From: an uncultured Desulfovibrionaceae bacterium
GTDB lineage: Bacteria > Desulfobacterota > Desulfovibrionia > Desulfovibrionales > Desulfovibrionaceae
DNA: 64,000 bases
Direction: 5' to 3'
Assembly: GCA_964371225.1 (NCBI GenBank)
Contig: CAYJNA010000001.1
Span: forward strand, 1,582-65,581
Positions within the stretch are counted from its first letter, which is position 1; each line of letters begins with the position of its first letter. Both the position numbers and the translations under genes were made by a program. The notes under the pieces were generated by a model. That model searched no databases and was not told the origin of the DNA. It was given only the letters and a program-made list of their open reading frames with translations. This document shows positions 1 to 64,000 of the stretch, piece by piece.

Positions 1-431
1 CCTAGCACCAAGGATGAAGCCAAAAATGCCCCTGAAACACAAATTTCTTGCCAAAAAGGTACCAAGGACACGGTATAAATCTTGCTCATGGCATAATTTA
101 GCACAAGGGCGGCCAGTCCGGCTAACCATAAAAACAATTTTTCTTGTTTATACACATACCAAAAAAGTATGGCTGTAAAAAGACCTACAAAGAATATTTC
201 ACGGCTTAACCATGAGAAAAAAATATTATTAATGGTAAAAACACTATGCGATGGGGCGCTTAAGTGTAAAAGGGAGAAAACCGTGCCTGCCAGAGCGAGG
301 CCTAAAGCACATCGGCTCCAACAATGCTGCGTACGTGCTTTTTCTCCGCCAAGTGCGGCTTGCAACAGAACCATACCGGCCGAGGCTTGTACAAGCAGGG
401 TAAAGAAGATAAGACTCCACATTCCTTCCAT
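1..431 (-). CDS. dmsC: DmsC-like membrane anchor subunit of a DMSO-reductase-family enzyme (N-terminal part only; runs off the left edge)
   Basis: Not in the ORF track because no stop lies in the window. Minus-strand ATG at 431..429, 2 nt after the dmsB stop. Hand translation MEGMWSLIFFTLLVQASAGMVLLQAAL...FFSWLSREIFFVGLFT is multi-TM hydrophobic, with the SWLSRE motif I associate with DmsC-type anchors. Third position after dmsA-dmsB. Confidence 0.6.
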   Translation of the reverse strand, partial: MEGMWSLIFFTLLVQASAGMVLLQAALGGEKARTQHCWSRCALGLALAGTVFSLLHLSAPSHSVFTINNIFFSWLSREIFFVGLFTAILFWYVYKQEKLFLWLAGLAALVLNYAMSKIYTVSLVPFWQEICVSGAFLASSLVL

Positions 432-433
432 GG

Positions 434-1072
434 TTATACCTCCTCGGGGTTACTTACAAGGGTGCCACGAATGCCATCATCACTTCCCTGAGGTTTAGCA
501 TGCCTATTAGGCACACAAAAGAGATGAGGCTTGGTAATAGACGCTGGTGGTAGAGGTGCCATTTCCTTGGTATAACCAGTTTCTTCTTGTAAGTGAACGT
601 AATTCCCCGTACCTAAAGCACGACAAGGACAAGCGGCCACACAAGCCGGCTCTTTATCTTGTTCAAGGTAATCGCGGCAAAAATCGCACTTACTCATGCG
701 TTTAATTTCTGCATTAAATTGCGGCGCACCGTAGGGGCAATTCCACTCACAATAGCGGCAACCAACGCATAAATCTTGATTAACGCTTACAATACCATCG
801 GAATCCTTATGCATGGCTCTTGTGGGGCAGCCTTTCACGCAGGTGGGGTCTTCGCAATGATTACAAGAAATGGATGTATAGTAGGCAAAAACATTTTGCT
901 CATAGGCGCCATTGCTCATTTCTAACCATTCTCCGCCAGAAAATTCCAAGACACGACGCCACTTTACATTTCGTGGTAAATTATGTTTATCCTTACAGGC
1001 AATCATACAGGCTTTACAGCCAGTACAAAGCTCACTATTGAAGGTAAATGAAGGTTGTCTTAACATATACAT
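434..1072 (-). CDS. dmsB: 4Fe-4S ferredoxin-type electron-transfer subunit of a DMSO-reductase-family enzyme
   Basis: 212 aa with four Cys clusters (CTGCKACMIAC, CNHCEDPTC, CVGCRYCEWNC, CDFC...C...C) typical of DmsB/NrfC/PsrB. Directly downstream of the molybdopterin subunit. Confidence 0.85.
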   Translation of the reverse strand: MYMLRQPSFTFNSELCTGCKACMIACKDKHNLPRNVKWRRVLEFSGGEWLEMSNGAYEQNVFAYYTSISCNHCEDPTCVKGCPTRAMHKDSDGIVSVNQDLCVGCRYCEWNCPYGAPQFNAEIKRMSKCDFCRDYLEQDKEPACVAACPCRALGTGNYVHLQEETGYTKEMAPLPPASITKPHLFCVPNRHAKPQGSDDGIRGTLVSNPEEV

Positions 1073-1095
1073 TCTCCGTGTTTAGCATGCATTGG

Positions 1096-3516
1096 CTAGG
1101 CTCGTTCAATTTGCACAAGATTAGAGTGATGTGGATTACCCTTGGCTAAAGCAGTGGGCTTAAGCTCGGTAAGCACATTAATGCAACCATTACGATCCAT
1201 ACCGTTGGCGTCCGGTGTGTGCCACGCACCTTGCGGTAATGAAACAACCCCCGGCATAATCCTCGGAGTCACGCGTGCAGGCACATAGGTAACGCCACGT
1301 TCATTATAAATTTTAACTTTCTGCCCATGCTTTATACCGCGAGCTTTAGCATCTAAGGGGTTAATCCAAACATCTTGTGGGGCAACTTCTTGTAACCACC
1401 AGCAATTTCCATAACTTGAATGTGTACGTTGCTTATAGTGATGCCCTATAAGTTGTAAAGGATAGGTTTTGCGTAAAGCACTCATGGCGCCTTCAGGGTC
1501 AGCAATATATTCTGGTAGCGGGGTAATGGCTTGCCCCTCTTCCAGCTTCCATGTTTTGGCTTTTTCCGCCAAGGCTGCAGAGTATATTTCAATTTTTCCG
1601 GAAGGTGTTTGTAAGGGATTGGCCACAGGATCATCACGGAAAGCTTTATAAGCAATGTGATTTTTGGGGAAATACTTTTTATATACGCCAAGGGCAAAAG
1701 CTTCTTCCAATGTGGGTGGTAAATCAGGCACATTTTTACGGGAGAGTTCATATAAATGTTCTAACCACTGGTACTGGGTGCGGCCTTCGGTAAACTGTTG
1801 TTTTAAGCCCATTTTCTCGGCAATGCCGGCACAAATATCATAAATACTCATACTTTCACCCAAGGGCTCAATACATTTTTCTCCAAAGATAACATAGCCA
1901 ATATTACTATCACCTGCCGCTGCCCAGTCATGCTCTTCTAAGTTAGAACATACAGGGAGAAGGAAATCTGCATAGCGTGCCGATGGCGTAAGCGTGGTAT
2001 CTAATACCACAATAGTTTCACACTTGCTTTCATCTTGTAAAATGGGATTCATTTGATTAATGCCACCATGCTGATTGGTGATGCAGTTTCCGGCATAATT
2101 CCAAAAGAATTTTATGGGGGCAATGAGTTTATCTCTCCCACGCACACCGGCACTTTCGGCGGTCATGGTGGTATAATCATCAATGGCTTCATACCAATTA
2201 AAGCAAGATATAGACGTTTTTATAGGATTAGTAAGTGTGGGGAAGCTGGCCATACCAAGACCAAAGCCGCTATTTTCTCTGGCGCCGGTATTACCGCCTG
2301 CTATACCCACATTACCTGTGAGCACTGCTAACATACCTATGGCACGAGAAAGATTTTCTCCATTGGTAGTACGCTGTGGCCCCCAACCTTGACAAATAAA
2401 GCAAGGCTTTGCGGCGGCCATTTCACGGGCAAGGCGTTGAATTTTGGGGGCAGGGTAGCCGGTAATGGCTGCAGCCCATGCAGGGGTTTTGGCAAGTTTA
2501 TCCGGCCCAAGGCCAAGAATATACGACTTATATGAAGAGTTTTTAGGTGCGCCTTCAGGTAAGGTGTCTTCATCGTAGCCTATGGTATAGGTATCAATAA
2601 AGGCTTTATCCACTAGGTTTTCTGTAATCATCACATGGGCAAGAGCCGCACATAAGGCTGTGTCTGTGCCGGGGCGAATGGGCACCCATGTATCTCCAGA
2701 AGATACCATGGTATCTGAATAACGCGGGTCAATCATAATCATACGCGTATTTTTACTAAAACGTGCGTGTTGTAGCGTTTTGGCTTTACAGCCTGACATA
2801 CGTGTTTCTGAAGGGTTATTTCCAAAAAATACGGCAAGTTCACTGTTTTCTATGTCAGAAAGCCCATTACCATCTACCCAACCGCCACCATATAAATAGG
2901 GCATGCCTACGGTGATTTGACATGTGGAATAGTCGGAATAATGGTTTAAGTACCCGCCTAAAAGATTCATAAGCCGTGCCACAGGAGTAGCCGCAGGAGG
3001 CCAGCTTTTCCCCATGGTACTGCCAAGGGCGCCGGTACCGTAATTCAAGTACACGGATTCATTTCCATAAGTATCAAGGGTTTTCTTCAGACGCTGTGCC
3101 AGCTCCTCAAAGGCTTCTTCCCAGCTGATGCGCTCAAATTTTGCTTCACCGCGTTTGCCTACACGCTTTAAGGGGTAGGGTATACGCTCTTCTGCATAAA
3201 TGCGTTGACGCATGGAACGCCCGCGCGGACAAGCACGTAATTGCTGTGTGCCGTAAGCGTCATCGCCGGTATTGTCGGTTTCAATGCGAGTAATGACACC
3301 GTCCTTCACATGAACACGCAATGCACAGCGGCTACCGCAGTTTACATTACATGAGTTCCAAAAGACTTTATCGAGGTTTTTAGGGAGTTTTTCACTGGCT
3401 TTAGCTTCACCAGCATTAAAAATTTCTATGGTCATGGGGAAAACGGAGGAAGCAAGTACCATACTGCCCCCCTTGAGGAAAGATCTGCGATTAAGCCTAT
3501 CTGTATCGTGAGACAT
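1096..3516 (-). CDS. dmsA: Molybdopterin (bis-MGD) oxidoreductase catalytic subunit, DmsA/YnfE type, Tat-exported; substrate not determinable
   Basis: 806 aa. Twin-arginine signal (RRSFLKGG). N-terminal FS0 Cys motif CNVNCGSRCALRVHV as in DmsA. Length and order A-B-C match DmsABC. Confidence 0.85.
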   Translation of the reverse strand: MSHDTDRLNRRSFLKGGSMVLASSVFPMTIEIFNAGEAKASEKLPKNLDKVFWNSCNVNCGSRCALRVHVKDGVITRIETDNTGDDAYGTQQLRACPRGRSMRQRIYAEERIPYPLKRVGKRGEAKFERISWEEAFEELAQRLKKTLDTYGNESVYLNYGTGALGSTMGKSWPPAATPVARLMNLLGGYLNHYSDYSTCQITVGMPYLYGGGWVDGNGLSDIENSELAVFFGNNPSETRMSGCKAKTLQHARFSKNTRMIMIDPRYSDTMVSSGDTWVPIRPGTDTALCAALAHVMITENLVDKAFIDTYTIGYDEDTLPEGAPKNSSYKSYILGLGPDKLAKTPAWAAAITGYPAPKIQRLAREMAAAKPCFICQGWGPQRTTNGENLSRAIGMLAVLTGNVGIAGGNTGARENSGFGLGMASFPTLTNPIKTSISCFNWYEAIDDYTTMTAESAGVRGRDKLIAPIKFFWNYAGNCITNQHGGINQMNPILQDESKCETIVVLDTTLTPSARYADFLLPVCSNLEEHDWAAAGDSNIGYVIFGEKCIEPLGESMSIYDICAGIAEKMGLKQQFTEGRTQYQWLEHLYELSRKNVPDLPPTLEEAFALGVYKKYFPKNHIAYKAFRDDPVANPLQTPSGKIEIYSAALAEKAKTWKLEEGQAITPLPEYIADPEGAMSALRKTYPLQLIGHHYKQRTHSSYGNCWWLQEVAPQDVWINPLDAKARGIKHGQKVKIYNERGVTYVPARVTPRIMPGVVSLPQGAWHTPDANGMDRNGCINVLTELKPTALAKGNPHHSNLVQIERA

Positions 3517-3715
3517 GGGTATCTCCTTTTAATTAAGGTAGACGTTGCTTTGTTTGTACATAGAGCACCTCTTTTTAAATAATACCTGTTTAATGTTTTG
3601 GCACTAGGAAAAACCAAAAAAATCTTTTTATAACATACATGACAATGGGGTATTGCCTATGATACGAAACTTAAGAGAAAAATGAGATTTTTTTTAACCT
3701 GTAAGGAGATTTTTT

Positions 3716-3943
3716 ATGAAAGCTAGTATAACATATTGCTCTGCTTGAAATTATGAACCCAAAGCAGCTAGTTTAGCTGCAAAAATACAAGAGAGCTTAG
3801 GCGCTACCGTGGAGCTTATTGCTGGAAGTGGCGGTATTTTTGACGTAAAGGTGAATGATGCCCTTGTCTACTCTAAAGCAGATACAGGCACCTTTCCTGA
3901 TGAAGAAGTTTTATTGAAAGAGCTACAAGCAAAGTATCTGTAA
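3716..3943 (+). CDS. SelW/Rdx-family selenoprotein with an in-frame UGA (Sec) codon at 3746..3748
   Basis: SD AAGGAG at 3703..3708, ATG 3716, TAA 3941. Translation MKASITYCSA-U-NYEPKAASLAAKIQESLGATVELIAGSGGIFDVKVNDALVYSKADTGTFPDEEVLLKELQAKYL has a CxxU redox motif and the GSGGxFxV core of the Rdx/SelW fold. A hairpin lies just after the UGA and tRNA-Sec is in the same window. The ORF track misses it because TGA was read as stop. Confidence 0.8.
3764..3780 (+). promoter_or_regulatory. Putative bacterial SECIS hairpin
   Basis: Perfect 7-bp stem GCAGCTA / TAGCTGC with GTT apical loop, starting 15 nt after the in-frame TGA. Position and G-U in the loop fit bSECIS expectations. Confidence 0.5.
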
Positions 3944-3966
3944 AATTTATGTAATTTAAAATACAA

Positions 3967-3997
3967 AACCTCGTATGAAAGCATGCGAGGTTTTTTT
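3967..3997 (+). terminator. Rho-independent terminator after the SelW-like gene
   Basis: Stem CCTCGTATG / CATGCGAGG (one G-U pair), AAAG loop, followed by TTTTTTT. Confidence 0.6.
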
Positions 3998-4183
3998 GTA
4001 TTTTTTAACAGTGAGTGTGTACACGCTCATTCTTGAAATAATTATGATTTTATTTGAAAAATCTATCAAAGCACTTGACAGATAGTCATTAAAGCAGCAA
4101 ATATTAAGGGCATCACAAAGCTTACATATAATTCATCACACATATATTTTTTGCGTAACAACTCAGCAGATCCGAGGTAAAGT

Positions 4184-5512
4184 ATGAAATTTTCAAGGAT
4201 TCTTTACTGTTGCATGTTTTTGCTCACTCTCTTGTTTACCTACTTTAAAGCTCAAGACTTATTTGATGAGAGTGAAAGAAAGGTAACTAGCCTTTCTAAG
4301 GGTTACGCAGAGCGCATTCAAGCGGTTGTACATCAAGTTATTGGTGACGCACAAAAACTTGAAAAAATCTTCAAATTATATGGCGACAATATCACAAAAA
4401 AAGAATTCGAAGACGTAGCTGCTATTATTTTTAATGACAGTTATTTTCTGGTTATTTCCTATCAACCTGATGGTATTGTAAAATATGTCTATCCGCCTGA
4501 ACCATATCAATGGTATGTAGGCATGAATCTTTTAGAGCGTGATGATACTAAAGTAGATGCTTTATACGCCAAAAATAGCGGTCGTACGGTTTTTTCTGGG
4601 CCAGTTAAAATTGTAGATTATGAAGGTATCATAGCCCGTCGTCCTGTTTTGACAGAAGTGGACAATAGGCAGGTTTTTTGGGGCTTTGTGACCATTGGCT
4701 TTGACAGTAAAAAGTTTCTGACAAATATTATTGAAGTGCAAACTCTTACAAACTTTAACTATGAATATGCCATTGAAACTGTCTATCAAGGCAAACATAT
4801 TCCCGTACTAAAAAGTACTAATTTTGAAAAAGAAAAAGCCACTAAAAGAGTTCTTACCGTGGGAGATCAAACATGGCTTTTTTACTTATATGATAAAAAT
4901 GCTTCCAAGAATTTTTTGATAACTATTCTATTCTACTTTTTTATTTATTTTTCCATGTCCACTGCTATTTACGTTATTTTACGTAAATACGAAATAAAAA
5001 GCCAAAATGCCAAAAAAATGTCCTATATTGATGCACTTACCAAGGCATACAACAGGAAAATTGTTGATGAATATATGGAACATTTCGAAAACGAAATACA
5101 AAAAGGTTTTAGCCTTTTTTATATTGATTTAAATGATTTTAAACCAGTCAATGATATTCATGGCCATGAAGTTGGTGATAGATTACTTATAGCATATGTA
5201 GAACGTGTAAAGCATAAATTTAAACAATCTACAATAGTTGTACGCATGGGAGGTGATGAGTTTGCCATTATTCTTAATGAAAATCTTAATGAAAAAGCCA
5301 TTGCCTCTGTAACACAACGTATTGAAGTTCTATCTAAAGATGTGTTTACCATAAACGGCATAGCTATTCACATTTCAGCCAGTATAGGGCATGCACAATA
5401 CCCTGCTGACGGTGATAATATAACAGAAATATTAGCTAAAGCTGATGAAAAAATGTATGCGTGGAAAAGACGCGTTAAGGCAGAGCGTGCACAAAATGCA
5501 GCCAAGTCATAG
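4184..5512 (+). CDS. Membrane diguanylate cyclase with a periplasmic CHASE-like sensor domain and a GGDEF domain
   Basis: 442 aa. N-terminal TM, a roughly 230-aa extracytoplasmic domain and a second TM. The C-terminal domain has an intact RMGGDEFAII active-site motif. Confidence 0.85.
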   Translation: MKFSRILYCCMFLLTLLFTYFKAQDLFDESERKVTSLSKGYAERIQAVVHQVIGDAQKLEKIFKLYGDNITKKEFEDVAAIIFNDSYFLVISYQPDGIVKYVYPPEPYQWYVGMNLLERDDTKVDALYAKNSGRTVFSGPVKIVDYEGIIARRPVLTEVDNRQVFWGFVTIGFDSKKFLTNIIEVQTLTNFNYEYAIETVYQGKHIPVLKSTNFEKEKATKRVLTVGDQTWLFYLYDKNASKNFLITILFYFFIYFSMSTAIYVILRKYEIKSQNAKKMSYIDALTKAYNRKIVDEYMEHFENEIQKGFSLFYIDLNDFKPVNDIHGHEVGDRLLIAYVERVKHKFKQSTIVVRMGGDEFAIILNENLNEKAIASVTQRIEVLSKDVFTINGIAIHISASIGHAQYPADGDNITEILAKADEKMYAWKRRVKAERAQNAAKS

Positions 5513-5516
5513 TATT

Positions 5517-6413
5517 TTACAACGTTTTATCTGACTTTGCTTTAATGGGTATGCTCCCCAATCCTATACCCACAAGGATAAAAAATCCGGCGAGGAGAAG
5601 TTCTTTGTCAATTTTTTCTCCAAGTAGCCATAAGGAAAAGGCTATACCCACTATGGGGGTGGCTAGTAAGCCTAAAGAGGTTACTATGGCTGGTAAGTGA
5701 CGATTTATAACCGTCATACCCCAAAAACCAAAAGCTGTGGCTAAAAGCCCGCTATAGGCCAATTGCATAATAAGGGTGGGGGTAAAGTGTACATGGGGGA
5801 TGCCTTCCATAAAAATAGCAACCATAGCCGAAAGTATGGAAGCTAGTAACAATTGCCAGAAAACAAGTTGAAAGGATGAGGCATGCCATGCGACAACTTT
5901 AATACCGATAATGGTAATGGCCCAAGAAAACGATGCTGCAAGCAACAAAGCATTTCCAATAAGCTCTGGCCCTATCTGCAATGAATGCATGGCAGGTGCA
6001 AAAAAAATAGCTACACCTACTATTCCTAAAATAACGCCTATGATACGCAAAGAATGTATAGGCTCACGTAAAAAAAATATTGCCGCTGGTGTAACCCATA
6101 GAGGGGTTGTATACCCTAAAATTACAGAACGTCCCACAGAGGCATATTGTAAGCCCACAGCCATTAATGACGCAAATATGGTCATATGAAAAACGCTTAC
6201 AATAAGGATGGCTGGTAAATCTTTTTTCGTAGGTAGTATAAATTGTCTTGTACTTACTTGTAAAAGCAAAATGGCAGCAGCGGCTATAATGGAGCGCAAA
6301 GCATTAGACCAAAATGGAGGTACAGAAAGAACAATAAGTTTTGTGACTGTCCAATTTGTTCCCCAAATAAGTATTATAAAAATAAAAAGTAGTAATGCCT
6401 GTCTTTGTGTCAT
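5517..6413 (-). CDS. EamA/DMT-family transporter
   Basis: 298 aa, about 10 TM helices, two-fold internal EamA-like repeat pattern. Confidence 0.8.
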   Translation of the reverse strand: MTQRQALLLFIFIILIWGTNWTVTKLIVLSVPPFWSNALRSIIAAAAILLLQVSTRQFILPTKKDLPAILIVSVFHMTIFASLMAVGLQYASVGRSVILGYTTPLWVTPAAIFFLREPIHSLRIIGVILGIVGVAIFFAPAMHSLQIGPELIGNALLLAASFSWAITIIGIKVVAWHASSFQLVFWQLLLASILSAMVAIFMEGIPHVHFTPTLIMQLAYSGLLATAFGFWGMTVINRHLPAIVTSLGLLATPIVGIAFSLWLLGEKIDKELLLAGFFILVGIGLGSIPIKAKSDKTL

Positions 6414-6808
6414 AATGTATACATATAACTATAAGTTATATTTTGCTTTGTGGTGTTTTATAGCCGTAAAAATTGTAGCAAACTTTGCCGTAAATAAAAA
6501 TCTAAAAAATTTTTTAAAGGTTAATACTTAAAATCCTACCATTAAGCAAGGCATGTACGGCGTAAAATAAGCCGTCACTTGCTTACGGCGTCCCCGAAAG
6601 GGGTATTTGGAGTGAGCGCACCTTTCTTAAAAACTAGTGGAAACATGTTTTTAAGCATCGAGTAAATAGTTTTTCAAGTTCAGATAACTATTTAAAATAG
6701 TATAGTTATTTTATTTATTGATGCGATAATTTGACATTTATGTACAAAATCTTACTTTAAAAGAATCATTGCATTTTCATTTAATATTTTATTCTAGAAG
6801 AGCTTTGC

Positions 6809-9800
6809 ATGTCTACATATACTAATACAAAATATATATTTTTGAAAGAGCTTTATGCTAAAAGCCCCTGTCCCATATGTTGCATACGAGAAACAGGGGA
6901 ATTATTGTATGCCTCGGAGAGTTTTTTACATTTTTTTAATGCAAAAAGCATTGAATTATGTCAAAATATTCTTTTTCACGACAATAAAACTACCAATTTT
7001 GAAAATGAAAGTTTTACGCAATTATTGATGCATCATTGTAAAATTGCACTACAAAAAGGTGCAAGTCAATTTTCGTGGTTGCATCAAAATATTGCTAAAA
7101 ATAACAATGCTATACAATATACCATAACGTGCATATCTTATCAAAATGAAAGAATCTGTGTTTTACAAATGATTCCAGAAGAAATCTCTTCTAGTTTACA
7201 AAGCAATAACGAATCATTCACAGATGTCATATATATGAGCCCTATTCCCATATGTATATGGGAAAATAAAGATACTATTATTGATTGTAATAAGGCTTTT
7301 TTTACTCTTTTAGGCTACGATACTAAAAATGAATCATTACAGAATTATCAAAAGTTTTTTTCCATCACTAATACAGATTCAGCGTGTACTGTAGATATTT
7401 TTGCTCAAGAAATTGAGCGTGCCTTCATTACTGGTTATTCCAGCAGAGAGTGGATGTGGCAAGGTAAAGATGAAAGTAAAATTCCTGTGCGTACATCTTT
7501 TTTGCGTATAATGTATAATGGAAAAAGTGTTGTAGCACTTTTTAATTATGATATTCGAGAGCTTCTTAGGTCACAACAAGAGGTAAAAGAAGCACAAGAA
7601 ATGCTACAAAAAATGCTAGATCAAATGCCTTTTGGTGTTAATTTAATAAATAAGGATTTTGAACTTATAGATTGTAATAAAAGTGCTTATAGTATGTTTG
7701 GGTTTAGCACGAAAGAAGAGTTCATGCAAAAATTTTATACTTTGTCACCAGAGTTTCAACCCAACGGAGAAAACACAAAAGACGCTACCATAAAAGCGCT
7801 CACACGCACTTTTGATGAAGGCTATATTCGTTTTGAATGGATGCATATTGATAAGTACGGCCATCCTCTTCCTGTAGAAGTAACTGCAGTACGTACAATG
7901 TATAAAAATGAAGCTATGGTTTTAGGGTACACAAGAGACTTGCGTGAAATAAAAGCCATAGAAAAAAAAGCTACCTTTGTGGAAGAACGCAATACGCTTA
8001 TTACTGAAAATGTGCCTTTATGTATATTTTTCTGGAATAAAGACGGCCATATTTTTGACTGTAATATGGAAGTGTTAAAGACCTTTAATCTTGCTAATAA
8101 ACAAGAATTTATAACAAATTTTTATGCTCTGTCTCCTAAATTTCAACCACAAGGAGAAGTTTCTAAAGATATGGTTAAGCACAATAATGCTGAAGCATTT
8201 AAAACAGGGTATAAAAGCTTTGAATGGTTACACCAAAGTCTTGACGGAACATTGATTCCCATGGAAATCATCCTTGTTCGCTCTACCTTGGAAGGGGAAG
8301 ATGTTTTAGTTACCTTTGCAAGAGATTTGCGCGAACTGAAAAAAACACAAGAACTTGTCAAAGAGGCAGAGCTTCGTAATACTTTAATGTTAGACTCCTT
8401 ACCCTTGTGCGTACATTTTTGGGATGAAAACGGAGAGCTTATTTACACCAATCTAGAAGGTGCTAATATTTTTGGTTTTAGTAGTAAAGAAATCTATTTA
8501 GAAAACTTCCGTAAAACTGTGCCTGAGGTACAGCCTGATGGAATTTCTTCTTTCACTCACATTTCAAACCTTATTAAGGAAGGGTTTGAGAAAGGCGTTG
8601 CCAAAGCAGAAATGCTTGGCAAACATGCTTTTACACAGGAAGAAATTCCTCTTGATATACTTGTTATGCGTACATCCTATCAAGGTAAGCAGGGATTAAT
8701 TGCCTATTTGAAGGATTTGCGAGAGCATAGAGCCATGCTTAAGGAAATTCATACCAATGAGCAAGAGTTACGTAAAGCTAAAGACGTGGCAGAAAAAAGT
8801 GCTCAGGCTAAAAGTGAATTTTTAGCAAATATGAGCCATGAAATTCGTACACCTATGAATGGGATTTTAGGCCTTTTACATTTACTTAATCAAACAAAAC
8901 TCGAAAAAACACAAGAAACATATGTAGAAAAAAGTCTTTTATCTGCCAATAACCTTATGCGAATTATCAACGATATTCTTGATTTTTCAAAAATTGAAGC
9001 TGGCAAGCTTGAAATGGAAGAATCTCCATTTACTCTTCACGAGCTGTGTGCAGAAGTAGAGTCTTTATATGCTCCTATGGCTGCAGATAAAGGATTAATA
9101 TTTAATATTAAACCTGGAAATTTTGCAAAAACTGTTTTACTGGGTGATGCGCTACGTTTAAAGCAAGTTCTTTTTAACTTGGTAAGTAATGCCATAAAAT
9201 TTACTCGCTCAGGCACTGTTTCTTTAGAAATAGAAAGCACCTTCAAAGGAAAAGACGAGCTAGGCTGTTTATTTGCAGTACGTGATACGGGCATTGGTTT
9301 AAGTTCAGAGCAAATAGGGCGTTTATTTTCTGCATTTTCACAAGCAGACACGTCCGTTACACGAAAATTTGGGGGTACAGGTTTAGGTCTTGTTATTTCC
9401 AAAAGTATTATTAAGATGATGCGCGGTAAAGTTTGGGTTGAAAGTGAACTAGGTAAAGGATCCACTTTCTTTTGCTCAGCTGTGTTAAACATTAGTCAGG
9501 ACAATTTACAGCTCCTCAAGAACGAATTGCAAAGCGTACAAGAAGAAGTATGTTCAGAGAATTGTGGTCATTTACTTTTGGCGGAAGATAACGATATTAA
9601 CCAGCTTGTGGCCAGCGAAATTTTACAAAGTGCCGGATATACCTTAGATATAGCCAATGACGGCGTAGAGGCTTTAAAGCTTTTAGAAAGCAATACGTAT
9701 GATGCTATTCTTATGGACATACAAATGCCGCATATGGATGGCTATACTGCTACAATAAACATTCGTAAACAAGAAAAATACGCCAATTTGCCTGTGATAG

Positions 9801-9940
9801 CCATGTCTGCTCATGCCATGAAGGGGGATAAAGAAATGAGTATATCCCATGGTATGAACGATCATATTACAAAACCCATTGATCCGGAAGTGCTGTATAA
9901 AACTCTGCAGTATTGGATTACCAATAATAAAAAAATGTAA
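6809..9940 (+). CDS. Soluble hybrid sensor histidine kinase (about five tandem PAS modules, HisKA, HATPase_c, receiver)
   Basis: 1043 aa with no TM segment. Repeated PAS modules share the LSP(E/K)FQPxGE..S..(F/W)EW pattern. H-box [11 protein letters not shown]-boxes DTGIG/GGTGLGL, and a C-terminal REC (LLAEDNDIN...[10 protein letters not shown]). Confidence 0.9.
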
Positions 9941-9950
9941 AAGCCATAAA

Positions 9951-9985
9951 AAAAACTCCCGCAATATTGTGGGAGTTTACTTTTA
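9951..9985. terminator. Bidirectional hairpin between the kinase gene and tRNA-Sec
   Basis: AAACTCCC-(10 nt)-GGGAGTTT flanked by an A-run and T-rich sequence. On the minus strand the stem is followed by a long U-run, so it also fits termination of the ubiX/tRNA-Sec transcript. Confidence 0.5.
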
Positions 9986-9989
9986 TAGT

Positions 9990-10083
9990 TGGCGGAGGCG
10001 TATAGGAGTCGAACCTACCACGGACATCTCTGCCCGCCACTGGTTTTGAAGACCAGGCGCAACACCGGTTACGAAACGCCTCC
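9990..10083 (-). tRNA. selC: tRNA-Sec (anticodon UCA)
   Basis: 94-nt minus-strand sequence GGAGGCGTTTCGTAACCGGTGTTGCGCCTGGTCTTCAAAACCAGTGGCGGGCAGAGATGTCCGTGGTAGGTTCGACTCCTATACGCCTCCGCCA. It has an 8-bp acceptor stem (GGAGGCGT/ACGCCTCC) and anticodon stem CTGGT/ACCAG with loop CTTCAAA (UCA). It also has a long variable arm, GGTTCGACTCC T-loop and encoded CCA. The layout parallels E. coli selC. Confidence 0.9.
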
Positions 10084-10130
10084 AAGCGAAGAATTTTCTA
10101 CACGAAATAGGTTAGAAAAGCAAGATAAAA

Positions 10131-10697
10131 TTATGCATTATCCTGCCAGCGGGTGCAGAGTGTATGCTTTATATGTAATTGGTCTAAAAGGCGTCCGCAA
10201 AAATGCTGTAAGCAGCTTTCCATGTCTGTAGCCTTGGTATAAAAAGCAGGGCTAAACGGCATTATGGTGGCACCATGTTGGCTTAAACGTAACATGTTTT
10301 GTAAATGAATGGGGCTAAGTGGTGTTTCCCTTGGCACAATAACCAAAGGGCGACGTTCTTTAAGGCAAACATCGGCGCTGCGATGCAAAAGATTGCTACC
10401 AATGCCATGAGCCATATGCCCCAAAGAATTCATGGAGCAAGGGCAAATTATCATGCCGTCATGTTGCCATGAACCAGACGCAGGGCCAGCGGCCATATCT
10501 TGTGCATCATATACTTTGTGAGCAAAATTTGTATAAGCGGATAAAGGAAGGGCGCCTTCTGTTTGCATAACATACTGCGCCCCTTGAGATATGATAAGAT
10601 GCACTTCTACGGACTGTAGTACATGCAGGTGTTGCAACAAGGTCAAAGCTAAGGGCATACCGCTGGCACCGCTGATGCCCACTATAATACGTGGCAT
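10131..10697 (-). CDS. ubiX: Flavin prenyltransferase UbiX
   Basis: 188 aa. MPRIIVGISGASGMPLAL N-terminus, CPCSMNSL and PRETPLS motifs typical of UbiX/Pad1. Confidence 0.85.
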   Translation of the reverse strand: MPRIIVGISGASGMPLALTLLQHLHVLQSVEVHLIISQGAQYVMQTEGALPLSAYTNFAHKVYDAQDMAAGPASGSWQHDGMIICPCSMNSLGHMAHGIGSNLLHRSADVCLKERRPLVIVPRETPLSPIHLQNMLRLSQHGATIMPFSPAFYTKATDMESCLQHFCGRLLDQLHIKHTLCTRWQDNA

Positions 10698-10707
10698 GCC
10701 CCTATAC

Positions 10708-11343
10708 CTATTGTAAACGTGTATTGACAGAAGGCTCCACCTTAACGGGGGCTGTGTTTTCTACCAAGAGTGGGGGAACATCTGGCGTAATGGGCACAGT
10801 AGCTGTTCCCATGGCCAGCACGTCATTGCTAGGAGTATGCAACAAACGCATGCTGTAGCGCACTTGTTCAGGCGTTATAACATAGGTTCCCGTAAGTACT
10901 GCTATGCTAGTGGCGGTTTTTCTAGCCAATTCTTCTCTGTCACGAGTGAGTAGCATTTCACCGGTTTTTTCTTGAAAGCGTAATTCCTTACCCTTACGAA
11001 TTTCTTTTACTCTGTAGCCAGCAGTCACAAACCAGCGTGACATTTCCTCAGAAATTTGGCGAGCCAAGGCATTGGAAAGCTGTAAATTATTTAAGTTTAC
11101 GGGCACAGTGGTCATAATGGTTATGGTGCTACGTAACTGTCTTTGACGAGCCTCTAAAAGCTCTTTGGGGGTGGTGGCAAGGGTAACATTGCCACGCTGC
11201 ATGATTTGTGCGTCCATTTGCTCTGCCATATCATTGGCAGCGCGAGGGCCATAGCCTGAACCTACAACGCCATTCATGGCTGATACACAACCTTGGCCTA
11301 ATAATGCAAAAGAAAGTAAAAAAAGAAAAATATATTTATGCAT
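10708..11343 (-). CDS. Lipoprotein, FlgO-like (putative)
   Basis: 211 aa. Lipobox LLGQGC. The core resembles the FlgO pattern as I remember it (ARQISEEM...GYRVKEIR...LLTRD...AVLTGTYVITPEQV...RLL). Confidence 0.45.
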   Translation of the reverse strand: MHKYIFLFLLSFALLGQGCVSAMNGVVGSGYGPRAANDMAEQMDAQIMQRGNVTLATTPKELLEARQRQLRSTITIMTTVPVNLNNLQLSNALARQISEEMSRWFVTAGYRVKEIRKGKELRFQEKTGEMLLTRDREELARKTATSIAVLTGTYVITPEQVRYSMRLLHTPSNDVLAMGTATVPITPDVPPLLVENTAPVKVEPSVNTRLQ

Positions 11344-11348
11344 AATGA

Positions 11349-11654
11349 TTACCGTAATGTTCTGATTTGAAGTTCTAGGGTTTGTAAATCGCGCTGAATG
11401 GTATCACGAAGGGTAGTGGTATTGCACGTGGCTAAGGCCAAAAGATAGTGCTGACGCGCCAATTCATAGCGCCCTTCAGTGCGGTATTTTTTGGCAAAGC
11501 TTAAATTTCGCGCTGTATCAGCAGGAATAGGTTTTTCATCTGAGGCAAAAGCTTCAGTGGCAGTTATAAAAACGGGTGTACAAGCCATACAAAAAACAAG
11601 CAATACAGCTATTGTAAGGCGGTTAAAAACAGAAGTATTCAATGGGGTAGGCAT
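11349..11654 (-). CDS. Small exported or membrane-anchored protein with one TPR-like helix pair
   Basis: 101 aa. N-terminal hydrophobic segment. Sandwiched 5 and 27 nt from the flanking lipoprotein genes. No family recognised. Confidence 0.4.
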   Translation of the reverse strand: MPTPLNTSVFNRLTIAVLLVFCMACTPVFITATEAFASDEKPIPADTARNLSFAKKYRTEGRYELARQHYLLALATCNTTTLRDTIQRDLQTLELQIRTLR

Positions 11655-11681
11655 ACGTCCTCCGATGATGCGTAAAGTAGC

Positions 11682-12374
11682 TTAATAAAGCCCCGGTTGT
11701 CTTGGAGGGGCGGGTTGTTCAGGTACTTGGCGAATGTTTAACGTACCGCTTTTTAACCCAAGGGTAGGCGCTGGCAAAGGCTTAGGGGCTGTGGAGTGCG
11801 CCGCTGTGGCAGGAACATAGGGTTGCATAAGCGTTTTAGTAAGGCGATCAATAACGGGCGTTTTCACAAGAACAAGCTGTCCGGTGCGTAAGACCATACC
11901 ATCGTATGCACGTACAAGGCGTGCGTTGACGAACACAGCTTCCTTATCAACATAATATGTACCCACAATGAGCGCCGCCCATTTTTCATGTGTGGAAACA
12001 ATGCCTTGACGCAAGAGAGCAAAGTCTCCTTGGCCTAATTTCATGGCAATATTTCCTGTAAGCCTATATTCTCTCACAGGAAAGGCGCGCTGGTTAAATT
12101 CATAAATGAGTGATTCACCCATAAGATTACCAAAAGCACTGGTCTGAGCTTTATTATTCATATCCACAAAAGACGTGGGCATGGCAACAAGACCTGTAAG
12201 CGTGCTATTATCCATGGTTGCCAGCATTTGGTCTGCAAGTTCACGCACCTTGAGTTTAAGCTCTTGTGCGTCAACATATTGCGGATCTTGCGCTGTGCGT
12301 GTTCTTGAACAAGCCGTCATAAAAAGAGAAGAAAGTATGAGGGCGCAAAGTAAAAGGCGTACGATATTAGGCAT
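11682..12374 (-). CDS. Lipoprotein, FlgO-like (putative)
   Basis: 230 aa. Lipobox FMTACS. LADQML...AMPTSFVDMNN...FGNLMGESLIYEFNQRAFPVREYR...ALIVGTYYVDKEAVFVNARLV resembles FlgO-family outer-membrane lipoproteins. Paralogous pattern to 10708..11343. Confidence 0.5.
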   Translation of the reverse strand: MPNIVRLLLCALILSSLFMTACSRTRTAQDPQYVDAQELKLKVRELADQMLATMDNSTLTGLVAMPTSFVDMNNKAQTSAFGNLMGESLIYEFNQRAFPVREYRLTGNIAMKLGQGDFALLRQGIVSTHEKWAALIVGTYYVDKEAVFVNARLVRAYDGMVLRTGQLVLVKTPVIDRLTKTLMQPYVPATAAHSTAPKPLPAPTLGLKSGTLNIRQVPEQPAPPRQPGLY

Positions 12375-12522
12375 ATAAAATCCTTGTTGATAAAATGAAA
12401 AAAGTATCTTGTCATCTATTATCGTAAAAAAATATAAAAACTTAAGTGCTACGTTAGGTTTTTACTACTGAACACAGAGGATTGTAACACCTTTTGTTAA
12501 GAAAAAAAAGGACAAAATGTAG

Positions 12523-12603
12523 CCTAAGGGGGATGAGAGAGCTTGGCTATTATGGTAAAATGCGCTACCATACGCCGCCATGAAAGGATGTTAGCCCCTT
12601 AGG
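12523..12603 (+). promoter_or_regulatory. Structured 5' leader of ispG (nested inverted repeats overlapping the SD)
   Basis: Perfect 9-bp CCTAAGGGG (12523..12531) pairs with CCCCTTAGG (12595..12603). It encloses an inner ATGGTA/TACCAT hairpin. The 3' arm overlaps the AGGAAA SD, 12 nt before ATG 12615. Confidence 0.3.
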
Positions 12604-12614
12604 AAATAAGTTCT

Positions 12615-13709
12615 ATGACACAAAGCCCTGAAATACGAAGAAAGCCCACACGCTCTTTGCACCTTGGTACACAGCCCATAGGTGGTAATGCCCCCATACT
12701 TGTGCAAAGTATGTTAAATACGGACACTCGCAATGCTACGCAAAGCCTTGAGCAAATTGAAGCTCTTGTGGCTGTTGGCTGTGAAGCCGTGCGCTTGGCT
12801 GTGCCCGATATGGAAGCGGCTAATGCCCTGAAAATTATTGGACAAAAAGCACAAGTTCCCCTTATTGCCGATATTCATTTTGATTATCGCTTAGCTGTGG
12901 CTTCTTTGGAAGCTGGAGTGCAAGGTTTACGGATTAATCCCGGTAATATTGGTTCAGAGCAAAATGTAGATTGTGTGGTAGCAGCAGCAAAAGCCCATAA
13001 TGCTCTTATTCGCATAGGGGTTAATGGCGGTTCTCTTGAGAAAGAATTACGACAAAAATACGGTGGCCCCACGCCGGAAGCCATGGTGGAAAGTGCTCTT
13101 TCACATGTACGAATTTTAGAAAAAAAAGGCTTTTACGATATGAAAATTTCGTTAAAGTCTTCTTCTGTGCTTGAAACCATAGCGGCCTATAAACTGTTAG
13201 CCACGCGCTGCGATTACCCTTTGCATGTGGGTATAACCGAAGCAGGGGGTTTATTGCGCGGTGCTGTAAAGTCTGCCGTGGGTCTTGGCATTTTATTTTG
13301 GGAAGGCATAGGCGATACTTTACGTGTATCTCTTACGGCAGATCCCGTGCAAGAAGTCATTGCCGCATATGAAATTTTACGTTCCTTGGGTTTGCGTCAA
13401 CGTGGGCCGGAAATCATCTCTTGCCCCACTTGCGGGCGTACAGAAATTGATCTCATGTCCTTGGCAGCAGCGGTGGAAGAGCGTTTAAAAACAGAAACAC
13501 TTCCTCTCAAAGTTGCGGTCATGGGTTGCGTTGTCAATGGCCCCGGAGAAGCTCGTCATGCTGATATTGGTTTGGCTGGCGGTCGTGACAAAGGAAGTAT
13601 TTTTTGCAAAGGCGAAGTGATACGCACTGTAAAAGGGCAAGAGGAATTACTTGCAGCTTTTATGGAAGAATTAGATAAACTTATTACATTAAAAAAAGAG
13701 CAGGAATAA
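12615..13709 (+). CDS. ispG: 4-hydroxy-3-methylbut-2-enyl diphosphate synthase
   Basis: 364 aa. GcpE hallmarks ([34 protein letters not shown]). Confidence 0.95.
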
Positions 13710-13711
13710 TC

Positions 13712-15439
13712 ATGCGTTGGAGCACAAGCTACATTCCCACACTGAAAGAAGCTCCGGCTGATGCCGAAGTTATTAGCCATCAACTCCTTATACGTGCCGG
13801 CATGGTGCGTAAGGTCACATCTGGCATATACATATATCTTCCTTTAGGTTTAAAAGTTCTTGAAAAAGCAAAAAATATTATACGCACAGAAATGAATAAA
13901 GCCGGTGCGCAGGAGCTTTTATTGCCTGCAGCCCAACCGGCGGATTTATGGCAAGAAACAGGTCGTTGGGAGTTTTACGGCAAAGAGCTTTTACGCTTTA
14001 AAGACCGTCATGACCGCGATTACTGTCTTGGGCCTACTCATGAAGAAATTATCACTGACCTTGTGCGTGGTGAAGTGCGCTCCTATCGCCAACTACCTAT
14101 GAATTTGTATCAAATTCAAACAAAATTCCGCGATGAAATTCGCCCTCGCTTTGGTCTTTTGCGCGGCCGCGAATTTATGATGAAGGATGCCTATTCCTTT
14201 GACGCCACCGACGAAGGCGCGGATATCTCCTATAAAAAAATGTTTGAAGCCTATACCAAAACTTTTTCGCATATGGCTTTAAAGTTCCGTGCTGTGGAAG
14301 CAGACTCTGGCTCCATTGGCGGAAATTTTTCCCATGAATTTATGGTATTGGCTGATACCGGTGAAGATACCATTGCTGCGTGTACAGCATGTTCTTTTGC
14401 TGCAAATATTGAGCGCGCCGCCGTGCTCTGGCAGGGCGAAGTGTGTACAGATTCTTGCCCAGAGCATGTAGAAGTAAGCACACCGCAAGCCCACACTGTG
14501 GAAGAAGTGTGTGCCTTTATGCATATAGAACCCAGCACGCTTATTAAAACATTACTTTTTGACGTGGACGGACAAGGCGTAGCCGTACTTGTGCGCGGAG
14601 ATCACAGCGTTAATGATGTAAAGTTAAAGAACTTCCTTAATGCTACTGTGGTGGAAATGGCCAGCCCTGAACAAGTGGAAGCATGGACAAAGGCCAAAGT
14701 GGGCTATGCAGGGCCCGTAGGTCTTGATGCAAATATTAAAATTTACGCTGACGCAGTTTTACAAGCCTCCACTGATTGGGTTTGCGGTGCCAACAAAAGC
14801 GATACGCATTTAAAGCATGTGAGCTTAAGCCGCGATTGTAAGGTGGAAGCCTATGCAGATTTTCGTGAAATTTTAGCCACAGATCCTTGTCCTCAATGCG
14901 GCGGCGCTTTAGACTTGCCCAAGGGTATTGAAGTGGGGCATATCTTTAAACTGGGCACCAAGTACAGCGAAGCCATGAAGGCCACCTTCCTTGATAGTAA
15001 TGGCAAAGAACAAGTTATGATTATGGGCTGTTACGGCATTGGTGTTTCACGCGTTGTGGCTGCTTGCATTGAGCAAAACCATGATGAAAACGGCATTGTA
15101 TTCCCGCCGCCATTGGCACCTTTTGATGTGCATATGCTTAATTTAGACAGCAAAAGTGATGATGTTTGTGCGGCTATTTGCACAGTTAAAGAAACACTTG
15201 AAGGTATGGGACTTGAAGTACTTTTAGATGACAGAGAAGAGCGCCCCGGTGTTAAGTTTAAGGATGCTGATTTATTAGGTATGCCTTTACAAATATGCCT
15301 TGGTGGTAAAAGCCTTGCCCGTGGAGTTCTTGAAGCCAAAGATCGCCGTACCGGTGAAAAAGTGGAATTATCTCTTGAGAATTTCGCCACAGACTTTAGC
15401 GCATGGCAAAGCAAAGTTTTGGCAGGGTGGGGGCTCTAG
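13712..15439 (+). CDS. proS: Prolyl-tRNA synthetase (bacterial type with editing insertion)
   Basis: 575 aa. Class II motifs ([26 protein letters not shown]) plus INS domain. Confidence 0.95.
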
Positions 15440-15442
15440 GTC

Positions 15443-16903
15443 TTGAGCACAATTTTCACTGTTCGTGAAATTACCGCTACTATTAAAGGTAATTTGGAAA
15501 AAAACTTTCCTTTTGTTTGGGTTAAGGGTGAGGTTAGTAATCTTGCCCGCCCAAGCTCTGGGCATGTGTATTTTTCTCTTAAGGATAGTGACGCCTTACT
15601 TAATTGTGTTTGGTTTAAAAATGCCCAGCGCTCAGAAGAAAAATTTGACCCTCTCACAGGTGAAGTATTTGAAGATGGGCCACGCCCTTCTTTGGCACAT
15701 AGCCTTAAAAATGGACAAGAAATTCTTTGTGCTGGGCATATTTCAGTCTATGCGCCACGCGGTTCGTATCAATTAACGGTGAGCCTTGTGCAAGAGGGCG
15801 GAAAAGGGGCTTTATACGCTGCTTTTGAAGCGCTGAAGAGCAAACTTCATGCACAGGGCTATTTTGCCGCTGAGCGAAAAAAAGCTTTACCGTATAATCC
15901 GCAACGTGTGGCAGTGATCACCTCTCCTAAGGGTGCGGCCATATATGACTTTTTACGTATTACGCAAAGTGCCGGTACAGGCAGTGAAATACGTATTTTT
16001 CCCGTGCCCGTACAAGGAGAAACCGCAGCCCCCGCCATTGCGCAAGCCATAGCGCAAGCCGTGGAGCAAGATTGGGCTGAGGTCATCGTGCTTATTCGCG
16101 GTGGCGGCTCCTTAGAAGATTTATGGGCGTATAATGAAGAAGCGGTGGCAGAAGCGCTTTTTCAATGTTCTTTACCTGTATTGGCAGGTATTGGGCATGA
16201 GGTGGATGTATCCATAGCAGATATGGTGGCTGATGTGCGTGCGGCAACACCTACCCACGCGGCGCAATTGCTGTGGCCTAGTCGTGAAGATCTTATGCAA
16301 ATGGTGGACAACCTTGAATGGACTTTACAAGAAGCTGGGCATACCTTTTTGCAACGCTTTGCGCTAAGATTGCAACATCAAGAGCAAGCGTTAAAATGGC
16401 TTTCTCCTTTACAAGCCTGGCAACGCAAAGAAGAACTTTTACGACAAAATAAAGCGCGACTTATGCAATGCATGGAGCAGCAGCTTTTTTTGAAAGAGCG
16501 AGAACTTACGCGTGAATGGCAAGCATTGCCACAAATAACGCGACACATTGAGCAAAGACAAAGCGTATTGCATGCCTTGGAAATGCGTCTGGAACATGCC
16601 ATGCAAGGCCTATTGCATAAAAAAGAAAGAGATTTCACATGGCTTGAGCATAAGGTGCCCGGCATTATGCAGGCTCAAGAAGAAAAATATCAACTGGAAT
16701 TGCAAAGCTTGCATGTGCAGTTGGAAGCCATGAATCCCATGGCGCCTTTACGTCGTGGTTATGCGCTTATGCAAACTAAGGACGGTTCTGTGGTTCGCTC
16801 CATACATGATGTAACTGCAGGGCAAGAGATACATATGCAGGTGGCCGATGGACATATTGGCGCCCTTGTACAACATACACAGGCTTCCTCTGTTAAAAGC
16901 TAA
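15443..16903 (+). CDS. xseA: Exodeoxyribonuclease VII large subunit
   Basis: 486 aa, TTG start. N-terminal OB fold (VWVKGEVSN...SGHVYFSLKD), GRGGGS-like IRGGGSLEDLW motif and a C-terminal coiled coil. Confidence 0.9.
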   Translation: MSTIFTVREITATIKGNLEKNFPFVWVKGEVSNLARPSSGHVYFSLKDSDALLNCVWFKNAQRSEEKFDPLTGEVFEDGPRPSLAHSLKNGQEILCAGHISVYAPRGSYQLTVSLVQEGGKGALYAAFEALKSKLHAQGYFAAERKKALPYNPQRVAVITSPKGAAIYDFLRITQSAGTGSEIRIFPVPVQGETAAPAIAQAIAQAVEQDWAEVIVLIRGGGSLEDLWAYNEEAVAEALFQCSLPVLAGIGHEVDVSIADMVADVRAATPTHAAQLLWPSREDLMQMVDNLEWTLQEAGHTFLQRFALRLQHQEQALKWLSPLQAWQRKEELLRQNKARLMQCMEQQLFLKERELTREWQALPQITRHIEQRQSVLHALEMRLEHAMQGLLHKKERDFTWLEHKVPGIMQAQEEKYQLELQSLHVQLEAMNPMAPLRRGYALMQTKDGSVVRSIHDVTAGQEIHMQVADGHIGALVQHTQASSVKS

Positions 16904-16926
16904 GGAATTTTTAAGGTTATATATTT

Positions 16927-17166
16927 ATGAAAACAAAAGCCCTTCCCAAAACTTTTGAAGCCCGTATGGAACGCTTGCAAAATATTGTAAGTGCCATGGA
17001 AAAAGGGGAAGCCCCCTTAGAAGAAAGCGTGGCTCTTTATAAAGAAGGAATGGAACTTGGCGCCGCGTGCCGTAAACAATTGGAAAAAGCTCGCCATGAT
17101 ATACGTTTGTACGGAGAAAAGGGCGAAGAAGATTTTGATGTAGAAAGTGCAGGAGAAGAAGCATGA
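16927..17166 (+). CDS. xseB: Exodeoxyribonuclease VII small subunit
   Basis: 79 aa. FEARMERLQNIVSAMEKGEAPLEESVALYKEG is classic XseB. 4-nt overlap with ispA as in the conserved xseB-ispA-dxs operon. Confidence 0.85.
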   Translation: MKTKALPKTFEARMERLQNIVSAMEKGEAPLEESVALYKEGMELGAACRKQLEKARHDIRLYGEKGEEDFDVESAGEEA

Positions 17167-18137
17167 GTCAAGAGCATATTTTAGAACCTCAAGCCGTAAA
17201 AGCTATTTTAAAAAGCAAAGGTGCTTTGGTGGAACAGTGGCTTGGCCAATGTTTAAAAGCTTCTGCCATGAATAATTGTCAAGGGCATGCCACGCCGCCT
17301 TTTTTGCCTTCATCTTTACGTGAGGCCATGGAATATAGCCTTTTAGCTGGCGGCAAGAGATTACGCCCAGTGCTGTGTTTAACCACAGCGAAATTGTGTG
17401 GTCTTGAAGAAGAAAAAGTACTTCCTTTTGCTGCTGCCATTGAATTTATTCATACATATTCACTTATTCATGACGATTTACCCGCCATGGATGATGATGA
17501 TTTACGCCGCGGAAAGCCTTCGAGTCATAAGCAATTTGGTGAGGCCATGGCCATTTTAGCCGGAGACGCTTTACTAACAGATGCCTTTGTGTTCATGACG
17601 TCTGTGTCTTCATGCTGTTCCACCGGTGCTATTCCTGCAGAGCAAGCCTTACGTGCTGTGGCCTACATAGGCCGAGCCGCCGGATCGCATGGCATGGTGG
17701 GCGGGCAAGTGCTTGATATGAAATATACAGGCGAAAAAGATATTACCCTAGAAAAACTACGTACCATGCATGCCATGAAAACAGGCGCCCTCATTCAAGC
17801 CTCATGCGTATGCGGCGCATTATTGGCCGGTGCTTCGTTGGAAGTGGTCAAAGCTCTTGAAGTTTATGGCGCCGCTTTAGGCACAGCTTTTCAAATTGCC
17901 GATGATATTTTAGATGTCACTGCCGACACTGCCACCCTTGGTAAGCCCGCCGGTTCGGACACAGAACAAGGGAAAAATACCTATCCTTCCTTGGTGGGAT
18001 TGGAACAAAGCCGTCATTTGGCAGAAGAACAAAAGAAAATGGCCTTAGATTCTTTGGCTCACCTTCCTCTTTTTGCTGGGGAAGAAAGCGCCTTTTTACG
18101 CGGCCTTGCCTCTTATGTTGTGGCACGTACGTCATAA
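17163..18137 (+). CDS. ispA: (2E,6E)-farnesyl diphosphate synthase / polyprenyl synthetase
   Basis: 324 aa. First DDxxD motif (LIHDDLPAMDDDDLRRG) and second (FQIADDILD). Confidence 0.85.
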   Translation: MSQEHILEPQAVKAILKSKGALVEQWLGQCLKASAMNNCQGHATPPFLPSSLREAMEYSLLAGGKRLRPVLCLTTAKLCGLEEEKVLPFAAAIEFIHTYSLIHDDLPAMDDDDLRRGKPSSHKQFGEAMAILAGDALLTDAFVFMTSVSSCCSTGAIPAEQALRAVAYIGRAAGSHGMVGGQVLDMKYTGEKDITLEKLRTMHAMKTGALIQASCVCGALLAGASLEVVKALEVYGAALGTAFQIADDILDVTADTATLGKPAGSDTEQGKNTYPSLVGLEQSRHLAEEQKKMALDSLAHLPLFAGEESAFLRGLASYVVARTS

Positions 18138-18188
18138 ACATAAGAAATAAAAATTACTTCATTACAATTTATATCCATTGGAAAATAT

Positions 18189-20108
18189 ATGCAGGAAACA
18201 ACAAGTTCTGAACTGGCAAAAAATTCGCTTTTACAAAGCATTACCAAGCCCACAGACTTGCAAAATTTAGATATGCAAGCCTTGACACAGCTTAGTGAAG
18301 AAGTGCGTCAGCGTATCATTGAAGTCGTTGCTAAAAATGGCGGCCATTTGGCTCCTTCACTGGGAGTGGTAGAACTGACCCTTGCCCTTCTGCATACTTT
18401 TGACGCGGAAAAGGATAAATTTGTTTGGGATGTGGGGCACCAAAGTTATGCATGGAAATTGCTAACCGGTCGCGCTGATACCTTTCATACCTTGCGCACC
18501 ATGGGCGGCCTTTCCGGATTTCCCAAAGTGGGGGAAAGCCCCTATGATCATTTTGGTGTAGGTCATGCTTCCACATCCATTTCTGCCGGTCTTGGTATGG
18601 CCATGGCGCGCGATCTTAACGATGAAAAACACCGCATTATTACCGTTATAGGGGATGGATCCCTTACAGGTGGGCAAGCCCTTGAGGGATTAAACTTGGC
18701 AGGGCATATGGGGAAACGTTTTATTGTTATTTTAAATGACAATGAAATGTCCATTTCTCCCAATGTGGGGGCTTTATCTCGCTTTTTAAGTCGCAATTTG
18801 TCTCGCCGTTGGGTGCGTCAAATGCGTAAAGATGTATTGGCCTTCTTACGCTCGGTACCGCGCATAGGCAATGATCTTGCCACCTATGCTGTACGGGGTG
18901 AATGGTCATTTAAATCTTTTTTCACTCCGGGAATGCTTTTTGAGGCACTGCGCTTTAACTATATTGGCCCCGTGGATGGGCATGATATAGCCACATTAAA
19001 ACGCCACTTAGAAATGGCTTCTGCCATAGAAGACGGGCCTGTGCTTTTACACGTACTTACGCATAAAGGCAAAGGCTACGCCCCCGCTGAAGCTGATCCA
19101 ACGCAATTTCACGGCGTGGGCGGCTTTGATATAACGACTGGTGCCTTACCCCCAAAAAGCGATAAACTCACCTTTACCGATGCCTTTAGTAGCTGTCTTA
19201 ATAACTTGGCAGAAGAAAATAAAGACATTGTTGCCATCACAGCCGCCATGCCTGAAGGCACGGGTACGGCAGCATTTGCCCAAAAATATCCAGAACGCTT
19301 TGTGGATGTGGGCATTTGTGAACAGCATGCCATCACCTTTGCTGCCGGTCTTGCCATTCAAGGTAAACGCCCCGTGGTGGCCATGTATTCTACTTTTTTA
19401 CAAAGAGCTTATGATCAAGTGGTACATGATGTTTGTTTGCAAAACCTCCCCGTGACCTTTTGTATAGACAGAGCAGGCGTGGTGGGTGAAGACGGCCCCA
19501 CGCATCATGGGGTTTTTGATATAGCCTTTTTACGACATATCCCCCAAATGCGTATACTTGCCCCCCGTGATGAAGTGCTCTTGTGTCACGCGCTTTATAC
19601 AGCCACGCACAGTGAAGGTCCCATGGCCTTGCGGTATCCGCGTGGTGCTGGTTTTGATTTACCCCTGCCCAGCAAGAAAGAGTATATACTTTTACCCGAA
19701 GGGCAAGGAGAGCTTTTACAAGAGGGAAGTGATGCCCTTATTATTGCTGCAGGCCCTTGTGTTCATATGGCTAAAGAAGCCGCGCAGCGCGTAGCTACAT
19801 CTTGTCAGAAACATGTGGCAGTTTTTGACCCCATATGGCTTAAGCCCTTACCTCAAGAGCAATTAACAAAGCTTGTGGCTGAGCATACGCATATATTCCT
19901 TGTGGAAGAAGGTATGTTAGCTGGAGGGTTTTCTTCGGCTGTAGTGGAGCTTTTAGCTGACACCCATGCTCTTAATGGAAAAAACATACATCGCATAGGT
20001 ATTAAAGATGTATTTGTGGAACATGGAAAGCAACAAGAATTACGTAAGCAGTTAGGTTTAACCGCAGAGCATATTGCACAAAAGGTAGAAGCTGTTTTTA
20101 GTGAATAA
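18189..20108 (+). CDS. dxs: 1-deoxy-D-xylulose-5-phosphate synthase
   Basis: 639 aa. GGHLAPSLG, VIGDGSLTGG (TPP binding), transketolase-like middle and C-terminal domains. Confidence 0.95.
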   Translation: MQETTSSELAKNSLLQSITKPTDLQNLDMQALTQLSEEVRQRIIEVVAKNGGHLAPSLGVVELTLALLHTFDAEKDKFVWDVGHQSYAWKLLTGRADTFHTLRTMGGLSGFPKVGESPYDHFGVGHASTSISAGLGMAMARDLNDEKHRIITVIGDGSLTGGQALEGLNLAGHMGKRFIVILNDNEMSISPNVGALSRFLSRNLSRRWVRQMRKDVLAFLRSVPRIGNDLATYAVRGEWSFKSFFTPGMLFEALRFNYIGPVDGHDIATLKRHLEMASAIEDGPVLLHVLTHKGKGYAPAEADPTQFHGVGGFDITTGALPPKSDKLTFTDAFSSCLNNLAEENKDIVAITAAMPEGTGTAAFAQKYPERFVDVGICEQHAITFAAGLAIQGKRPVVAMYSTFLQRAYDQVVHDVCLQNLPVTFCIDRAGVVGEDGPTHHGVFDIAFLRHIPQMRILAPRDEVLLCHALYTATHSEGPMALRYPRGAGFDLPLPSKKEYILLPEGQGELLQEGSDALIIAAGPCVHMAKEAAQRVATSCQKHVAVFDPIWLKPLPQEQLTKLVAEHTHIFLVEEGMLAGGFSSAVVELLADTHALNGKNIHRIGIKDVFVEHGKQQELRKQLGLTAEHIAQKVEAVFSE

Positions 20109-20162
20109 TTACCATTTGGCATGAGAAAAAGGGGAGAGTAGCTTGGTAAAACAAAGTAATGC

Positions 20163-21245
20163 TTATGTTTTACTAAAGCGTACGGCTCCCTTTTTTATGT
20201 GTGCCACCACATGATTGGGTAATTGAAATGTGATGCCGCCGCGCCCTTCTTGTAAAGCTGTATCCAGTTGAAAAAGTGTATGGGCTCTGGCTTGCCCCAC
20301 ACTGCCTTCATGAGCATCTTTTTGCAATATATGTAAGGCATGCATATAAAGGCGCAAGCGCGTAGCCTTATCGTTTTGTTGTAAAAGCTTTGCCGGCAAA
20401 AGCACAATACCATGAGTGCAGCACACGTCATATTGCTCACAAAGGCTTTGTACAAGTTCTTGCCAGTGAGTAGCGTCGTACTGTGCCAATTGCCAAAGTT
20501 CAGCAATTTTTTGTGGAAAAGAAGGATTTTCTGCTTGAAATAGAGGAAGAAAGGTGTGGCGAACTCTATTGCGTAAATAGGTTGTGTCGGCATTGCTGGC
20601 GTCTTCTACCCATGTAAAACCCATATGTTGTAAGAGCAAACGTAATTGCTCAGGCTCTTGCATGAGTAAAGGGCGCAGAATACGCCTTTGCGCGTCACTG
20701 GCTACCATGCCCCCCAATGCTGGCCACCCTGCGCCGCGTAAGAGCCGCATAAAAACATCCTCTTGCACATCGCGTAAGTGATGCCCAAGGCATACCCAAG
20801 CCGCCCCGCAGTGTAATCTATACTGCTCATATATGGCATAGCGCGTGTGGCGTGCCGTTTCTTCAATGCCCATTTTGTGCTTTTTCGCTTCAGCATAAAT
20901 ATCCACAGAGCTTATAAAACAAGGAATTTCCCACACAGCACAAAGCTCTTGTACTGTTTGTGCTTCTTGAGTGCTTTCAGGGCGTAAATTATGATTGATA
21001 TGTACCACAGAGAAGGAAAAATCATATACAGGGCGCAATAATTGCCATATACAGAGTAGGGATAAAGAATCTGCCCCACCAGAAACAGCAAGCAAAAAAT
21101 GCTTCTTTTCAAGTGATATATGTAAATCGTTTTCCAAAAAAAGACGCACAGCGCGCGCCAAGGCTTTGGTTTGCGCACTTTGTTCTTTAAAAAAAGGAAT
21201 GTGTGCAGGAAATTGAAAAGCAGCATCCGCCATGCGCCAGCACAT
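20163..21245 (-). CDS. tilS: tRNA(Ile)-lysidine synthase
   Basis: 360 aa. PP-loop LLAVSGGADSLSLL and HINHNLR motif. The true start may be a few codons downstream (MADAAF). Confidence 0.85.
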   Translation of the reverse strand: MCWRMADAAFQFPAHIPFFKEQSAQTKALARAVRLFLENDLHISLEKKHFLLAVSGGADSLSLLCIWQLLRPVYDFSFSVVHINHNLRPESTQEAQTVQELCAVWEIPCFISSVDIYAEAKKHKMGIEETARHTRYAIYEQYRLHCGAAWVCLGHHLRDVQEDVFMRLLRGAGWPALGGMVASDAQRRILRPLLMQEPEQLRLLLQHMGFTWVEDASNADTTYLRNRVRHTFLPLFQAENPSFPQKIAELWQLAQYDATHWQELVQSLCEQYDVCCTHGIVLLPAKLLQQNDKATRLRLYMHALHILQKDAHEGSVGQARAHTLFQLDTALQEGRGGITFQLPNHVVAHIKKGAVRFSKT

Positions 21246-21319
21246 CTCCTATGGCTAAAAGGGTGAAAATTGATTGGGAAAGAAGTTTATTTGTATAGGA
21301 TTTAGCTTACTCTACCACA

Positions 21320-21655
21320 TTAAATAATAATCTCTAATTTTTTGCAAAGCTCTTCCACATAGCGCATCATATGCATTTGTAAAGACGGCGCTGCATAGGC
21401 AACGCAATTACAATGAAGTGCATTTCTTGCACGTACCAAAAGCTCTAAGCGTAGAGCATCCCTTTCAATTTCCAAAGCCATCACAAAGGGGCCGCATTGT
21501 TTGGCATGTTCATCTTGTATGGGGGTGTACATATCCTTAGGGATAGGCAACCAGAAAAGCCCCGGCATGGAATCGTGCAAGTTCATGGAAGTTAAGAGTT
21601 CCGTGATTTTTTCAAGCTGCTGTTCTTCAAGGCCGTCTATATAATATGAGCGCAT
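21320..21655 (-). CDS. Hypothetical protein (111 aa)
   Basis: Clean ORF filling the gap between hemA and tilS on the same strand. No recognisable motif. Confidence 0.45.
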   Translation of the reverse strand: MRSYYIDGLEEQQLEKITELLTSMNLHDSMPGLFWLPIPKDMYTPIQDEHAKQCGPFVMALEIERDALRLELLVRARNALHCNCVAYAAPSLQMHMMRYVEELCKKLEIII

Positions 21656-21685
21656 AACATCCTCATGTACTTTAAAGCATTACTT

Positions 21686-23017
21686 TTAAAAAATCTTATT
21701 TTGTGGCGGTGTGTCATCACTATCTAAATCAAAAATACGTCGTACCATATGAATGCGCGGGGCTGGGCCATCATCGCTCATGGTGCCGCGTTTTAAGAAG
21801 GATAGAGGAGCATGGTTAAGCTTACGTATAAGCGCAGCTGTCATATCTTCTAAAGCTTGTTTGGTATGCGGATCTGTGGTGCCTAATCTTTTTAAAGTAC
21901 GTTGTAATTCATCGGCGGCAAGACGTTCACTGCGTTGAATAATATCTACAATGGTAGGTTGAACATCAAGACTTTGTAACCAACGACAGAAGAGAAGAAC
22001 TTCTTCATCCACGATATTCACGGCTTTACGTGCTTCATCTCGTCTACCGGCAAGATTTTCTTCTACCACTTCTTTTAAATCGTCAATATCATATAAATAG
22101 ACGTTATCAAGGTTGTTAATATCGGGGTCTAAATCGCGCGGAACGGCAATATCAATAAAAAACATAGGTTTATATTTACGTTGCTTAAGAATGGATTGCA
22201 AATCTTTGGCGCGTAAAATAGCTTCGGGAGAGCCGGTAGAAGTGATGATAATATCCACATCCACAAGATGCTCCACAAGTTCCTCATAAGGAACAGCCAA
22301 ACCATTGAATTGTTGTGCCAATTCTTGGCCACGCTCAAGAGTTCTGTTAGCCACATAAATTTGTTTTACGCCAGCTTGCAAAAGATGCGTAGCGGCAAGT
22401 TCGGCCATTTCGCCTGCACCAATAAGCATAGCTTTTTGTTCGTGCATTTCGCCAAAAATACGTTTGGCAAGCTCCACAGCGGCATAAGAAATGGACACAG
22501 CACTAGAAGCAATGGCAGTTTCTGTACGAACGCGTTTGGCCACTGAAAAAGACTTATGTAAAAGGCGATTTACAATGGTTCCTGCACTTTTACTTTCCAC
22601 AGCCTTACGATAGGCTTCTTTTAGTTGGCCTAATATTTGTGGCTCACCCAATACCATAGAATCCAAGCTAGCGCCCACAGTGAATACATGGCGAATGGCT
22701 TGCTCATTTTTATAGGCATATACATAGGGTTTTAATGCTGCCACATCTTGCCCACAAGCTTCAGCCCATTGTGTGAGTACTTGTCCAATGATCACAGGCT
22801 CACACATACCTGTTTGGTAAGTACAGCGACATTGTTTTTCACATACTAATATTTCCACACGATTACATGTAGAAAGAATTAGCGCTTCACCTATGGCTTT
22901 GCCGCAAGGGATAGCCCATGTTTGTGCAGAACAATGTGCTGATAAAGCAAAGCGCTCACGAATTTCAACAGGCGCTGTTTTATGGTTTAACCCAATGAGA
23001 TATATATTCCTATTCAT
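21686..23017 (-). CDS. hemA: Glutamyl-tRNA reductase
   Basis: 443 aa. STCNRVEI active-site Cys motif, NAD-binding GAGEMAEL and a C-terminal dimerisation helix. Confidence 0.95.
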   Translation of the reverse strand: MNRNIYLIGLNHKTAPVEIRERFALSAHCSAQTWAIPCGKAIGEALILSTCNRVEILVCEKQCRCTYQTGMCEPVIIGQVLTQWAEACGQDVAALKPYVYAYKNEQAIRHVFTVGASLDSMVLGEPQILGQLKEAYRKAVESKSAGTIVNRLLHKSFSVAKRVRTETAIASSAVSISYAAVELAKRIFGEMHEQKAMLIGAGEMAELAATHLLQAGVKQIYVANRTLERGQELAQQFNGLAVPYEELVEHLVDVDIIITSTGSPEAILRAKDLQSILKQRKYKPMFFIDIAVPRDLDPDINNLDNVYLYDIDDLKEVVEENLAGRRDEARKAVNIVDEEVLLFCRWLQSLDVQPTIVDIIQRSERLAADELQRTLKRLGTTDPHTKQALEDMTAALIRKLNHAPLSFLKRGTMSDDGPAPRIHMVRRIFDLDSDDTPPQNKIF

Positions 23018-23024
23018 AATAATT

Positions 23025-23864
23025 CTACTGTATAAAGGCGTGGTGAGAATTCATAAAAGTATTAACCACAAGGATAGAAAAAGCGCTTAAAGCAAAAAGC
23101 CATAAGGCCAAGAGAGCAGGCTTTCGCCCACCGCGTCCTTGTAGAGTGCGCATATAAAAAAGCCAAGCAAACAGCCCCCATACAAGAAAGGAGACTATTT
23201 CTTTAGGGTCACCGCTAACGGATTTTCCCCAAGTGCTGCCAGCCCATATAACACCAGAAACAATGCCAATGGTAAAGAGGGGAAAACCTACCATGGCTGT
23301 AACGGCATTGACCTTATCTAAAATGGCCAAGGCTGGAAAGTCTTTACGAAAGCCCGTAAGAGGCTCTTTTGATTTTATCATATTTTCCGTATGGATAAAC
23401 ATAATTCCCGCTGCAAAAGCCAAGGTCATGAGAGCAAGGCTTAAGTAAAGAGAACCAATGTGCAAAGTATAAAAAGTACCGCTTAATGATTCCGGTAAAG
23501 TTATTTGAGCTTGTAATAAGCGCAAAGAGAGTAAAAAAAGCATTAAGGCTAACGGTGTAAGAAATATAATGGGGGTAGAATGTTTTGTTTTCCATTGTCC
23601 GAAAAAACCGCAAATAAGGATAAACCATGCTAAAATTTGTAAATAAGCCCCCCAGCTTAGGCCGCCAGGTGTCAGTCCATGACTTCCTCTAGCCATATCG
23701 AATGTTTGCAAAGCAAAGCCGCCCACTGTGCATAGACAAGCCACAATACGTAACCACCGTTGACGTAGTAAAATGCCTAAAATCCCGCATAAGGTGGCAA
23801 TACCATAGAAAAGTATAATGAGTGTATTACTTTGCTCAAAAGATATCATGCAATAACTCCGCAA
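23025..23864 (-). CDS. Cytochrome c assembly family membrane protein (CcsA/HemX-like)
   Basis: 279 aa, about 8 TM. Degenerate Trp-rich motif region (IWAGSTWGKSVSGDPKEIVSFLVW). Sits just upstream of hemA like Bacillus hemX. Confidence 0.65.
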   Translation of the reverse strand: MRSYCMISFEQSNTLIILFYGIATLCGILGILLRQRWLRIVACLCTVGGFALQTFDMARGSHGLTPGGLSWGAYLQILAWFILICGFFGQWKTKHSTPIIFLTPLALMLFLLSLRLLQAQITLPESLSGTFYTLHIGSLYLSLALMTLAFAAGIMFIHTENMIKSKEPLTGFRKDFPALAILDKVNAVTAMVGFPLFTIGIVSGVIWAGSTWGKSVSGDPKEIVSFLVWGLFAWLFYMRTLQGRGGRKPALLALWLFALSAFSILVVNTFMNSHHAFIQ

Positions 23865-24540
23865 TATGTTTATGTAAACTTTTAGGAAGCATGTTTTCTA
23901 AAAGTTTATAACTTTGTTCTGTATTTTTTTCAGCCAAATGATGCCTCAAGGGAGAGTTCACTAAAGCACGAAAAAGTGCCGTATTGTGCCTTGTATCTTG
24001 TTCTAAGGCAAGTACGAGAGGGCGTAATTTTCCTAAAAATCTTGTCATAGGAGCATGGGGTTTAAGCCAAGCTTCTAACTCTTCGCGTAAAACGCGCGCC
24101 CAAGCAGGGCTTGCCCCTTCGGTACTCAAAGCGGCCATAAGTGTGGAACCAGCCGTGATAGAATTTGTTCCTTCACAGGCACATTGTGCCAATGCCGGAA
24201 CAATGCAATTGCCTTTACGCGGTGCATCCACACAATTGCATAAGATACCACGCTCTTGGCATAAGGCCGCAATGTGTGCGTTTAATTCTTTTTGGCCTGT
24301 ACAAGCAAAAACTAAACTTTTTCCCTCAAGGTCTTGTTCTGTGAAGCAACGTTTTTCAAAGTGCCACTGTTCATAGTGTGCATATGCGTCCCACGCAGGG
24401 CTTTTTTCATGAATATCAAGAAGTAACAAATCTTTCACGTTAGCTTCAAGTAAACCTTTAGCCTTACGTAAGCCCACTTCACCAGCTCCGACAATAAGAC
24501 AATAACTTTTTGATATATCAATGAAAAGTGGGTAATACAT
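23836..24540 (-). CDS. Precorrin-2 dehydrogenase / sirohydrochlorin ferrochelatase (siroheme synthase N-terminal type)
   Basis: 234 aa. Rossmann VGAGEVGLRKAKGLLEA. CysG-N/SirC-like length. Overlaps the next gene by 29 nt. Confidence 0.7.
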   Translation of the reverse strand: MYYPLFIDISKSYCLIVGAGEVGLRKAKGLLEANVKDLLLLDIHEKSPAWDAYAHYEQWHFEKRCFTEQDLEGKSLVFACTGQKELNAHIAALCQERGILCNCVDAPRKGNCIVPALAQCACEGTNSITAGSTLMAALSTEGASPAWARVLREELEAWLKPHAPMTRFLGKLRPLVLALEQDTRHNTALFRALVNSPLRHHLAEKNTEQSYKLLENMLPKSLHKHIAELLHDIF

Positions 24541-24682
24541 ACTATCCAGTTGTGTTGTAAGGATTTTTTATATACATTTATAATACCTAGTTTACAGCTT
24601 GCACTTATACACCATTCCCCCACGGCTGTGAAGTGAAGTTTTTCCATAAAAAAGCTCTTGTCTCTTGATGTTATAGAAAATT

Positions 24683-25984
24683 TTGCGTACCTATCTCAAG
24701 GGGAGTTTTATGAAACAATTTTTACTCATACAATTGGCGCGCTTTGGTGACCTTGTGCAAACGGGAAGGCTTATTCAAAGTCTTGAGGCACAAGGGCATG
24801 TTCATTTGTGCATAGATACAAGCTTACGCGAGCTGGCGGCCATGCTATATCCGCACACCACCTTGCATACAGTGCCTGCACATGCGTCGCATGGGACACA
24901 TTGTGCCGGTGGTATAGATGGCATGAAAAAATTACACACCACTTTGACGGCTCTTGCTGCGCAAGATTTTTATGCCGTGTATAATTGTAATTATAGCCCC
25001 CTTAACGCCAGCATAGTACGTCTTTTTGCCCCTGAAATAGTTCATGGTTATGCAGTGCAACGTGGACAACTTTTGCGCAGCCCTTGGGTTCATAAAGCTT
25101 TTCGCTGGGCGCAAAATAGAGTGCTTAGCCCCATAAATCTTGTGGATTTTTGGGCGTATTTCACAAAGACGCCACATCCGCCTTCATTGGTAAACCCTGT
25201 AGCTCAAGGGCAGGGGAAGGGAATAGGGGTGGTTTTAGCAGGGCGTGAATCGCGTCGTTCTTTGCCTCCAGCGGTATTAGTGCCCATATTACGTACTTTT
25301 TTTGAAAGCATGGCAAATACCCCCGCCATATACCTTTTGGGTAGTACAGCAGAAATGCCTTTGGCTCGTCAAATAAAACGCCTCATGCCTGCCCATATGC
25401 AAGAATATGTACGGGACTATTGCGGAAAAACCTCATGGCAGGGGCTTATGGACGCTGTGCAAGGCTTAGATGCGCTTATTAGCCCAGATACAGGCACCAT
25501 GCATTTGGGAGCCCGTCTTGGTGTACCCGTGCATGCCTTCTTTCTTTCTTCAGCATGGTGTCACGAAACAGGCCCCTATGGACAAGGGCATACTGTTTGG
25601 CAATCTACTTATGAATGCGCTCCTTGTTTAGAATCTGCACCATGCCTTATTAATACCAAATGCTTACAAGATTTTTCTCATAGAAATTTTTACAGAACAC
25701 TGACGGCGCAATTACAAAACACCATTCTACCCCAAGATGAAGACAAAAAACTTCCCACAAGCATAACTTGCCAAAAATCTTATATAGATTCTTTAGGCTC
25801 CGCGTGGAAAATATACGCCGGTGAAGATAAATATGCAGAAAAGAGGCAAAATTTACGTGCTATTTTAGCAGAATATTGTCATTGCCCTTGGCCAAAAAAT
25901 CTGCCAGAAGAGCATTTGATACAGTATTTTTATGAAGATGCCGATGCCATGCTACGAGAAAGAAATTTATATAAATATTTTTAA
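24683..25984 (+). CDS. Glycosyltransferase family 9 (heptosyltransferase-like) with a Cys-rich C-terminal extension
   Basis: 433 aa. LARFGDLVQTGRLIQSL N-terminus and SPDTGTMHLGARLGVP motif typical of GT9. An extra roughly 130-aa tail follows (YECAPCLESAPCLINTKC...). Confidence 0.7.
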   Translation: MRTYLKGSFMKQFLLIQLARFGDLVQTGRLIQSLEAQGHVHLCIDTSLRELAAMLYPHTTLHTVPAHASHGTHCAGGIDGMKKLHTTLTALAAQDFYAVYNCNYSPLNASIVRLFAPEIVHGYAVQRGQLLRSPWVHKAFRWAQNRVLSPINLVDFWAYFTKTPHPPSLVNPVAQGQGKGIGVVLAGRESRRSLPPAVLVPILRTFFESMANTPAIYLLGSTAEMPLARQIKRLMPAHMQEYVRDYCGKTSWQGLMDAVQGLDALISPDTGTMHLGARLGVPVHAFFLSSAWCHETGPYGQGHTVWQSTYECAPCLESAPCLINTKCLQDFSHRNFYRTLTAQLQNTILPQDEDKKLPTSITCQKSYIDSLGSAWKIYAGEDKYAEKRQNLRAILAEYCHCPWPKNLPEEHLIQYFYEDADAMLRERNLYKYF

Positions 25985-26055
25985 TATATATGTACATGTT
26001 TTTGGTATTACTAAACCATCAACTATGTAGATAGCATTATGAATGGAGACAATAT

Positions 26056-27327
26056 ATGGCTCAACACGCTTTACGTATTTTAGTGGTACTTCCCTTTTAT
26101 GGAGGTTCCCTGCCCATTGGTCAATACTGCATTCAAGCTTTGCGTCATTTGGGACATAGTGTAGAAATCTTTGACGCGCCACAGTTTTATACTGCTTTTA
26201 CAGCCATTAAAGGCTTACGTGTTACCACAGATCGTTTAGATCAATTGGAAAATGCTTTTTTGCAAAATGTCTCACAAGCCATTTTAGCCCAAGTGGAAAG
26301 CTTTGAACCAGATATGGTTCTTGCCCTTGCACAAGCGCCTGTAAGTCGTCAGCTTTTACGTCGCTTAGAAAAAATGCAGGTGCCCACTGCCATGTGGTTT
26401 GTGGAAGATCATAAAATTTTCACATATTGGCGCGCATTTGCGCCTCTCTATAATGTGTTTGCCGTTATTCAAAAAGAGCCTTTTTTGGAAAGCTTAGAAG
26501 AAATTGGCCAGAAAAATGCCTTGTATTTACCCATGGCGGCTTTACCAAGCTTTCATACGCCTATGACACTTAACACCATGGAGCAAAAGAAATTTGGTGC
26601 TGATGTGGCTTTTTTAGGGGCTGGCTATCCCAATAGACGCGTAGCTTTTAAACCTCTCATTAACCAAAAGAATTTTAAAATTTGGGGTACAGAATGGGAA
26701 GGAGACGGATTGCTGATGCGTCATGTGCAACAGCAAGGTTCACGCATCAGCCCCGAAGACGCTGTGAAGATATACAATGCCACTAAAATAAATTTAAATT
26801 TACATTCCAGTGTGGATAGCAAAACTGTCATCACCGATGGGGATTTTGTGAATCCACGCACCTTTGAACTGGCAGCCATTGGAGCTTTTCAATTGGTGGA
26901 TAAGCGTTCTCTTATGGCTGAGCTTTTTGCACCTGATATGCTGGCAACTTTTGAAAACTTAGAAGAAATGTACGCTAAAATTGCTTATTATACTGAAAAT
27001 GAAGCAGAGCGCCTTGCCATGAGTGAAAAAGCACGTACACATGTACTTGAAAATCATAGCTATGAAAGACGTATGCAAAGCCTCATAGATGCAGTAGAAA
27101 AGGCATGTGGCCCTTGGAAAAAAAGAGAATATAGCGCAAATTTTGCTGACTTACCTGAAGAACTAAGTGCCGACTTGGCCACACTTATTGATAACTTGGA
27201 GCTACCGGCTGATGCTGCTTTTGAAGATGTGCTTGCACGTATTCGTTTACGCAGTGGTCTTTTAAGTCCTCTTGAAACATCCTTACTTTTTCTTGAAGAA
27301 TGGCGAAAGCAATATAGTAAAAATTAA
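26056..27327 (+). CDS. CgeB-family / DUF3880-type glycosyltransferase-like protein
   Basis: 423 aa. The C-terminal FVNPRTFELAAIGAFQLVD... pattern is as in CgeB-like Glyco_trans_1_2 proteins. Confidence 0.6.
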   Translation: MAQHALRILVVLPFYGGSLPIGQYCIQALRHLGHSVEIFDAPQFYTAFTAIKGLRVTTDRLDQLENAFLQNVSQAILAQVESFEPDMVLALAQAPVSRQLLRRLEKMQVPTAMWFVEDHKIFTYWRAFAPLYNVFAVIQKEPFLESLEEIGQKNALYLPMAALPSFHTPMTLNTMEQKKFGADVAFLGAGYPNRRVAFKPLINQKNFKIWGTEWEGDGLLMRHVQQQGSRISPEDAVKIYNATKINLNLHSSVDSKTVITDGDFVNPRTFELAAIGAFQLVDKRSLMAELFAPDMLATFENLEEMYAKIAYYTENEAERLAMSEKARTHVLENHSYERRMQSLIDAVEKACGPWKKREYSANFADLPEELSADLATLIDNLELPADAAFEDVLARIRLRSGLLSPLETSLLFLEEWRKQYSKN

Positions 27328-27340
27328 ATATATCGTGCAT

Positions 27341-27369
27341 AAAAAAACCACCGATTTGGTGGTTTTTTT
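27341..27369. terminator. Bidirectional rho-independent terminator between convergent genes
   Basis: AAAAAAA-CCACC-GATTT-GGTGG-TTTTTTT. Confidence 0.7.
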
Positions 27370-27393
27370 ATGGGTAAAAGATATAAAAAGTGC

Positions 27394-29811
27394 CTATTCA
27401 ACCTTTCTCATGGCATCTTGCAATTCTTGTGCTTGCTGTGCCAATTCACGTATGGCTTCAGCAGATTGTAAAATGGCGTCTGCATTTCTATTAACCACTT
27501 CATTAATATCACTCATGGATTGAGAAATTTCTTCTGAAACAGTGGTTTGTTCAGCGGCAGCCCCTGCAATGTGGTGAATCATATCTGTATTGAGTCCAGT
27601 TACTTTGGAAATTTCTTGTAAAGAATTTTCTGAAAGTTGTGCAAATTCAGCTGTTTTACTTATTTGCGCTACCACGCTTTTTACTTCTTCTTGGTTAGCG
27701 GCACTGGAGGCTTGAATGGAGCGTACACTTTCGCCCACTTCGCGTGTGGCATCCATGGTTTTTTCTGCCAGCTTTCTTACTTCATCAGCTACCACGGCAA
27801 AGCCTCTGCCAGCTTCACCGGCTCTGGCGGCTTCAATGGCAGCATTAAGCGCCAAGAGATTTGTTTGGTCTGCTATATCATTGATAACATTTATAATGCT
27901 GCCTATACCTTCAGATAAGCTGTCCAGCGTTGCCATATTGGTATTTAAATTCACAGCAGAATGACTTAACTTCGTCATGGCGGATGACATTTTTGTTATG
28001 TTATCAATACCATCTTTTGCTTTTTCTAATACAGTATTGCTTTGGTCTGCGGCACTTAAAGCGTTGGAGGCTACTTCTTGCACAGAAGCATTCATTTCTG
28101 TCATGGCGGCACTAGTGCTTTCAATTCGCTCTCGTTGGAAATTAGAGCCTTGTACAATGGAATCCGTTTGTGAAGAGAGCTCTTCAGTCGCAGATGCAAC
28201 ACGCACAGCCACCTCTGTTGCCTGTATAGACATTTGCTTTATGGCCTCGCCTTGCTCATGTACTTTTGTGATGTCAGCCAAAAATTCCACATAAGCTACA
28301 GCTTTGTTGTTTAAATCATACAAAGGCTGAGCTTGTACATCAAGAGTAAGCACTTCACCGCCAGGGAGACATGCTGCTAAAGCATTAATGCTCCCTTGGC
28401 TTTTAAAGGCATTTAAACCTAAACAATGCTCATTCCCACAAGCAGGAGATTTAAAGTGATGTCCGCAATTAGTCCCTTCTACCTTGTCACATTTAACCAT
28501 TTTTTTACCGGTAACATTCATATACATAACAGTATTATCGGGAGTTGCTGTAAAAATACCCGCTGGAATACCATCAAATAATTTCACATAAGTTTGCGAT
28601 AAAATATTTACATTATTAATGAGGCTACGGAAATCGCCTTCAAATTGTTGTGGATCAATTTTTGTGTCTAAATGCCCACTGGAGATTTGATTTGCCGTGC
28701 TATAGATTTGATCTTTTAAGTTTAAAAGAATTTCTGAAATACCTTTAATACCGTCCATAACAAGACCAATTTCACCTTTTTCATGAACTGTAATGGAGGC
28801 ATCCAAACGTCCTTTGGCAATATTTTGTGCATATGTTGCCATTTTAGTAAGTGTAGAAGAAAATGTTACTACAATGAAGGCTGTTATGAGTATACTCACA
28901 ATAATGGCTATGATGGACAAAAGAAGAATTTGATCTAATGAAGAATCCACTGAACTTGAAATGGCTTTTAATTCCGAACTGGCACCTTGAGCAGCTTCTT
29001 TACTTAAAGGAGCAATGATAGCAAGGATACTTTCTCGAATGTCGTTTAATTCAGCCACTTCATCGTCTAATTTTTTACTTTCAGTATCAATAAAATGAGC
29101 AATTTTTATAAATGCATCTGTTGCCAATTGAAGGGAAGTGAAGGGTGTAGTATCCGAAAAAAAGCCTGAATCTTTCAGAGCCATAATTTCATTTAAGTTT
29201 TTTATTACTATATTTTTTGATTCTACAGATTTTGTAAAGATTTTCTGCTCATGTGATAATAAAAATGACTCTAAATAACCTTGATAATTTACAATCTCTT
29301 TTTGTGATACAATAATTTTTTCAATGGCATCAAAATTATTTGCATTAATCATAGTTTGTAAAATACTAGAAAGAGCTACCATGAGCTCCTTTTCTGACTG
29401 CACCAATTCACCACTAATAGCTTTTTTTAAGGTAATAGCATGAGAAAAATATTGATTTGCTGATGTTAAAATTTCTTCTAAAGAAGATATGACATTTCTT
29501 ACACTTTGTTTATCATTATCTTGTACAAAATTTAAAAGTTTTTTATTATCTTCCAAAGCATTTTGGACAGATTTTCTTACACTTTCACTATCAGCAGTAT
29601 CGTGATGTAAATTAAATTGGTCAAGGTGATAGGCAATTTTGTATAAATCGATTTCTGTTCTGTATGTGATGGAGTCTACTTGGTCAAAGTTAATAAATTC
29701 ACTTACATCGGTACTGGTTCTGCTGGATGATGTATAGCTAATAAGCGCCAGCACAATAATAGTAAGAATTAAAAGAGAAAATCCTAAAATTATTCGTAAT
29801 TTACTTGTCAT
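27394..29811 (-). CDS. Methyl-accepting chemotaxis protein (helical periplasmic sensor, HAMP, Cys-rich cytoplasmic PAS, MA domain)
   Basis: 805 aa. Two TM segments (aa 7-26 and about 296-318). Signalling hairpin [34 protein letters not shown]. Confidence 0.9.
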
Positions 29812-30237
29812 AGACCCTCCAAGTCAAAAGCGCACGACACAAAAAAGAAGCGCACATATAACTTTATGTGTGTAATAGTACAAATAATATACGCTTTATA
29901 CGGTAATTGTCAAATATTCAGCGCATTTTAAGCCTTTTGTACAGCTCATTATACGTAATATTTTTGAAACAAATATTCGCAAGTATTATCCAAAAATGAA
30001 GAAATACAAAAAATATTCTTTTTTAACTACTTGATTTTTTTTAATCTTGAACTGTCTGTATTTTCTTGTGTAAGAAAAAGTACTGTGAGAAGATGAAGCT
30101 GAAAATTTTTTATGGAAGATTTTTAGCGAAAGGCAGTAACAAATGTCACTGCCTTTCTGATGAAATCTATAAAAAATAAACGAGTGTATATTTTTTTGTA
30201 TACTATATGACAAATACACACATGGTTACTAATAAAA

Positions 30238-31119
30238 TTACCATGAAGTGGCAGAAAGTTGCGCCAATCCTTTAATTAACACTTGCGTGCCATCCTTTCC
30301 ATGCCCATGTGCCTCCAAGAGACGATAGGCTTGTTCAGCCATGGTCAGACCAGGAAGGTTTAATCCCATGCGGCGGCATTCGTCTATGCACAGGCCAAGA
30401 TCTTTACGAAAATGTTCTACAAAAAAGCCAGGTGCAAAATCGTTATCTACAATACGCTTACCAAGCACATTCATGGCAGTGCTCCCAGCAGCGCCGGGAA
30501 CAACAGTTTCGCGCCATGTGGACACATCAAGACCGCATTTTTTAGCAAAAAGTAAGGATTCACATACAGAAAACATAACCCCTGCAATGGCAATTTGATT
30601 AGCTAATTTAGCCTTTTGCCCCATACCGGCGCCGCCGCAGTGTACAATGGTTTTCCCCATTTTTTCAAAGCAGGGGAGCAGAGCTTCATAGGCTTGCTGT
30701 GTGCCGCCCACAAAGATGGAAAGGGTGGCATTTTTCGCACCCACATCACCGCCGGTTACGGGTGCATCCACAGCTAGGCAATCTTTTTGTGCAGCAGCAG
30801 TGGCAATGCGTTCGGCAAGATTGGGGCAAGAGGTGGTCATATCACAAAGAATACCACCAGTCTTAAGACCAGCTAAAGCACCATTTTCACCCAACATAAC
30901 TTCTTCCACATCATGAGGAAAGCCCACAATGGAAAAGACAATGTCTGATTTTTCAGCCACTTCGCGAGGGCTTTGCGCCCAAGTGGCACCCATATCAAGA
31001 AGGGCAGAGGCTTTTTCTTTGGTGCGGCTATAAATAACAAGTTCGTAACCGGCTTTGCGTAAATTTGCGGCCATGGAAAGCCCCATGATACCAGTACCAA
31101 TCCATCCTACAGTTTTCAT
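30238..31119 (-). CDS. NAD(P)-dependent 3-hydroxyacid dehydrogenase (3-hydroxyisobutyrate / tartronate semialdehyde reductase family)
   Basis: 293 aa. GWIGTGIMGLSMAANL Rossmann motif and family-typical central and C-terminal regions. Own SD AAGGAG, 17 nt after the FGE-domain gene. Confidence 0.85.
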   Translation of the reverse strand: MKTVGWIGTGIMGLSMAANLRKAGYELVIYSRTKEKASALLDMGATWAQSPREVAEKSDIVFSIVGFPHDVEEVMLGENGALAGLKTGGILCDMTTSCPNLAERIATAAAQKDCLAVDAPVTGGDVGAKNATLSIFVGGTQQAYEALLPCFEKMGKTIVHCGGAGMGQKAKLANQIAIAGVMFSVCESLLFAKKCGLDVSTWRETVVPGAAGSTAMNVLGKRIVDNDFAPGFFVEHFRKDLGLCIDECRRMGLNLPGLTMAEQAYRLLEAHGHGKDGTQVLIKGLAQLSATSW

Positions 31120-31136
31120 AAAAAGCTCCTTCGCGC

Positions 31137-32816
31137 TTATTTTTTGAGAATATCTTTTTGTAATTGCTCCACTGTAACCGCTTTATAATTATTTTCTCGT
31201 GTGTATTGAAGATGTTTTTCGAATAATTGGATATTTTTTAATAGCTCTAAACTAAAAGTATCTCCAACAGAAGCTAAATCTTTTTTTACTTGTTGTAATG
31301 CTTCATTAATTAAGCTGCTATCATTGGCACGTAAGTCTTCAATTTTTGTTTTATAAAATTGCGTGGTTTGCCTAATGGCATTATGGAAATTTGTAATGCC
31401 GTTCTTTGCTTTTTGGATACTAGCATCAACTTTAGCAAGAACACTTTTATCGGTATTAGCTTTTTTCAAGCCTTCAAGATTAGTTATAGTACCTTGAATA
31501 ATGGCAATTCGAGAAGAAAAATTCTGTACTGATTCAATGAGATAGGCCATGTTACGAATTTCAGAAACAGCAGTGAGCATTTGCTGTCTTTCAAAAGCAA
31601 TATTATTTTCTTTTAAAATATTACGTAAATGCTGATAATTCTTTTTTTCTGCTTCGTCGGTGGTGCCAGCTATAAGACGATCAATTTCATCCAAAGGATT
31701 ATTTTTTGTATCTAATAAAAGACTTGGTTTTTCACCGGCTTGCGCCCATTCATTTTGCAAAACCTCTTGACGATTCCCCCCCGGAGTATTAATGCCGGAA
31801 AGGGCTAAACGAAAGCCCATATCACGTAGGTATACGGCTCCATCTACCTGAAAAAAAGCAACTTCTTCACGTCTACCGGGGTAAATTTCTTCTAAGCTTG
31901 AGAGAAAGCTTCCGCCTTTACGTATAAAGCCCCCAGCAGAACCATGTAAACGGCCGCCTAAAGAAAAGCGAAATACATCCATAACCATTTCAGCCACATT
32001 TCCTGCTGTATCATACAAGCCCAGCTTATTAGGCTTGCGTGAACCAATACGTAAGGGGCTTTCCTCGATTCGGGAGGCATTTTCGGGGCGATACACCGCA
32101 TATACGGTATGGTCTTCTCCATCACCCAAGGGGAAAAAATCTTCTTCTAAAAATTGTTGTGCCGTGGTGGTATGCCCCCCTCTGGCGGCATATTCCCATT
32201 CAATTTCTGTAGGAAGGCGTAAGTAGCCCACATTACGCGTGTCATCTTTAAAATGTGGTAAAGATTGCGGATGGTTTTGTAAAAGCCATTCTGTATATTT
32301 TTGTGTAAATTCCGTAGCTTCGTACCAAGAAATTTCTGTTTTTGGGCGTACATTTTCTGCTGAAGGAGCAGGGCATATGCCTTGCATAATAGCATCCCAT
32401 TGTAGGCCGGTTACTTCATATTTTCCTATGAGGTAGTAAAGAAAATCACCTGATGGAGTTTGCTTTTGCCAGGCCTTGGGTAAATCTCCTTTAGCAAAAG
32501 GTGCCGCAAGAGTGGCTGTATGGCGGCTATCATAATAAGCCCTATCTTCACTTTGTGCGTTGTCATAGCCAAAACGTGTGCTCATATCCCACAAAAAACC
32601 TTTGGCGGGTACGCCCACAATTTTAAAAATCATGGACATATCACAAGGCATGGGGAGAGAAATATCTCCTGAGCTGGGTACGGGGTTATATCCTTCTTCT
32701 AATTTTGCGCTTCCTTTTAGGGTCAACGCTGCATGTGCAGAGGAAGTAGCCCCCCCAAATCCTGCACAACCTAAACAAAAACATAAAGCCCAAGGAGCCA
32801 GCTTATTATATATCAC
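31137..32816 (-). CDS. Exported FGE-sulfatase (SUMF1/EgtB/PvdO) domain protein with a roughly 200-aa C-terminal coiled-coil region
   Basis: 559 aa. Signal or lipoprotein-like N-terminus (FCLGCAG). YLRLPTEIEWEYAARGG, LGLYDTAGNVAEMV and RKGGSF motifs of the FGE fold. The helical tail has heptad character. Confidence 0.8.
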   Translation of the reverse strand: MIYNKLAPWALCFCLGCAGFGGATSSAHAALTLKGSAKLEEGYNPVPSSGDISLPMPCDMSMIFKIVGVPAKGFLWDMSTRFGYDNAQSEDRAYYDSRHTATLAAPFAKGDLPKAWQKQTPSGDFLYYLIGKYEVTGLQWDAIMQGICPAPSAENVRPKTEISWYEATEFTQKYTEWLLQNHPQSLPHFKDDTRNVGYLRLPTEIEWEYAARGGHTTTAQQFLEEDFFPLGDGEDHTVYAVYRPENASRIEESPLRIGSRKPNKLGLYDTAGNVAEMVMDVFRFSLGGRLHGSAGGFIRKGGSFLSSLEEIYPGRREEVAFFQVDGAVYLRDMGFRLALSGINTPGGNRQEVLQNEWAQAGEKPSLLLDTKNNPLDEIDRLIAGTTDEAEKKNYQHLRNILKENNIAFERQQMLTAVSEIRNMAYLIESVQNFSSRIAIIQGTITNLEGLKKANTDKSVLAKVDASIQKAKNGITNFHNAIRQTTQFYKTKIEDLRANDSSLINEALQQVKKDLASVGDTFSLELLKNIQLFEKHLQYTRENNYKAVTVEQLQKDILKK

Positions 32817-34134
32817 GAATAACCTCCGAAGGTATAATTTTAGACGCTTTTATGGCTGGAATACACGTTGCGGCTAAAGATAAGAGAAGAACAATACCAA
32901 AGCCCAAAGCAAAATGTTCCGGCGGTAAGGAGCATATTTCTTCTGTGGCATCTTGTCTACTTTGTGCAAAAAGATATTCAATCAAATGTGCGGCAAGGCC
33001 ATAGAGCACAGCGGCAAGGGTGGAGCCCAAGGCAGCTGTTAAAAAACTTTGAAAAAGAGGGAAGACCATTATATCTGCCCCATTATAACCCACAAGGCGT
33101 AATATACCAAGATAGCGTTCTTTTCTGCGAACAGCAGCCAGGGCATGGCTGGCAGTGGATGCTAAAAAGCCCAAGGCAGCCGTGGTACCAATAAGCCCGA
33201 AAATTAAATTGAGCGAATCATTAAGCGCACGAACCGTGGCAATTTCTTCGGCCTTGGTGTACACATCAATGGATTTGGCGGCAAAAAGTTCACGTAAGGC
33301 CGTTACAGAGTCTAAGTCTTTGGCATACAAACGAAAAGCAGGGTACACACGAGCGCCTTCAGGGGCAATATCGCCTGTCCAGCCTTGCTCTTCGCTCAAA
33401 CGTACATCTTTTTGCGGTTGACGCCCATCACGAAAGTCTTCTGTGGCTTCCAAAAGCTGTAAAGGAACAAAGGCTACGTCTTTTTGTTGTACCGACAAGG
33501 GAAGAATGCTTTGCACCCATAATACCACTGTGGCGCGTTGTACCTTACCCTGATGTAAACGCTCCACTTGACCTTGTAAAAGGCTTTGTGTTGTGGCAGA
33601 AAGCTTACGTGCAGCTTCCGCAGAAAGGGTAATGGCAAAGGCATTGTCCGGTTTTTTTGCCGCATGTGTTACAGCCTGTGCGCTATCACCTTCTGGTGTT
33701 TTTGCTTCTTCCGATGATTTTTCCTTTTCTTCTGCATCTTGTTGCTGCATATAGGGCGCTAGTAGCGTATCTCCGGAGGCTGTGGGCTCAAGAGAAGCCG
33801 TAATGCGTTTTAGCATATTGGTTTCACCTAGTATGCGTATATCCATGGTAGAAGCGATAGAGCGTGTTTTTGGTAAAATAAAACCCACATGAGGATTTTT
33901 CGCCATTTCCTCAATCCATGCCTTGGTATAATGCCCACTAGATACAGGAATAATTTCTAAATTATGCGGATTATTTTGTAATCTATCTGTCATGGTGGTA
34001 ATAATGCCGTACTTTACCCCATACAAAACCAAAAGCGGCGTTAATACCGCTGCTAAAGAAAGAATAGCGCAAGCAGAAAGTAAAGTTTCATGGCAATAGT
34101 CTTTCATTGCCAATACGCATGATTTAGTTAACAT
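32806..34134 (-). CDS. ABC transporter permease, FtsX/MacB type
   Basis: 442 aa. TM1, a large (about 270 aa) extracytoplasmic domain with an acidic insert, then three C-terminal TM helices (FtsX domain). Overlaps both neighbours (7 and 11 nt). Confidence 0.75.
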   Translation of the reverse strand: MLTKSCVLAMKDYCHETLLSACAILSLAAVLTPLLVLYGVKYGIITTMTDRLQNNPHNLEIIPVSSGHYTKAWIEEMAKNPHVGFILPKTRSIASTMDIRILGETNMLKRITASLEPTASGDTLLAPYMQQQDAEEKEKSSEEAKTPEGDSAQAVTHAAKKPDNAFAITLSAEAARKLSATTQSLLQGQVERLHQGKVQRATVVLWVQSILPLSVQQKDVAFVPLQLLEATEDFRDGRQPQKDVRLSEEQGWTGDIAPEGARVYPAFRLYAKDLDSVTALRELFAAKSIDVYTKAEEIATVRALNDSLNLIFGLIGTTAALGFLASTASHALAAVRRKERYLGILRLVGYNGADIMVFPLFQSFLTAALGSTLAAVLYGLAAHLIEYLFAQSRQDATEEICSLPPEHFALGFGIVLLLSLAATCIPAIKASKIIPSEVIRDI

Positions 34135-34958
34135 GTGCCGCTCCCTATGCCTGCTGTTCCCACGGGTTTAACTTCGTATATATCTTGAGAGTTGGGGCTT
34201 TCTTCTTCCATATATTGGGGCTCCTGCCATGTGGTAGTGGCGCCCATATGCGCGTAAATTTGCCCTTCTTCGCGTGTAACTTCAGTGGTCACAAGCCGAA
34301 AACCAGCAGCTTTGGCGCTGTCTGGTGAATGGCTTACCATAACAACACTAATATGTTTTTCTTGTGCAATGGAAGTGAATAATTCCAAAACCAATTGCGC
34401 ATTGTAAGGATCTAACGATGCCACAGGTTCATCTGCTAAAATAAGCTTAGGCTCATGCACAAGAGCGCGCGCTATGGCAAAGCGTTGACGCTCCCCCACA
34501 GACATTTGCGCCGGTTTTTTTTGTAGTAAATGTGTAATATCTAAAATTTGTGCAAGGTTTACTATACCTTCTTTATGTTTTGCATCAACACAACATAAGG
34601 CAATATTTTCATACCCATTTAAAAAGGGAAGGAGCCCACCTGTTTGCAAGATATAGCCTATATACGTACGTCGCAAAGCTGCAAGAGAGCTTTGTTTGCC
34701 TTGACGCCAAAGTTGCAATATGTCCACAGGCATGTCTTGAGGGCAAAAGGAAAATACGCTGCCCTCCTGTATGCCAGGTTCTAAAGCTGTGGATAACATA
34801 TCCAAAGCTGTACTTTTGCCGCATCCGCTGGGGCCAACTAAGGCCACAAGCTCACCGCGCTGCACAGTAAAGCCTTCCATATGTAAGGAGAAGATTTCAC
34901 TAAGCCCATGCTGTTTATGCAAGTGGGCTATATTAATTATGGGTTGTGTTATATTCAT
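34128..34958 (-). CDS. ABC transporter ATP-binding protein
   Basis: 276 aa. Walker A GPSGCGKST, degenerate signature MSVGERQR, Walker B ILADEP and H-loop VSHS. About 50-aa C-terminal extension. Confidence 0.9.
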   Translation of the reverse strand: MNITQPIINIAHLHKQHGLSEIFSLHMEGFTVQRGELVALVGPSGCGKSTALDMLSTALEPGIQEGSVFSFCPQDMPVDILQLWRQGKQSSLAALRRTYIGYILQTGGLLPFLNGYENIALCCVDAKHKEGIVNLAQILDITHLLQKKPAQMSVGERQRFAIARALVHEPKLILADEPVASLDPYNAQLVLELFTSIAQEKHISVVMVSHSPDSAKAAGFRLVTTEVTREEGQIYAHMGATTTWQEPQYMEEESPNSQDIYEVKPVGTAGIGSGTC

Positions 34959-35115
34959 ATTTTCCGTGCTATGAGGTTATGTTGTGATAAAAAAACGGTT
35001 ATAATGGTGTAAAATATACTGTAAAAATAATATGATATAATATATTAAATGATTTTATTTTTATATAAAGTAGTTCAGATGATGATTAAAAATTTTGCTG
35101 TAATCAAAAATGTAA

Positions 35116-35152
35116 TTTGAGGGAAAACATACTGTAAAAGTTTTCCCTCAAA
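35116..35152 (-). terminator. Strong hairpin terminator ending the Srf-type operon
   Basis: Perfect 13-bp stem TTTGAGGGAAAAC / GTTTTCCCTCAAA with an 11-nt loop. It starts 22 nt after the vWA-gene stop and is followed on the minus strand by T-rich sequence. Confidence 0.65.
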
Positions 35153-35173
35153 CTACACGATAAAAATATACTA

Positions 35174-37117
35174 CTAAGGAAGCATGGTAAGCGGCACGCG
35201 ATACATCCAATCACCGGGATTAGTAGCGCCAAAACTTTCCCAATGACTGCGATCTTTGTCATATTCCTCATAACGAGCAAGACGAGATTTCAATCTATTG
35301 ATGAAAGTGGTTTGCTGACCAATGCTCATACGATACCAATCTTCTTCGCGCAGAAGCATAATGTCACTCTTATAGGGTAAGCCTTCTAAGAATTCACCCA
35401 AAACACCCAGCTGGGAAAGGTTTTGTCCTTGTGGCATGGGGCTATTGGGGTCACGCGCGGCGCGTGTGGATGCGGATAAGATACCTTGGAAAAAGTCTTT
35501 AGCATCGGTTTTTTTGGTACGCTCAGCATTATCAATAATAATGGAGAGTTGCTGACTAAGGTCATTAAGCTGATTCTTGGTTAAAAGTACAGCCACTTCT
35601 ACAGTGGAAACTTGCTCTCCGCGGGCAAGCTTTTGTAAATCCATATCGGCAATCCATGAATCAAGTACAGAAGGAGCCCGTACTTCATTGGCTTTACCAA
35701 AGTATTCTAATTGCATGGCATAGCCAAGGGCAGCCGCCATTTGCTTAGCTTCTTCTTCAGGATTAAGCTTTTTACCTGGTTCATTGGCAGGCTTTGTAAC
35801 AAGTTTTCCGTCCATGGTCATCTGTACCATGGAAACAATGCCGGAAGTTAAGGCTTTAGACGTGACGCCAAAGTTATTCACACCTTCTTGAATGGTGTTG
35901 GCATTGACAGAAAGATAATTGGAACGACTATCAGAAAGACGAGTTAACAAACGATATGCCTGTTCTGCTTCCGCATGATTTTTCTTCCCTTTAGGGGATT
36001 TTATGTGCAAAGCGGATAGGCGCACCCCTTTAGTGCGGGCATAGTCTGCCAATTCCGGCATATCCATTTTCACCGTTGCGTAAGGATCGCTGGGGGAAAG
36101 TGGCCCGGCATCAGTAATCACAATGAGCATTCTTGTGCTATAATCTGACCAGCTTAAAGAGTCCAAAGCCATTTTAATACCGGAAGGGGAGTTTTCCGTA
36201 AAAGTATGTGTGGACACGCTGGCTTCTTTTACTTTGGCCAGCTCCGTTTCTAACATTTTACGATCCTTGGCTGTCACAAGGTCACTGACAACACGACTTT
36301 CATACTCTGTACCGGGTTTTGCTTCTGGGCTGCTACGAAAAGCCACCACGCCAAAGGCCACATCATCTTCTAGATTAGCATTTTCCAACTGATCATACAC
36401 AGAGCGAATAACGTTAAGGCTCTGATCAATGTATGGCTTCATGGATATGGTGGTATCAATAACAAAAGCTATGGCTGTACGTGGTGTTGATTTAGACGCC
36501 TCTTCCTTACTTTGCCCAGGATCAATAGAGGCCACTTCTAAAAACTTTACGCCCTCAAAGGGGTCATTCATGGCCAAAATGGGCATAAGATAAAAACGTG
36601 AAGCATCTACAGCGCCTTCTTTTTCAGAAGGTTCTGTGGCAGCAACCTGAGCACCATCTAAGAGGTTTTGATTTTTATCAAGCACGGCTTTTTGAATATC
36701 AAAAAGTTTTTTCTCCATTTGTGTAGAAGTACAAATATCCATAAGTCCTTTTTCGTTTTTGAAAAAAACTAAAGGATTACGGGAGCTTCTTTCAGTAAAG
36801 AGAAGGGTGAGAGATTGATTCCATTCTGTTGACTTGGCTTGCTCAATCCAGCCTAAGGGTTGCGTTCCTGAAGGCCCCACCTGTAACCAACCATTTTGCT
36901 CTGCAAATACATAAAAAACTGTGAAGGGCTTTACATTTTCTTGCACTATGCCAGAAGAAGCACTGGGCCCTTGCATAATATCAGCGTCAGGATGCGTTAT
37001 AATTCGCTGATACAAAGTTTTTTTTCCCTCTTGTAATAGGGGAGTGGCTGCAAACACTTGACTATGCAAGGCGCTTAAAAAAGCCATGCACACAAGAAAA
37101 CATACAAGTTTACGCAT
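35174..37117 (-). CDS. Periplasmic von Willebrand factor A domain protein with an N-terminal SH3-like domain
   Basis: I trimmed the 687-aa track ORF to the internal ATG at 37117 (MRKLVCFLVCMAFLSALHS signal peptide, SD GGAG 8 nt upstream). This removes the overlap with the upstream gene. MIDAS-like AFVIDTTISM and GVVAFRS strands of a vWA fold, plus a roughly 250-aa uncharacterised C-terminal domain. Confidence 0.7.
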   Translation of the reverse strand: MRKLVCFLVCMAFLSALHSQVFAATPLLQEGKKTLYQRIITHPDADIMQGPSASSGIVQENVKPFTVFYVFAEQNGWLQVGPSGTQPLGWIEQAKSTEWNQSLTLLFTERSSRNPLVFFKNEKGLMDICTSTQMEKKLFDIQKAVLDKNQNLLDGAQVAATEPSEKEGAVDASRFYLMPILAMNDPFEGVKFLEVASIDPGQSKEEASKSTPRTAIAFVIDTTISMKPYIDQSLNVIRSVYDQLENANLEDDVAFGVVAFRSSPEAKPGTEYESRVVSDLVTAKDRKMLETELAKVKEASVSTHTFTENSPSGIKMALDSLSWSDYSTRMLIVITDAGPLSPSDPYATVKMDMPELADYARTKGVRLSALHIKSPKGKKNHAEAEQAYRLLTRLSDSRSNYLSVNANTIQEGVNNFGVTSKALTSGIVSMVQMTMDGKLVTKPANEPGKKLNPEEEAKQMAAALGYAMQLEYFGKANEVRAPSVLDSWIADMDLQKLARGEQVSTVEVAVLLTKNQLNDLSQQLSIIIDNAERTKKTDAKDFFQGILSASTRAARDPNSPMPQGQNLSQLGVLGEFLEGLPYKSDIMLLREEDWYRMSIGQQTTFINRLKSRLARYEEYDKDRSHWESFGATNPGDWMYRVPLTMLP

Positions 37118-37151
37118 GATACTGCTCCAATTAATGTTTTTATCGAATCTC

Positions 37152-37982
37152 TTAAAGTGTTTCTTTACTGTTGGTGTCAGATTTGTTTTGTGTATTTTCA
37201 AACCATTCCTCATATAAAGCAGTAAGAAGCCCTTCATCTTTTAAGTGTTTAATTTTTAGGCTCACTTCATCACGAAATTTTTTTTGTTTTTTAGAAAAAA
37301 GATAGCCGTAGTATTGTTCTTTTAAGCTGGGCTCTAAAATATGAGTGCCGCTTACATTTTGTATAATTTTTTGCAAGAAAACTTTGTCACCCAATAAAGC
37401 TTCTACTTCACCATTTTCCAACAAGTCTATAAGACTATCTTCATGCCTCAAAGCATAAATGATACCATTTTTTAAAGAATCAAAAGCGTATTTTTCTGCA
37501 GGGCTTCCTTTAAGAACACCTACAATGCTTGAAATAAGATCTTCATTACTGTCAAGGGGACTTTGCTCCAGCACTAAGGCGTGCAAATTAGATTGCAAAT
37601 GCGATTCAGAAAAAAGAAAACGATCTTGCAATCTTTGTGTAATCATGCGGCTAGAAAGAAGCATATGGCAGCTTCCATTATCCAACATGGCTAAACCTGT
37701 AGCAAAGTCTGTAGTAATAAATTCAATAGAATATGGTAATTCCATAGCTTGAAGTACCGCAATGTCAAAACCGCGCCGTACACCGTCTTCATCGTGAAAA
37801 ATGTACGGCGGGTTATCTACTGGTAAACAAATGGGAATCATTTGCTGTGCGTAACTAGGCGAAACACAAAGTGAAAAAATGCATATTGAAAAAAGAAACA
37901 TTCTTTTTTTATAGTGCTCAAAAGTTGCTCTACTTCTTGGAAATAGGCCATTTACGGTTTTTGCTTTTTCACTTCTTATCAT
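37152..37982 (-). CDS. Periplasmic solute-binding-protein family 3 (PBPb)-like protein
   Basis: 276 aa. Signal peptide (FSLCVSPSYAQ). PPYIFHDEDGVRRGFDIAVLQAM and ..GEVEALLGDK.. pattern of amino-acid-type SBPs. No cognate permease or ATPase of that class is adjacent. Confidence 0.65.
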   Translation of the reverse strand: MIRSEKAKTVNGLFPRSRATFEHYKKRMFLFSICIFSLCVSPSYAQQMIPICLPVDNPPYIFHDEDGVRRGFDIAVLQAMELPYSIEFITTDFATGLAMLDNGSCHMLLSSRMITQRLQDRFLFSESHLQSNLHALVLEQSPLDSNEDLISSIVGVLKGSPAEKYAFDSLKNGIIYALRHEDSLIDLLENGEVEALLGDKVFLQKIIQNVSGTHILEPSLKEQYYGYLFSKKQKKFRDEVSLKIKHLKDEGLLTALYEEWFENTQNKSDTNSKETL

Positions 37983-38006
37983 ATACGCAATGCTCCTTAA
38001 ATATTT

Positions 38007-39233
38007 TTACTTTTTCCAAATGTTTAATAGTTCTTTTGCTGAAGCATCGCCTTTTTGAGCTGCTTCTTCTGCCCAGGTGCGTAATCGTTCTAAAGAGGCC
38101 GCTGCTTGCGCATCTCCGGCTTGCTGGGCTCTGGTATACCATGTATAGGCTTCACGAGCATCGGGAGTTATAGTTCCTTTAGCTTCTGTGGAGCTGGGGT
38201 CATAATAGGTACCAAGGCCGTTCATAGCTTCATTCATGCCTTTTTGAGCTGCATCTTCCAATAAAAGAAAAATAGCATCCTGTGCCTTTACGTCATTGGC
38301 TGCTTGTTCTTTTAATGATTGAGCAAGATTATAGCTCTTTTCAGCGGCGTCATTTTTACGCATAAGTTCTCTGGCAGATTCCATGGGCCCCAATGGCGTT
38401 GTGGAGCTTTCAGTTTTTTGTGTATCTTCTGTTGCGCCTTGAGCGTCATTGGCAGCATCGTTGTCAGACTCTTTACCAGCATCTTCTTTAGTAGCATCTT
38501 CTTGTGCAGCATCTTGAACGTCGTCATCCTTAGCGGTGTCATTTTTGGCATCTGCATCATTTTGAGCGGCATCATCTTCAGCTTTGTCTGCATCATCTTT
38601 TTGAGTTTCTTCAGTGGTGGTGCCATCTTGCGCAGCTGTATCTTTATATTGTGTGAAATACCACCACAGGGCACCGCCTAAAAGTGCGCATAAAAGCACT
38701 ATGCCTAATATAATTGGAAGAGGGCTTTTTTTAACCGGCTCTTCAGGGGGCATATCCACGCTAGGTAGGGGGTCTGGTTCGGGGCTAGCTTCCGGCATGG
38801 GCTCCGGTTCTGGTATGGGTTCTGGTTCCGGCTCTGGAGCAGGCTCTGCCACCACTGCGGCCGCCGCCACAGGAGCTGCCATCCCCACACCCTGACCACC
38901 GGCCATGGATGATTGCAAAATATCATCAATAACAAGATTATAGGTAGTTACGGTACCTGTGGCATCTTTGATATGTAATTTGTACATATCAAGCTTATCA
39001 AGATGGTCTACCACATTGGGACCCACAGCAAGGCGCAATACTTCATTTTCACAATCCCATGCTTCAGGCTCTAAAAAAACTTCGGCACTTTGCCAACCTT
39101 CGGGAGAAAGGGAATTTCTGTCAGAAGCATTAATAAGAGCAAAAGTAGGCACGGAGGTACACTGTAAAGGTGTTACAATGATAATACCGTTTCCTGGGCC
39201 TTTGTGCGGATCTGGAATAAAACTAGCTGGCAT
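38007..39233 (-). CDS. Bitopic membrane protein: N-terminal globular domain, Pro/Glu-rich linker, TM, acidic low-complexity region, C-terminal Sel1-like repeats
   Basis: 408 aa. PEPEPEPIPEPEPMPEASPEPDP, TM LPIILGIVLLCALLGGALWWYF, and a D/A/K/E-rich stretch of about 80 aa. C-terminus GMNEAMNGLGTYY...AYTWYTRAQQAGDAQAAASLERL is Sel1/TPR-like. Confidence 0.6.
   Translation of the reverse strand: MPASFIPDPHKGPGNGIIIVTPLQCTSVPTFALINASDRNSLSPEGWQSAEVFLEPEAWDCENEVLRLAVGPNVVDHLDKLDMYKLHIKDATGTVTTYNLVIDDILQSSMAGGQGVGMAAPVAAAAVVAEPAPEPEPEPIPEPEPMPEASPEPDPLPSVDMPPEEPVKKSPLPIILGIVLLCALLGGALWWYFTQYKDTAAQDGTTTEETQKDDADKAEDDAAQNDADAKNDTAKDDDVQDAAQEDATKEDAGKESDNDAANDAQGATEDTQKTESSTTPLGPMESARELMRKNDAAEKSYNLAQSLKEQAANDVKAQDAIFLLLEDAAQKGMNEAMNGLGTYYDPSSTEAKGTITPDAREAYTWYTRAQQAGDAQAAASLERLRTWAEEAAQKGDASAKELLNIWKK
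38730..38849 (-). repeat. Coding low-complexity (Ala/Pro then Pro-Glu dipeptide repeats)
   Basis: Encodes AEPAPEPEPEPIPEPEPMPEASPEPDPLP. GC-rich periodic DNA in an otherwise AT-rich gene. Confidence 0.7.
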
Positions 39234-39242
39234 GATATATCC

Positions 39243-47801: not shown

Positions 47802-48602
47802 TTAACCTTCCAATGCGGCTTGTAAAATAGCGTCATTGGTGGCAATTTGTTTTTCCACATCAACGCGCGTAGTTTCAAGTTCTGTACGAGAAGCTTTCCA
47901 AGAATTGGTGCTTTGTGCCACCTTACGTACTTCAGGATTTTTAATTTTTGCAGGATTTTGCTGCGCTATCATAAGATTTTGTGTACCGCCCACTTCTTGC
48001 GTCATGACCTTTTGATATTCAAGATCTTTTTCTGCAGAATTTGTATAGGTGGTTTGTAAAATACGTGCTGTTTCTTCAAGGCCGGCACGAATTTCTGTGT
48101 AACGTGCGCTGAGTTGTTGCTTGGTAATGGTACCAGCTTTGGCTTGGCTAATGGCTGCAGTAAATTCTCTTTCATAGCATTGAGATGCAATTTTAGCCGC
48201 TGCAGTGGCACGATTCATGGAGGCTGTTTCTGAGTTTAACTGACTGGCATATTTAGCATAGAATTGAGCATCACGTTTTGCTTGTTGATTCTTTCCATAA
48301 ATATTTCCACCTACAGCACCAGCAGCACCACCAGCAGCAGCACCCACTAAAGCGCCACTAGCCTTACCTGTGAGCAAGCCGCCCAAAATAGCACCTACAA
48401 TGGCACCACCCACTGCGCCTGTAGCTGTGGCATTACCTGTGAGATTTTCGTCATTGCGTAATTCTGCCACAGGTTGATAACAAGCAGGGTAGTGCTTCAC
48501 TTGTGTGGTTTGTGTGCCATACTTACTTGCACAACCTGTCATTATAAAGGTACCTAAAACAAGCACTCCAATAACAGGATTCATCTTTCCAAAGCAAAAC
48601 AT
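47802..48602 (-). CDS. Glycine-zipper lipoprotein with a helical C-terminal domain
   Basis: Track ORF trimmed to ATG 48602 (SD GGAGG 5 nt upstream). MFCFGKMNPVIGVLVLGTFIMTGCAS lipobox. GAVGGAIVGAILGGLLTGKASGALVGAAAGGAAGAVGG glycine zipper (17-kDa antigen/SlyB-like), then a roughly 170-aa helical region. Confidence 0.65.
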   Translation of the reverse strand: MFCFGKMNPVIGVLVLGTFIMTGCASKYGTQTTQVKHYPACYQPVAELRNDENLTGNATATGAVGGAIVGAILGGLLTGKASGALVGAAAGGAAGAVGGNIYGKNQQAKRDAQFYAKYASQLNSETASMNRATAAAKIASQCYEREFTAAISQAKAGTITKQQLSARYTEIRAGLEETARILQTTYTNSAEKDLEYQKVMTQEVGGTQNLMIAQQNPAKIKNPEVRKVAQSTNSWKASRTELETTRVDVEKQIATNDAILQAALEG

Positions 48603-48965
48603 ATTAACCTCCATGAATAGTTTCTTTTTCATACAATAAACATCCTTTAGTATGAAAAAATAAATTCCCATGTGAAACTTTATGTTATTAGCAAAAATTG
48701 AAAAGTTCCACGCCTCATAATATCGCAAGTAATATAGCTTATTTTTCCATAATGGGCAAGTAAGTCATGCTTTATCCCTTCTGCATTTGCTAAGTAAATA
48801 CCATGGCATATGCCTAAGAAAAAAAGTGTCTTTTTTCTTGCGGGCTGAAGGTTTGTGCGTTAATATCTATAAGTGTTTTTTTGCGTCATTATTTTATGTA
48901 CTGCGTAAAACTGCGGTTTTAGTGGTGCCATTTTTCTTGTATCACAGAAAATTTGGAGGATTTTT

Positions 48966-49919
48966 ATGAAACGTATTTTGCTTCTAACTTTGTCCGCTGC
49001 TTTGGTGCTTATGGCATCTGCAGGTTTTGCCGCTGACACTAAACACCTTACCATGGGCACTGGCGGTACTGCTGGTGTGTACTATCCCCTAGGCGGCGCC
49101 ATTAGCCAAACGTTAAGTTCCAAAAGTGATGGTGCTTACTCTGTTACTGCGCAAACCACAGGTGCTTCAGGCGAAAACATGCGCCTTATTGATGCCAATG
49201 AAGTGGACTTAGCCATTTTACAAAATGATGTAGCACACTCTGCGTACAATGGACTTGCTCCTTTTAAAGAAAAACTTGGCAAGGTACGCGCTATTGCTCG
49301 TTTATATCCTGAGTACTTACACGTTGTTGCCAGCACTGATAGCGGTGTAAAACAATTTGCAGACTTTAAAGGAAAAAAAGTTTCCGTAGGTGCACGTGGC
49401 AGCGGCAATGAAGTAAATTGTCGTCAAATATTTGAATTTTATGGCCTTGATTATAAAAATGTAGAGCCTGTATTCTTACCATACGGCGAAACAGCTGACC
49501 AATTTAAAGATCGCGCCGTTGATGGCTTTGTCTTTACCATTGGTACACCTAATCCTGCCATTCAAGATATTACCACTTCACGCGAAGTTACCTTCATCCC
49601 CCTTGATGGCAAACCCAGTGATGAAATTGTGGCTAAATTCCCTTATCTTGTAAAAGACGCCATCCCTGCCAATACGTATAAAGGGCAAACAGCCGCTGTT
49701 CCTACACTTTCCGTGCAGGCTATCCTTGTGGTAAGTGAAGACATGTCTGATGAAGATGCTTATCGCATCACAAAGATTTTGTTTGAAAATACCGACACCA
49801 TTGCTAAGGCACATAATAAGGGCGCTGAAATTAAAATTGAAAAAGCCCTTGATGGTATTACCATTCCTTTCCACCCAGGTGCTGAAAAGTATTTGAAAGA
49901 AAAGGGCATTATGAAATAA
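48966..49919 (+). CDS. TAXI-family TRAP transporter solute receptor
   Basis: 317 aa. Signal peptide. GTGGTAGVYYPLGGAI motif and overall TAXI (NMT1/Imp-like) pattern. Confidence 0.85.
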   Translation: MKRILLLTLSAALVLMASAGFAADTKHLTMGTGGTAGVYYPLGGAISQTLSSKSDGAYSVTAQTTGASGENMRLIDANEVDLAILQNDVAHSAYNGLAPFKEKLGKVRAIARLYPEYLHVVASTDSGVKQFADFKGKKVSVGARGSGNEVNCRQIFEFYGLDYKNVEPVFLPYGETADQFKDRAVDGFVFTIGTPNPAIQDITTSREVTFIPLDGKPSDEIVAKFPYLVKDAIPANTYKGQTAAVPTLSVQAILVVSEDMSDEDAYRITKILFENTDTIAKAHNKGAEIKIEKALDGITIPFHPGAEKYLKEKGIMK

Positions 49920-49940
49920 AGATTTTTTCATAAATCTTAA

Positions 49941-49972
49941 ACGGCATGGAAGAAATTCTATGCCGTTTTTTT
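49941..49972 (+). terminator. Rho-independent terminator after the TAXI gene
   Basis: ACGGCAT-(12 nt)-ATGCCGT followed by TTTTTT. Confidence 0.75.
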
Positions 49973-50310
49973 GGGCCTTGATACTGGTAATATCTTTCTA
50001 TTAAAGTATCACTTTATGTATTAAAACATGCTCATTTACACTTGAAGTGTTACTTTAATATAGGTAAGGGACTGTATAGTCATCTAAAAATACGTATAGT
50101 ATATTTTTACAGAGATTTAGACTGAGAAAGTCGACACTACAGGTAGGTAAAATCCATCCATTTGGCACGGCATGAGTTTTATATATTGTGTTGCAAAAGT
50201 ATTGAAGAATGTGCTTTTCCATAAAGATGGGTTCTGCACAATTTTTTTTTGGTTGCATTGACTGTGGTCAGCGCTACAAAAAATTCCACATAATGTATTT
50301 GCAGGAGTCC

Positions 50311-50344
50311 TAAAAGAGAACCCCATGAGCCAAAACTCATGGGG
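50311..50344 (-). terminator. Rho-independent terminator after degP/htrA
   Basis: 9-bp stem CCCCATGAG/CTCATGGGG with a 6-nt loop. The minus strand continues TTCTCTTTTA. About 65 nt past the stop. Confidence 0.6.
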
Positions 50345-50408
50345 TCTACTTTTATAATACCTTATGGCAATTGTTACATTGCAACAGTCGCCTATAGAGC
50401 TTTCATTT

Positions 50409-51851
50409 TTATTTTTCTTTGCTAGCCAAAGGCACAGCTACAAAGGTCACTTCACCGCGACGGCTTACTTGCAGCATAACCGCACCGCGAGATGTTACAT
50501 CCTTAATGATTTTTGCTAATTCCTTAGCGTCTTTAACAGGTGTTAAGTTAGCAGAAAGGATAACATCACCTTGTCGAATACCAGCTTCGCTAGCAGGTTT
50601 TCCTTGTGCTACTTCCACAACTAAAAGACCTTGACCCTTTTCAAGGCTATGGGCTTTTGTTTCTTCAGCTGTGAGCGGACGTACAGAAATGCCAAGAGTT
50701 GCAGCTTCCTGCTTTTCAGCATCGGCGGGGCCGTTTCGTTGTGCATTTAATTGGTCTGCATTGCGTTCACCAAGGGTAATGGTTAATTTCTTTTCTTTAC
50801 CATCGCGCCATACAGTAACTGTGGTTTTAGCGCCGGGCTTTTGGCCTGCAATGGCGCGTAGTAGGGCGGCAGGGTCTGCAACCTTGGTGTCATCCACAGC
50901 AATGATAACATCACCAGCTTTTACGCCAGCTTTGTCTGCAGGCTCATTTTCCATAACATTACTTATGAGCGCACCTTGAGCTTTTTCAAGGCCAAGAGCT
51001 TTGGCGGCATTTTCGCTAAGCCCTTGCATGGTTACGCCAATCCAACCGCGACTGACTTTTTTACCAGCTTTTAATTGCTCAGTAACATTGGCAGCTTGTG
51101 AGCTTGGAATGGCAAAGCCAATACCTTGCCCACTGGCTATGATGGCAGTATTAATGCCCACCACTTCACCGGCCATGTTCAAAAGAGGGCCACCACTATT
51201 ACCGGGGTTAATGGAAGCATCTGTTTGCAAAAAGTTATCAAAGGGGCCGGAATTAATATTACGGCCTTTGGCAGAAAGAATACCGGATGTCACCGTATGC
51301 TCAAGACCAAAAGGGTTACCAATGGCAAGAACCCACTCACCCACACGAGCTTTATCAGAGTCAGCAAATGTTAAGTAGGGTAATTTTTCTTTAACCTCTA
51401 CTTTAAGTAATGCTATATCTGTTTCTTCATCAGAGCCCACAAGTTTTGCGGGTATGGCTTCAGATTTGCCAATGGCTCCTTGCAGATTTACATTAATGAT
51501 ATCAGCGCCTTTAACCACATGAAAATTAGTTACAATATAGCCGTCATCAGAAATAATAAAACCTGTACCTAAGGATTTTTGCTTACGCTCAGGGTTACGA
51601 GGTTGTTGTCCTTGAAATGGTTGAAATTGCTCAAAGAATTTTTCAAATCCTGGGGGCACACCTGGCATAAACTCATTCATAAAATTCTGTTTATTACCAG
51701 AGGTATTTTTTTCTGTGCTAATATTTACCACAGAAGAGCCTGCTTTTTCAGCTAAATCTACAAAGTTGGGCAGACTCGAAGCTTGCGCCATACTGGTACT
51801 GAGCAGTACAGCAAAAAATAAAAATTGAAAGACCGTTTTACGAATAATCAT
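50409..51851 (-). CDS. htrA: Periplasmic serine endoprotease DegP/DegQ/HtrA (two PDZ domains)
   Basis: 480 aa. Signal peptide, TNFHVV / D..LLKV / GNSGGPLLN triad and two PDZ repeats. Confidence 0.9.
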   Translation of the reverse strand: MIIRKTVFQFLFFAVLLSTSMAQASSLPNFVDLAEKAGSSVVNISTEKNTSGNKQNFMNEFMPGVPPGFEKFFEQFQPFQGQQPRNPERKQKSLGTGFIISDDGYIVTNFHVVKGADIINVNLQGAIGKSEAIPAKLVGSDEETDIALLKVEVKEKLPYLTFADSDKARVGEWVLAIGNPFGLEHTVTSGILSAKGRNINSGPFDNFLQTDASINPGNSGGPLLNMAGEVVGINTAIIASGQGIGFAIPSSQAANVTEQLKAGKKVSRGWIGVTMQGLSENAAKALGLEKAQGALISNVMENEPADKAGVKAGDVIIAVDDTKVADPAALLRAIAGQKPGAKTTVTVWRDGKEKKLTITLGERNADQLNAQRNGPADAEKQEAATLGISVRPLTAEETKAHSLEKGQGLLVVEVAQGKPASEAGIRQGDVILSANLTPVKDAKELAKIIKDVTSRGAVMLQVSRRGEVTFVAVPLASKEK

Positions 51852-51995
51852 ATGTTCTCCTTATCAATATTCTCTATAAAACGTAGTAAAACTCCAAAGA
51901 AAAAAGGGTAGCTTGTTACACGCACCCTCTCATCCTCTTTAATATAAGCAAAAAATATCTATTGTGAAGATGTAAAAAATAAAATATCTCTATTT

Positions 51996-53270
51996 ATGAG
52001 AAAGTGTAGTATTTATATACAAATAGATGCATACAGAAAGAGGCTATTTTTGTTTATGATGCTTTCTGACATTTTCTCTCAAACCTTACGGAGAATTGCT
52101 GTGTTTTTACGTCACTTAAATATAACAAAAGAAATATATATACTTTTTTTGGCAGCCATACTCACATTGGCCACCATGTATATTCCACAGCCCTTACTAT
52201 CTACCATTCAAAAAGATTTTTCTTCCTTAAATAACGCCCAAATAGCCTTATTTATGACTGTGGTATTTGCTCCCCTAAGCATAGCGCCGCTTATTTACGG
52301 CACGCTTTTGAGTGCTTTTTCTACTAAACGTATTTTGCAATATTCCGTAACCATACTTTTTTTTGCTTCCATAGGTATCTACTGTTCAAGTGACTTTGAA
52401 AATATACTTTTTTTTCGTAGCGTTCAAGGGCTTATTGTGCCAGCCATGCTTACTTCACTTATGGCCTATTTGTCTGAGCATTATTCCGGCCCTCATTTAC
52501 AACAAATTCTTGCTACCTATATTGCTGCAACCATTTTGGGCGGCCTCATGGGGCGTATTTTTGCGGGTATCATTGCAGACTTTTTCACATGGCAAAGTTC
52601 TTTTTTAGCTCTAGCCATGGCCTTAGCTCTGTTACTGGCACTTTTAACTACTTTAAAAGAACAGCCGGCTCATCTTAGTAAAAAAATATCAGTGGGGGAG
52701 TTTAATCACATCTTACATACGAAAGGCATTAAGAGATTACTTTTTATTGAGGCTATTTGCTTTTTTGTTTTTGTGGCACTTGCTACATATTTACCTTTCT
52801 TTTTGACACATATAGATGAAAATATTTCAGAAAGTCGCATAGCATTGACGTATTTAGGCTATGGCATTGGTATAGTTATCGCTTTAAAATCACGTACTAT
52901 TATTGCTCGTGTGGGAGGAAGTGTAAAAAGCATTCGTCTTGGCATTTTTACTTTTGCATTGTCTCTCCTCTTTTTTCTTGTGCCCAATGTATATTGTATT
53001 TTTTTCGCCATGTTCTTACTTTGCGCTGGGCAATTTTTAGAACACAGCATTACCCCAGGTCTTGTAAATCGTATTTGTCCTTACAATAAAAGTGCTGTAA
53101 ACGGCCTCTATCTTTCCATTTATTATATAGGAGGGGCGCTTGGCTCATATGTGCCTGGCTTTATTTATGAAAAATACGGTTGGTATACCTTTATAATGGT
53201 CTTGGGTGTTATGCTTCTCACAGCCTTTATGGCAAGTTTTGGCCTTGAAAAGCACACACCGCAACAATAA
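51996..53270 (+). CDS. MFS transporter
   Basis: 424 aa, about 12 TM, MFS loop-like motifs. The true start may be the internal MMLSD (52056). Confidence 0.8.
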   Translation: MRKCSIYIQIDAYRKRLFLFMMLSDIFSQTLRRIAVFLRHLNITKEIYILFLAAILTLATMYIPQPLLSTIQKDFSSLNNAQIALFMTVVFAPLSIAPLIYGTLLSAFSTKRILQYSVTILFFASIGIYCSSDFENILFFRSVQGLIVPAMLTSLMAYLSEHYSGPHLQQILATYIAATILGGLMGRIFAGIIADFFTWQSSFLALAMALALLLALLTTLKEQPAHLSKKISVGEFNHILHTKGIKRLLFIEAICFFVFVALATYLPFFLTHIDENISESRIALTYLGYGIGIVIALKSRTIIARVGGSVKSIRLGIFTFALSLLFFLVPNVYCIFFAMFLLCAGQFLEHSITPGLVNRICPYNKSAVNGLYLSIYYIGGALGSYVPGFIYEKYGWYTFIMVLGVMLLTAFMASFGLEKHTPQQ

Positions 53271-53284
53271 TATGGTATGTAATT

Positions 53285-54283
53285 TTAAAAAGGTACGCTT
53301 ACAGCTTCATGTAATGCTTTAAGTTCTTTGAGGCTTAATTCGCGTACTTTCCCTGCGGCTATATCTAGCTCTATGGGGCCTTGTGCCACGCGAATAAGTT
53401 GTAATATTGTAAGGTGCAAGTCACGGCACATACGACGAATTTGTCTATTTATTCCTTGATGTAATGTCAATTCTAAAAGGGTAGAGCGTGCATCTCGCCC
53501 TAAAATACGCACTTGCACCGGCGCAAGTTTTTCTCCCTCTTGTAAGCGCATGCCACTTTGCATTAAGTCTATGGCTTCACGGCTTACCGTTTCACGCACA
53601 AGAACTTCATAGACCTTGGGTAAATGATATCGGGGATGCGCTAATTTCTGCGCAAAGTGACCATCATCCGTAAGGAGTAATAATCCTTCAGAAAAATAGT
53701 CTAAACGTCCCACAGTAAAAAGTCTTTTTTCTTGCCATTGCCTTGGCAAAATATCAAAAATTGTAGTTCTTCCTTCAGGGTCATTGGCCGTACACAAGGT
53801 TTGTACCGGTTTGTGCATAAGCAAATAAACTCGAGAATCTTCCCGCTTTATTATGTGTCCATCCACGCGTAATTCATCTTGTAAACTCACTTTATGACCC
53901 AGTTCTGTGACACGCAGCCCGTTGACAAAAACCTTACCGGCCACAATAAGTTCTTCCGCTTTTCTGCGTGAGCATACGCCGGCATCAGCCAAAGCTTTAT
54001 TAATGCGCACCATGTCAGTTTGCTCAGAGACATGAGCTGTGGACGGCTTGGAGTAAGTATCATTATGCTGTTTATAGTCTTTATGAGCCTTGGGTCTTTG
54101 CGACGAGTATCTATCTTCTTGCTGCATGCGCCGTTGTGTGCCGCCATGTTTTTTTTCTGATTTTCTTTCAGAAGCTTTTTCATAGGAAGTATCACCATGA
54201 CGTGTCGAATTTGTAGCTTTGGAAGAACGGTTTTGTGTTGTCTGTGTAGAGTGCTGCCTTTGAGGCCTTTTGGAATGAGTCAT
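53285..54283 (-). CDS. rluB: Pseudouridine synthase, RsuA/RluB family, with a basic low-complexity N-terminal extension
   Basis: 332 aa. S4 domain (RINKALADAGVCSRRKAEELI) and catalytic FTVGRLDYFSEGLLLLTDDG. About 90-aa K/R/Q/S-rich N-terminus. Confidence 0.8.
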   Translation of the reverse strand: MTHSKRPQRQHSTQTTQNRSSKATNSTRHGDTSYEKASERKSEKKHGGTQRRMQQEDRYSSQRPKAHKDYKQHNDTYSKPSTAHVSEQTDMVRINKALADAGVCSRRKAEELIVAGKVFVNGLRVTELGHKVSLQDELRVDGHIIKREDSRVYLLMHKPVQTLCTANDPEGRTTIFDILPRQWQEKRLFTVGRLDYFSEGLLLLTDDGHFAQKLAHPRYHLPKVYEVLVRETVSREAIDLMQSGMRLQEGEKLAPVQVRILGRDARSTLLELTLHQGINRQIRRMCRDLHLTILQLIRVAQGPIELDIAAGKVRELSLKELKALHEAVSVPF

Positions 54284-54653
54284 TTTAAGCTCCTAAAAAT
54301 AAAAAAATGAGCTACAGGTCAGGGAAAAAAATATGGCCTTAAAATCGAAGCTCACATAACGACCCATAACATCTAATATGGAGAGCCTAAAATGAAAAGC
54401 TAAACTTTTAAGAATATTTTTTTTCCTCCATACTTTGAGTGAATGGCTTTACACCATCTAAAACAAGCCAAAATTGTTTTGTATGCGCCTTGCGTAAGGC
54501 TTATTCATTTGTCAGCGCAAAAGAGACATACCCGCTGAATCCAAGTTCTGACGGCTCTAAAAGGGCTATGTGGAGTGAGCATGCCTTTTTGAAAAGTATA
54601 GCACTTTTCAGCATAAATTAAGGGGAAAGGTCAGAGTACAAAGTGCTTACAAC

Positions 54654-54675
54654 TTAATATAATTAATTATATTAA
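54654..54675. repeat. Perfect 22-bp A/T-only palindrome
   Basis: TTAATATAATT|AATTATATTAA. All 11 pairs were checked by hand. Confidence 0.9.
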
Positions 54676-55047
54676 TATTTTAAAGTAACACCATACACAA
54701 TTTTCCGCATATGAAAGTTTACATAATTACCATTATGGGACATGTGTAAATAAAAATGCACAGACAAAACACACTGCTCTTTATGTCCCATCTGTCTTTA
54801 AAAAATACATTTGAAAATGCTCTTAACAGCTTTTGACGATTGTACGGCACTGAAGTTATGACGCTTCTTTTCTTACAAGAAAAATATAGGCGCATTCATG
54901 CTTATAAAAGTTTGCGCATACATTCTCGGTTTTTGCAGTAACATTTAGAATTTTTTCCTGCCTACACACTTGCCATGTGCGCCGCCACAGCGTAAAACCA
55001 ATGCGTTACGTTTTAAAAAATAGAATTTTTTCTGCAAAGGAGCTCCT

Positions 55048-55668
55048 ATGGGACTTGCCAGCGCCTCCAGTTCATTTACACGCTTTCGCATCATGGATGA
55101 CATCCCCAAAGAATTGTGGACAGCCATACCCGAGAAACTACAATTATTTGCTTTTCAAGATATTGATAATACAGCAGAAGAAAGCTCTCACGGCTGGACA
55201 TGTTTTGATGATATGCTAGACACACAATGGAATACTGCACCGCCACAAAAAGGTGAATATCTTCTTTTTTCTTTGCGTTTAGATACTCGCCGAGTGCCTC
55301 CAGGTGTCATAAAAAAACACGTGGCTTTGGCCTTGCAGGAAGAAAAGCATAAAATGCAAGAACAAAATAAAACTTATATTAGCCGCGAACGTAAAAAAGA
55401 ATTAAAAGAACAAGTTATGTTGCGTTTACGTCAGCGTTTTTTACCCATTCCTGCTGAGTTTAACGTGGTTTGGTCCACCACTAACAATACAGTTTGGTTT
55501 ATGTCCACGCAAAATAAAATGCTTGAAATGTTTACAGAACTTTTCGCCAAGACCTTTGACTTACACTTAGATCAAATGACACCATACGGCCTTGCCAGTA
55601 CTTTTCTTGATGAAGAAAAACTTATTCAGCTTGATATGCTTGAACCTACCCATTTTGCTGCGGAGTAA
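55048..55668 (+). CDS. RdgC-like recombination-associated protein, N-terminal half
   Basis: 206 aa. SD AAGGAG. SFTRFRI.., GW.., and the charged helix ISRERKKELKEQVMLRLRQRFLP followed by VW.. align by eye to about the first 190 aa of E. coli RdgC. Confidence 0.6.
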   Translation: MGLASASSSFTRFRIMDDIPKELWTAIPEKLQLFAFQDIDNTAEESSHGWTCFDDMLDTQWNTAPPQKGEYLLFSLRLDTRRVPPGVIKKHVALALQEEKHKMQEQNKTYISRERKKELKEQVMLRLRQRFLPIPAEFNVVWSTTNNTVWFMSTQNKMLEMFTELFAKTFDLHLDQMTPYGLASTFLDEEKLIQLDMLEPTHFAAE

Positions 55669-55671
55669 CAC

Positions 55672-56196
55672 ATGGCTAATGAAATAACGACAGATATTGT
55701 TTTGGGGCAAGAGTTTTTGACATGGCTTTGGTTTCAAAGTGATACAGCTCCTCATGATTTTAGCGATAAAAATGGTATGCCTTTTAGCGTTTCCATGGAG
55801 CAACGTATCGTGGTGCAAGGCGGTGAAGGTGACAGTCTTGAAACGGCATCCGTTTCCGGATCTTTATCTCCCCTACGTGAAGCACGTTTTGGTCTGGCCA
55901 CCGGCAAAAAAGTAACACGCGCCCTAGTGCGATTTGAAAAAGAAGAATTGGCATGGCAAGTGGGTCTTAAAGCCGAAGATTTTTCTTGCAATGGCTTACG
56001 TTCGCCTAAAATTGAAAAAGAAAGCGATGACGATGACCCCGATGCTTTTTTATTGGAAAAAATTTATCTCATGGAAATATGCCTTGAGCTCTTAGATGGG
56101 CTTTATAAGCATTTTATTTTATTACGCCTTTCTCCAGAATGGAAAGAGGAAGTGCAACGCATTCATACTTGGATGACCAAGCGCGAAAATATTTAA
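55672..56196 (+). CDS. RdgC-like protein, C-terminal half (same frame as the upstream ORF)
   Basis: 174 aa. ..[21 protein letters not shown].. and [21 protein letters not shown] resemble the RdgC C-terminal region (AGKVVTKLALDW..., DREDFAQRFDADFILM..). The ATG lies one codon after the TAA of the upstream ORF. Confidence 0.55.
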
Positions 56197-56222
56197 GGCT
56201 TAACACTGTAGAAGGAATGCCC

Positions 56223-57254
56223 ATGCCCCCTACCCCACATGCCTCAAAAGGCTCCCTAGTTCTGGCTCTTGGCCTGCGCATCATGCGTAAATTGCTTTGG
56301 ATGCTTATAGTACTTTGGGGGATTACCATCATCAGCTTTGTGGTCATACACTTGGCACCTGGCTCTCCAACAGATTTGGAAACCACGCTTAATCCCTTGG
56401 TGGGCGATGCTGCACGGCAAAGACTTGAGGCACTCTACGGCCTTGATAAACCGCTTTATGAGCAATATGGCAATTGGCTTTGGCGTATATTGCAATTGGA
56501 CTTTGGCAATTCCATGTCCAGCGACGCAAGACCTGTTCTTGATAAAATTATGGAACGACTGCCACTCACTGTAGGTATGAATGTAGCTGCCTTATTCTTA
56601 ACCCTATGCATTGCCATACCCATGGGAGTGCTTTCAGCGTGGAAGCAAAACTCATGGCTAGATAAAGGTATTACCATCCTTGTTTTTCTGGCCTTTGCCA
56701 TGCCGGGCTTTTGGCTTGCCCTTTTGCTCATGCTGTACTTTGGCATTGAAAATACTTGGCTACCCATATCTGGCCTCACTTCCTTAGATTATAATCAACT
56801 AAGCCTTTGGGGAAAAATAAAAGATATAAGCGCGCACCTTATTTTACCCATTACCATTTATACTGTGGGTGCCATTGCCGGCATGTCGCGCTTTATGCGT
56901 TCTTCCATGCTGGAAGTTTTACGTCAAGATTATATCCTTACAGCACAAGCCAAAGGGCTTCCTACGCATCGTGTCATATTTCACCATGCTTTACGCAATG
57001 CCCTTTTACCTCTCATTACTTTATTAGGTCTTTCCATTCCGGGGCTTATAGGTGGTTCTGTTATCATTGAATCTATCTTTGCTCTACCCGGCCTTGGACA
57101 GCTTTTTTACGCCGCCGTTATGGCACGAGATTATACCATGATTATGGGTAATCTCGTCATAGGTGCCGTGCTTACCCTCTTAGGTAATGTGCTGGCTGAT
57201 GTATGTTATGGCCTTGCAGACCCGCGTATACGCAGTGCTAAGGAGGCAGCCTAA
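56223..57254 (+). CDS. ABC peptide/nickel-type transporter permease (DppB/OppB-like)
   Basis: The track ORF from 56139 overlaps the previous gene, so I prefer ATG 56223 (AAGGA 6 nt upstream; 56217 also possible). [15 protein letters not shown]-terminus and the EAA-loop region are typical. Confidence 0.8.
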
Positions 57255-58090
57255 TGCATACACGTTTTCCATTTCTTTTTAAAAAGTATTTCATGTTTTC
57301 CTTAGGGCTTCTCATTGTACTTTGCATGTCATTGGCGGCTATTTTGGCGCCTTGGCTTGCCCCCTATGACCCCAATGCCTTACATCTTGATGCCATATTG
57401 CTTCCTCCTTGCGAAGCTTTTCCCCTTGGAACAGATCAGTTGGGACGTGACGTTCTCTCACGTTTACTCTTTGGCGGGCGTATTTCCCTCTGGGTAGGCT
57501 TTGTGGCTGTGGGAATTTCAGTCAGTATCGGCCTTGTTTTCGGTCTTATATCGGGCTATTTTGGCGGCCTTGTGGATGAAGCCATCATGCGCGGCGTAGA
57601 TATTATGCTGTGTTTTCCTTCTTTTTTTCTTATCTTAGCTGTCATTGCTTTTTTAGAACCTAGCCTCACTAATATTATGGTGGTTATCGGCTTCACCTCA
57701 TGGATGGGTGTAGCACGCCTTGTACGCGCCGAAACCCTTACCTTGCGCCAAAGAGATTTTGTGGCAGCAGCATTACTCAATGGCGCTTCCAGTGCGCGTA
57801 TTTTACGCGTGCATATTCTCCCCAATGCTTTGAGCCCTGTACTTGTTTCCGCCACCCTTGGCATTGCCGGTGCCATTTTGGTAGAATCTTCCTTAAGCTT
57901 TTTAGGACTTGGCGTACAACCGCCCACTGCTTCTTGGGGAAATATGCTTCTTGAAGGAAAAAATGTTTTAGAAATAGCACCTTGGCTTTCATTATATCCC
58001 GGTTTAGCCATTTTGCTCACCGTGCTTGGCTATAACCTTCTTGGAGAAAGTTTGCGTGATATGCTTGACCCAAGACTACGTAACAAATAA
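57254..58090 (+). CDS. ABC peptide/nickel-type transporter permease (DppC/OppC-like)
   Basis: 278 aa. PLGTDQLGRDVLSRLLFGGRISL motif typical of DppC/OppC. 1-nt overlap with the upstream permease. Confidence 0.85.
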   Translation: MHTRFPFLFKKYFMFSLGLLIVLCMSLAAILAPWLAPYDPNALHLDAILLPPCEAFPLGTDQLGRDVLSRLLFGGRISLWVGFVAVGISVSIGLVFGLISGYFGGLVDEAIMRGVDIMLCFPSFFLILAVIAFLEPSLTNIMVVIGFTSWMGVARLVRAETLTLRQRDFVAAALLNGASSARILRVHILPNALSPVLVSATLGIAGAILVESSLSFLGLGVQPPTASWGNMLLEGKNVLEIAPWLSLYPGLAILLTVLGYNLLGESLRDMLDPRLRNK

Positions 58091-58105
58091 TATTTAGGGA
58101 TAGTT

Positions 58106-59680
58106 ATGTTAGAATTTTTGCGTATACAGGGTCTTGCACTTATTGAAAACATGGAACTTGAGTTTACTTCAGGTATGAATGTGCTCACAGGGGAAACCGG
58201 TGCAGGAAAAAGCTTTATTTTGAAAGCCTTAAATTTTTTATTGGGTGAAAAAATGAATGCTGAACTGGTGCGCTCCGGCTGTGAAAAAGCACAAGTAGAA
58301 GCCATTTTTTTATACCAAGGCCAAGAACTAGTTATGCGACGTGAGCTCATGGCCGAAAGCGGACGTAGCCGTCTATATATTAATGATAGCTTAAGCTCTC
58401 AAGAAACAGCGCGAGACCTACGCCCTCAGCTCATTGTACATACTAGCCAGCATGCACAACACAAGCTTTTGCAAGCCAGTTATCAAGCGCAGCTCATTGA
58501 TGAAAGCTTGCCGGACACAACGCTTTTACAAAAACGCTCTGCCCTTTTACAAGAGCTCCAAGCCGTGTCTGAAAAGCGTAAAGCCCTGCAAGCACGTCAT
58601 GCCAGTCTTTCAGAAAAGCGCGATTTATTAGAAATGCAACAACATGAAATTGATAAAGTGGCACCACAAGAAGGTGAAGAAGATCAGTTAGAAAGCCTAC
58701 GCACCGAAGCTAGACAAGCTTCACAACGCGCCGCAGACTTTGCCGAAGCTTTAGAGCTTATTTATGGAGATGATGGCCCCGGCTTGCGGGATATATTACA
58801 TCAATTAGAACATGCCTTAGGCCGTATTGCTCAGTATGATGCTGGTATTCATGCTGAATTAGAAGCAGTTACAGCCTTAAGAGAAAATCTCCCTAGCTTG
58901 GAATCACGTTTGCGTAAAGCACCGGAAGTCGCCTCCGTTGATATGGATGCTTTAGAATCTCGACTTTATGCTTTAGCACAGCTTAAGCGTAAATTACGCC
59001 GTTCTTTGGAAGAAATACTTGAATTACGCACTGAAATTGATGAAAATATATCCTTTTTAGATTCTTGCTCCCTAGATATGTCTTTGTTGGAAAAAGAAGA
59101 GCAGGTTCTTGCACAAAAACTTCAAGCTTTACTTAAAGCACTTATCCCCTTACGCCATAAAAGCGCTCAAGAATTTTCCCAAAAATTGGAAAAAGCTTTA
59201 TCAGGGCTTGGTTTTTCTAAGGATGTACACGTTATAGTAGATTTTGTGCCTGTAAAACTTTGGGGTGACATTTATGATGAAAAAGCTCGCCTCCTTTGGG
59301 CGCCAAACCCTGGGCAAGCACCACAACCCTTAGATAAAATTGCCTCCGGCGGTGAACTCTCACGTTTTCTTTTGGCGCTTGTAAGCATAAAGAGCGGTGG
59401 AGAAAGTGCTACCTATATTTTTGACGAAGTGGATACAGGCATTGGCGGTCTTACACTTAATATGGTGGCAGAGCGCTTACAAAATCTTGCGCAACAGCGC
59501 CAAATGCTTCTCATTACGCACTGGCCACAATTGGCAGCGCAAGGCTCTCGTCACTTTCGTATAGTAAAACAAGAAGAAGCCGGTAAAACCTTCACCACGT
59601 GTACCCAGCTAGATGCCATAGAAAGACAAAAGGAATTGGTGCGTATGGCTGGAGGTGCTGAAAGTATTTTAACGGTATAA
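58106..59680 (+). CDS. recN: DNA repair protein RecN
   Basis: 524 aa. N-terminal Walker A GETGAGKS, long coiled coil, C-terminal SGGELSRFLLAL signature and FDEVD Walker B. Confidence 0.9.
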   Translation: MLEFLRIQGLALIENMELEFTSGMNVLTGETGAGKSFILKALNFLLGEKMNAELVRSGCEKAQVEAIFLYQGQELVMRRELMAESGRSRLYINDSLSSQETARDLRPQLIVHTSQHAQHKLLQASYQAQLIDESLPDTTLLQKRSALLQELQAVSEKRKALQARHASLSEKRDLLEMQQHEIDKVAPQEGEEDQLESLRTEARQASQRAADFAEALELIYGDDGPGLRDILHQLEHALGRIAQYDAGIHAELEAVTALRENLPSLESRLRKAPEVASVDMDALESRLYALAQLKRKLRRSLEEILELRTEIDENISFLDSCSLDMSLLEKEEQVLAQKLQALLKALIPLRHKSAQEFSQKLEKALSGLGFSKDVHVIVDFVPVKLWGDIYDEKARLLWAPNPGQAPQPLDKIASGGELSRFLLALVSIKSGGESATYIFDEVDTGIGGLTLNMVAERLQNLAQQRQMLLITHWPQLAAQGSRHFRIVKQEEAGKTFTTCTQLDAIERQKELVRMAGGAESILTV

Positions 59681-59731
59681 TGCTGTTATTTAAATACATT
59701 TTTTAACCACTTTACCCTACTGTGAGTTCTC

Positions 59732-61387
59732 ATGCATCACGATCCTTATTATTATCCTTACCCTTCACGACGTAATGTTATTTTTGGCACTCAAGGCATG
59801 GTGGCCACTTCACAACCTTTGGCGGCTCAAGCAGGCTTACGCATCTTACAGCAAGGTGGGAATGCTGTAGACGCTGCCGTGGCCTCTGCGGCTTGCTTAA
59901 GTGTGGTGGAACCCACATGTAATGGTATAGGTGGTGATGCTTTTGCCATAATTTGGATGAAAGAAGAACTCATAGGCTTGCAATCCAGTGGGCGTTCTCC
60001 ACAACTCCTTACGTATGACAAAGTAAAAAAAGCTGGACATGACACCATGCCCTTTGATGGACTTATTCCCATTACGGTGCCGGGGATTCCCGCCGCCTGG
60101 GCGGCTTTAAATACCCGCTTTGGCAAACTTTCTTTAGAGCAATGTCTCACCCCTGCCATTGAATATGCCGAAAAAGGTTTTGCCGTGGCGCCCATTACAG
60201 CCGAACTTTGGCAAAAGGCTCATAATCATTACACCAAAGCTTTTCCCAAGCACCCTGCTTTACGGCACTTTTTTGATACCTTTACCCAAGATGGCAAATG
60301 CCCTCACGCTGGTTCCTTATGGCGTTTGCCACAACAAGCCACTACATTAAAAAGCATTGCCCAAACGCAAGCTAAAGCATTTTATAACGGTGCATTAGCT
60401 GAAAAAATAGATGCTTTCATGCAAAAGGAAGGTGGCTATTTGCGCGGGGAAGACTTGGCAGCTTTTGCACCACAATGGGTGACTCCCATCAGCGTAGATT
60501 ATCGCGGTTATAAGGTATGGGAATTACCTCCCAATGGACATGGCATTGTGTCCCTTATGGCCTTGCAAATACTTTCTCATTTTGACATGGGTGCAGCGGA
60601 CAATCCTGATACTTTACATACTCTTATTGAAGCTACAAAATTAGCTTTTGTGGATGGCCTTGCCCACATTGCAGACCCAGACCATATGCGTGTTAGCGTA
60701 GAAGAGCTTTTGCATAAAGATTTTGCCGCCATGCGTGCTTCCCTTGTGGGGAAGAAAGCTCTTGAGCCCTGCCCCGTTACACCACATCGTGGCGGCACAG
60801 TGTATTTAGCCACTGCCGATGGTGAAGGCAATATGGTATCCTATATTCAAAGCAATTACACAGGCTTTGGATCGGGCGTTATTATACCTGATACAGGTAT
60901 AGCCTTACAAAACCGTGGAGCTTGTTTTAGCATGGACGCTACACACCCCAATGCTGTGGCAGCGGCAAAACTCCCCTACCATACTATTATTCCAGGATTT
61001 ATAACAAAATCCTCCGCCAAAAACACACAAGAAAATGCCTTTGGCCCCTTTGGCCCTTTTGGAATGATGGGCGGTTTCATTCAGCCTCAAGGGCACATTA
61101 TGCTTGCGCACCGCATGATAGACCAAGCACTCAACCCCCAAGCCGCTCTTGATGCCCCGCGTTTTCGCTGGACACAAGGGCGCACAGTGGAAGTGGAAGC
61201 TCAATTCCCAAAAGCCATGGCCGAAGCCTTACAACGCAAGGGTCATGACATTCGGTATGGTTCTGTAAGTGATAGAGATTTTGGTCGCGGGCAATGCATT
61301 TGGCAAAAAACTCCTTGCCAAGAAAATACCCCTCTTTTCATGGGTGCCACTGAACCGCGCACCGACGGACATGTAGCCACTTTTTAA
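59732..61387 (+). CDS. ggt: Gamma-glutamyltransferase
   Basis: 551 aa. Ntn-hydrolase autoprocessing site (GGTVYLATAD) and family-wide conservation. No obvious signal peptide. Confidence 0.9.
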   Translation: MHHDPYYYPYPSRRNVIFGTQGMVATSQPLAAQAGLRILQQGGNAVDAAVASAACLSVVEPTCNGIGGDAFAIIWMKEELIGLQSSGRSPQLLTYDKVKKAGHDTMPFDGLIPITVPGIPAAWAALNTRFGKLSLEQCLTPAIEYAEKGFAVAPITAELWQKAHNHYTKAFPKHPALRHFFDTFTQDGKCPHAGSLWRLPQQATTLKSIAQTQAKAFYNGALAEKIDAFMQKEGGYLRGEDLAAFAPQWVTPISVDYRGYKVWELPPNGHGIVSLMALQILSHFDMGAADNPDTLHTLIEATKLAFVDGLAHIADPDHMRVSVEELLHKDFAAMRASLVGKKALEPCPVTPHRGGTVYLATADGEGNMVSYIQSNYTGFGSGVIIPDTGIALQNRGACFSMDATHPNAVAAAKLPYHTIIPGFITKSSAKNTQENAFGPFGPFGMMGGFIQPQGHIMLAHRMIDQALNPQAALDAPRFRWTQGRTVEVEAQFPKAMAEALQRKGHDIRYGSVSDRDFGRGQCIWQKTPCQENTPLFMGATEPRTDGHVATF

Positions 61388-61475
61388 ACCCTTACTTTAA
61401 CAAAAGAGGCATTTTCTGCCGTCTCTTCTCTATGTCTCTTTTGTTAACAGTATAAAATTATTTATTTTTCAACTT

Positions 61476-61490
61476 TGGAACACTCTTTGA
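61476..61490 (+). promoter_or_regulatory. Possible sigma54-type promoter upstream of fliK
   Basis: TGGAAC-N5-TTGA fits the -24 GG and the spacing, but the -12 element is GA rather than GC. It lies about 30 nt upstream of the fliK start. Confidence 0.3.
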
Positions 61491-61518
61491 ATAGCATCAT
61501 GCACAAGGAGTGTTTACT

Positions 61519-63273
61519 ATGCAAATTCTGCCCACTACATCCAACAGTATTTTATCTCTTACAGAAAGCTATTTCATCGGTGCCGACTTTCAAGGTGCAG
61601 CTGGCGAAAGCTTTGCTGAAGAATTGTATCGTCAACAAATGGCGCGTGACGCCGTTTCTGCTGATGAGATACATTCTGTGCAAGTGGCTCTTGAGAGTAC
61701 GCCGCAAGTAAACCCTTTAAGTCAAGCTCCGTATAACTTAACTTCTGATAATGGCGTAACTTATACCACAGAAGAAGTGATCTTCACCCAACAAGAAATT
61801 GAAGATCTTGAGCGTGATTTACGCCGTCAAGGTGCCCCCGCAGAAAGCCTTGAAGAGCTTAATAAGCTGGCTGAGCAGCCCGGTGGTTCTACACTGGGTG
61901 AAGTCATGATTGCTTTGCAAAACCAACGTGACTACCCCTTGTTAAGCACAGATGAATCAGAAACCTTAAAAAGACTCACTGCCAAAATAGACAGTACTGG
62001 TACTCTTTACAGTACACTTATGGGACACTTGAGTAATAGAAATGGTAAAGAAGCTTTAGACGCCTTGGTGCAAGGCATGAGTAATCTTAATGGTGGCAGC
62101 ACCATCTTTACTAAAGAAGAGCTCAGCGTCTTAACCAAATCTATGGGTATTTCTGAAGATGCCACAAATAAAATTCTTGGGACTTTTGGTTCCGCCAAAG
62201 CTTTAAAGCTCAATCAAGCAGAATTAGCCACAGTGCTTGCCCCTGCCGTTAATGATTTTGCCACCGAAGCCAGCAACCTGAAAAAATTAGGGACAGCCGT
62301 AGATAAGGTTCTTGATCCATTACTGCAAGAAGCTAAAGAGCGTATGGCTGCTGAAAAGACCGCCACAGAACTTTCTTCACGTAAGAGTGAGCAAAGCAAA
62401 GTCATGATTGAAAAGACTGTGCTTGAAAATGTCAACTCTACTTTGGAAGGCACGCGTACGTCACAATTGGACGCGCAGCTAGAAAAACAACAAGAAGATG
62501 CCAAGCTTACCAAGGATACGCTAGACCTTAAACTTGCTGGCAACAAAGATTTTTCTCAAGATCAATCACAAGATAATGCCAAGGACGCCTTTACCAATAA
62601 CGAGAGTAAAAGCGATGCTTGGTCACAGCTTATGGATAAAACCTCTGTGCGCACAAGCGATACAGCAGCCATAGCCGCCACAACTAAAAATATTACAACG
62701 CCTGTCATTGGTATTGGTGGTCTTGCCAGTACTAACGCACAACTGGCGCAAAATTTAGCCAATAGCCAACAAGCCCAACGTGCGAACTTAGCCTCTCAAG
62801 CTGCAGCCCAAGTGGAAAAAGCCATGCTCAGTGCTGCCAGAGATGGTAGCAAAAGTCTTGAACTACAACTACACCCCGCAGAATTGGGAACCCTTAGCAT
62901 CACTCTTACAGCTCGTAATGGTGAAGTAAGCGCACTCTTACGTTCTGAACGCCCTGAAACAGCAGAAATGCTTCAGAAGCAAATGGATCAAATACGCGCC
63001 CATTTAGAAGAGCAAGGCATTAAGATTGATAAAATAGAAGTGCGCCAAGGTTCGCAGGAAAATACTGCTTCCCACGACATGTGGAATGGTATGAATGAGC
63101 ATAATGCACGACAGGAAGAAAATGCCCAAAGAGAGATGTTAGACCGTTTACGCAACCTTGGAAAAGTTCGAAATAATGGAGTAAATTCCCAAGAAACAGC
63201 TTTGGAACACAATATGCATAATATGGATAGTTCGGCAAGAAATGCCGCACAAACATTATATGTGGTAGCCTAA
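61519..63273 (+). CDS. fliK: Flagellar hook-length control protein FliK
   Basis: Start moved to ATG 61519 (AAGGAG 8 nt upstream). Q/S/T/A-rich central region. The C-terminal Flg_hook domain pattern is LELQLHPAELGTLSITLTARNGEVSALLRSERPETAEML. flgD follows. Confidence 0.8.
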   Translation: MQILPTTSNSILSLTESYFIGADFQGAAGESFAEELYRQQMARDAVSADEIHSVQVALESTPQVNPLSQAPYNLTSDNGVTYTTEEVIFTQQEIEDLERDLRRQGAPAESLEELNKLAEQPGGSTLGEVMIALQNQRDYPLLSTDESETLKRLTAKIDSTGTLYSTLMGHLSNRNGKEALDALVQGMSNLNGGSTIFTKEELSVLTKSMGISEDATNKILGTFGSAKALKLNQAELATVLAPAVNDFATEASNLKKLGTAVDKVLDPLLQEAKERMAAEKTATELSSRKSEQSKVMIEKTVLENVNSTLEGTRTSQLDAQLEKQQEDAKLTKDTLDLKLAGNKDFSQDQSQDNAKDAFTNNESKSDAWSQLMDKTSVRTSDTAAIAATTKNITTPVIGIGGLASTNAQLAQNLANSQQAQRANLASQAAAQVEKAMLSAARDGSKSLELQLHPAELGTLSITLTARNGEVSALLRSERPETAEMLQKQMDQIRAHLEEQGIKIDKIEVRQGSQENTASHDMWNGMNEHNARQEENAQREMLDRLRNLGKVRNNGVNSQETALEHNMHNMDSSARNAAQTLYVVA

Positions 63274-63298
63274 GAGCTCATAAAAAGGGAGAAGCATC

Positions 63299-64000
63299 AT
63301 GTCAGCCGTATCATCCACAGGTTCAGCCGTAAGTAGCGCTATTACAACACAAACCGGTAGTAGCACTCTTGATAGAGAAGCTTTCATGCTTTTACTTGTG
63401 ACACAATTCCAATATCAAGATCCATTGAATCCCATGGAAGATAAGGAATTTATCGCACAGCTGGCGCAATTCTCCAGTCTTGAACAAATGATGAATATGA
63501 ATGAGAGCATGACTTCTCTTACTGCTGCCACCAAGAGTCAAGAAATGGTAAATGCCACTTCTTATATTGGTAAGACAGTAGACGTCTCAGGCTCCACCAT
63601 TAGCAAGGAAACCAACGCCACCACTGAAGAGACCACCGTATCCAGATTACGTTACGCCATTGGTCAAAACTCAGTGAAGGGGCAGCTTAACATCTTTGAT
63701 TCTAGTAATAATATGGTAAACAGCATCGCCCTTCCTGCACAAAGCGCCGGTACTCATGAATATATTTGGGACGGAACAGTGTTTGGCGGTGCAGAAGCTG
63801 CTGACGGTGTTTATAGAATTGTTCCCACTTTCTACAATGCCGATGGTGATACCATTATTGATTATGATACCGTGGTGGATGGTGTTGTATCAGGCGTTAT
63901 CAATGACGGCGGTGTTGCTTACTTAGCTCTTTCTGACGGGCGTACCACCCCACTTTCAGAAGTACGTCGTGTATCAGTCCCCACCGTGGTGGATGTTCCT
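63299..64000 (+). CDS. flgD: Flagellar hook assembly/capping protein FlgD (partial; runs off the right edge)
   Basis: Not in the track because no stop lies in the window. ATG 63299 with GGGAGAAG upstream. Hand translation MSAVSS...LDREAFMLLLVTQFQYQDPLNPMEDKEFIAQLAQFSSLEQM is the FlgD signature. Confidence 0.85.
   Translation, partial: MSAVSSTGSAVSSAITTQTGSSTLDREAFMLLLVTQFQYQDPLNPMEDKEFIAQLAQFSSLEQMMNMNESMTSLTAATKSQEMVNATSYIGKTVDVSGSTISKETNATTEETTVSRLRYAIGQNSVKGQLNIFDSSNNMVNSIALPAQSAGTHEYIWDGTVFGGAEAADGVYRIVPTFYNADGDTIIDYDTVVDGVVSGVINDGGVAYLALSDGRTTPLSEVRRVSVPTVVDVP

Follow-up and report, generated by a model that had tools for sequence, protein, structure and literature searches.

Positions 3716-3943 of the DNA analysed here very probably form a functional gene that encodes a small cytoplasmic SelW-like protein of thioredoxin fold, with SelB-dependent insertion of selenocysteine (Sec) at an in-frame UGA. 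The DNA is a single stretch of 64,000 nucleotides, which we call the window; the gene is referred to below as selW. The evidence comes from the protein family of the product, the alignment of its Sec with Cys in homologues, the conservation of the UGA among relatives, the conservation and covariation of a hairpin behind it, a tRNA-Sec gene in the same window and a terminator after the gene. A first-pass annotation had read this place as a selenoprotein gene of the SelW/Rdx type, in which a SECIS hairpin follows a Sec-UGA, and family profiles, the TGA found in 69 of 69 related loci, the covarying hairpin and the tRNA-Sec all bear out this core claim. Table 1 gives the coordinates.

Table 1. The selW gene, its signals and nearby genes, as positions in the window
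Feature	Position	Strand	Details
dmsC, partial at window edge	1-431	-	PF04976, 39.9 bits vs 22.3
dmsB	434-1072	-	TIGR02951, 222 bits vs cutoff 214
dmsA/ynfE-type gene	1096-3516	-	TIGR02166, 1126 bits vs cutoff 778
Shine-Dalgarno AAGGAG	3703-3708	+	7-nt spacer to ATG 3716; read from sequence
SelW-like / Rdx-family selenoprotein gene (predicted)	3716-3943	+	75 codons + TAA, Sec at codon 11
CxxU redox motif Cys8-Ser9-Ala10-Sec11 (predicted)	3737-3748	+	TGC 3737-3739, TGA 3746-3748
In-frame UGA, predicted to be read as selenocysteine	3746-3748	+	TGA at the aligned codon in 69/69 relatives
Bacterial SECIS hairpin (predicted)	3764-3780	+	7-bp stem, GUU apical loop, 22 nt from UGA to loop
Intrinsic terminator after selW	3965-4004	+	stem 3965-3994, then T-rich tail
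tRNA-Sec gene (selC), anticodon UCA	9990-10083	-	ARAGORN; Rfam RF01852

The reading frame and its protein family

Translation of the segment gives 75 sense codons, closed by TAA at 3941-3943 and interrupted by a lone in-frame TGA. With that codon read as Sec, the product is MKASITYCSA-U-NYEPKAASLAAKIQESLGATVELIAGSGGIFDVKVNDALVYSKADTGTFPDEEVLLKELQAKYL. The Shine-Dalgarno sequence (SD), the ATG, the length of the frame, the TGA and the motif C-S-A-U at residues 8-11 were all found exactly where the first-pass annotation had put them. The gene is bracketed by the SD upstream and by a terminator downstream; the latter had also been claimed, and a terminator scan returned a stem of 13 pairs (5 of them G-C) with a 4-nt loop, followed by the T-rich tail TTTGTATTTT.

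The six-frame list of open reading frames (ORFs) in the window has no entry between 3618 and 4183, because the in-frame TGA hides the gene; the earlier remark that a six-frame track misses it for this reason was correct. In a collection of 5.8 billion proteins, selW and its close relatives are likewise present only as truncated products of 44-60 aa. Automated gene calling truncates selW systematically, and because ORF callers cut the gene at the UGA and leave the collection with such fragments only, the selenoproteomes of genomes of this kind are under-counted. One of the truncated forms, from a relative that is 98% identical and lies on an NCBI contig of 84,626 bp, has 44 aa and begins at Val31; others have 56 and 60 aa. 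The counterpart of these gene-caller products in the window is 3806-3940.

We searched profile collections with the selW product after entering Sec as Cys. The product matched Pfam PF10262 (Rdx) with 66.3 bits (E = 2.9e-18; cutoff 22.6) over profile positions 3-72 of 74, and TIGR02174 (CXXU_selWTH) with 57.2 bits against a cutoff of 34.2. Both curated cutoffs were passed, in agreement with the SelW/Rdx-like identity proposed at the outset. The top-scoring NCBIfam model was the equivalog NF041051 (SelTWH_Campy, 'SelT/SelW/SelH family (seleno)protein'); its score of 79.6 bits lies below the cutoff of 88, and we therefore file selW under the broad Rdx family only. These matches support the prediction that 3716-3943 encodes an Rdx (SelT/SelW/SelH) family protein of the prokaryotic 'SelW-like' type.

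Matches to solved structures extended over residues 3-70 and comprised MIEN1 (2LJK), mouse SelW (2NPB) and the bacterial entries 2OJL, 3DEX, 2FA8, 2OKA, 2P0G and 2OBK, the best PDB match being MIEN1 2LJK (E = 2.3e-8). Four of them, 2LJK, 2OJL, 3DEX and 2FA8, were aligned residue by residue, and in each case C8 and U11 fall exactly on the CxxC motif. The check on the Rdx alignment for which the first-pass annotation had called thus places the UGA codon on the second Cys of CxxC in solved Rdx structures. From the similarity to these structures we infer a thioredoxin-like fold for the selW product. Such a fold, together with a presumed redox role, has been assigned to the Rdx family (Dikiy et al. 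2007, as cited in PMC4840926).

Conservation of the UGA and of the hairpin behind it

A genome scan with peptide words from the Sec-form query, YEPKAASL among them, retrieved 69 related loci. The nearest are from metagenome-assembled genomes (MAGs) of uncultured Desulfovibrionaceae, with 65-76% identity, and the remaining loci are from Gammaproteobacteria, Verrucomicrobiota, Planctomycetota, Gemmatimonadota, Acidobacteriota, Myxococcota and Actinomycetota. TGA stands at the codon aligned with the window TGA in all 69, and C-x-x-TGA is invariant; because the query words favour Sec forms (YEPKAASL overlaps the SECIS), this count is too high as a measure of how common Sec is in the family at large, and we read it as conservation of the Sec form, not as a family ratio of Sec to Cys. 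The flanks are also kept in the relatives, with a start codon about 10 codons upstream, the segment I-x-Y-C-x-x, and a downstream frame of about 60 residues. The presence of the same TGA in every locus, with both flanks conserved, excludes a private nonsense mutation. The first-pass annotation had made its proposal depend on Cys or Sec at the aligned position in homologues and on conservation of the 3' part of the frame as protein. Both were found: the position is occupied by Cys in the four solved structures aligned residue by residue and by a Sec-UGA in the 69 loci, and the 3' frame is conserved at the protein level over its roughly 60 residues.

The hairpin behind the UGA, GCAGCUA-GUU-UAGCUGC, pairs perfectly and starts 15 nt 3' of the codon. 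It is the minimum-free-energy (MFE) structure of the 55 nt that follow the UGA. Its folding is by itself unexceptional (z = -1.6), and 13 of 200 shuffled sequences fold equally well. The published model of the bacterial SECIS (bSECIS), as summarised in a 2026 review, specifies a loop of 3-9 nt, a stem of 4-16 bp, G in the first two loop positions, a distance of 16-37 nt from UGA to loop and an MFE of at most -7.5 kcal/mol (PMC13188914, Fig. 2A). All of these constraints hold for the window hairpin, which has a loop of 3 nt beginning with G then U, an upper stem of 7 bp, 22 nt between UGA and loop and an MFE of -10 kcal/mol. Its offset from the UGA is the same in nearly all of the related loci. 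Rfam, searched at permissive thresholds over window positions 3000-11000, returned no SECIS family at E <= 1, the tRNA-Sec being the sole significant match. The hairpin can also be read on the minus strand as 'terminator-like'; this reading was rejected, as the T tail is weak and the structure lies inside a conserved ORF.

Covariation was measured in 67 sequences (59 distinct), which align without gaps. Standard pairs are formed in 96.1% of the stem cells, compared with 17-52% when the 3' partners were slid by 1-3 columns. There are 46 cells with double changes, against at most 12 in the slid controls and a mean of 13.5 in shuffled alignments; 46 was not reached in any of 500 shuffles. The covariation score was 0.344 (shuffled mean 0.108), and this value too was reached by 0 of 500 shuffles. 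The number of pairs with double changes, which is 3, was not above the shuffles, 74 of 500 of which reach that count.

The stem codes for Ala-Ala-Ser-Leu-Ala-Ala, and its variable pairs, columns 21/33 (Ala/Ala) and 24/30 (Ala/Leu), are third-codon positions that are free at the protein level. Six pair types occur at the former (CG, GU, UG, AU, GC, UA) and three at the latter (CG, UA, GC). That synonymous third positions change together is direct evidence that RNA pairing is under selection in addition to the coding function. The claim of a SECIS-like hairpin with a 7-bp stem and a GUU loop 15 nt after the UGA is therefore upheld, both by its fit to the bSECIS model and by its covariation in relatives. 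The locus is a textbook case of dual coding, in which the Ala-Ala-Ser-Leu-Ala-Ala segment doubles as the SECIS stem-loop and synonymous sites covary. Selection on the pairing also accounts for the near-invariance of NYEPKAASLAA in Sec forms of different phyla, since the nucleotides that encode this peptide make up the SECIS as well. Protein and RNA constraints overlap in this region (window 3749-3781; aligned in loci L001-L067), and Cys-form Rdx proteins read QW(L/P)(L/P)RAAW at the same position.

Decoding of the UGA and rival readings

The Sec-decoding trait is defined by selA, selB, selC and selD jointly (PMC1794560). Of these, the window holds selC alone: an NCBIfam scan of 40 large ORFs from across the 64 kb found no SelA, SelB or SelD. 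The tRNA-Sec gene that had been noted 6 kb from selW was recovered by both ARAGORN and Rfam, the match to RF01852 scoring 82 bits (gathering score 47) and spanning model positions 1-91 of 91. Since this tRNA-Sec is intact, the genome is likely to decode Sec. We also inspected all frames of the window that are delimited by TAA or TAG and contain one or two in-frame TGAs, and found nothing convincing as a further selenoprotein gene beside 3716-3943.

In E. coli fdhF and fdnG, the bSECIS hairpin serves as a tether for SelB. The arrangement in the window resembles theirs in that the hairpin lies directly 3' of the UGA inside the ORF and has G then U in its apical loop; the sequences are unrelated, and the window hairpin differs in its 3-nt loop and in its perfect 7-bp stem, which lacks a bulged U. 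By analogy with bacterial Sec decoding as it is known, translation of selW would start at ATG 3716, and the Sec-specific elongation factor SelB would bind the hairpin through its G-first apical loop at the UGA. SelB would carry Sec-tRNA(Sec), the tRNA coming from the selC gene of Table 1, and termination at the UGA would give way to selenocysteine insertion. The product would then possess a selenenylsulfide redox centre, Cys8-x-x-Sec11, and would be expected, as a member of the Rdx family, to act as a thiol-dependent oxidoreductase.

The use of stop codons in the window bears on how a UGA is read. None of 35 ORFs of at least 250 aa ends in TGA, and the 46 likely non-overlapping genes end in TAA (36), TAG (9) or TGA (1). 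TAG is commoner than TGA as a stop in the window, which is unusual for bacteria. A reassignment of UGA was considered and rejected: coding coverage barely moves, from 0.892 under table 11 to 0.904 with TGA as sense (table 4), and TGA closes two genes, a cysG-N-like gene (23836-24540, minus strand) and the small xseB (16927-17175, plus strand). The code is therefore standard. In the low-GC Desulfovibrionaceae relatives (L001-L006, L010 and L014), TGA accounts for 2 of 37 stops, and around the gammaproteobacterial selW loci for 48 of 85 (~56%). Because both groups keep the TGA of selW, the Sec-UGA is maintained in TGA-poor and in TGA-rich stop backgrounds.

The in-frame TGA could in principle be the scar of a mutation. 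If a Cys codon of an Rdx gene (TGT or TGC) had changed to TGA, selW would be a pseudogene that yields only a 10-residue peptide, with the remainder decaying. A nonsense mutation does look like an in-frame stop, and the hairpin alone is not significant. However, all 69 relatives, which belong to many phyla, carry this TGA, and the downstream frame is intact and conserved as far as a shared stop region; moreover, the hairpin covaries at synonymous sites, a tRNA-Sec is present, and SD and terminator are intact. The comparative data effectively refute the pseudogene reading, to which we give almost no credence. It is also highly improbable that the UGA is passed without Sec, by near-cognate read-through as Trp or Cys or by reassignment, or that only a downstream fragment is made, for example from the GTG at codon 31. 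The rarity of TGA stops (1 of 46 in the window and 2 of 37 in the low-GC relatives) is what read-through or reassignment might lead one to expect, and the 44-aa product from Val31 of the 98%-identical relative looks like such a fragment. Against this, the code is standard, with at least two genes that end in TGA and the small change in coverage described above, and the Sec-specific signals, namely the fit to the SECIS model and the tRNA-Sec, are present. The N-terminal 10 codons, which include the partner Cys and which a fragment would lack, are kept in all relatives, and the same TGA is kept even where TGA makes up about 56% of stops. These observations favour Sec insertion at the UGA.

A further proposal concerns the genes on the other side of selW. 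The divergent neighbour is, on its profile matches, a real dmsABC-type operon, whose dmsA starts at 3516 (minus strand), 199 bp from selW. The first-pass annotation had remarked on this operon and on the shared intergenic region, and had speculated about a tie to selenate reduction through the DmsA paralogues YnfE and YnfF. The operon and its divergent layout were confirmed; a functional link was not. We consider it very unlikely that selW is coupled through a shared control region to the dmsABC/YnfE-type reductase, in selenate reduction or selenium handling. The divergent arrangement over 199 bp speaks for such coupling, as do the score of DmsA with TIGR02166, the 'DMSO/selenate family reductase' subfamily model (1126 against 778 bits), the presence of dmsB and a partial dmsC, and the recurrence of the adjacency in one related locus, L001. 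But L001 is the closest relative and probably belongs to the same genus as the window, its DmsA being 92% identical, so that the shared adjacency carries little weight. In L001, moreover, dmsA and selW are separated by a 277-aa MoaF-like gene (5055-5888, plus strand; PF22036 match weak, 28 bits with the cutoff at 27), and the SD AAGGAG with the ATG is the only well conserved block upstream of selW between L001 and the window. At the remaining 68 loci neither DmsA nor DmsB occurs near selW, except for a weak DmsB-like ferredoxin match about 6 kb away in L029, and over the 69 loci the neighbours are clade-specific, none being common across phyla or with the window. Because the adjacency is confined to L001, with an inserted gene and unconserved upstream DNA, the selenate link is not supported. 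The DmsA of the window passes the subfamily model only and falls below the specific models for YnfE (1041 < 1675), YnfF (994 < 1650) and DmsA itself (PRK14990, 1073 < 1600). A broader idea about this low-GC Desulfovibrionaceae lineage has two parts: its near-avoidance of TGA stops might stem from a shift in the balance of RF2 termination against UGA recoding, and selW might be a physiological partner of the DMSO/selenate-family molybdoenzyme next to it, for example in redox reactions or selenium handling. Taken jointly, this is a long shot; what speaks for it is the adjacency within one genus and the skew in codon usage, and nothing more.

Known SelW-like proteins and other contents of the window

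Among prokaryotes, SelW-like CxxU proteins form an established family of selenoproteins, with more Sec forms than Cys forms (PMC1088965, PMC1794560, PMC2398784). Since 2005, beginning with the Sargasso Sea, no other family of prokaryotic selenoproteins has been described as more abundant in marine metagenomes (PMC1088965). In GOS (2008) they again ranked first, Sec forms numbering 427 and Cys forms 56 (PMC2398784). By 2006 the family was known from 10 completely sequenced bacterial genomes, those of Desulfotalea and Geobacter (deltaproteobacteria) among them, and its ancestral state was proposed to be Sec (PMC1794560).

The window gene shares with the prokaryotic SelW-like proteins of Zhang and Gladyshev the Pfam/TIGRFAM family, the N-terminal CxxU and the size of about 75 aa. 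As in those genes, the bSECIS lies in the coding region straight after the UGA and has G in a small apical loop, and deltaproteobacterial sulfate reducers are among the many phyla and groups from which such proteins are known. There is no substantive difference; the window copy lies in a low-GC (42%) genome, apparently of the Desulfovibrionaceae, stands beside a dmsABC-type operon and scores just under the NF041051 cutoff. The selW gene matches the description of the SelW-like family in every tested respect, and the family, the motif, the SECIS type and the distribution were already known. The main value of the finding is one of annotation. It opens no new biological question, and the locus gives no new handle on the biochemical role of bacterial SelW-like proteins.

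The Cys-form Rdx proteins of known structure (2OJL, 2FA8 Atu0228, 3DEX SAV_2001, 2OKA, 2P0G and 2OBK) are homologous to the selW product over residues 3-69, with E values from 1e-6 to 9e-4. In common with it they have an N-terminal strand with I-x-YC and the motifs G-x-G-G-x-F-(E/D)-(I/V) and FP, but Cys takes the place of Sec, and the proteins, which have extensions, reach about 105 aa. Behind the redox motif the sequences differ too: in the Cys forms, which are free of the SECIS constraint there, this segment reads (Q/N)W(L/P)(L/P)RA(A/G)W(L/M)AQE, whereas the window has NYEPKAASLAAK.

Mammalian SelW (2NPB) and MIEN1/C17orf37 (2LJK) belong to the same family and have CxxU or CxxC at the same position, with a presumed role as thiol-oxidoreductases; their cellular contexts are unrelated to that of the window gene. 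The decoding signals differ as well. Eukaryotic SelW uses a SECIS in the 3'-UTR together with SBP2 and eEFSec, according to the legend of Fig. 7 in PMC1088965, whereas the window gene has a coding-region hairpin predicted to act with SelB.

Elsewhere in the window, positions 35174-48728 carry a run of large ORFs on the minus strand (687, 276, 408, 884, 1063, 485, 404 and 308 aa), mostly without an NCBIfam match at E <= 1e-30. A SrfA-family protein is encoded at 45124-46581 (minus strand) and a TagQ-like type VI secretion-associated lipoprotein at 47802-48728 (minus strand), and the run may be a SrfABC-like virulence cluster or one associated with type VI secretion (T6SS). Positions 12615-20108 hold a housekeeping and isoprenoid run on the plus strand, with ispG, proS, xseA, xseB, an FPP synthase gene (ispA-type) and dxs. 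Near the tRNA-Sec gene, a UbiX-family flavin prenyltransferase is encoded at 10131-10697 on the minus strand.

Follow-up and report, generated by a model that had tools for sequence, protein, structure and literature searches.

By homology, three overlapping genes beside an srf-type operon in an uncultured Desulfovibrionaceae bacterium are gene-for-gene counterparts of TagT, TagS and TagR, and a secreted vWA protein together with a TagQ-like lipoprotein completes what these alignments identify as a TagQRST/PpkA-ectodomain set. We propose that the set is a sensor coupled to the Srf proteins, a reading in which homology is taken from sequence and function from analogy with the H1-T6SS of Pseudomonas aeruginosa, and to which, as a whole, we assign a probability of about 0.7. 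The features of the window (the whole 64,000-nt stretch of DNA that was analysed) on which the argument draws are as follows.

30238..31119, reverse strand: dehydrogenase of the 3-hydroxyisobutyrate / tartronate-semialdehyde reductase family (293 aa; Pfam NAD_binding_2/11 and NCBIfam)
31137..32816, reverse strand: TagR-like secreted FGE-fold protein (559 aa, GTG start)
32806..34134, reverse strand: TagS-like FtsX/Lol-type permease (442 aa)
34128..34958, reverse strand: TagT-like ABC ATPase (276 aa)
35110..35158, reverse strand: hairpin with a 19-bp stem, directly after the vWA stop codon (fold energy)
35174..37117, reverse strand: secreted vWA protein, homologue of the PpkA periplasmic region (36% identity to PpkA)
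39243-41897, reverse strand: SrfC (Pfam Virul_Fac, 1e-261)
41933-45124, reverse strand: SrfB (Pfam SrfB, 7e-260)
47802..48728, reverse strand: TagQ-like glycine-zipper lipoprotein, first gene of the srf operon (Pfam Gly-zipper_Omp and Rick_17kDa_Anti)

Identity of the gene set

The order of the reference locus, whose gene identities were confirmed by Pfam, is TssM-TagF-PppA-PpkA-TagT-TagS-TagR-TagQ, and in the window too the order T-S-R adjoins the gene for a PpkA periplasmic region (vWA-ABC-FtsX-FGE). The ATPase is 42% identical to T6SS-linked TagT (E 4e-46), the permease 36% identical to T6SS-linked TagS (E 5e-69), and the third protein 30% identical to T6SS-linked TagR across residues 23-549 (E 3e-62); the homology of the trio to Tag genes recurs in seven further loci. 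The vWA protein, which likely starts at M41 of a 687-aa ORF and begins with a signal peptide (MRKLVCFLVCMAFLSALHSQVFA, cleaved before AT), aligns over residues 66-687 with residues 373-985 of the 985-aa PpkA (36% identity, E 1e-119) and has the C-terminal YRVPL..LP in common with it. The reference PpkA carries its Pkinase domain at residues 8-249; the vWA protein has no kinase domain and no TM segment or other membrane anchor. The lipoprotein at 47802-48728 is 31% identical to TagQ of the reference locus (2e-16) and 30-37% identical (E 1e-15 to 1e-25) to TagQ from T6SS loci. Searches of the genome, which is 97.7% complete, gave no match to TssC, Hcp or TssM, nor any to a Hanks-type kinase (Pkinase).

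In the P. aeruginosa H1-T6SS, TagQ, TagR, TagS, TagT and, alongside them, PpkA serve as sensor module for the threonine phosphorylation pathway (Hsu 2009; Casabona 2013; Kolesnikov 2026, PMC13713981). Membrane damage there induces a 2:2 TagQ/TagR complex, and a loop of the TagR FGE domain has been modelled onto the PpkA ectodomain (Kolesnikov 2026, PMC13713981); by analogy, the vWA protein of the window is a probable binding partner of the TagR-like protein. The Pseudomonas sensor requires the ATPase activity of TagST, TagQ and TagR localise independently of TagST, and no stable contact of TagST with TagQ, TagR or PpkA has been detected (PMC13713981). The first-pass annotation proposed that the FGE protein is probably actuated by the ABC system; in that form the proposal is not supported, TagST being the sole studied homologue and lacking stable contact with TagR or TagQ (PMC13713981). 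That annotation had missed both the TagT/TagS/TagR identity of the trio and the kinase-less PpkA-ectodomain nature of its vWA neighbour, and it is these identities that identify the system and its published biology.

Locus layout and transcription

The coordinates, overlaps and motifs given for these genes in the first-pass annotation were all confirmed by ORF and motif checks: the genes of the trio overlap by 7 nt and 11 nt, the dehydrogenase gene follows after a gap of 17 nt, and the motifs MSVGERQR, LPTEIEWEYAARGG and RKGGSF are all found. SrfB, SrfC and the vWA protein lie upstream of the trio as had been described (Pfam), the 215-bp spacer at 34959-35173 is indeed AT-rich (GC about 0.34), and its hairpin proved strong (-27.2 kcal/mol, z = -6.2). 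Because this hairpin and AT-rich spacer stand 5' of the trio, the latter is probably a semi-independent transcription unit, functionally still tied to the Srf genes. A promoter of its own for the trio probably lies in the spacer. Consensus scans of 29700-35400 for promoters and terminators returned site numbers not above those of shuffled sequence, and a promoter-like site at 35138-35109 (9/12) was likewise not above chance. The spacer hairpin is not conserved, a different 9-bp GC hairpin occurring in one related locus (L002) and none in two others (L007 and L008). Taken together with the cases in which the trio and srf are unlinked (see below), the hairpin and spacer leave room for separate regulation of the two. 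A PADLOC search gave generic ATPase matches only and none for the permease or the FGE protein, so the trio is not a catalogued defence system.

The dehydrogenase, whose gene the first-pass annotation had noted 17 nt after the trio, is a neighbour of the module and no member of it. Among Desulfovibrionaceae loci it lies 3' of the cassette in only some (L002, L007 and L008, not L003-L006 or L009), and it was absent after the cassette in the Pseudomonadota loci compared. In a genome of the same genus without Srf (G047), a 39%-identical SBP homologue precedes the dehydrogenase; the other flanks of the window are not conserved there.

The ATPase and permease

The assignment of the ABC pair to the MacB/Lol/FtsEX class holds, with Pfam, NCBIfam and PDB profile matches in agreement. 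The ATPase matches Pfam ABC_tran (1e-25), its nearest NCBIfam models being DevA, LolD and FtsE, and motif alignment shows Walker A, Q-loop, Walker B with the catalytic Glu, and H-loop to be intact, followed by an acidic, non-conserved C-terminal extension of about 45 aa. Its signature MSVGERQR had been called degenerate; however, LS[VI]G[EQ]RQR is found family-wide, T6SS-linked TagT included. The permease matches Pfam FtsX over residues 317-433 (9e-10) and bears, in the large periplasmic domain between TM1 and TM2, an acidic low-complexity insert. Searched against the PDB, the permease family profile found LolE (2e-13), LolC (1.5e-10) and LolF (5e-9), and also FtsX and MacB. An FtsX-type permease with a big periplasmic domain and an ATPase with intact motifs are the marks of the type VII ABC superfamily, and both are found here; scores lie far below the LolCDE equivalog cut-offs (lolCE, 19.5 bits vs 362; LolD, 117.7 bits vs 307.8).

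The FGE-fold protein

The TagR-like protein consists, in order, of a signal peptide (end at AHA|A), a conserved NPxPxxxDxxLPMPC motif, an FGE-fold domain at residues 129-338 (Pfam FGE-sulfatase, 3e-23, the only Pfam domain in the protein) and a helical tail at 374-557. The coiled-coil tail reported in the first-pass annotation is thus present, but it is not a local fusion: a large family, comprising 435 clusters (50% identity) at E<=1e-30, has this combination as its standard architecture, and the tail aligns in relatives down to 25% identity. An AF2 model built from 19 sequences (mean pLDDT 62) shows the tail as long helices (pLDDT about 90) and the FGE part poorly, with values below 50 at residues 208-333; a Foldseek search of the PDB with this model gave no match at E<=0.001, generic helical bundles being all that was returned.

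The suggestion that the FGE domain is non-catalytic is borne out by its residues and by its best solved relatives, which are scaffold proteins. The catalytic Cys pair that would follow the GGS motif is absent, C148 being the last Cys of the protein and none occurring in RKGGSFLSSLEEIYPGRREEVAFF..., and no Cys after the GGS motif is conserved among 28 relatives. The family profile found TvpA (5e-26) and PorK (6e-18) in the PDB ahead of the true FGEs (5e-14), and its alignments to the latter end at about residues 307-310, just past GGS (residues 301-303). On residues and scores we rejected a catalytic FGE (SUMF1) role. EgtB was rejected as well (15.8 bits vs 360; no N-terminal DinB-like iron-binding domain by Pfam), as was PvdO (22.2 bits vs 500), whose PDB entry was the second-weakest of 21 matches (2e-5). 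Two genes of the Sulfatase family (PF00884) are present elsewhere in the genome, on other contigs.

Association with srf genes across genomes

The view that the trio belongs with the Srf-type operon in a single functional island is upheld by a gene order kept across two phyla and by co-occurrence even when the two are unlinked. In a sample of 151 Desulfovibrionaceae genomes, 28 possessed a full-length TagR-like orthologue, 27 possessed SrfB and 24 possessed both. In the co-occurrence check that had been suggested along with that view, SrfB was therefore present in 24/28 genomes with the TagR-like gene, vs only 11/28 for TssC. Two of the three genomes with SrfB only are contig ends inside the cassette, three of the four with TagR only are just 58-76% complete, and in three genomes (G054, G146 and G020) the trio is kept though unlinked from srf. 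Among 151 Pseudomonas genomes, every one with SrfB (13/13) also had, no more than about 11 kb away and in the same orientation, a TagR-like gene. The order SrfB-SrfC-(Sel1)-vWA-ABC-FtsX-FGE recurs in P. guariconensis, a Pantoea plasmid, Castellaniella and four more Pseudomonadota, and the srfB/srfC-vWA-ABC-FtsX-FGE order on one strand was found at 13 or more loci in two phyla. Among the 80 loci listed for the short pattern RLPTExEWE, about 70 encode generic FGE-domain proteins, and L016-L023 alone were informative. These data show that in this lineage and many others the TagQRST/PpkA-ectodomain set travels with srfB and srfC, and not with the T6SS.

The srfABC/Tag-like neighbourhood is already in print, and the present locus is a further member. 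In host-associated Deltaproteobacteria, Campbell 2013 (PMC3608642) recorded tagR/S/T by name next to srfABC, labelled the vWA gene 'ppkA' and put it forward as a possible trigger for SrfC export. A preprint (bioRxiv 10.64898/2026.09.18.752743) describes a 'Lol-like ABC + vWA + SUMF1' cassette flanking srfABC in Haemophilus and Xenorhabdus, and reports that in Salmonella srfABC is present without the cassette, from which it follows that Srf is able to work without the cassette, a point that weighs against the proposed coupling.

Proposed mechanism and alternative readings

By analogy with the H1-T6SS, outer-membrane perturbation would cause the TagR-like protein to form a complex with the TagQ-like lipoprotein, the FGE-fold domain of the former would then bind the vWA/PpkA-like protein, and the TagT/TagS pair would be the source of the ATP-dependent work needed by the sensor. 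Because no kinase is present, the output would have to run via the srf operon's bitopic proteins (the SrfA-position protein, the tethered protease and the Sel1 protein) to the cytoplasmic NTPases SrfB and SrfC; that the sensor feeds into SrfABC is what we infer from this analogy.

The cassette has otherwise been read as a Lol-like export and maturation module (bioRxiv 10.64898/2026.09.18.752743), in which the ABC pair would be a LolF-type exporter of lipoproteins or toxins and the SUMF1-family protein would modify the periplasmic domain of SrfA, and the finding of the same cassette by srfABC in Haemophilus and Xenorhabdus belongs to that case. So do the permease profile, nearest to LolE, LolC and LolF among solved structures, the ATPase, nearest to the LolD, DevA and FtsE models, and the TagQ-like lipoprotein encoded within the island. 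We consider this reading unlikely, since the FGE catalytic Cys pair is missing both here and family-wide and each of the four proteins has a full-length match in the TagT/S/R/PpkA-ectodomain set. FGE chemistry moreover depends on O2, and the Desulfovibrionaceae are mostly anaerobic. The same cassette also occurs at T6SS and S41-protease loci, where there are no Srf proteins for it to export, and TagQ and TagR are localised without TagST in Pseudomonas (PMC13713981).

A MacB/BceAB-like system for efflux or for resistance to antimicrobial peptides, independent of the srf operon and merely adjoining it, would fit the terminator-like hairpin and 215-bp spacer between the trio and the vWA gene, as well as the presence of the trio at other genome sites in some relatives. 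Type VII ABC systems do frequently have a role in peptide resistance. We nevertheless hold such a system to be quite improbable, because co-occurrence with SrfB (24/28 Desulfovibrionaceae, 13/13 Pseudomonas) holds even without linkage, neither a membrane-fusion protein nor a TolC-like gene nor a two-component system adjoins the trio, and a dedicated FGE-fold partner was always there in the loci compared. That the set might be a canonical TagQRST regulator of a T6SS encoded elsewhere in the genome is scarcely credible, despite its clear homology to T6SS-linked genes and the presence of TssC in 11 of the 28 cassette-bearing genomes of the family: the T6SS markers and the Hanks kinase had no match in the 97.7%-complete genome, the PpkA homologue is without kinase and TM, and the TssC genes of relatives lie on other contigs.

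Origin and significance

The locus, like others of its kind, joins two questions, namely what SrfABC does (a question since 2000) and what TagS and TagT do in the Pseudomonas damage sensor. It pairs them in minimal form, lacking both kinase and secretion machine, and would be a simpler setting for the role of TagST. Two published readings are affected: no kinase is encoded by the 'ppkA' of such neighbourhoods, nor is the SUMF1-family protein an enzyme able to make formylglycine.

In a tree of concatenated TagT, TagS and TagR the T6SS-linked clade is nested within Srf-associated lineages and is the only one with a kinase-bearing PpkA, and in other branches the cassette is coupled to an S41/PDZ protease or a trypsin-FHA protein. 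It is tempting, though distinctly speculative, to think of TagQ/R/S/T and the PpkA ectodomain as a portable sensor of envelope damage that had SrfABC, and not the T6SS, as its first partner and still has it as the most widespread one. If this were true, the tit-for-tat sensor of Pseudomonas would be a captured Srf-type cassette with a kinase fusion, and SrfABC, instead of being a toxin, would form the output arm of a response to envelope damage.

Comparison with known systems

With LolCDE/LolDF, MacB and FtsEX the ABC pair shares a four-TM FtsX-type permease with a large periplasmic domain and a LolD-like ATPase; it differs in showing no sign of a lipoprotein-release role and in being always paired with an FGE-fold protein. 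The FGE fold serves as a binding or scaffold module without catalytic cysteines in TvpA (2Y3C, Treponema denticola), the T9SS ring lipoprotein PorK/GldK and PvdO, as it seems to do here, but TagR-type proteins have in addition the conserved LPMPC motif near the N-terminus and about 190 aa of helical tail, and none of the three is partnered with an ABC pair. Relative to the neighbourhoods of Campbell 2013 and the bioRxiv preprint, of which this locus is another member, gene set and order are identical and the differences are ones of interpretation: the 'ppkA' reading stands against a genome with no kinase, and an enzymatic FGE protein with an exporting ABC pair stands against the missing Cys pair and the Tag homology.

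Each of the five proteins of the H1-T6SS sensor has a homologue here, with 30-42% identity along all or nearly all of its length. TagR there likewise comprises a signal peptide, an FGE-like domain (about 127-359, vs 129-338 here) and a helical C-terminal part, and the ATPase signature LSVG[EQ]RQR is common to both systems. In contrast to that system, the present one has no kinase domain, TM segment, PppA, Fha or T6SS, and its PpkA homologue is predicted to be a free periplasmic protein. The TagQ-like gene, which adjoins tagR in the H1-T6SS, here lies about 13 kb off at the head of the srf operon, and the partners, unlike those of the H1-T6SS, are SrfA/B/C, a tethered trypsin-like protease, a Sel1 protein and an SBP-like protein.

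Gene organization of the cassette

Our ORF analysis placed four genes on the minus strand of the window at the positions where the first-pass annotation had put an ABC ATPase, an FtsX permease, an FGE-domain protein and a dehydrogenase. The overlaps of 7 nt and 11 nt within the trio, the 17 nt between the FGE gene and the dehydrogenase and the 215-bp spacer (34959-35173; GC approximately 0.34) are all as it described; the motifs it quoted are found in the proteins, and its domain assignments are backed by Pfam. Upstream of the trio Pfam recognizes SrfB, SrfC (Virul_Fac) and a vWA protein. The observation was correct and its interpretation right in part, but the known identity of the genes had been missed.

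Features of the trio and its surroundings (the four minus-strand genes by ORF and Pfam)
34128-34958, minus: ABC ATPase (TagT-like)
32806-34134, minus: FtsX permease (TagS-like)
31137-32816, minus: FGE-domain protein (TagR-like), 559 aa, GTG start
30238-31119, minus: dehydrogenase
35110-35158: hairpin with a 19-bp stem, 3' of the vWA stop codon (-27.2 kcal/mol, z = -6.2 versus shuffles)
47802-48728: TagQ-like gene, first of the srf operon, by match to TagQ of the T6SS locus

Relationship to the TagQRST/PpkA module

Two papers led to TagQRST, the sensor of the Pseudomonas H1-T6SS, as a candidate identity, which was then examined by direct comparison. Searching Pseudomonas genomes with the window FGE protein yielded two kinds of locus, one Srf-linked and the other T6SS-linked. 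The latter, comprising locus L096 and five other Pseudomonas loci in Pfam annotation, has the gene order TssM/IcmF - TagF - PP2C phosphatase - 985-aa Pkinase protein (Pkinase domain at 8-249) - ABC ATPase - FtsX permease - FGE protein - glycine-zipper lipoprotein, which agrees with the published arrangement tagQRST-ppkA-pppA-tagF-icmF.

Matches of window proteins to proteins of the T6SS locus
ATPase versus TagT: 42% identity, E 4e-46
Permease versus TagS: 36% identity, E 5e-69
FGE protein residues 23-549 versus TagR: 30% identity, E 3e-62
vWA protein residues 66-687 versus PpkA residues 373-985: 36% identity, E 1e-119
47802-48728 (first srf-operon gene) versus TagQ: 31% identity, E 2e-16

Because the window proteins match those of the T6SS locus, the trio is, as judged by homology, TagT/TagS/TagR-like, and the vWA protein encoded upstream of it represents the PpkA ectodomain. 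In place of the PpkA kinase, linker and TM segment, the translated vWA protein starts with an ordinary Sec signal peptide (MRKLVCFLVCMAFLSALHSQVFA|AT), and the two proteins are collinear down to a common C-terminus, YRVPL..LP. The window genome (2.63 Mb, 97.7% complete) gave no match to TssC, Hcp or TssM and none to the Pkinase family, and its one FGE-domain gene is that of the trio.

The TagR-like protein lacks the catalytic cysteines

FGEs carry two catalytic cysteines in the segment past the GGS motif. The window protein has no cysteine in this segment, its last being C148, and the family alignment shows none conserved there across 28 relatives, down to 25% identity; the catalytic pair, which the first-pass annotation had suggested checking, is accordingly missing. 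The best matches of the family profile are the non-catalytic FGE-fold proteins TvpA (5e-26) and PorK/GldK (6e-18), followed more weakly by true FGEs (5e-14 to 1e-10) and then PvdO (2e-5). Identity with EgtB or PvdO was also considered and rejected, with model scores falling far under the cut-offs. The helical tail belongs to the family architecture in the alignment and is predicted with high confidence in the structure model. Lys, Asn and Ile are abundant in the tail, and its coding DNA (31137-31700) has a GC of 0.32-0.36 versus 0.42-0.47 elsewhere in the gene. According to published work, TagR (62 kDa) is periplasmic, shows FGE homology at 127-359 and assembles into symmetric dimers and, together with TagQ, into a 2:2 complex (PMC13713981).

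The ABC pair

The window ATPase has intact Walker A, Walker B (including the catalytic Glu), Q-loop and H-loop motifs, and the signature LS[VI]G[EQ]RQR is common to all 35 family members examined, T6SS-linked TagT among them. ATPase activity has been reported for TagST (PMC13713981). The permease family profile is nearest to LolE, LolC and LolF, and next to FtsX and MacB, with the permease itself scoring far under the Lol equivalog cut-offs.

Both window proteins also carry acidic additions. Permease residues ~128-165 (33640-33750) form a low-complexity insert (QQQDAEEKEKSSEEAKTPEGDSAQAVTHAAKKPD) in the periplasmic domain that is absent from the same-genus orthologue (416 aa, versus 442 aa in the window). 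The ATPase has a Gly/Thr-rich C-terminal tail of ~45 extra residues (residues ~227-276; 34128-34280), which is unaligned in relatives (tblastn matches end at residues 211-260, the majority of relatives being shorter at ~232-272 aa) and whose end overlaps the permease start.

Association of the cassette with Srf

The first-pass annotation had suggested that the trio and the Srf-type operon form one functional island and proposed a co-occurrence check. Of 151 Desulfovibrionaceae genomes sampled, 28 encode a full-length FGE-protein orthologue and 27 encode SrfB, with 24 possessing both; TssC was present in 39 of the 151, yet in only 11 of the 28. Two of the three SrfB-only genomes are assembly artefacts, the contig stopping directly past the permease gene in one (G067) and starting within the vWA gene in the other (G021), and among the four TagR-only genomes, three have a completeness of 58-76%. 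Where the TagR-like and SrfB genes share a contig they are on one strand, separated by ~10 kb, in the order protease-SrfA-SrfB-SrfC-Sel1-(SBP)-vWA-ABC-FtsX-FGE. In two genomes (G054 and G146) the vWA gene is the last of the srf operon with the trio at another site, and in a third (G020) the vWA gene has relocated together with the trio. Since it is unlinked from srf in these three genomes, the trio is a separable unit, still retained in Srf genomes, consistent with the hairpin and spacer in the window.

The same gene order was found outside the phylum in Pseudomonas guariconensis, a Pantoea plasmid, Castellaniella hirudinis and six further Pseudomonadota genomes. SrfB was present in 13 of 151 sampled Pseudomonas genomes, all 13 of which have a TagR-like gene within ~11 kb on the same strand, and another 53 bear TagR without SrfB, the six inspected all being T6SS-linked. 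None of these 66 genomes had two TagR-like matches, and none had both cassette versions; the Srf-linked and SrfB-less cassettes are perhaps mutually exclusive in Pseudomonas, with the caveat that related genomes do not count as independent cases. In a broader sample of 401 Pseudomonadota genomes there were matches in 12, of which 5 are Srf-linked and 2 verified as T6SS-linked.

Sister versions of the cassette are found with different partners. Six Desulfovibrionaceae loci (L010-L015, e.g. L014:4425-13736) carry a distant, self-contained version of seven genes, vWA - TagT - long TagS (620-676 aa) - TagR - TagQ-like - 166-aa protein - S41/PDZ protease, in which the vWA protein is kinase-less; no Srf genes occur in these loci, and TssC is unmatched in most of their genomes. 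This S41 type is present in G047, a genome of the same genus as the window that is without Srf. In Tabrizicola sp. M-4 (L022:6618-15213) a single protein with a trypsin-like peptidase domain and an FHA domain is encoded directly 5' of TagT-TagS-TagR, with a vWA gene ~2 kb downstream; Srf genes are absent from this 21-kb locus and TssC is unmatched in the genome. The condition that the first-pass annotation set against a common island, a trio widespread without Srf, holds only insofar as sister cassettes have different partners; the window version is tied to Srf.

In a tree of concatenated TagT, TagS and TagR (35 rows, 1166 columns), with the S41 type assumed as root and T6SS rows from one genus-level group, the T6SS-linked clade (100/100) was sister (94/87) to the Srf-associated clade of the Desulfovibrionaceae, and the two were nested in a group that also contains Srf-linked Pseudomonadota. 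A single Srf-associated side, a group named post hoc under the assumed root, was rejected by the AU test (p = 0.0008).

Downstream neighbours

The dehydrogenase lies 3' of the cassette in three Desulfovibrionaceae genera, and not in L003 (another Desulfovibrionaceae locus), in the unlinked loci or in any Pseudomonadota locus compared. It is conserved at 64-73% identity, above the Tag-like genes, and we read it as a chromosomal neighbour. In G047 (L116:10829-12801) a SBP_bac_3 homologue, 39% identical to that of the srf operon, immediately precedes the dehydrogenase; in the window (30238-37982) the vWA gene and trio intervene between the two. Further downstream on the same strand, past a 426-bp AT-rich gap, is an 805-aa chemoreceptor (HAMP, PAS_4, MCPsignal; 27394-29811) with a promoter-like site ahead of it (29913-29884, score 11/12). 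In L099 and L100, two of the Pseudomonas Srf loci, MCP homologues likewise occur <5 kb from the cassette.

Possible mechanism and comparison with known systems

Homology, gene content, co-occurrence, the lost catalytic residues and the intact ATPase motifs are established here; by analogy with the Pseudomonas work, outer-membrane damage would favour association of the TagQ-like protein with the TagR-like protein, whose FGE domain might next engage the vWA/PpkA-like protein, and ATP hydrolysis by TagT/TagS would be required for a further step. For a signal route to SrfB and SrfC, the bitopic proteins of the srf operon would be the obvious candidates. SrfA has been modelled as a membrane platform whose kinase-like N-domain binds SrfB and SrfC (bioRxiv 10.64898/2026.09.18.752743), and on that model it would be, speculatively, a plausible stand-in for the missing cytoplasmic half of PpkA.

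The window locus is a further example of a known gene set. The ten-gene neighbourhood was drawn, with tagR, tagS and tagT named, by Campbell et al. 2013 (PMC3608642), and in a review from 2026 TagQRST is listed as having been studied in Pseudomonas only. The same cassette has been described beside srfABC in Haemophilus and Xenorhabdus, where it was interpreted as an enzyme together with a Lol-like exporter (bioRxiv 10.64898/2026.09.18.752743).
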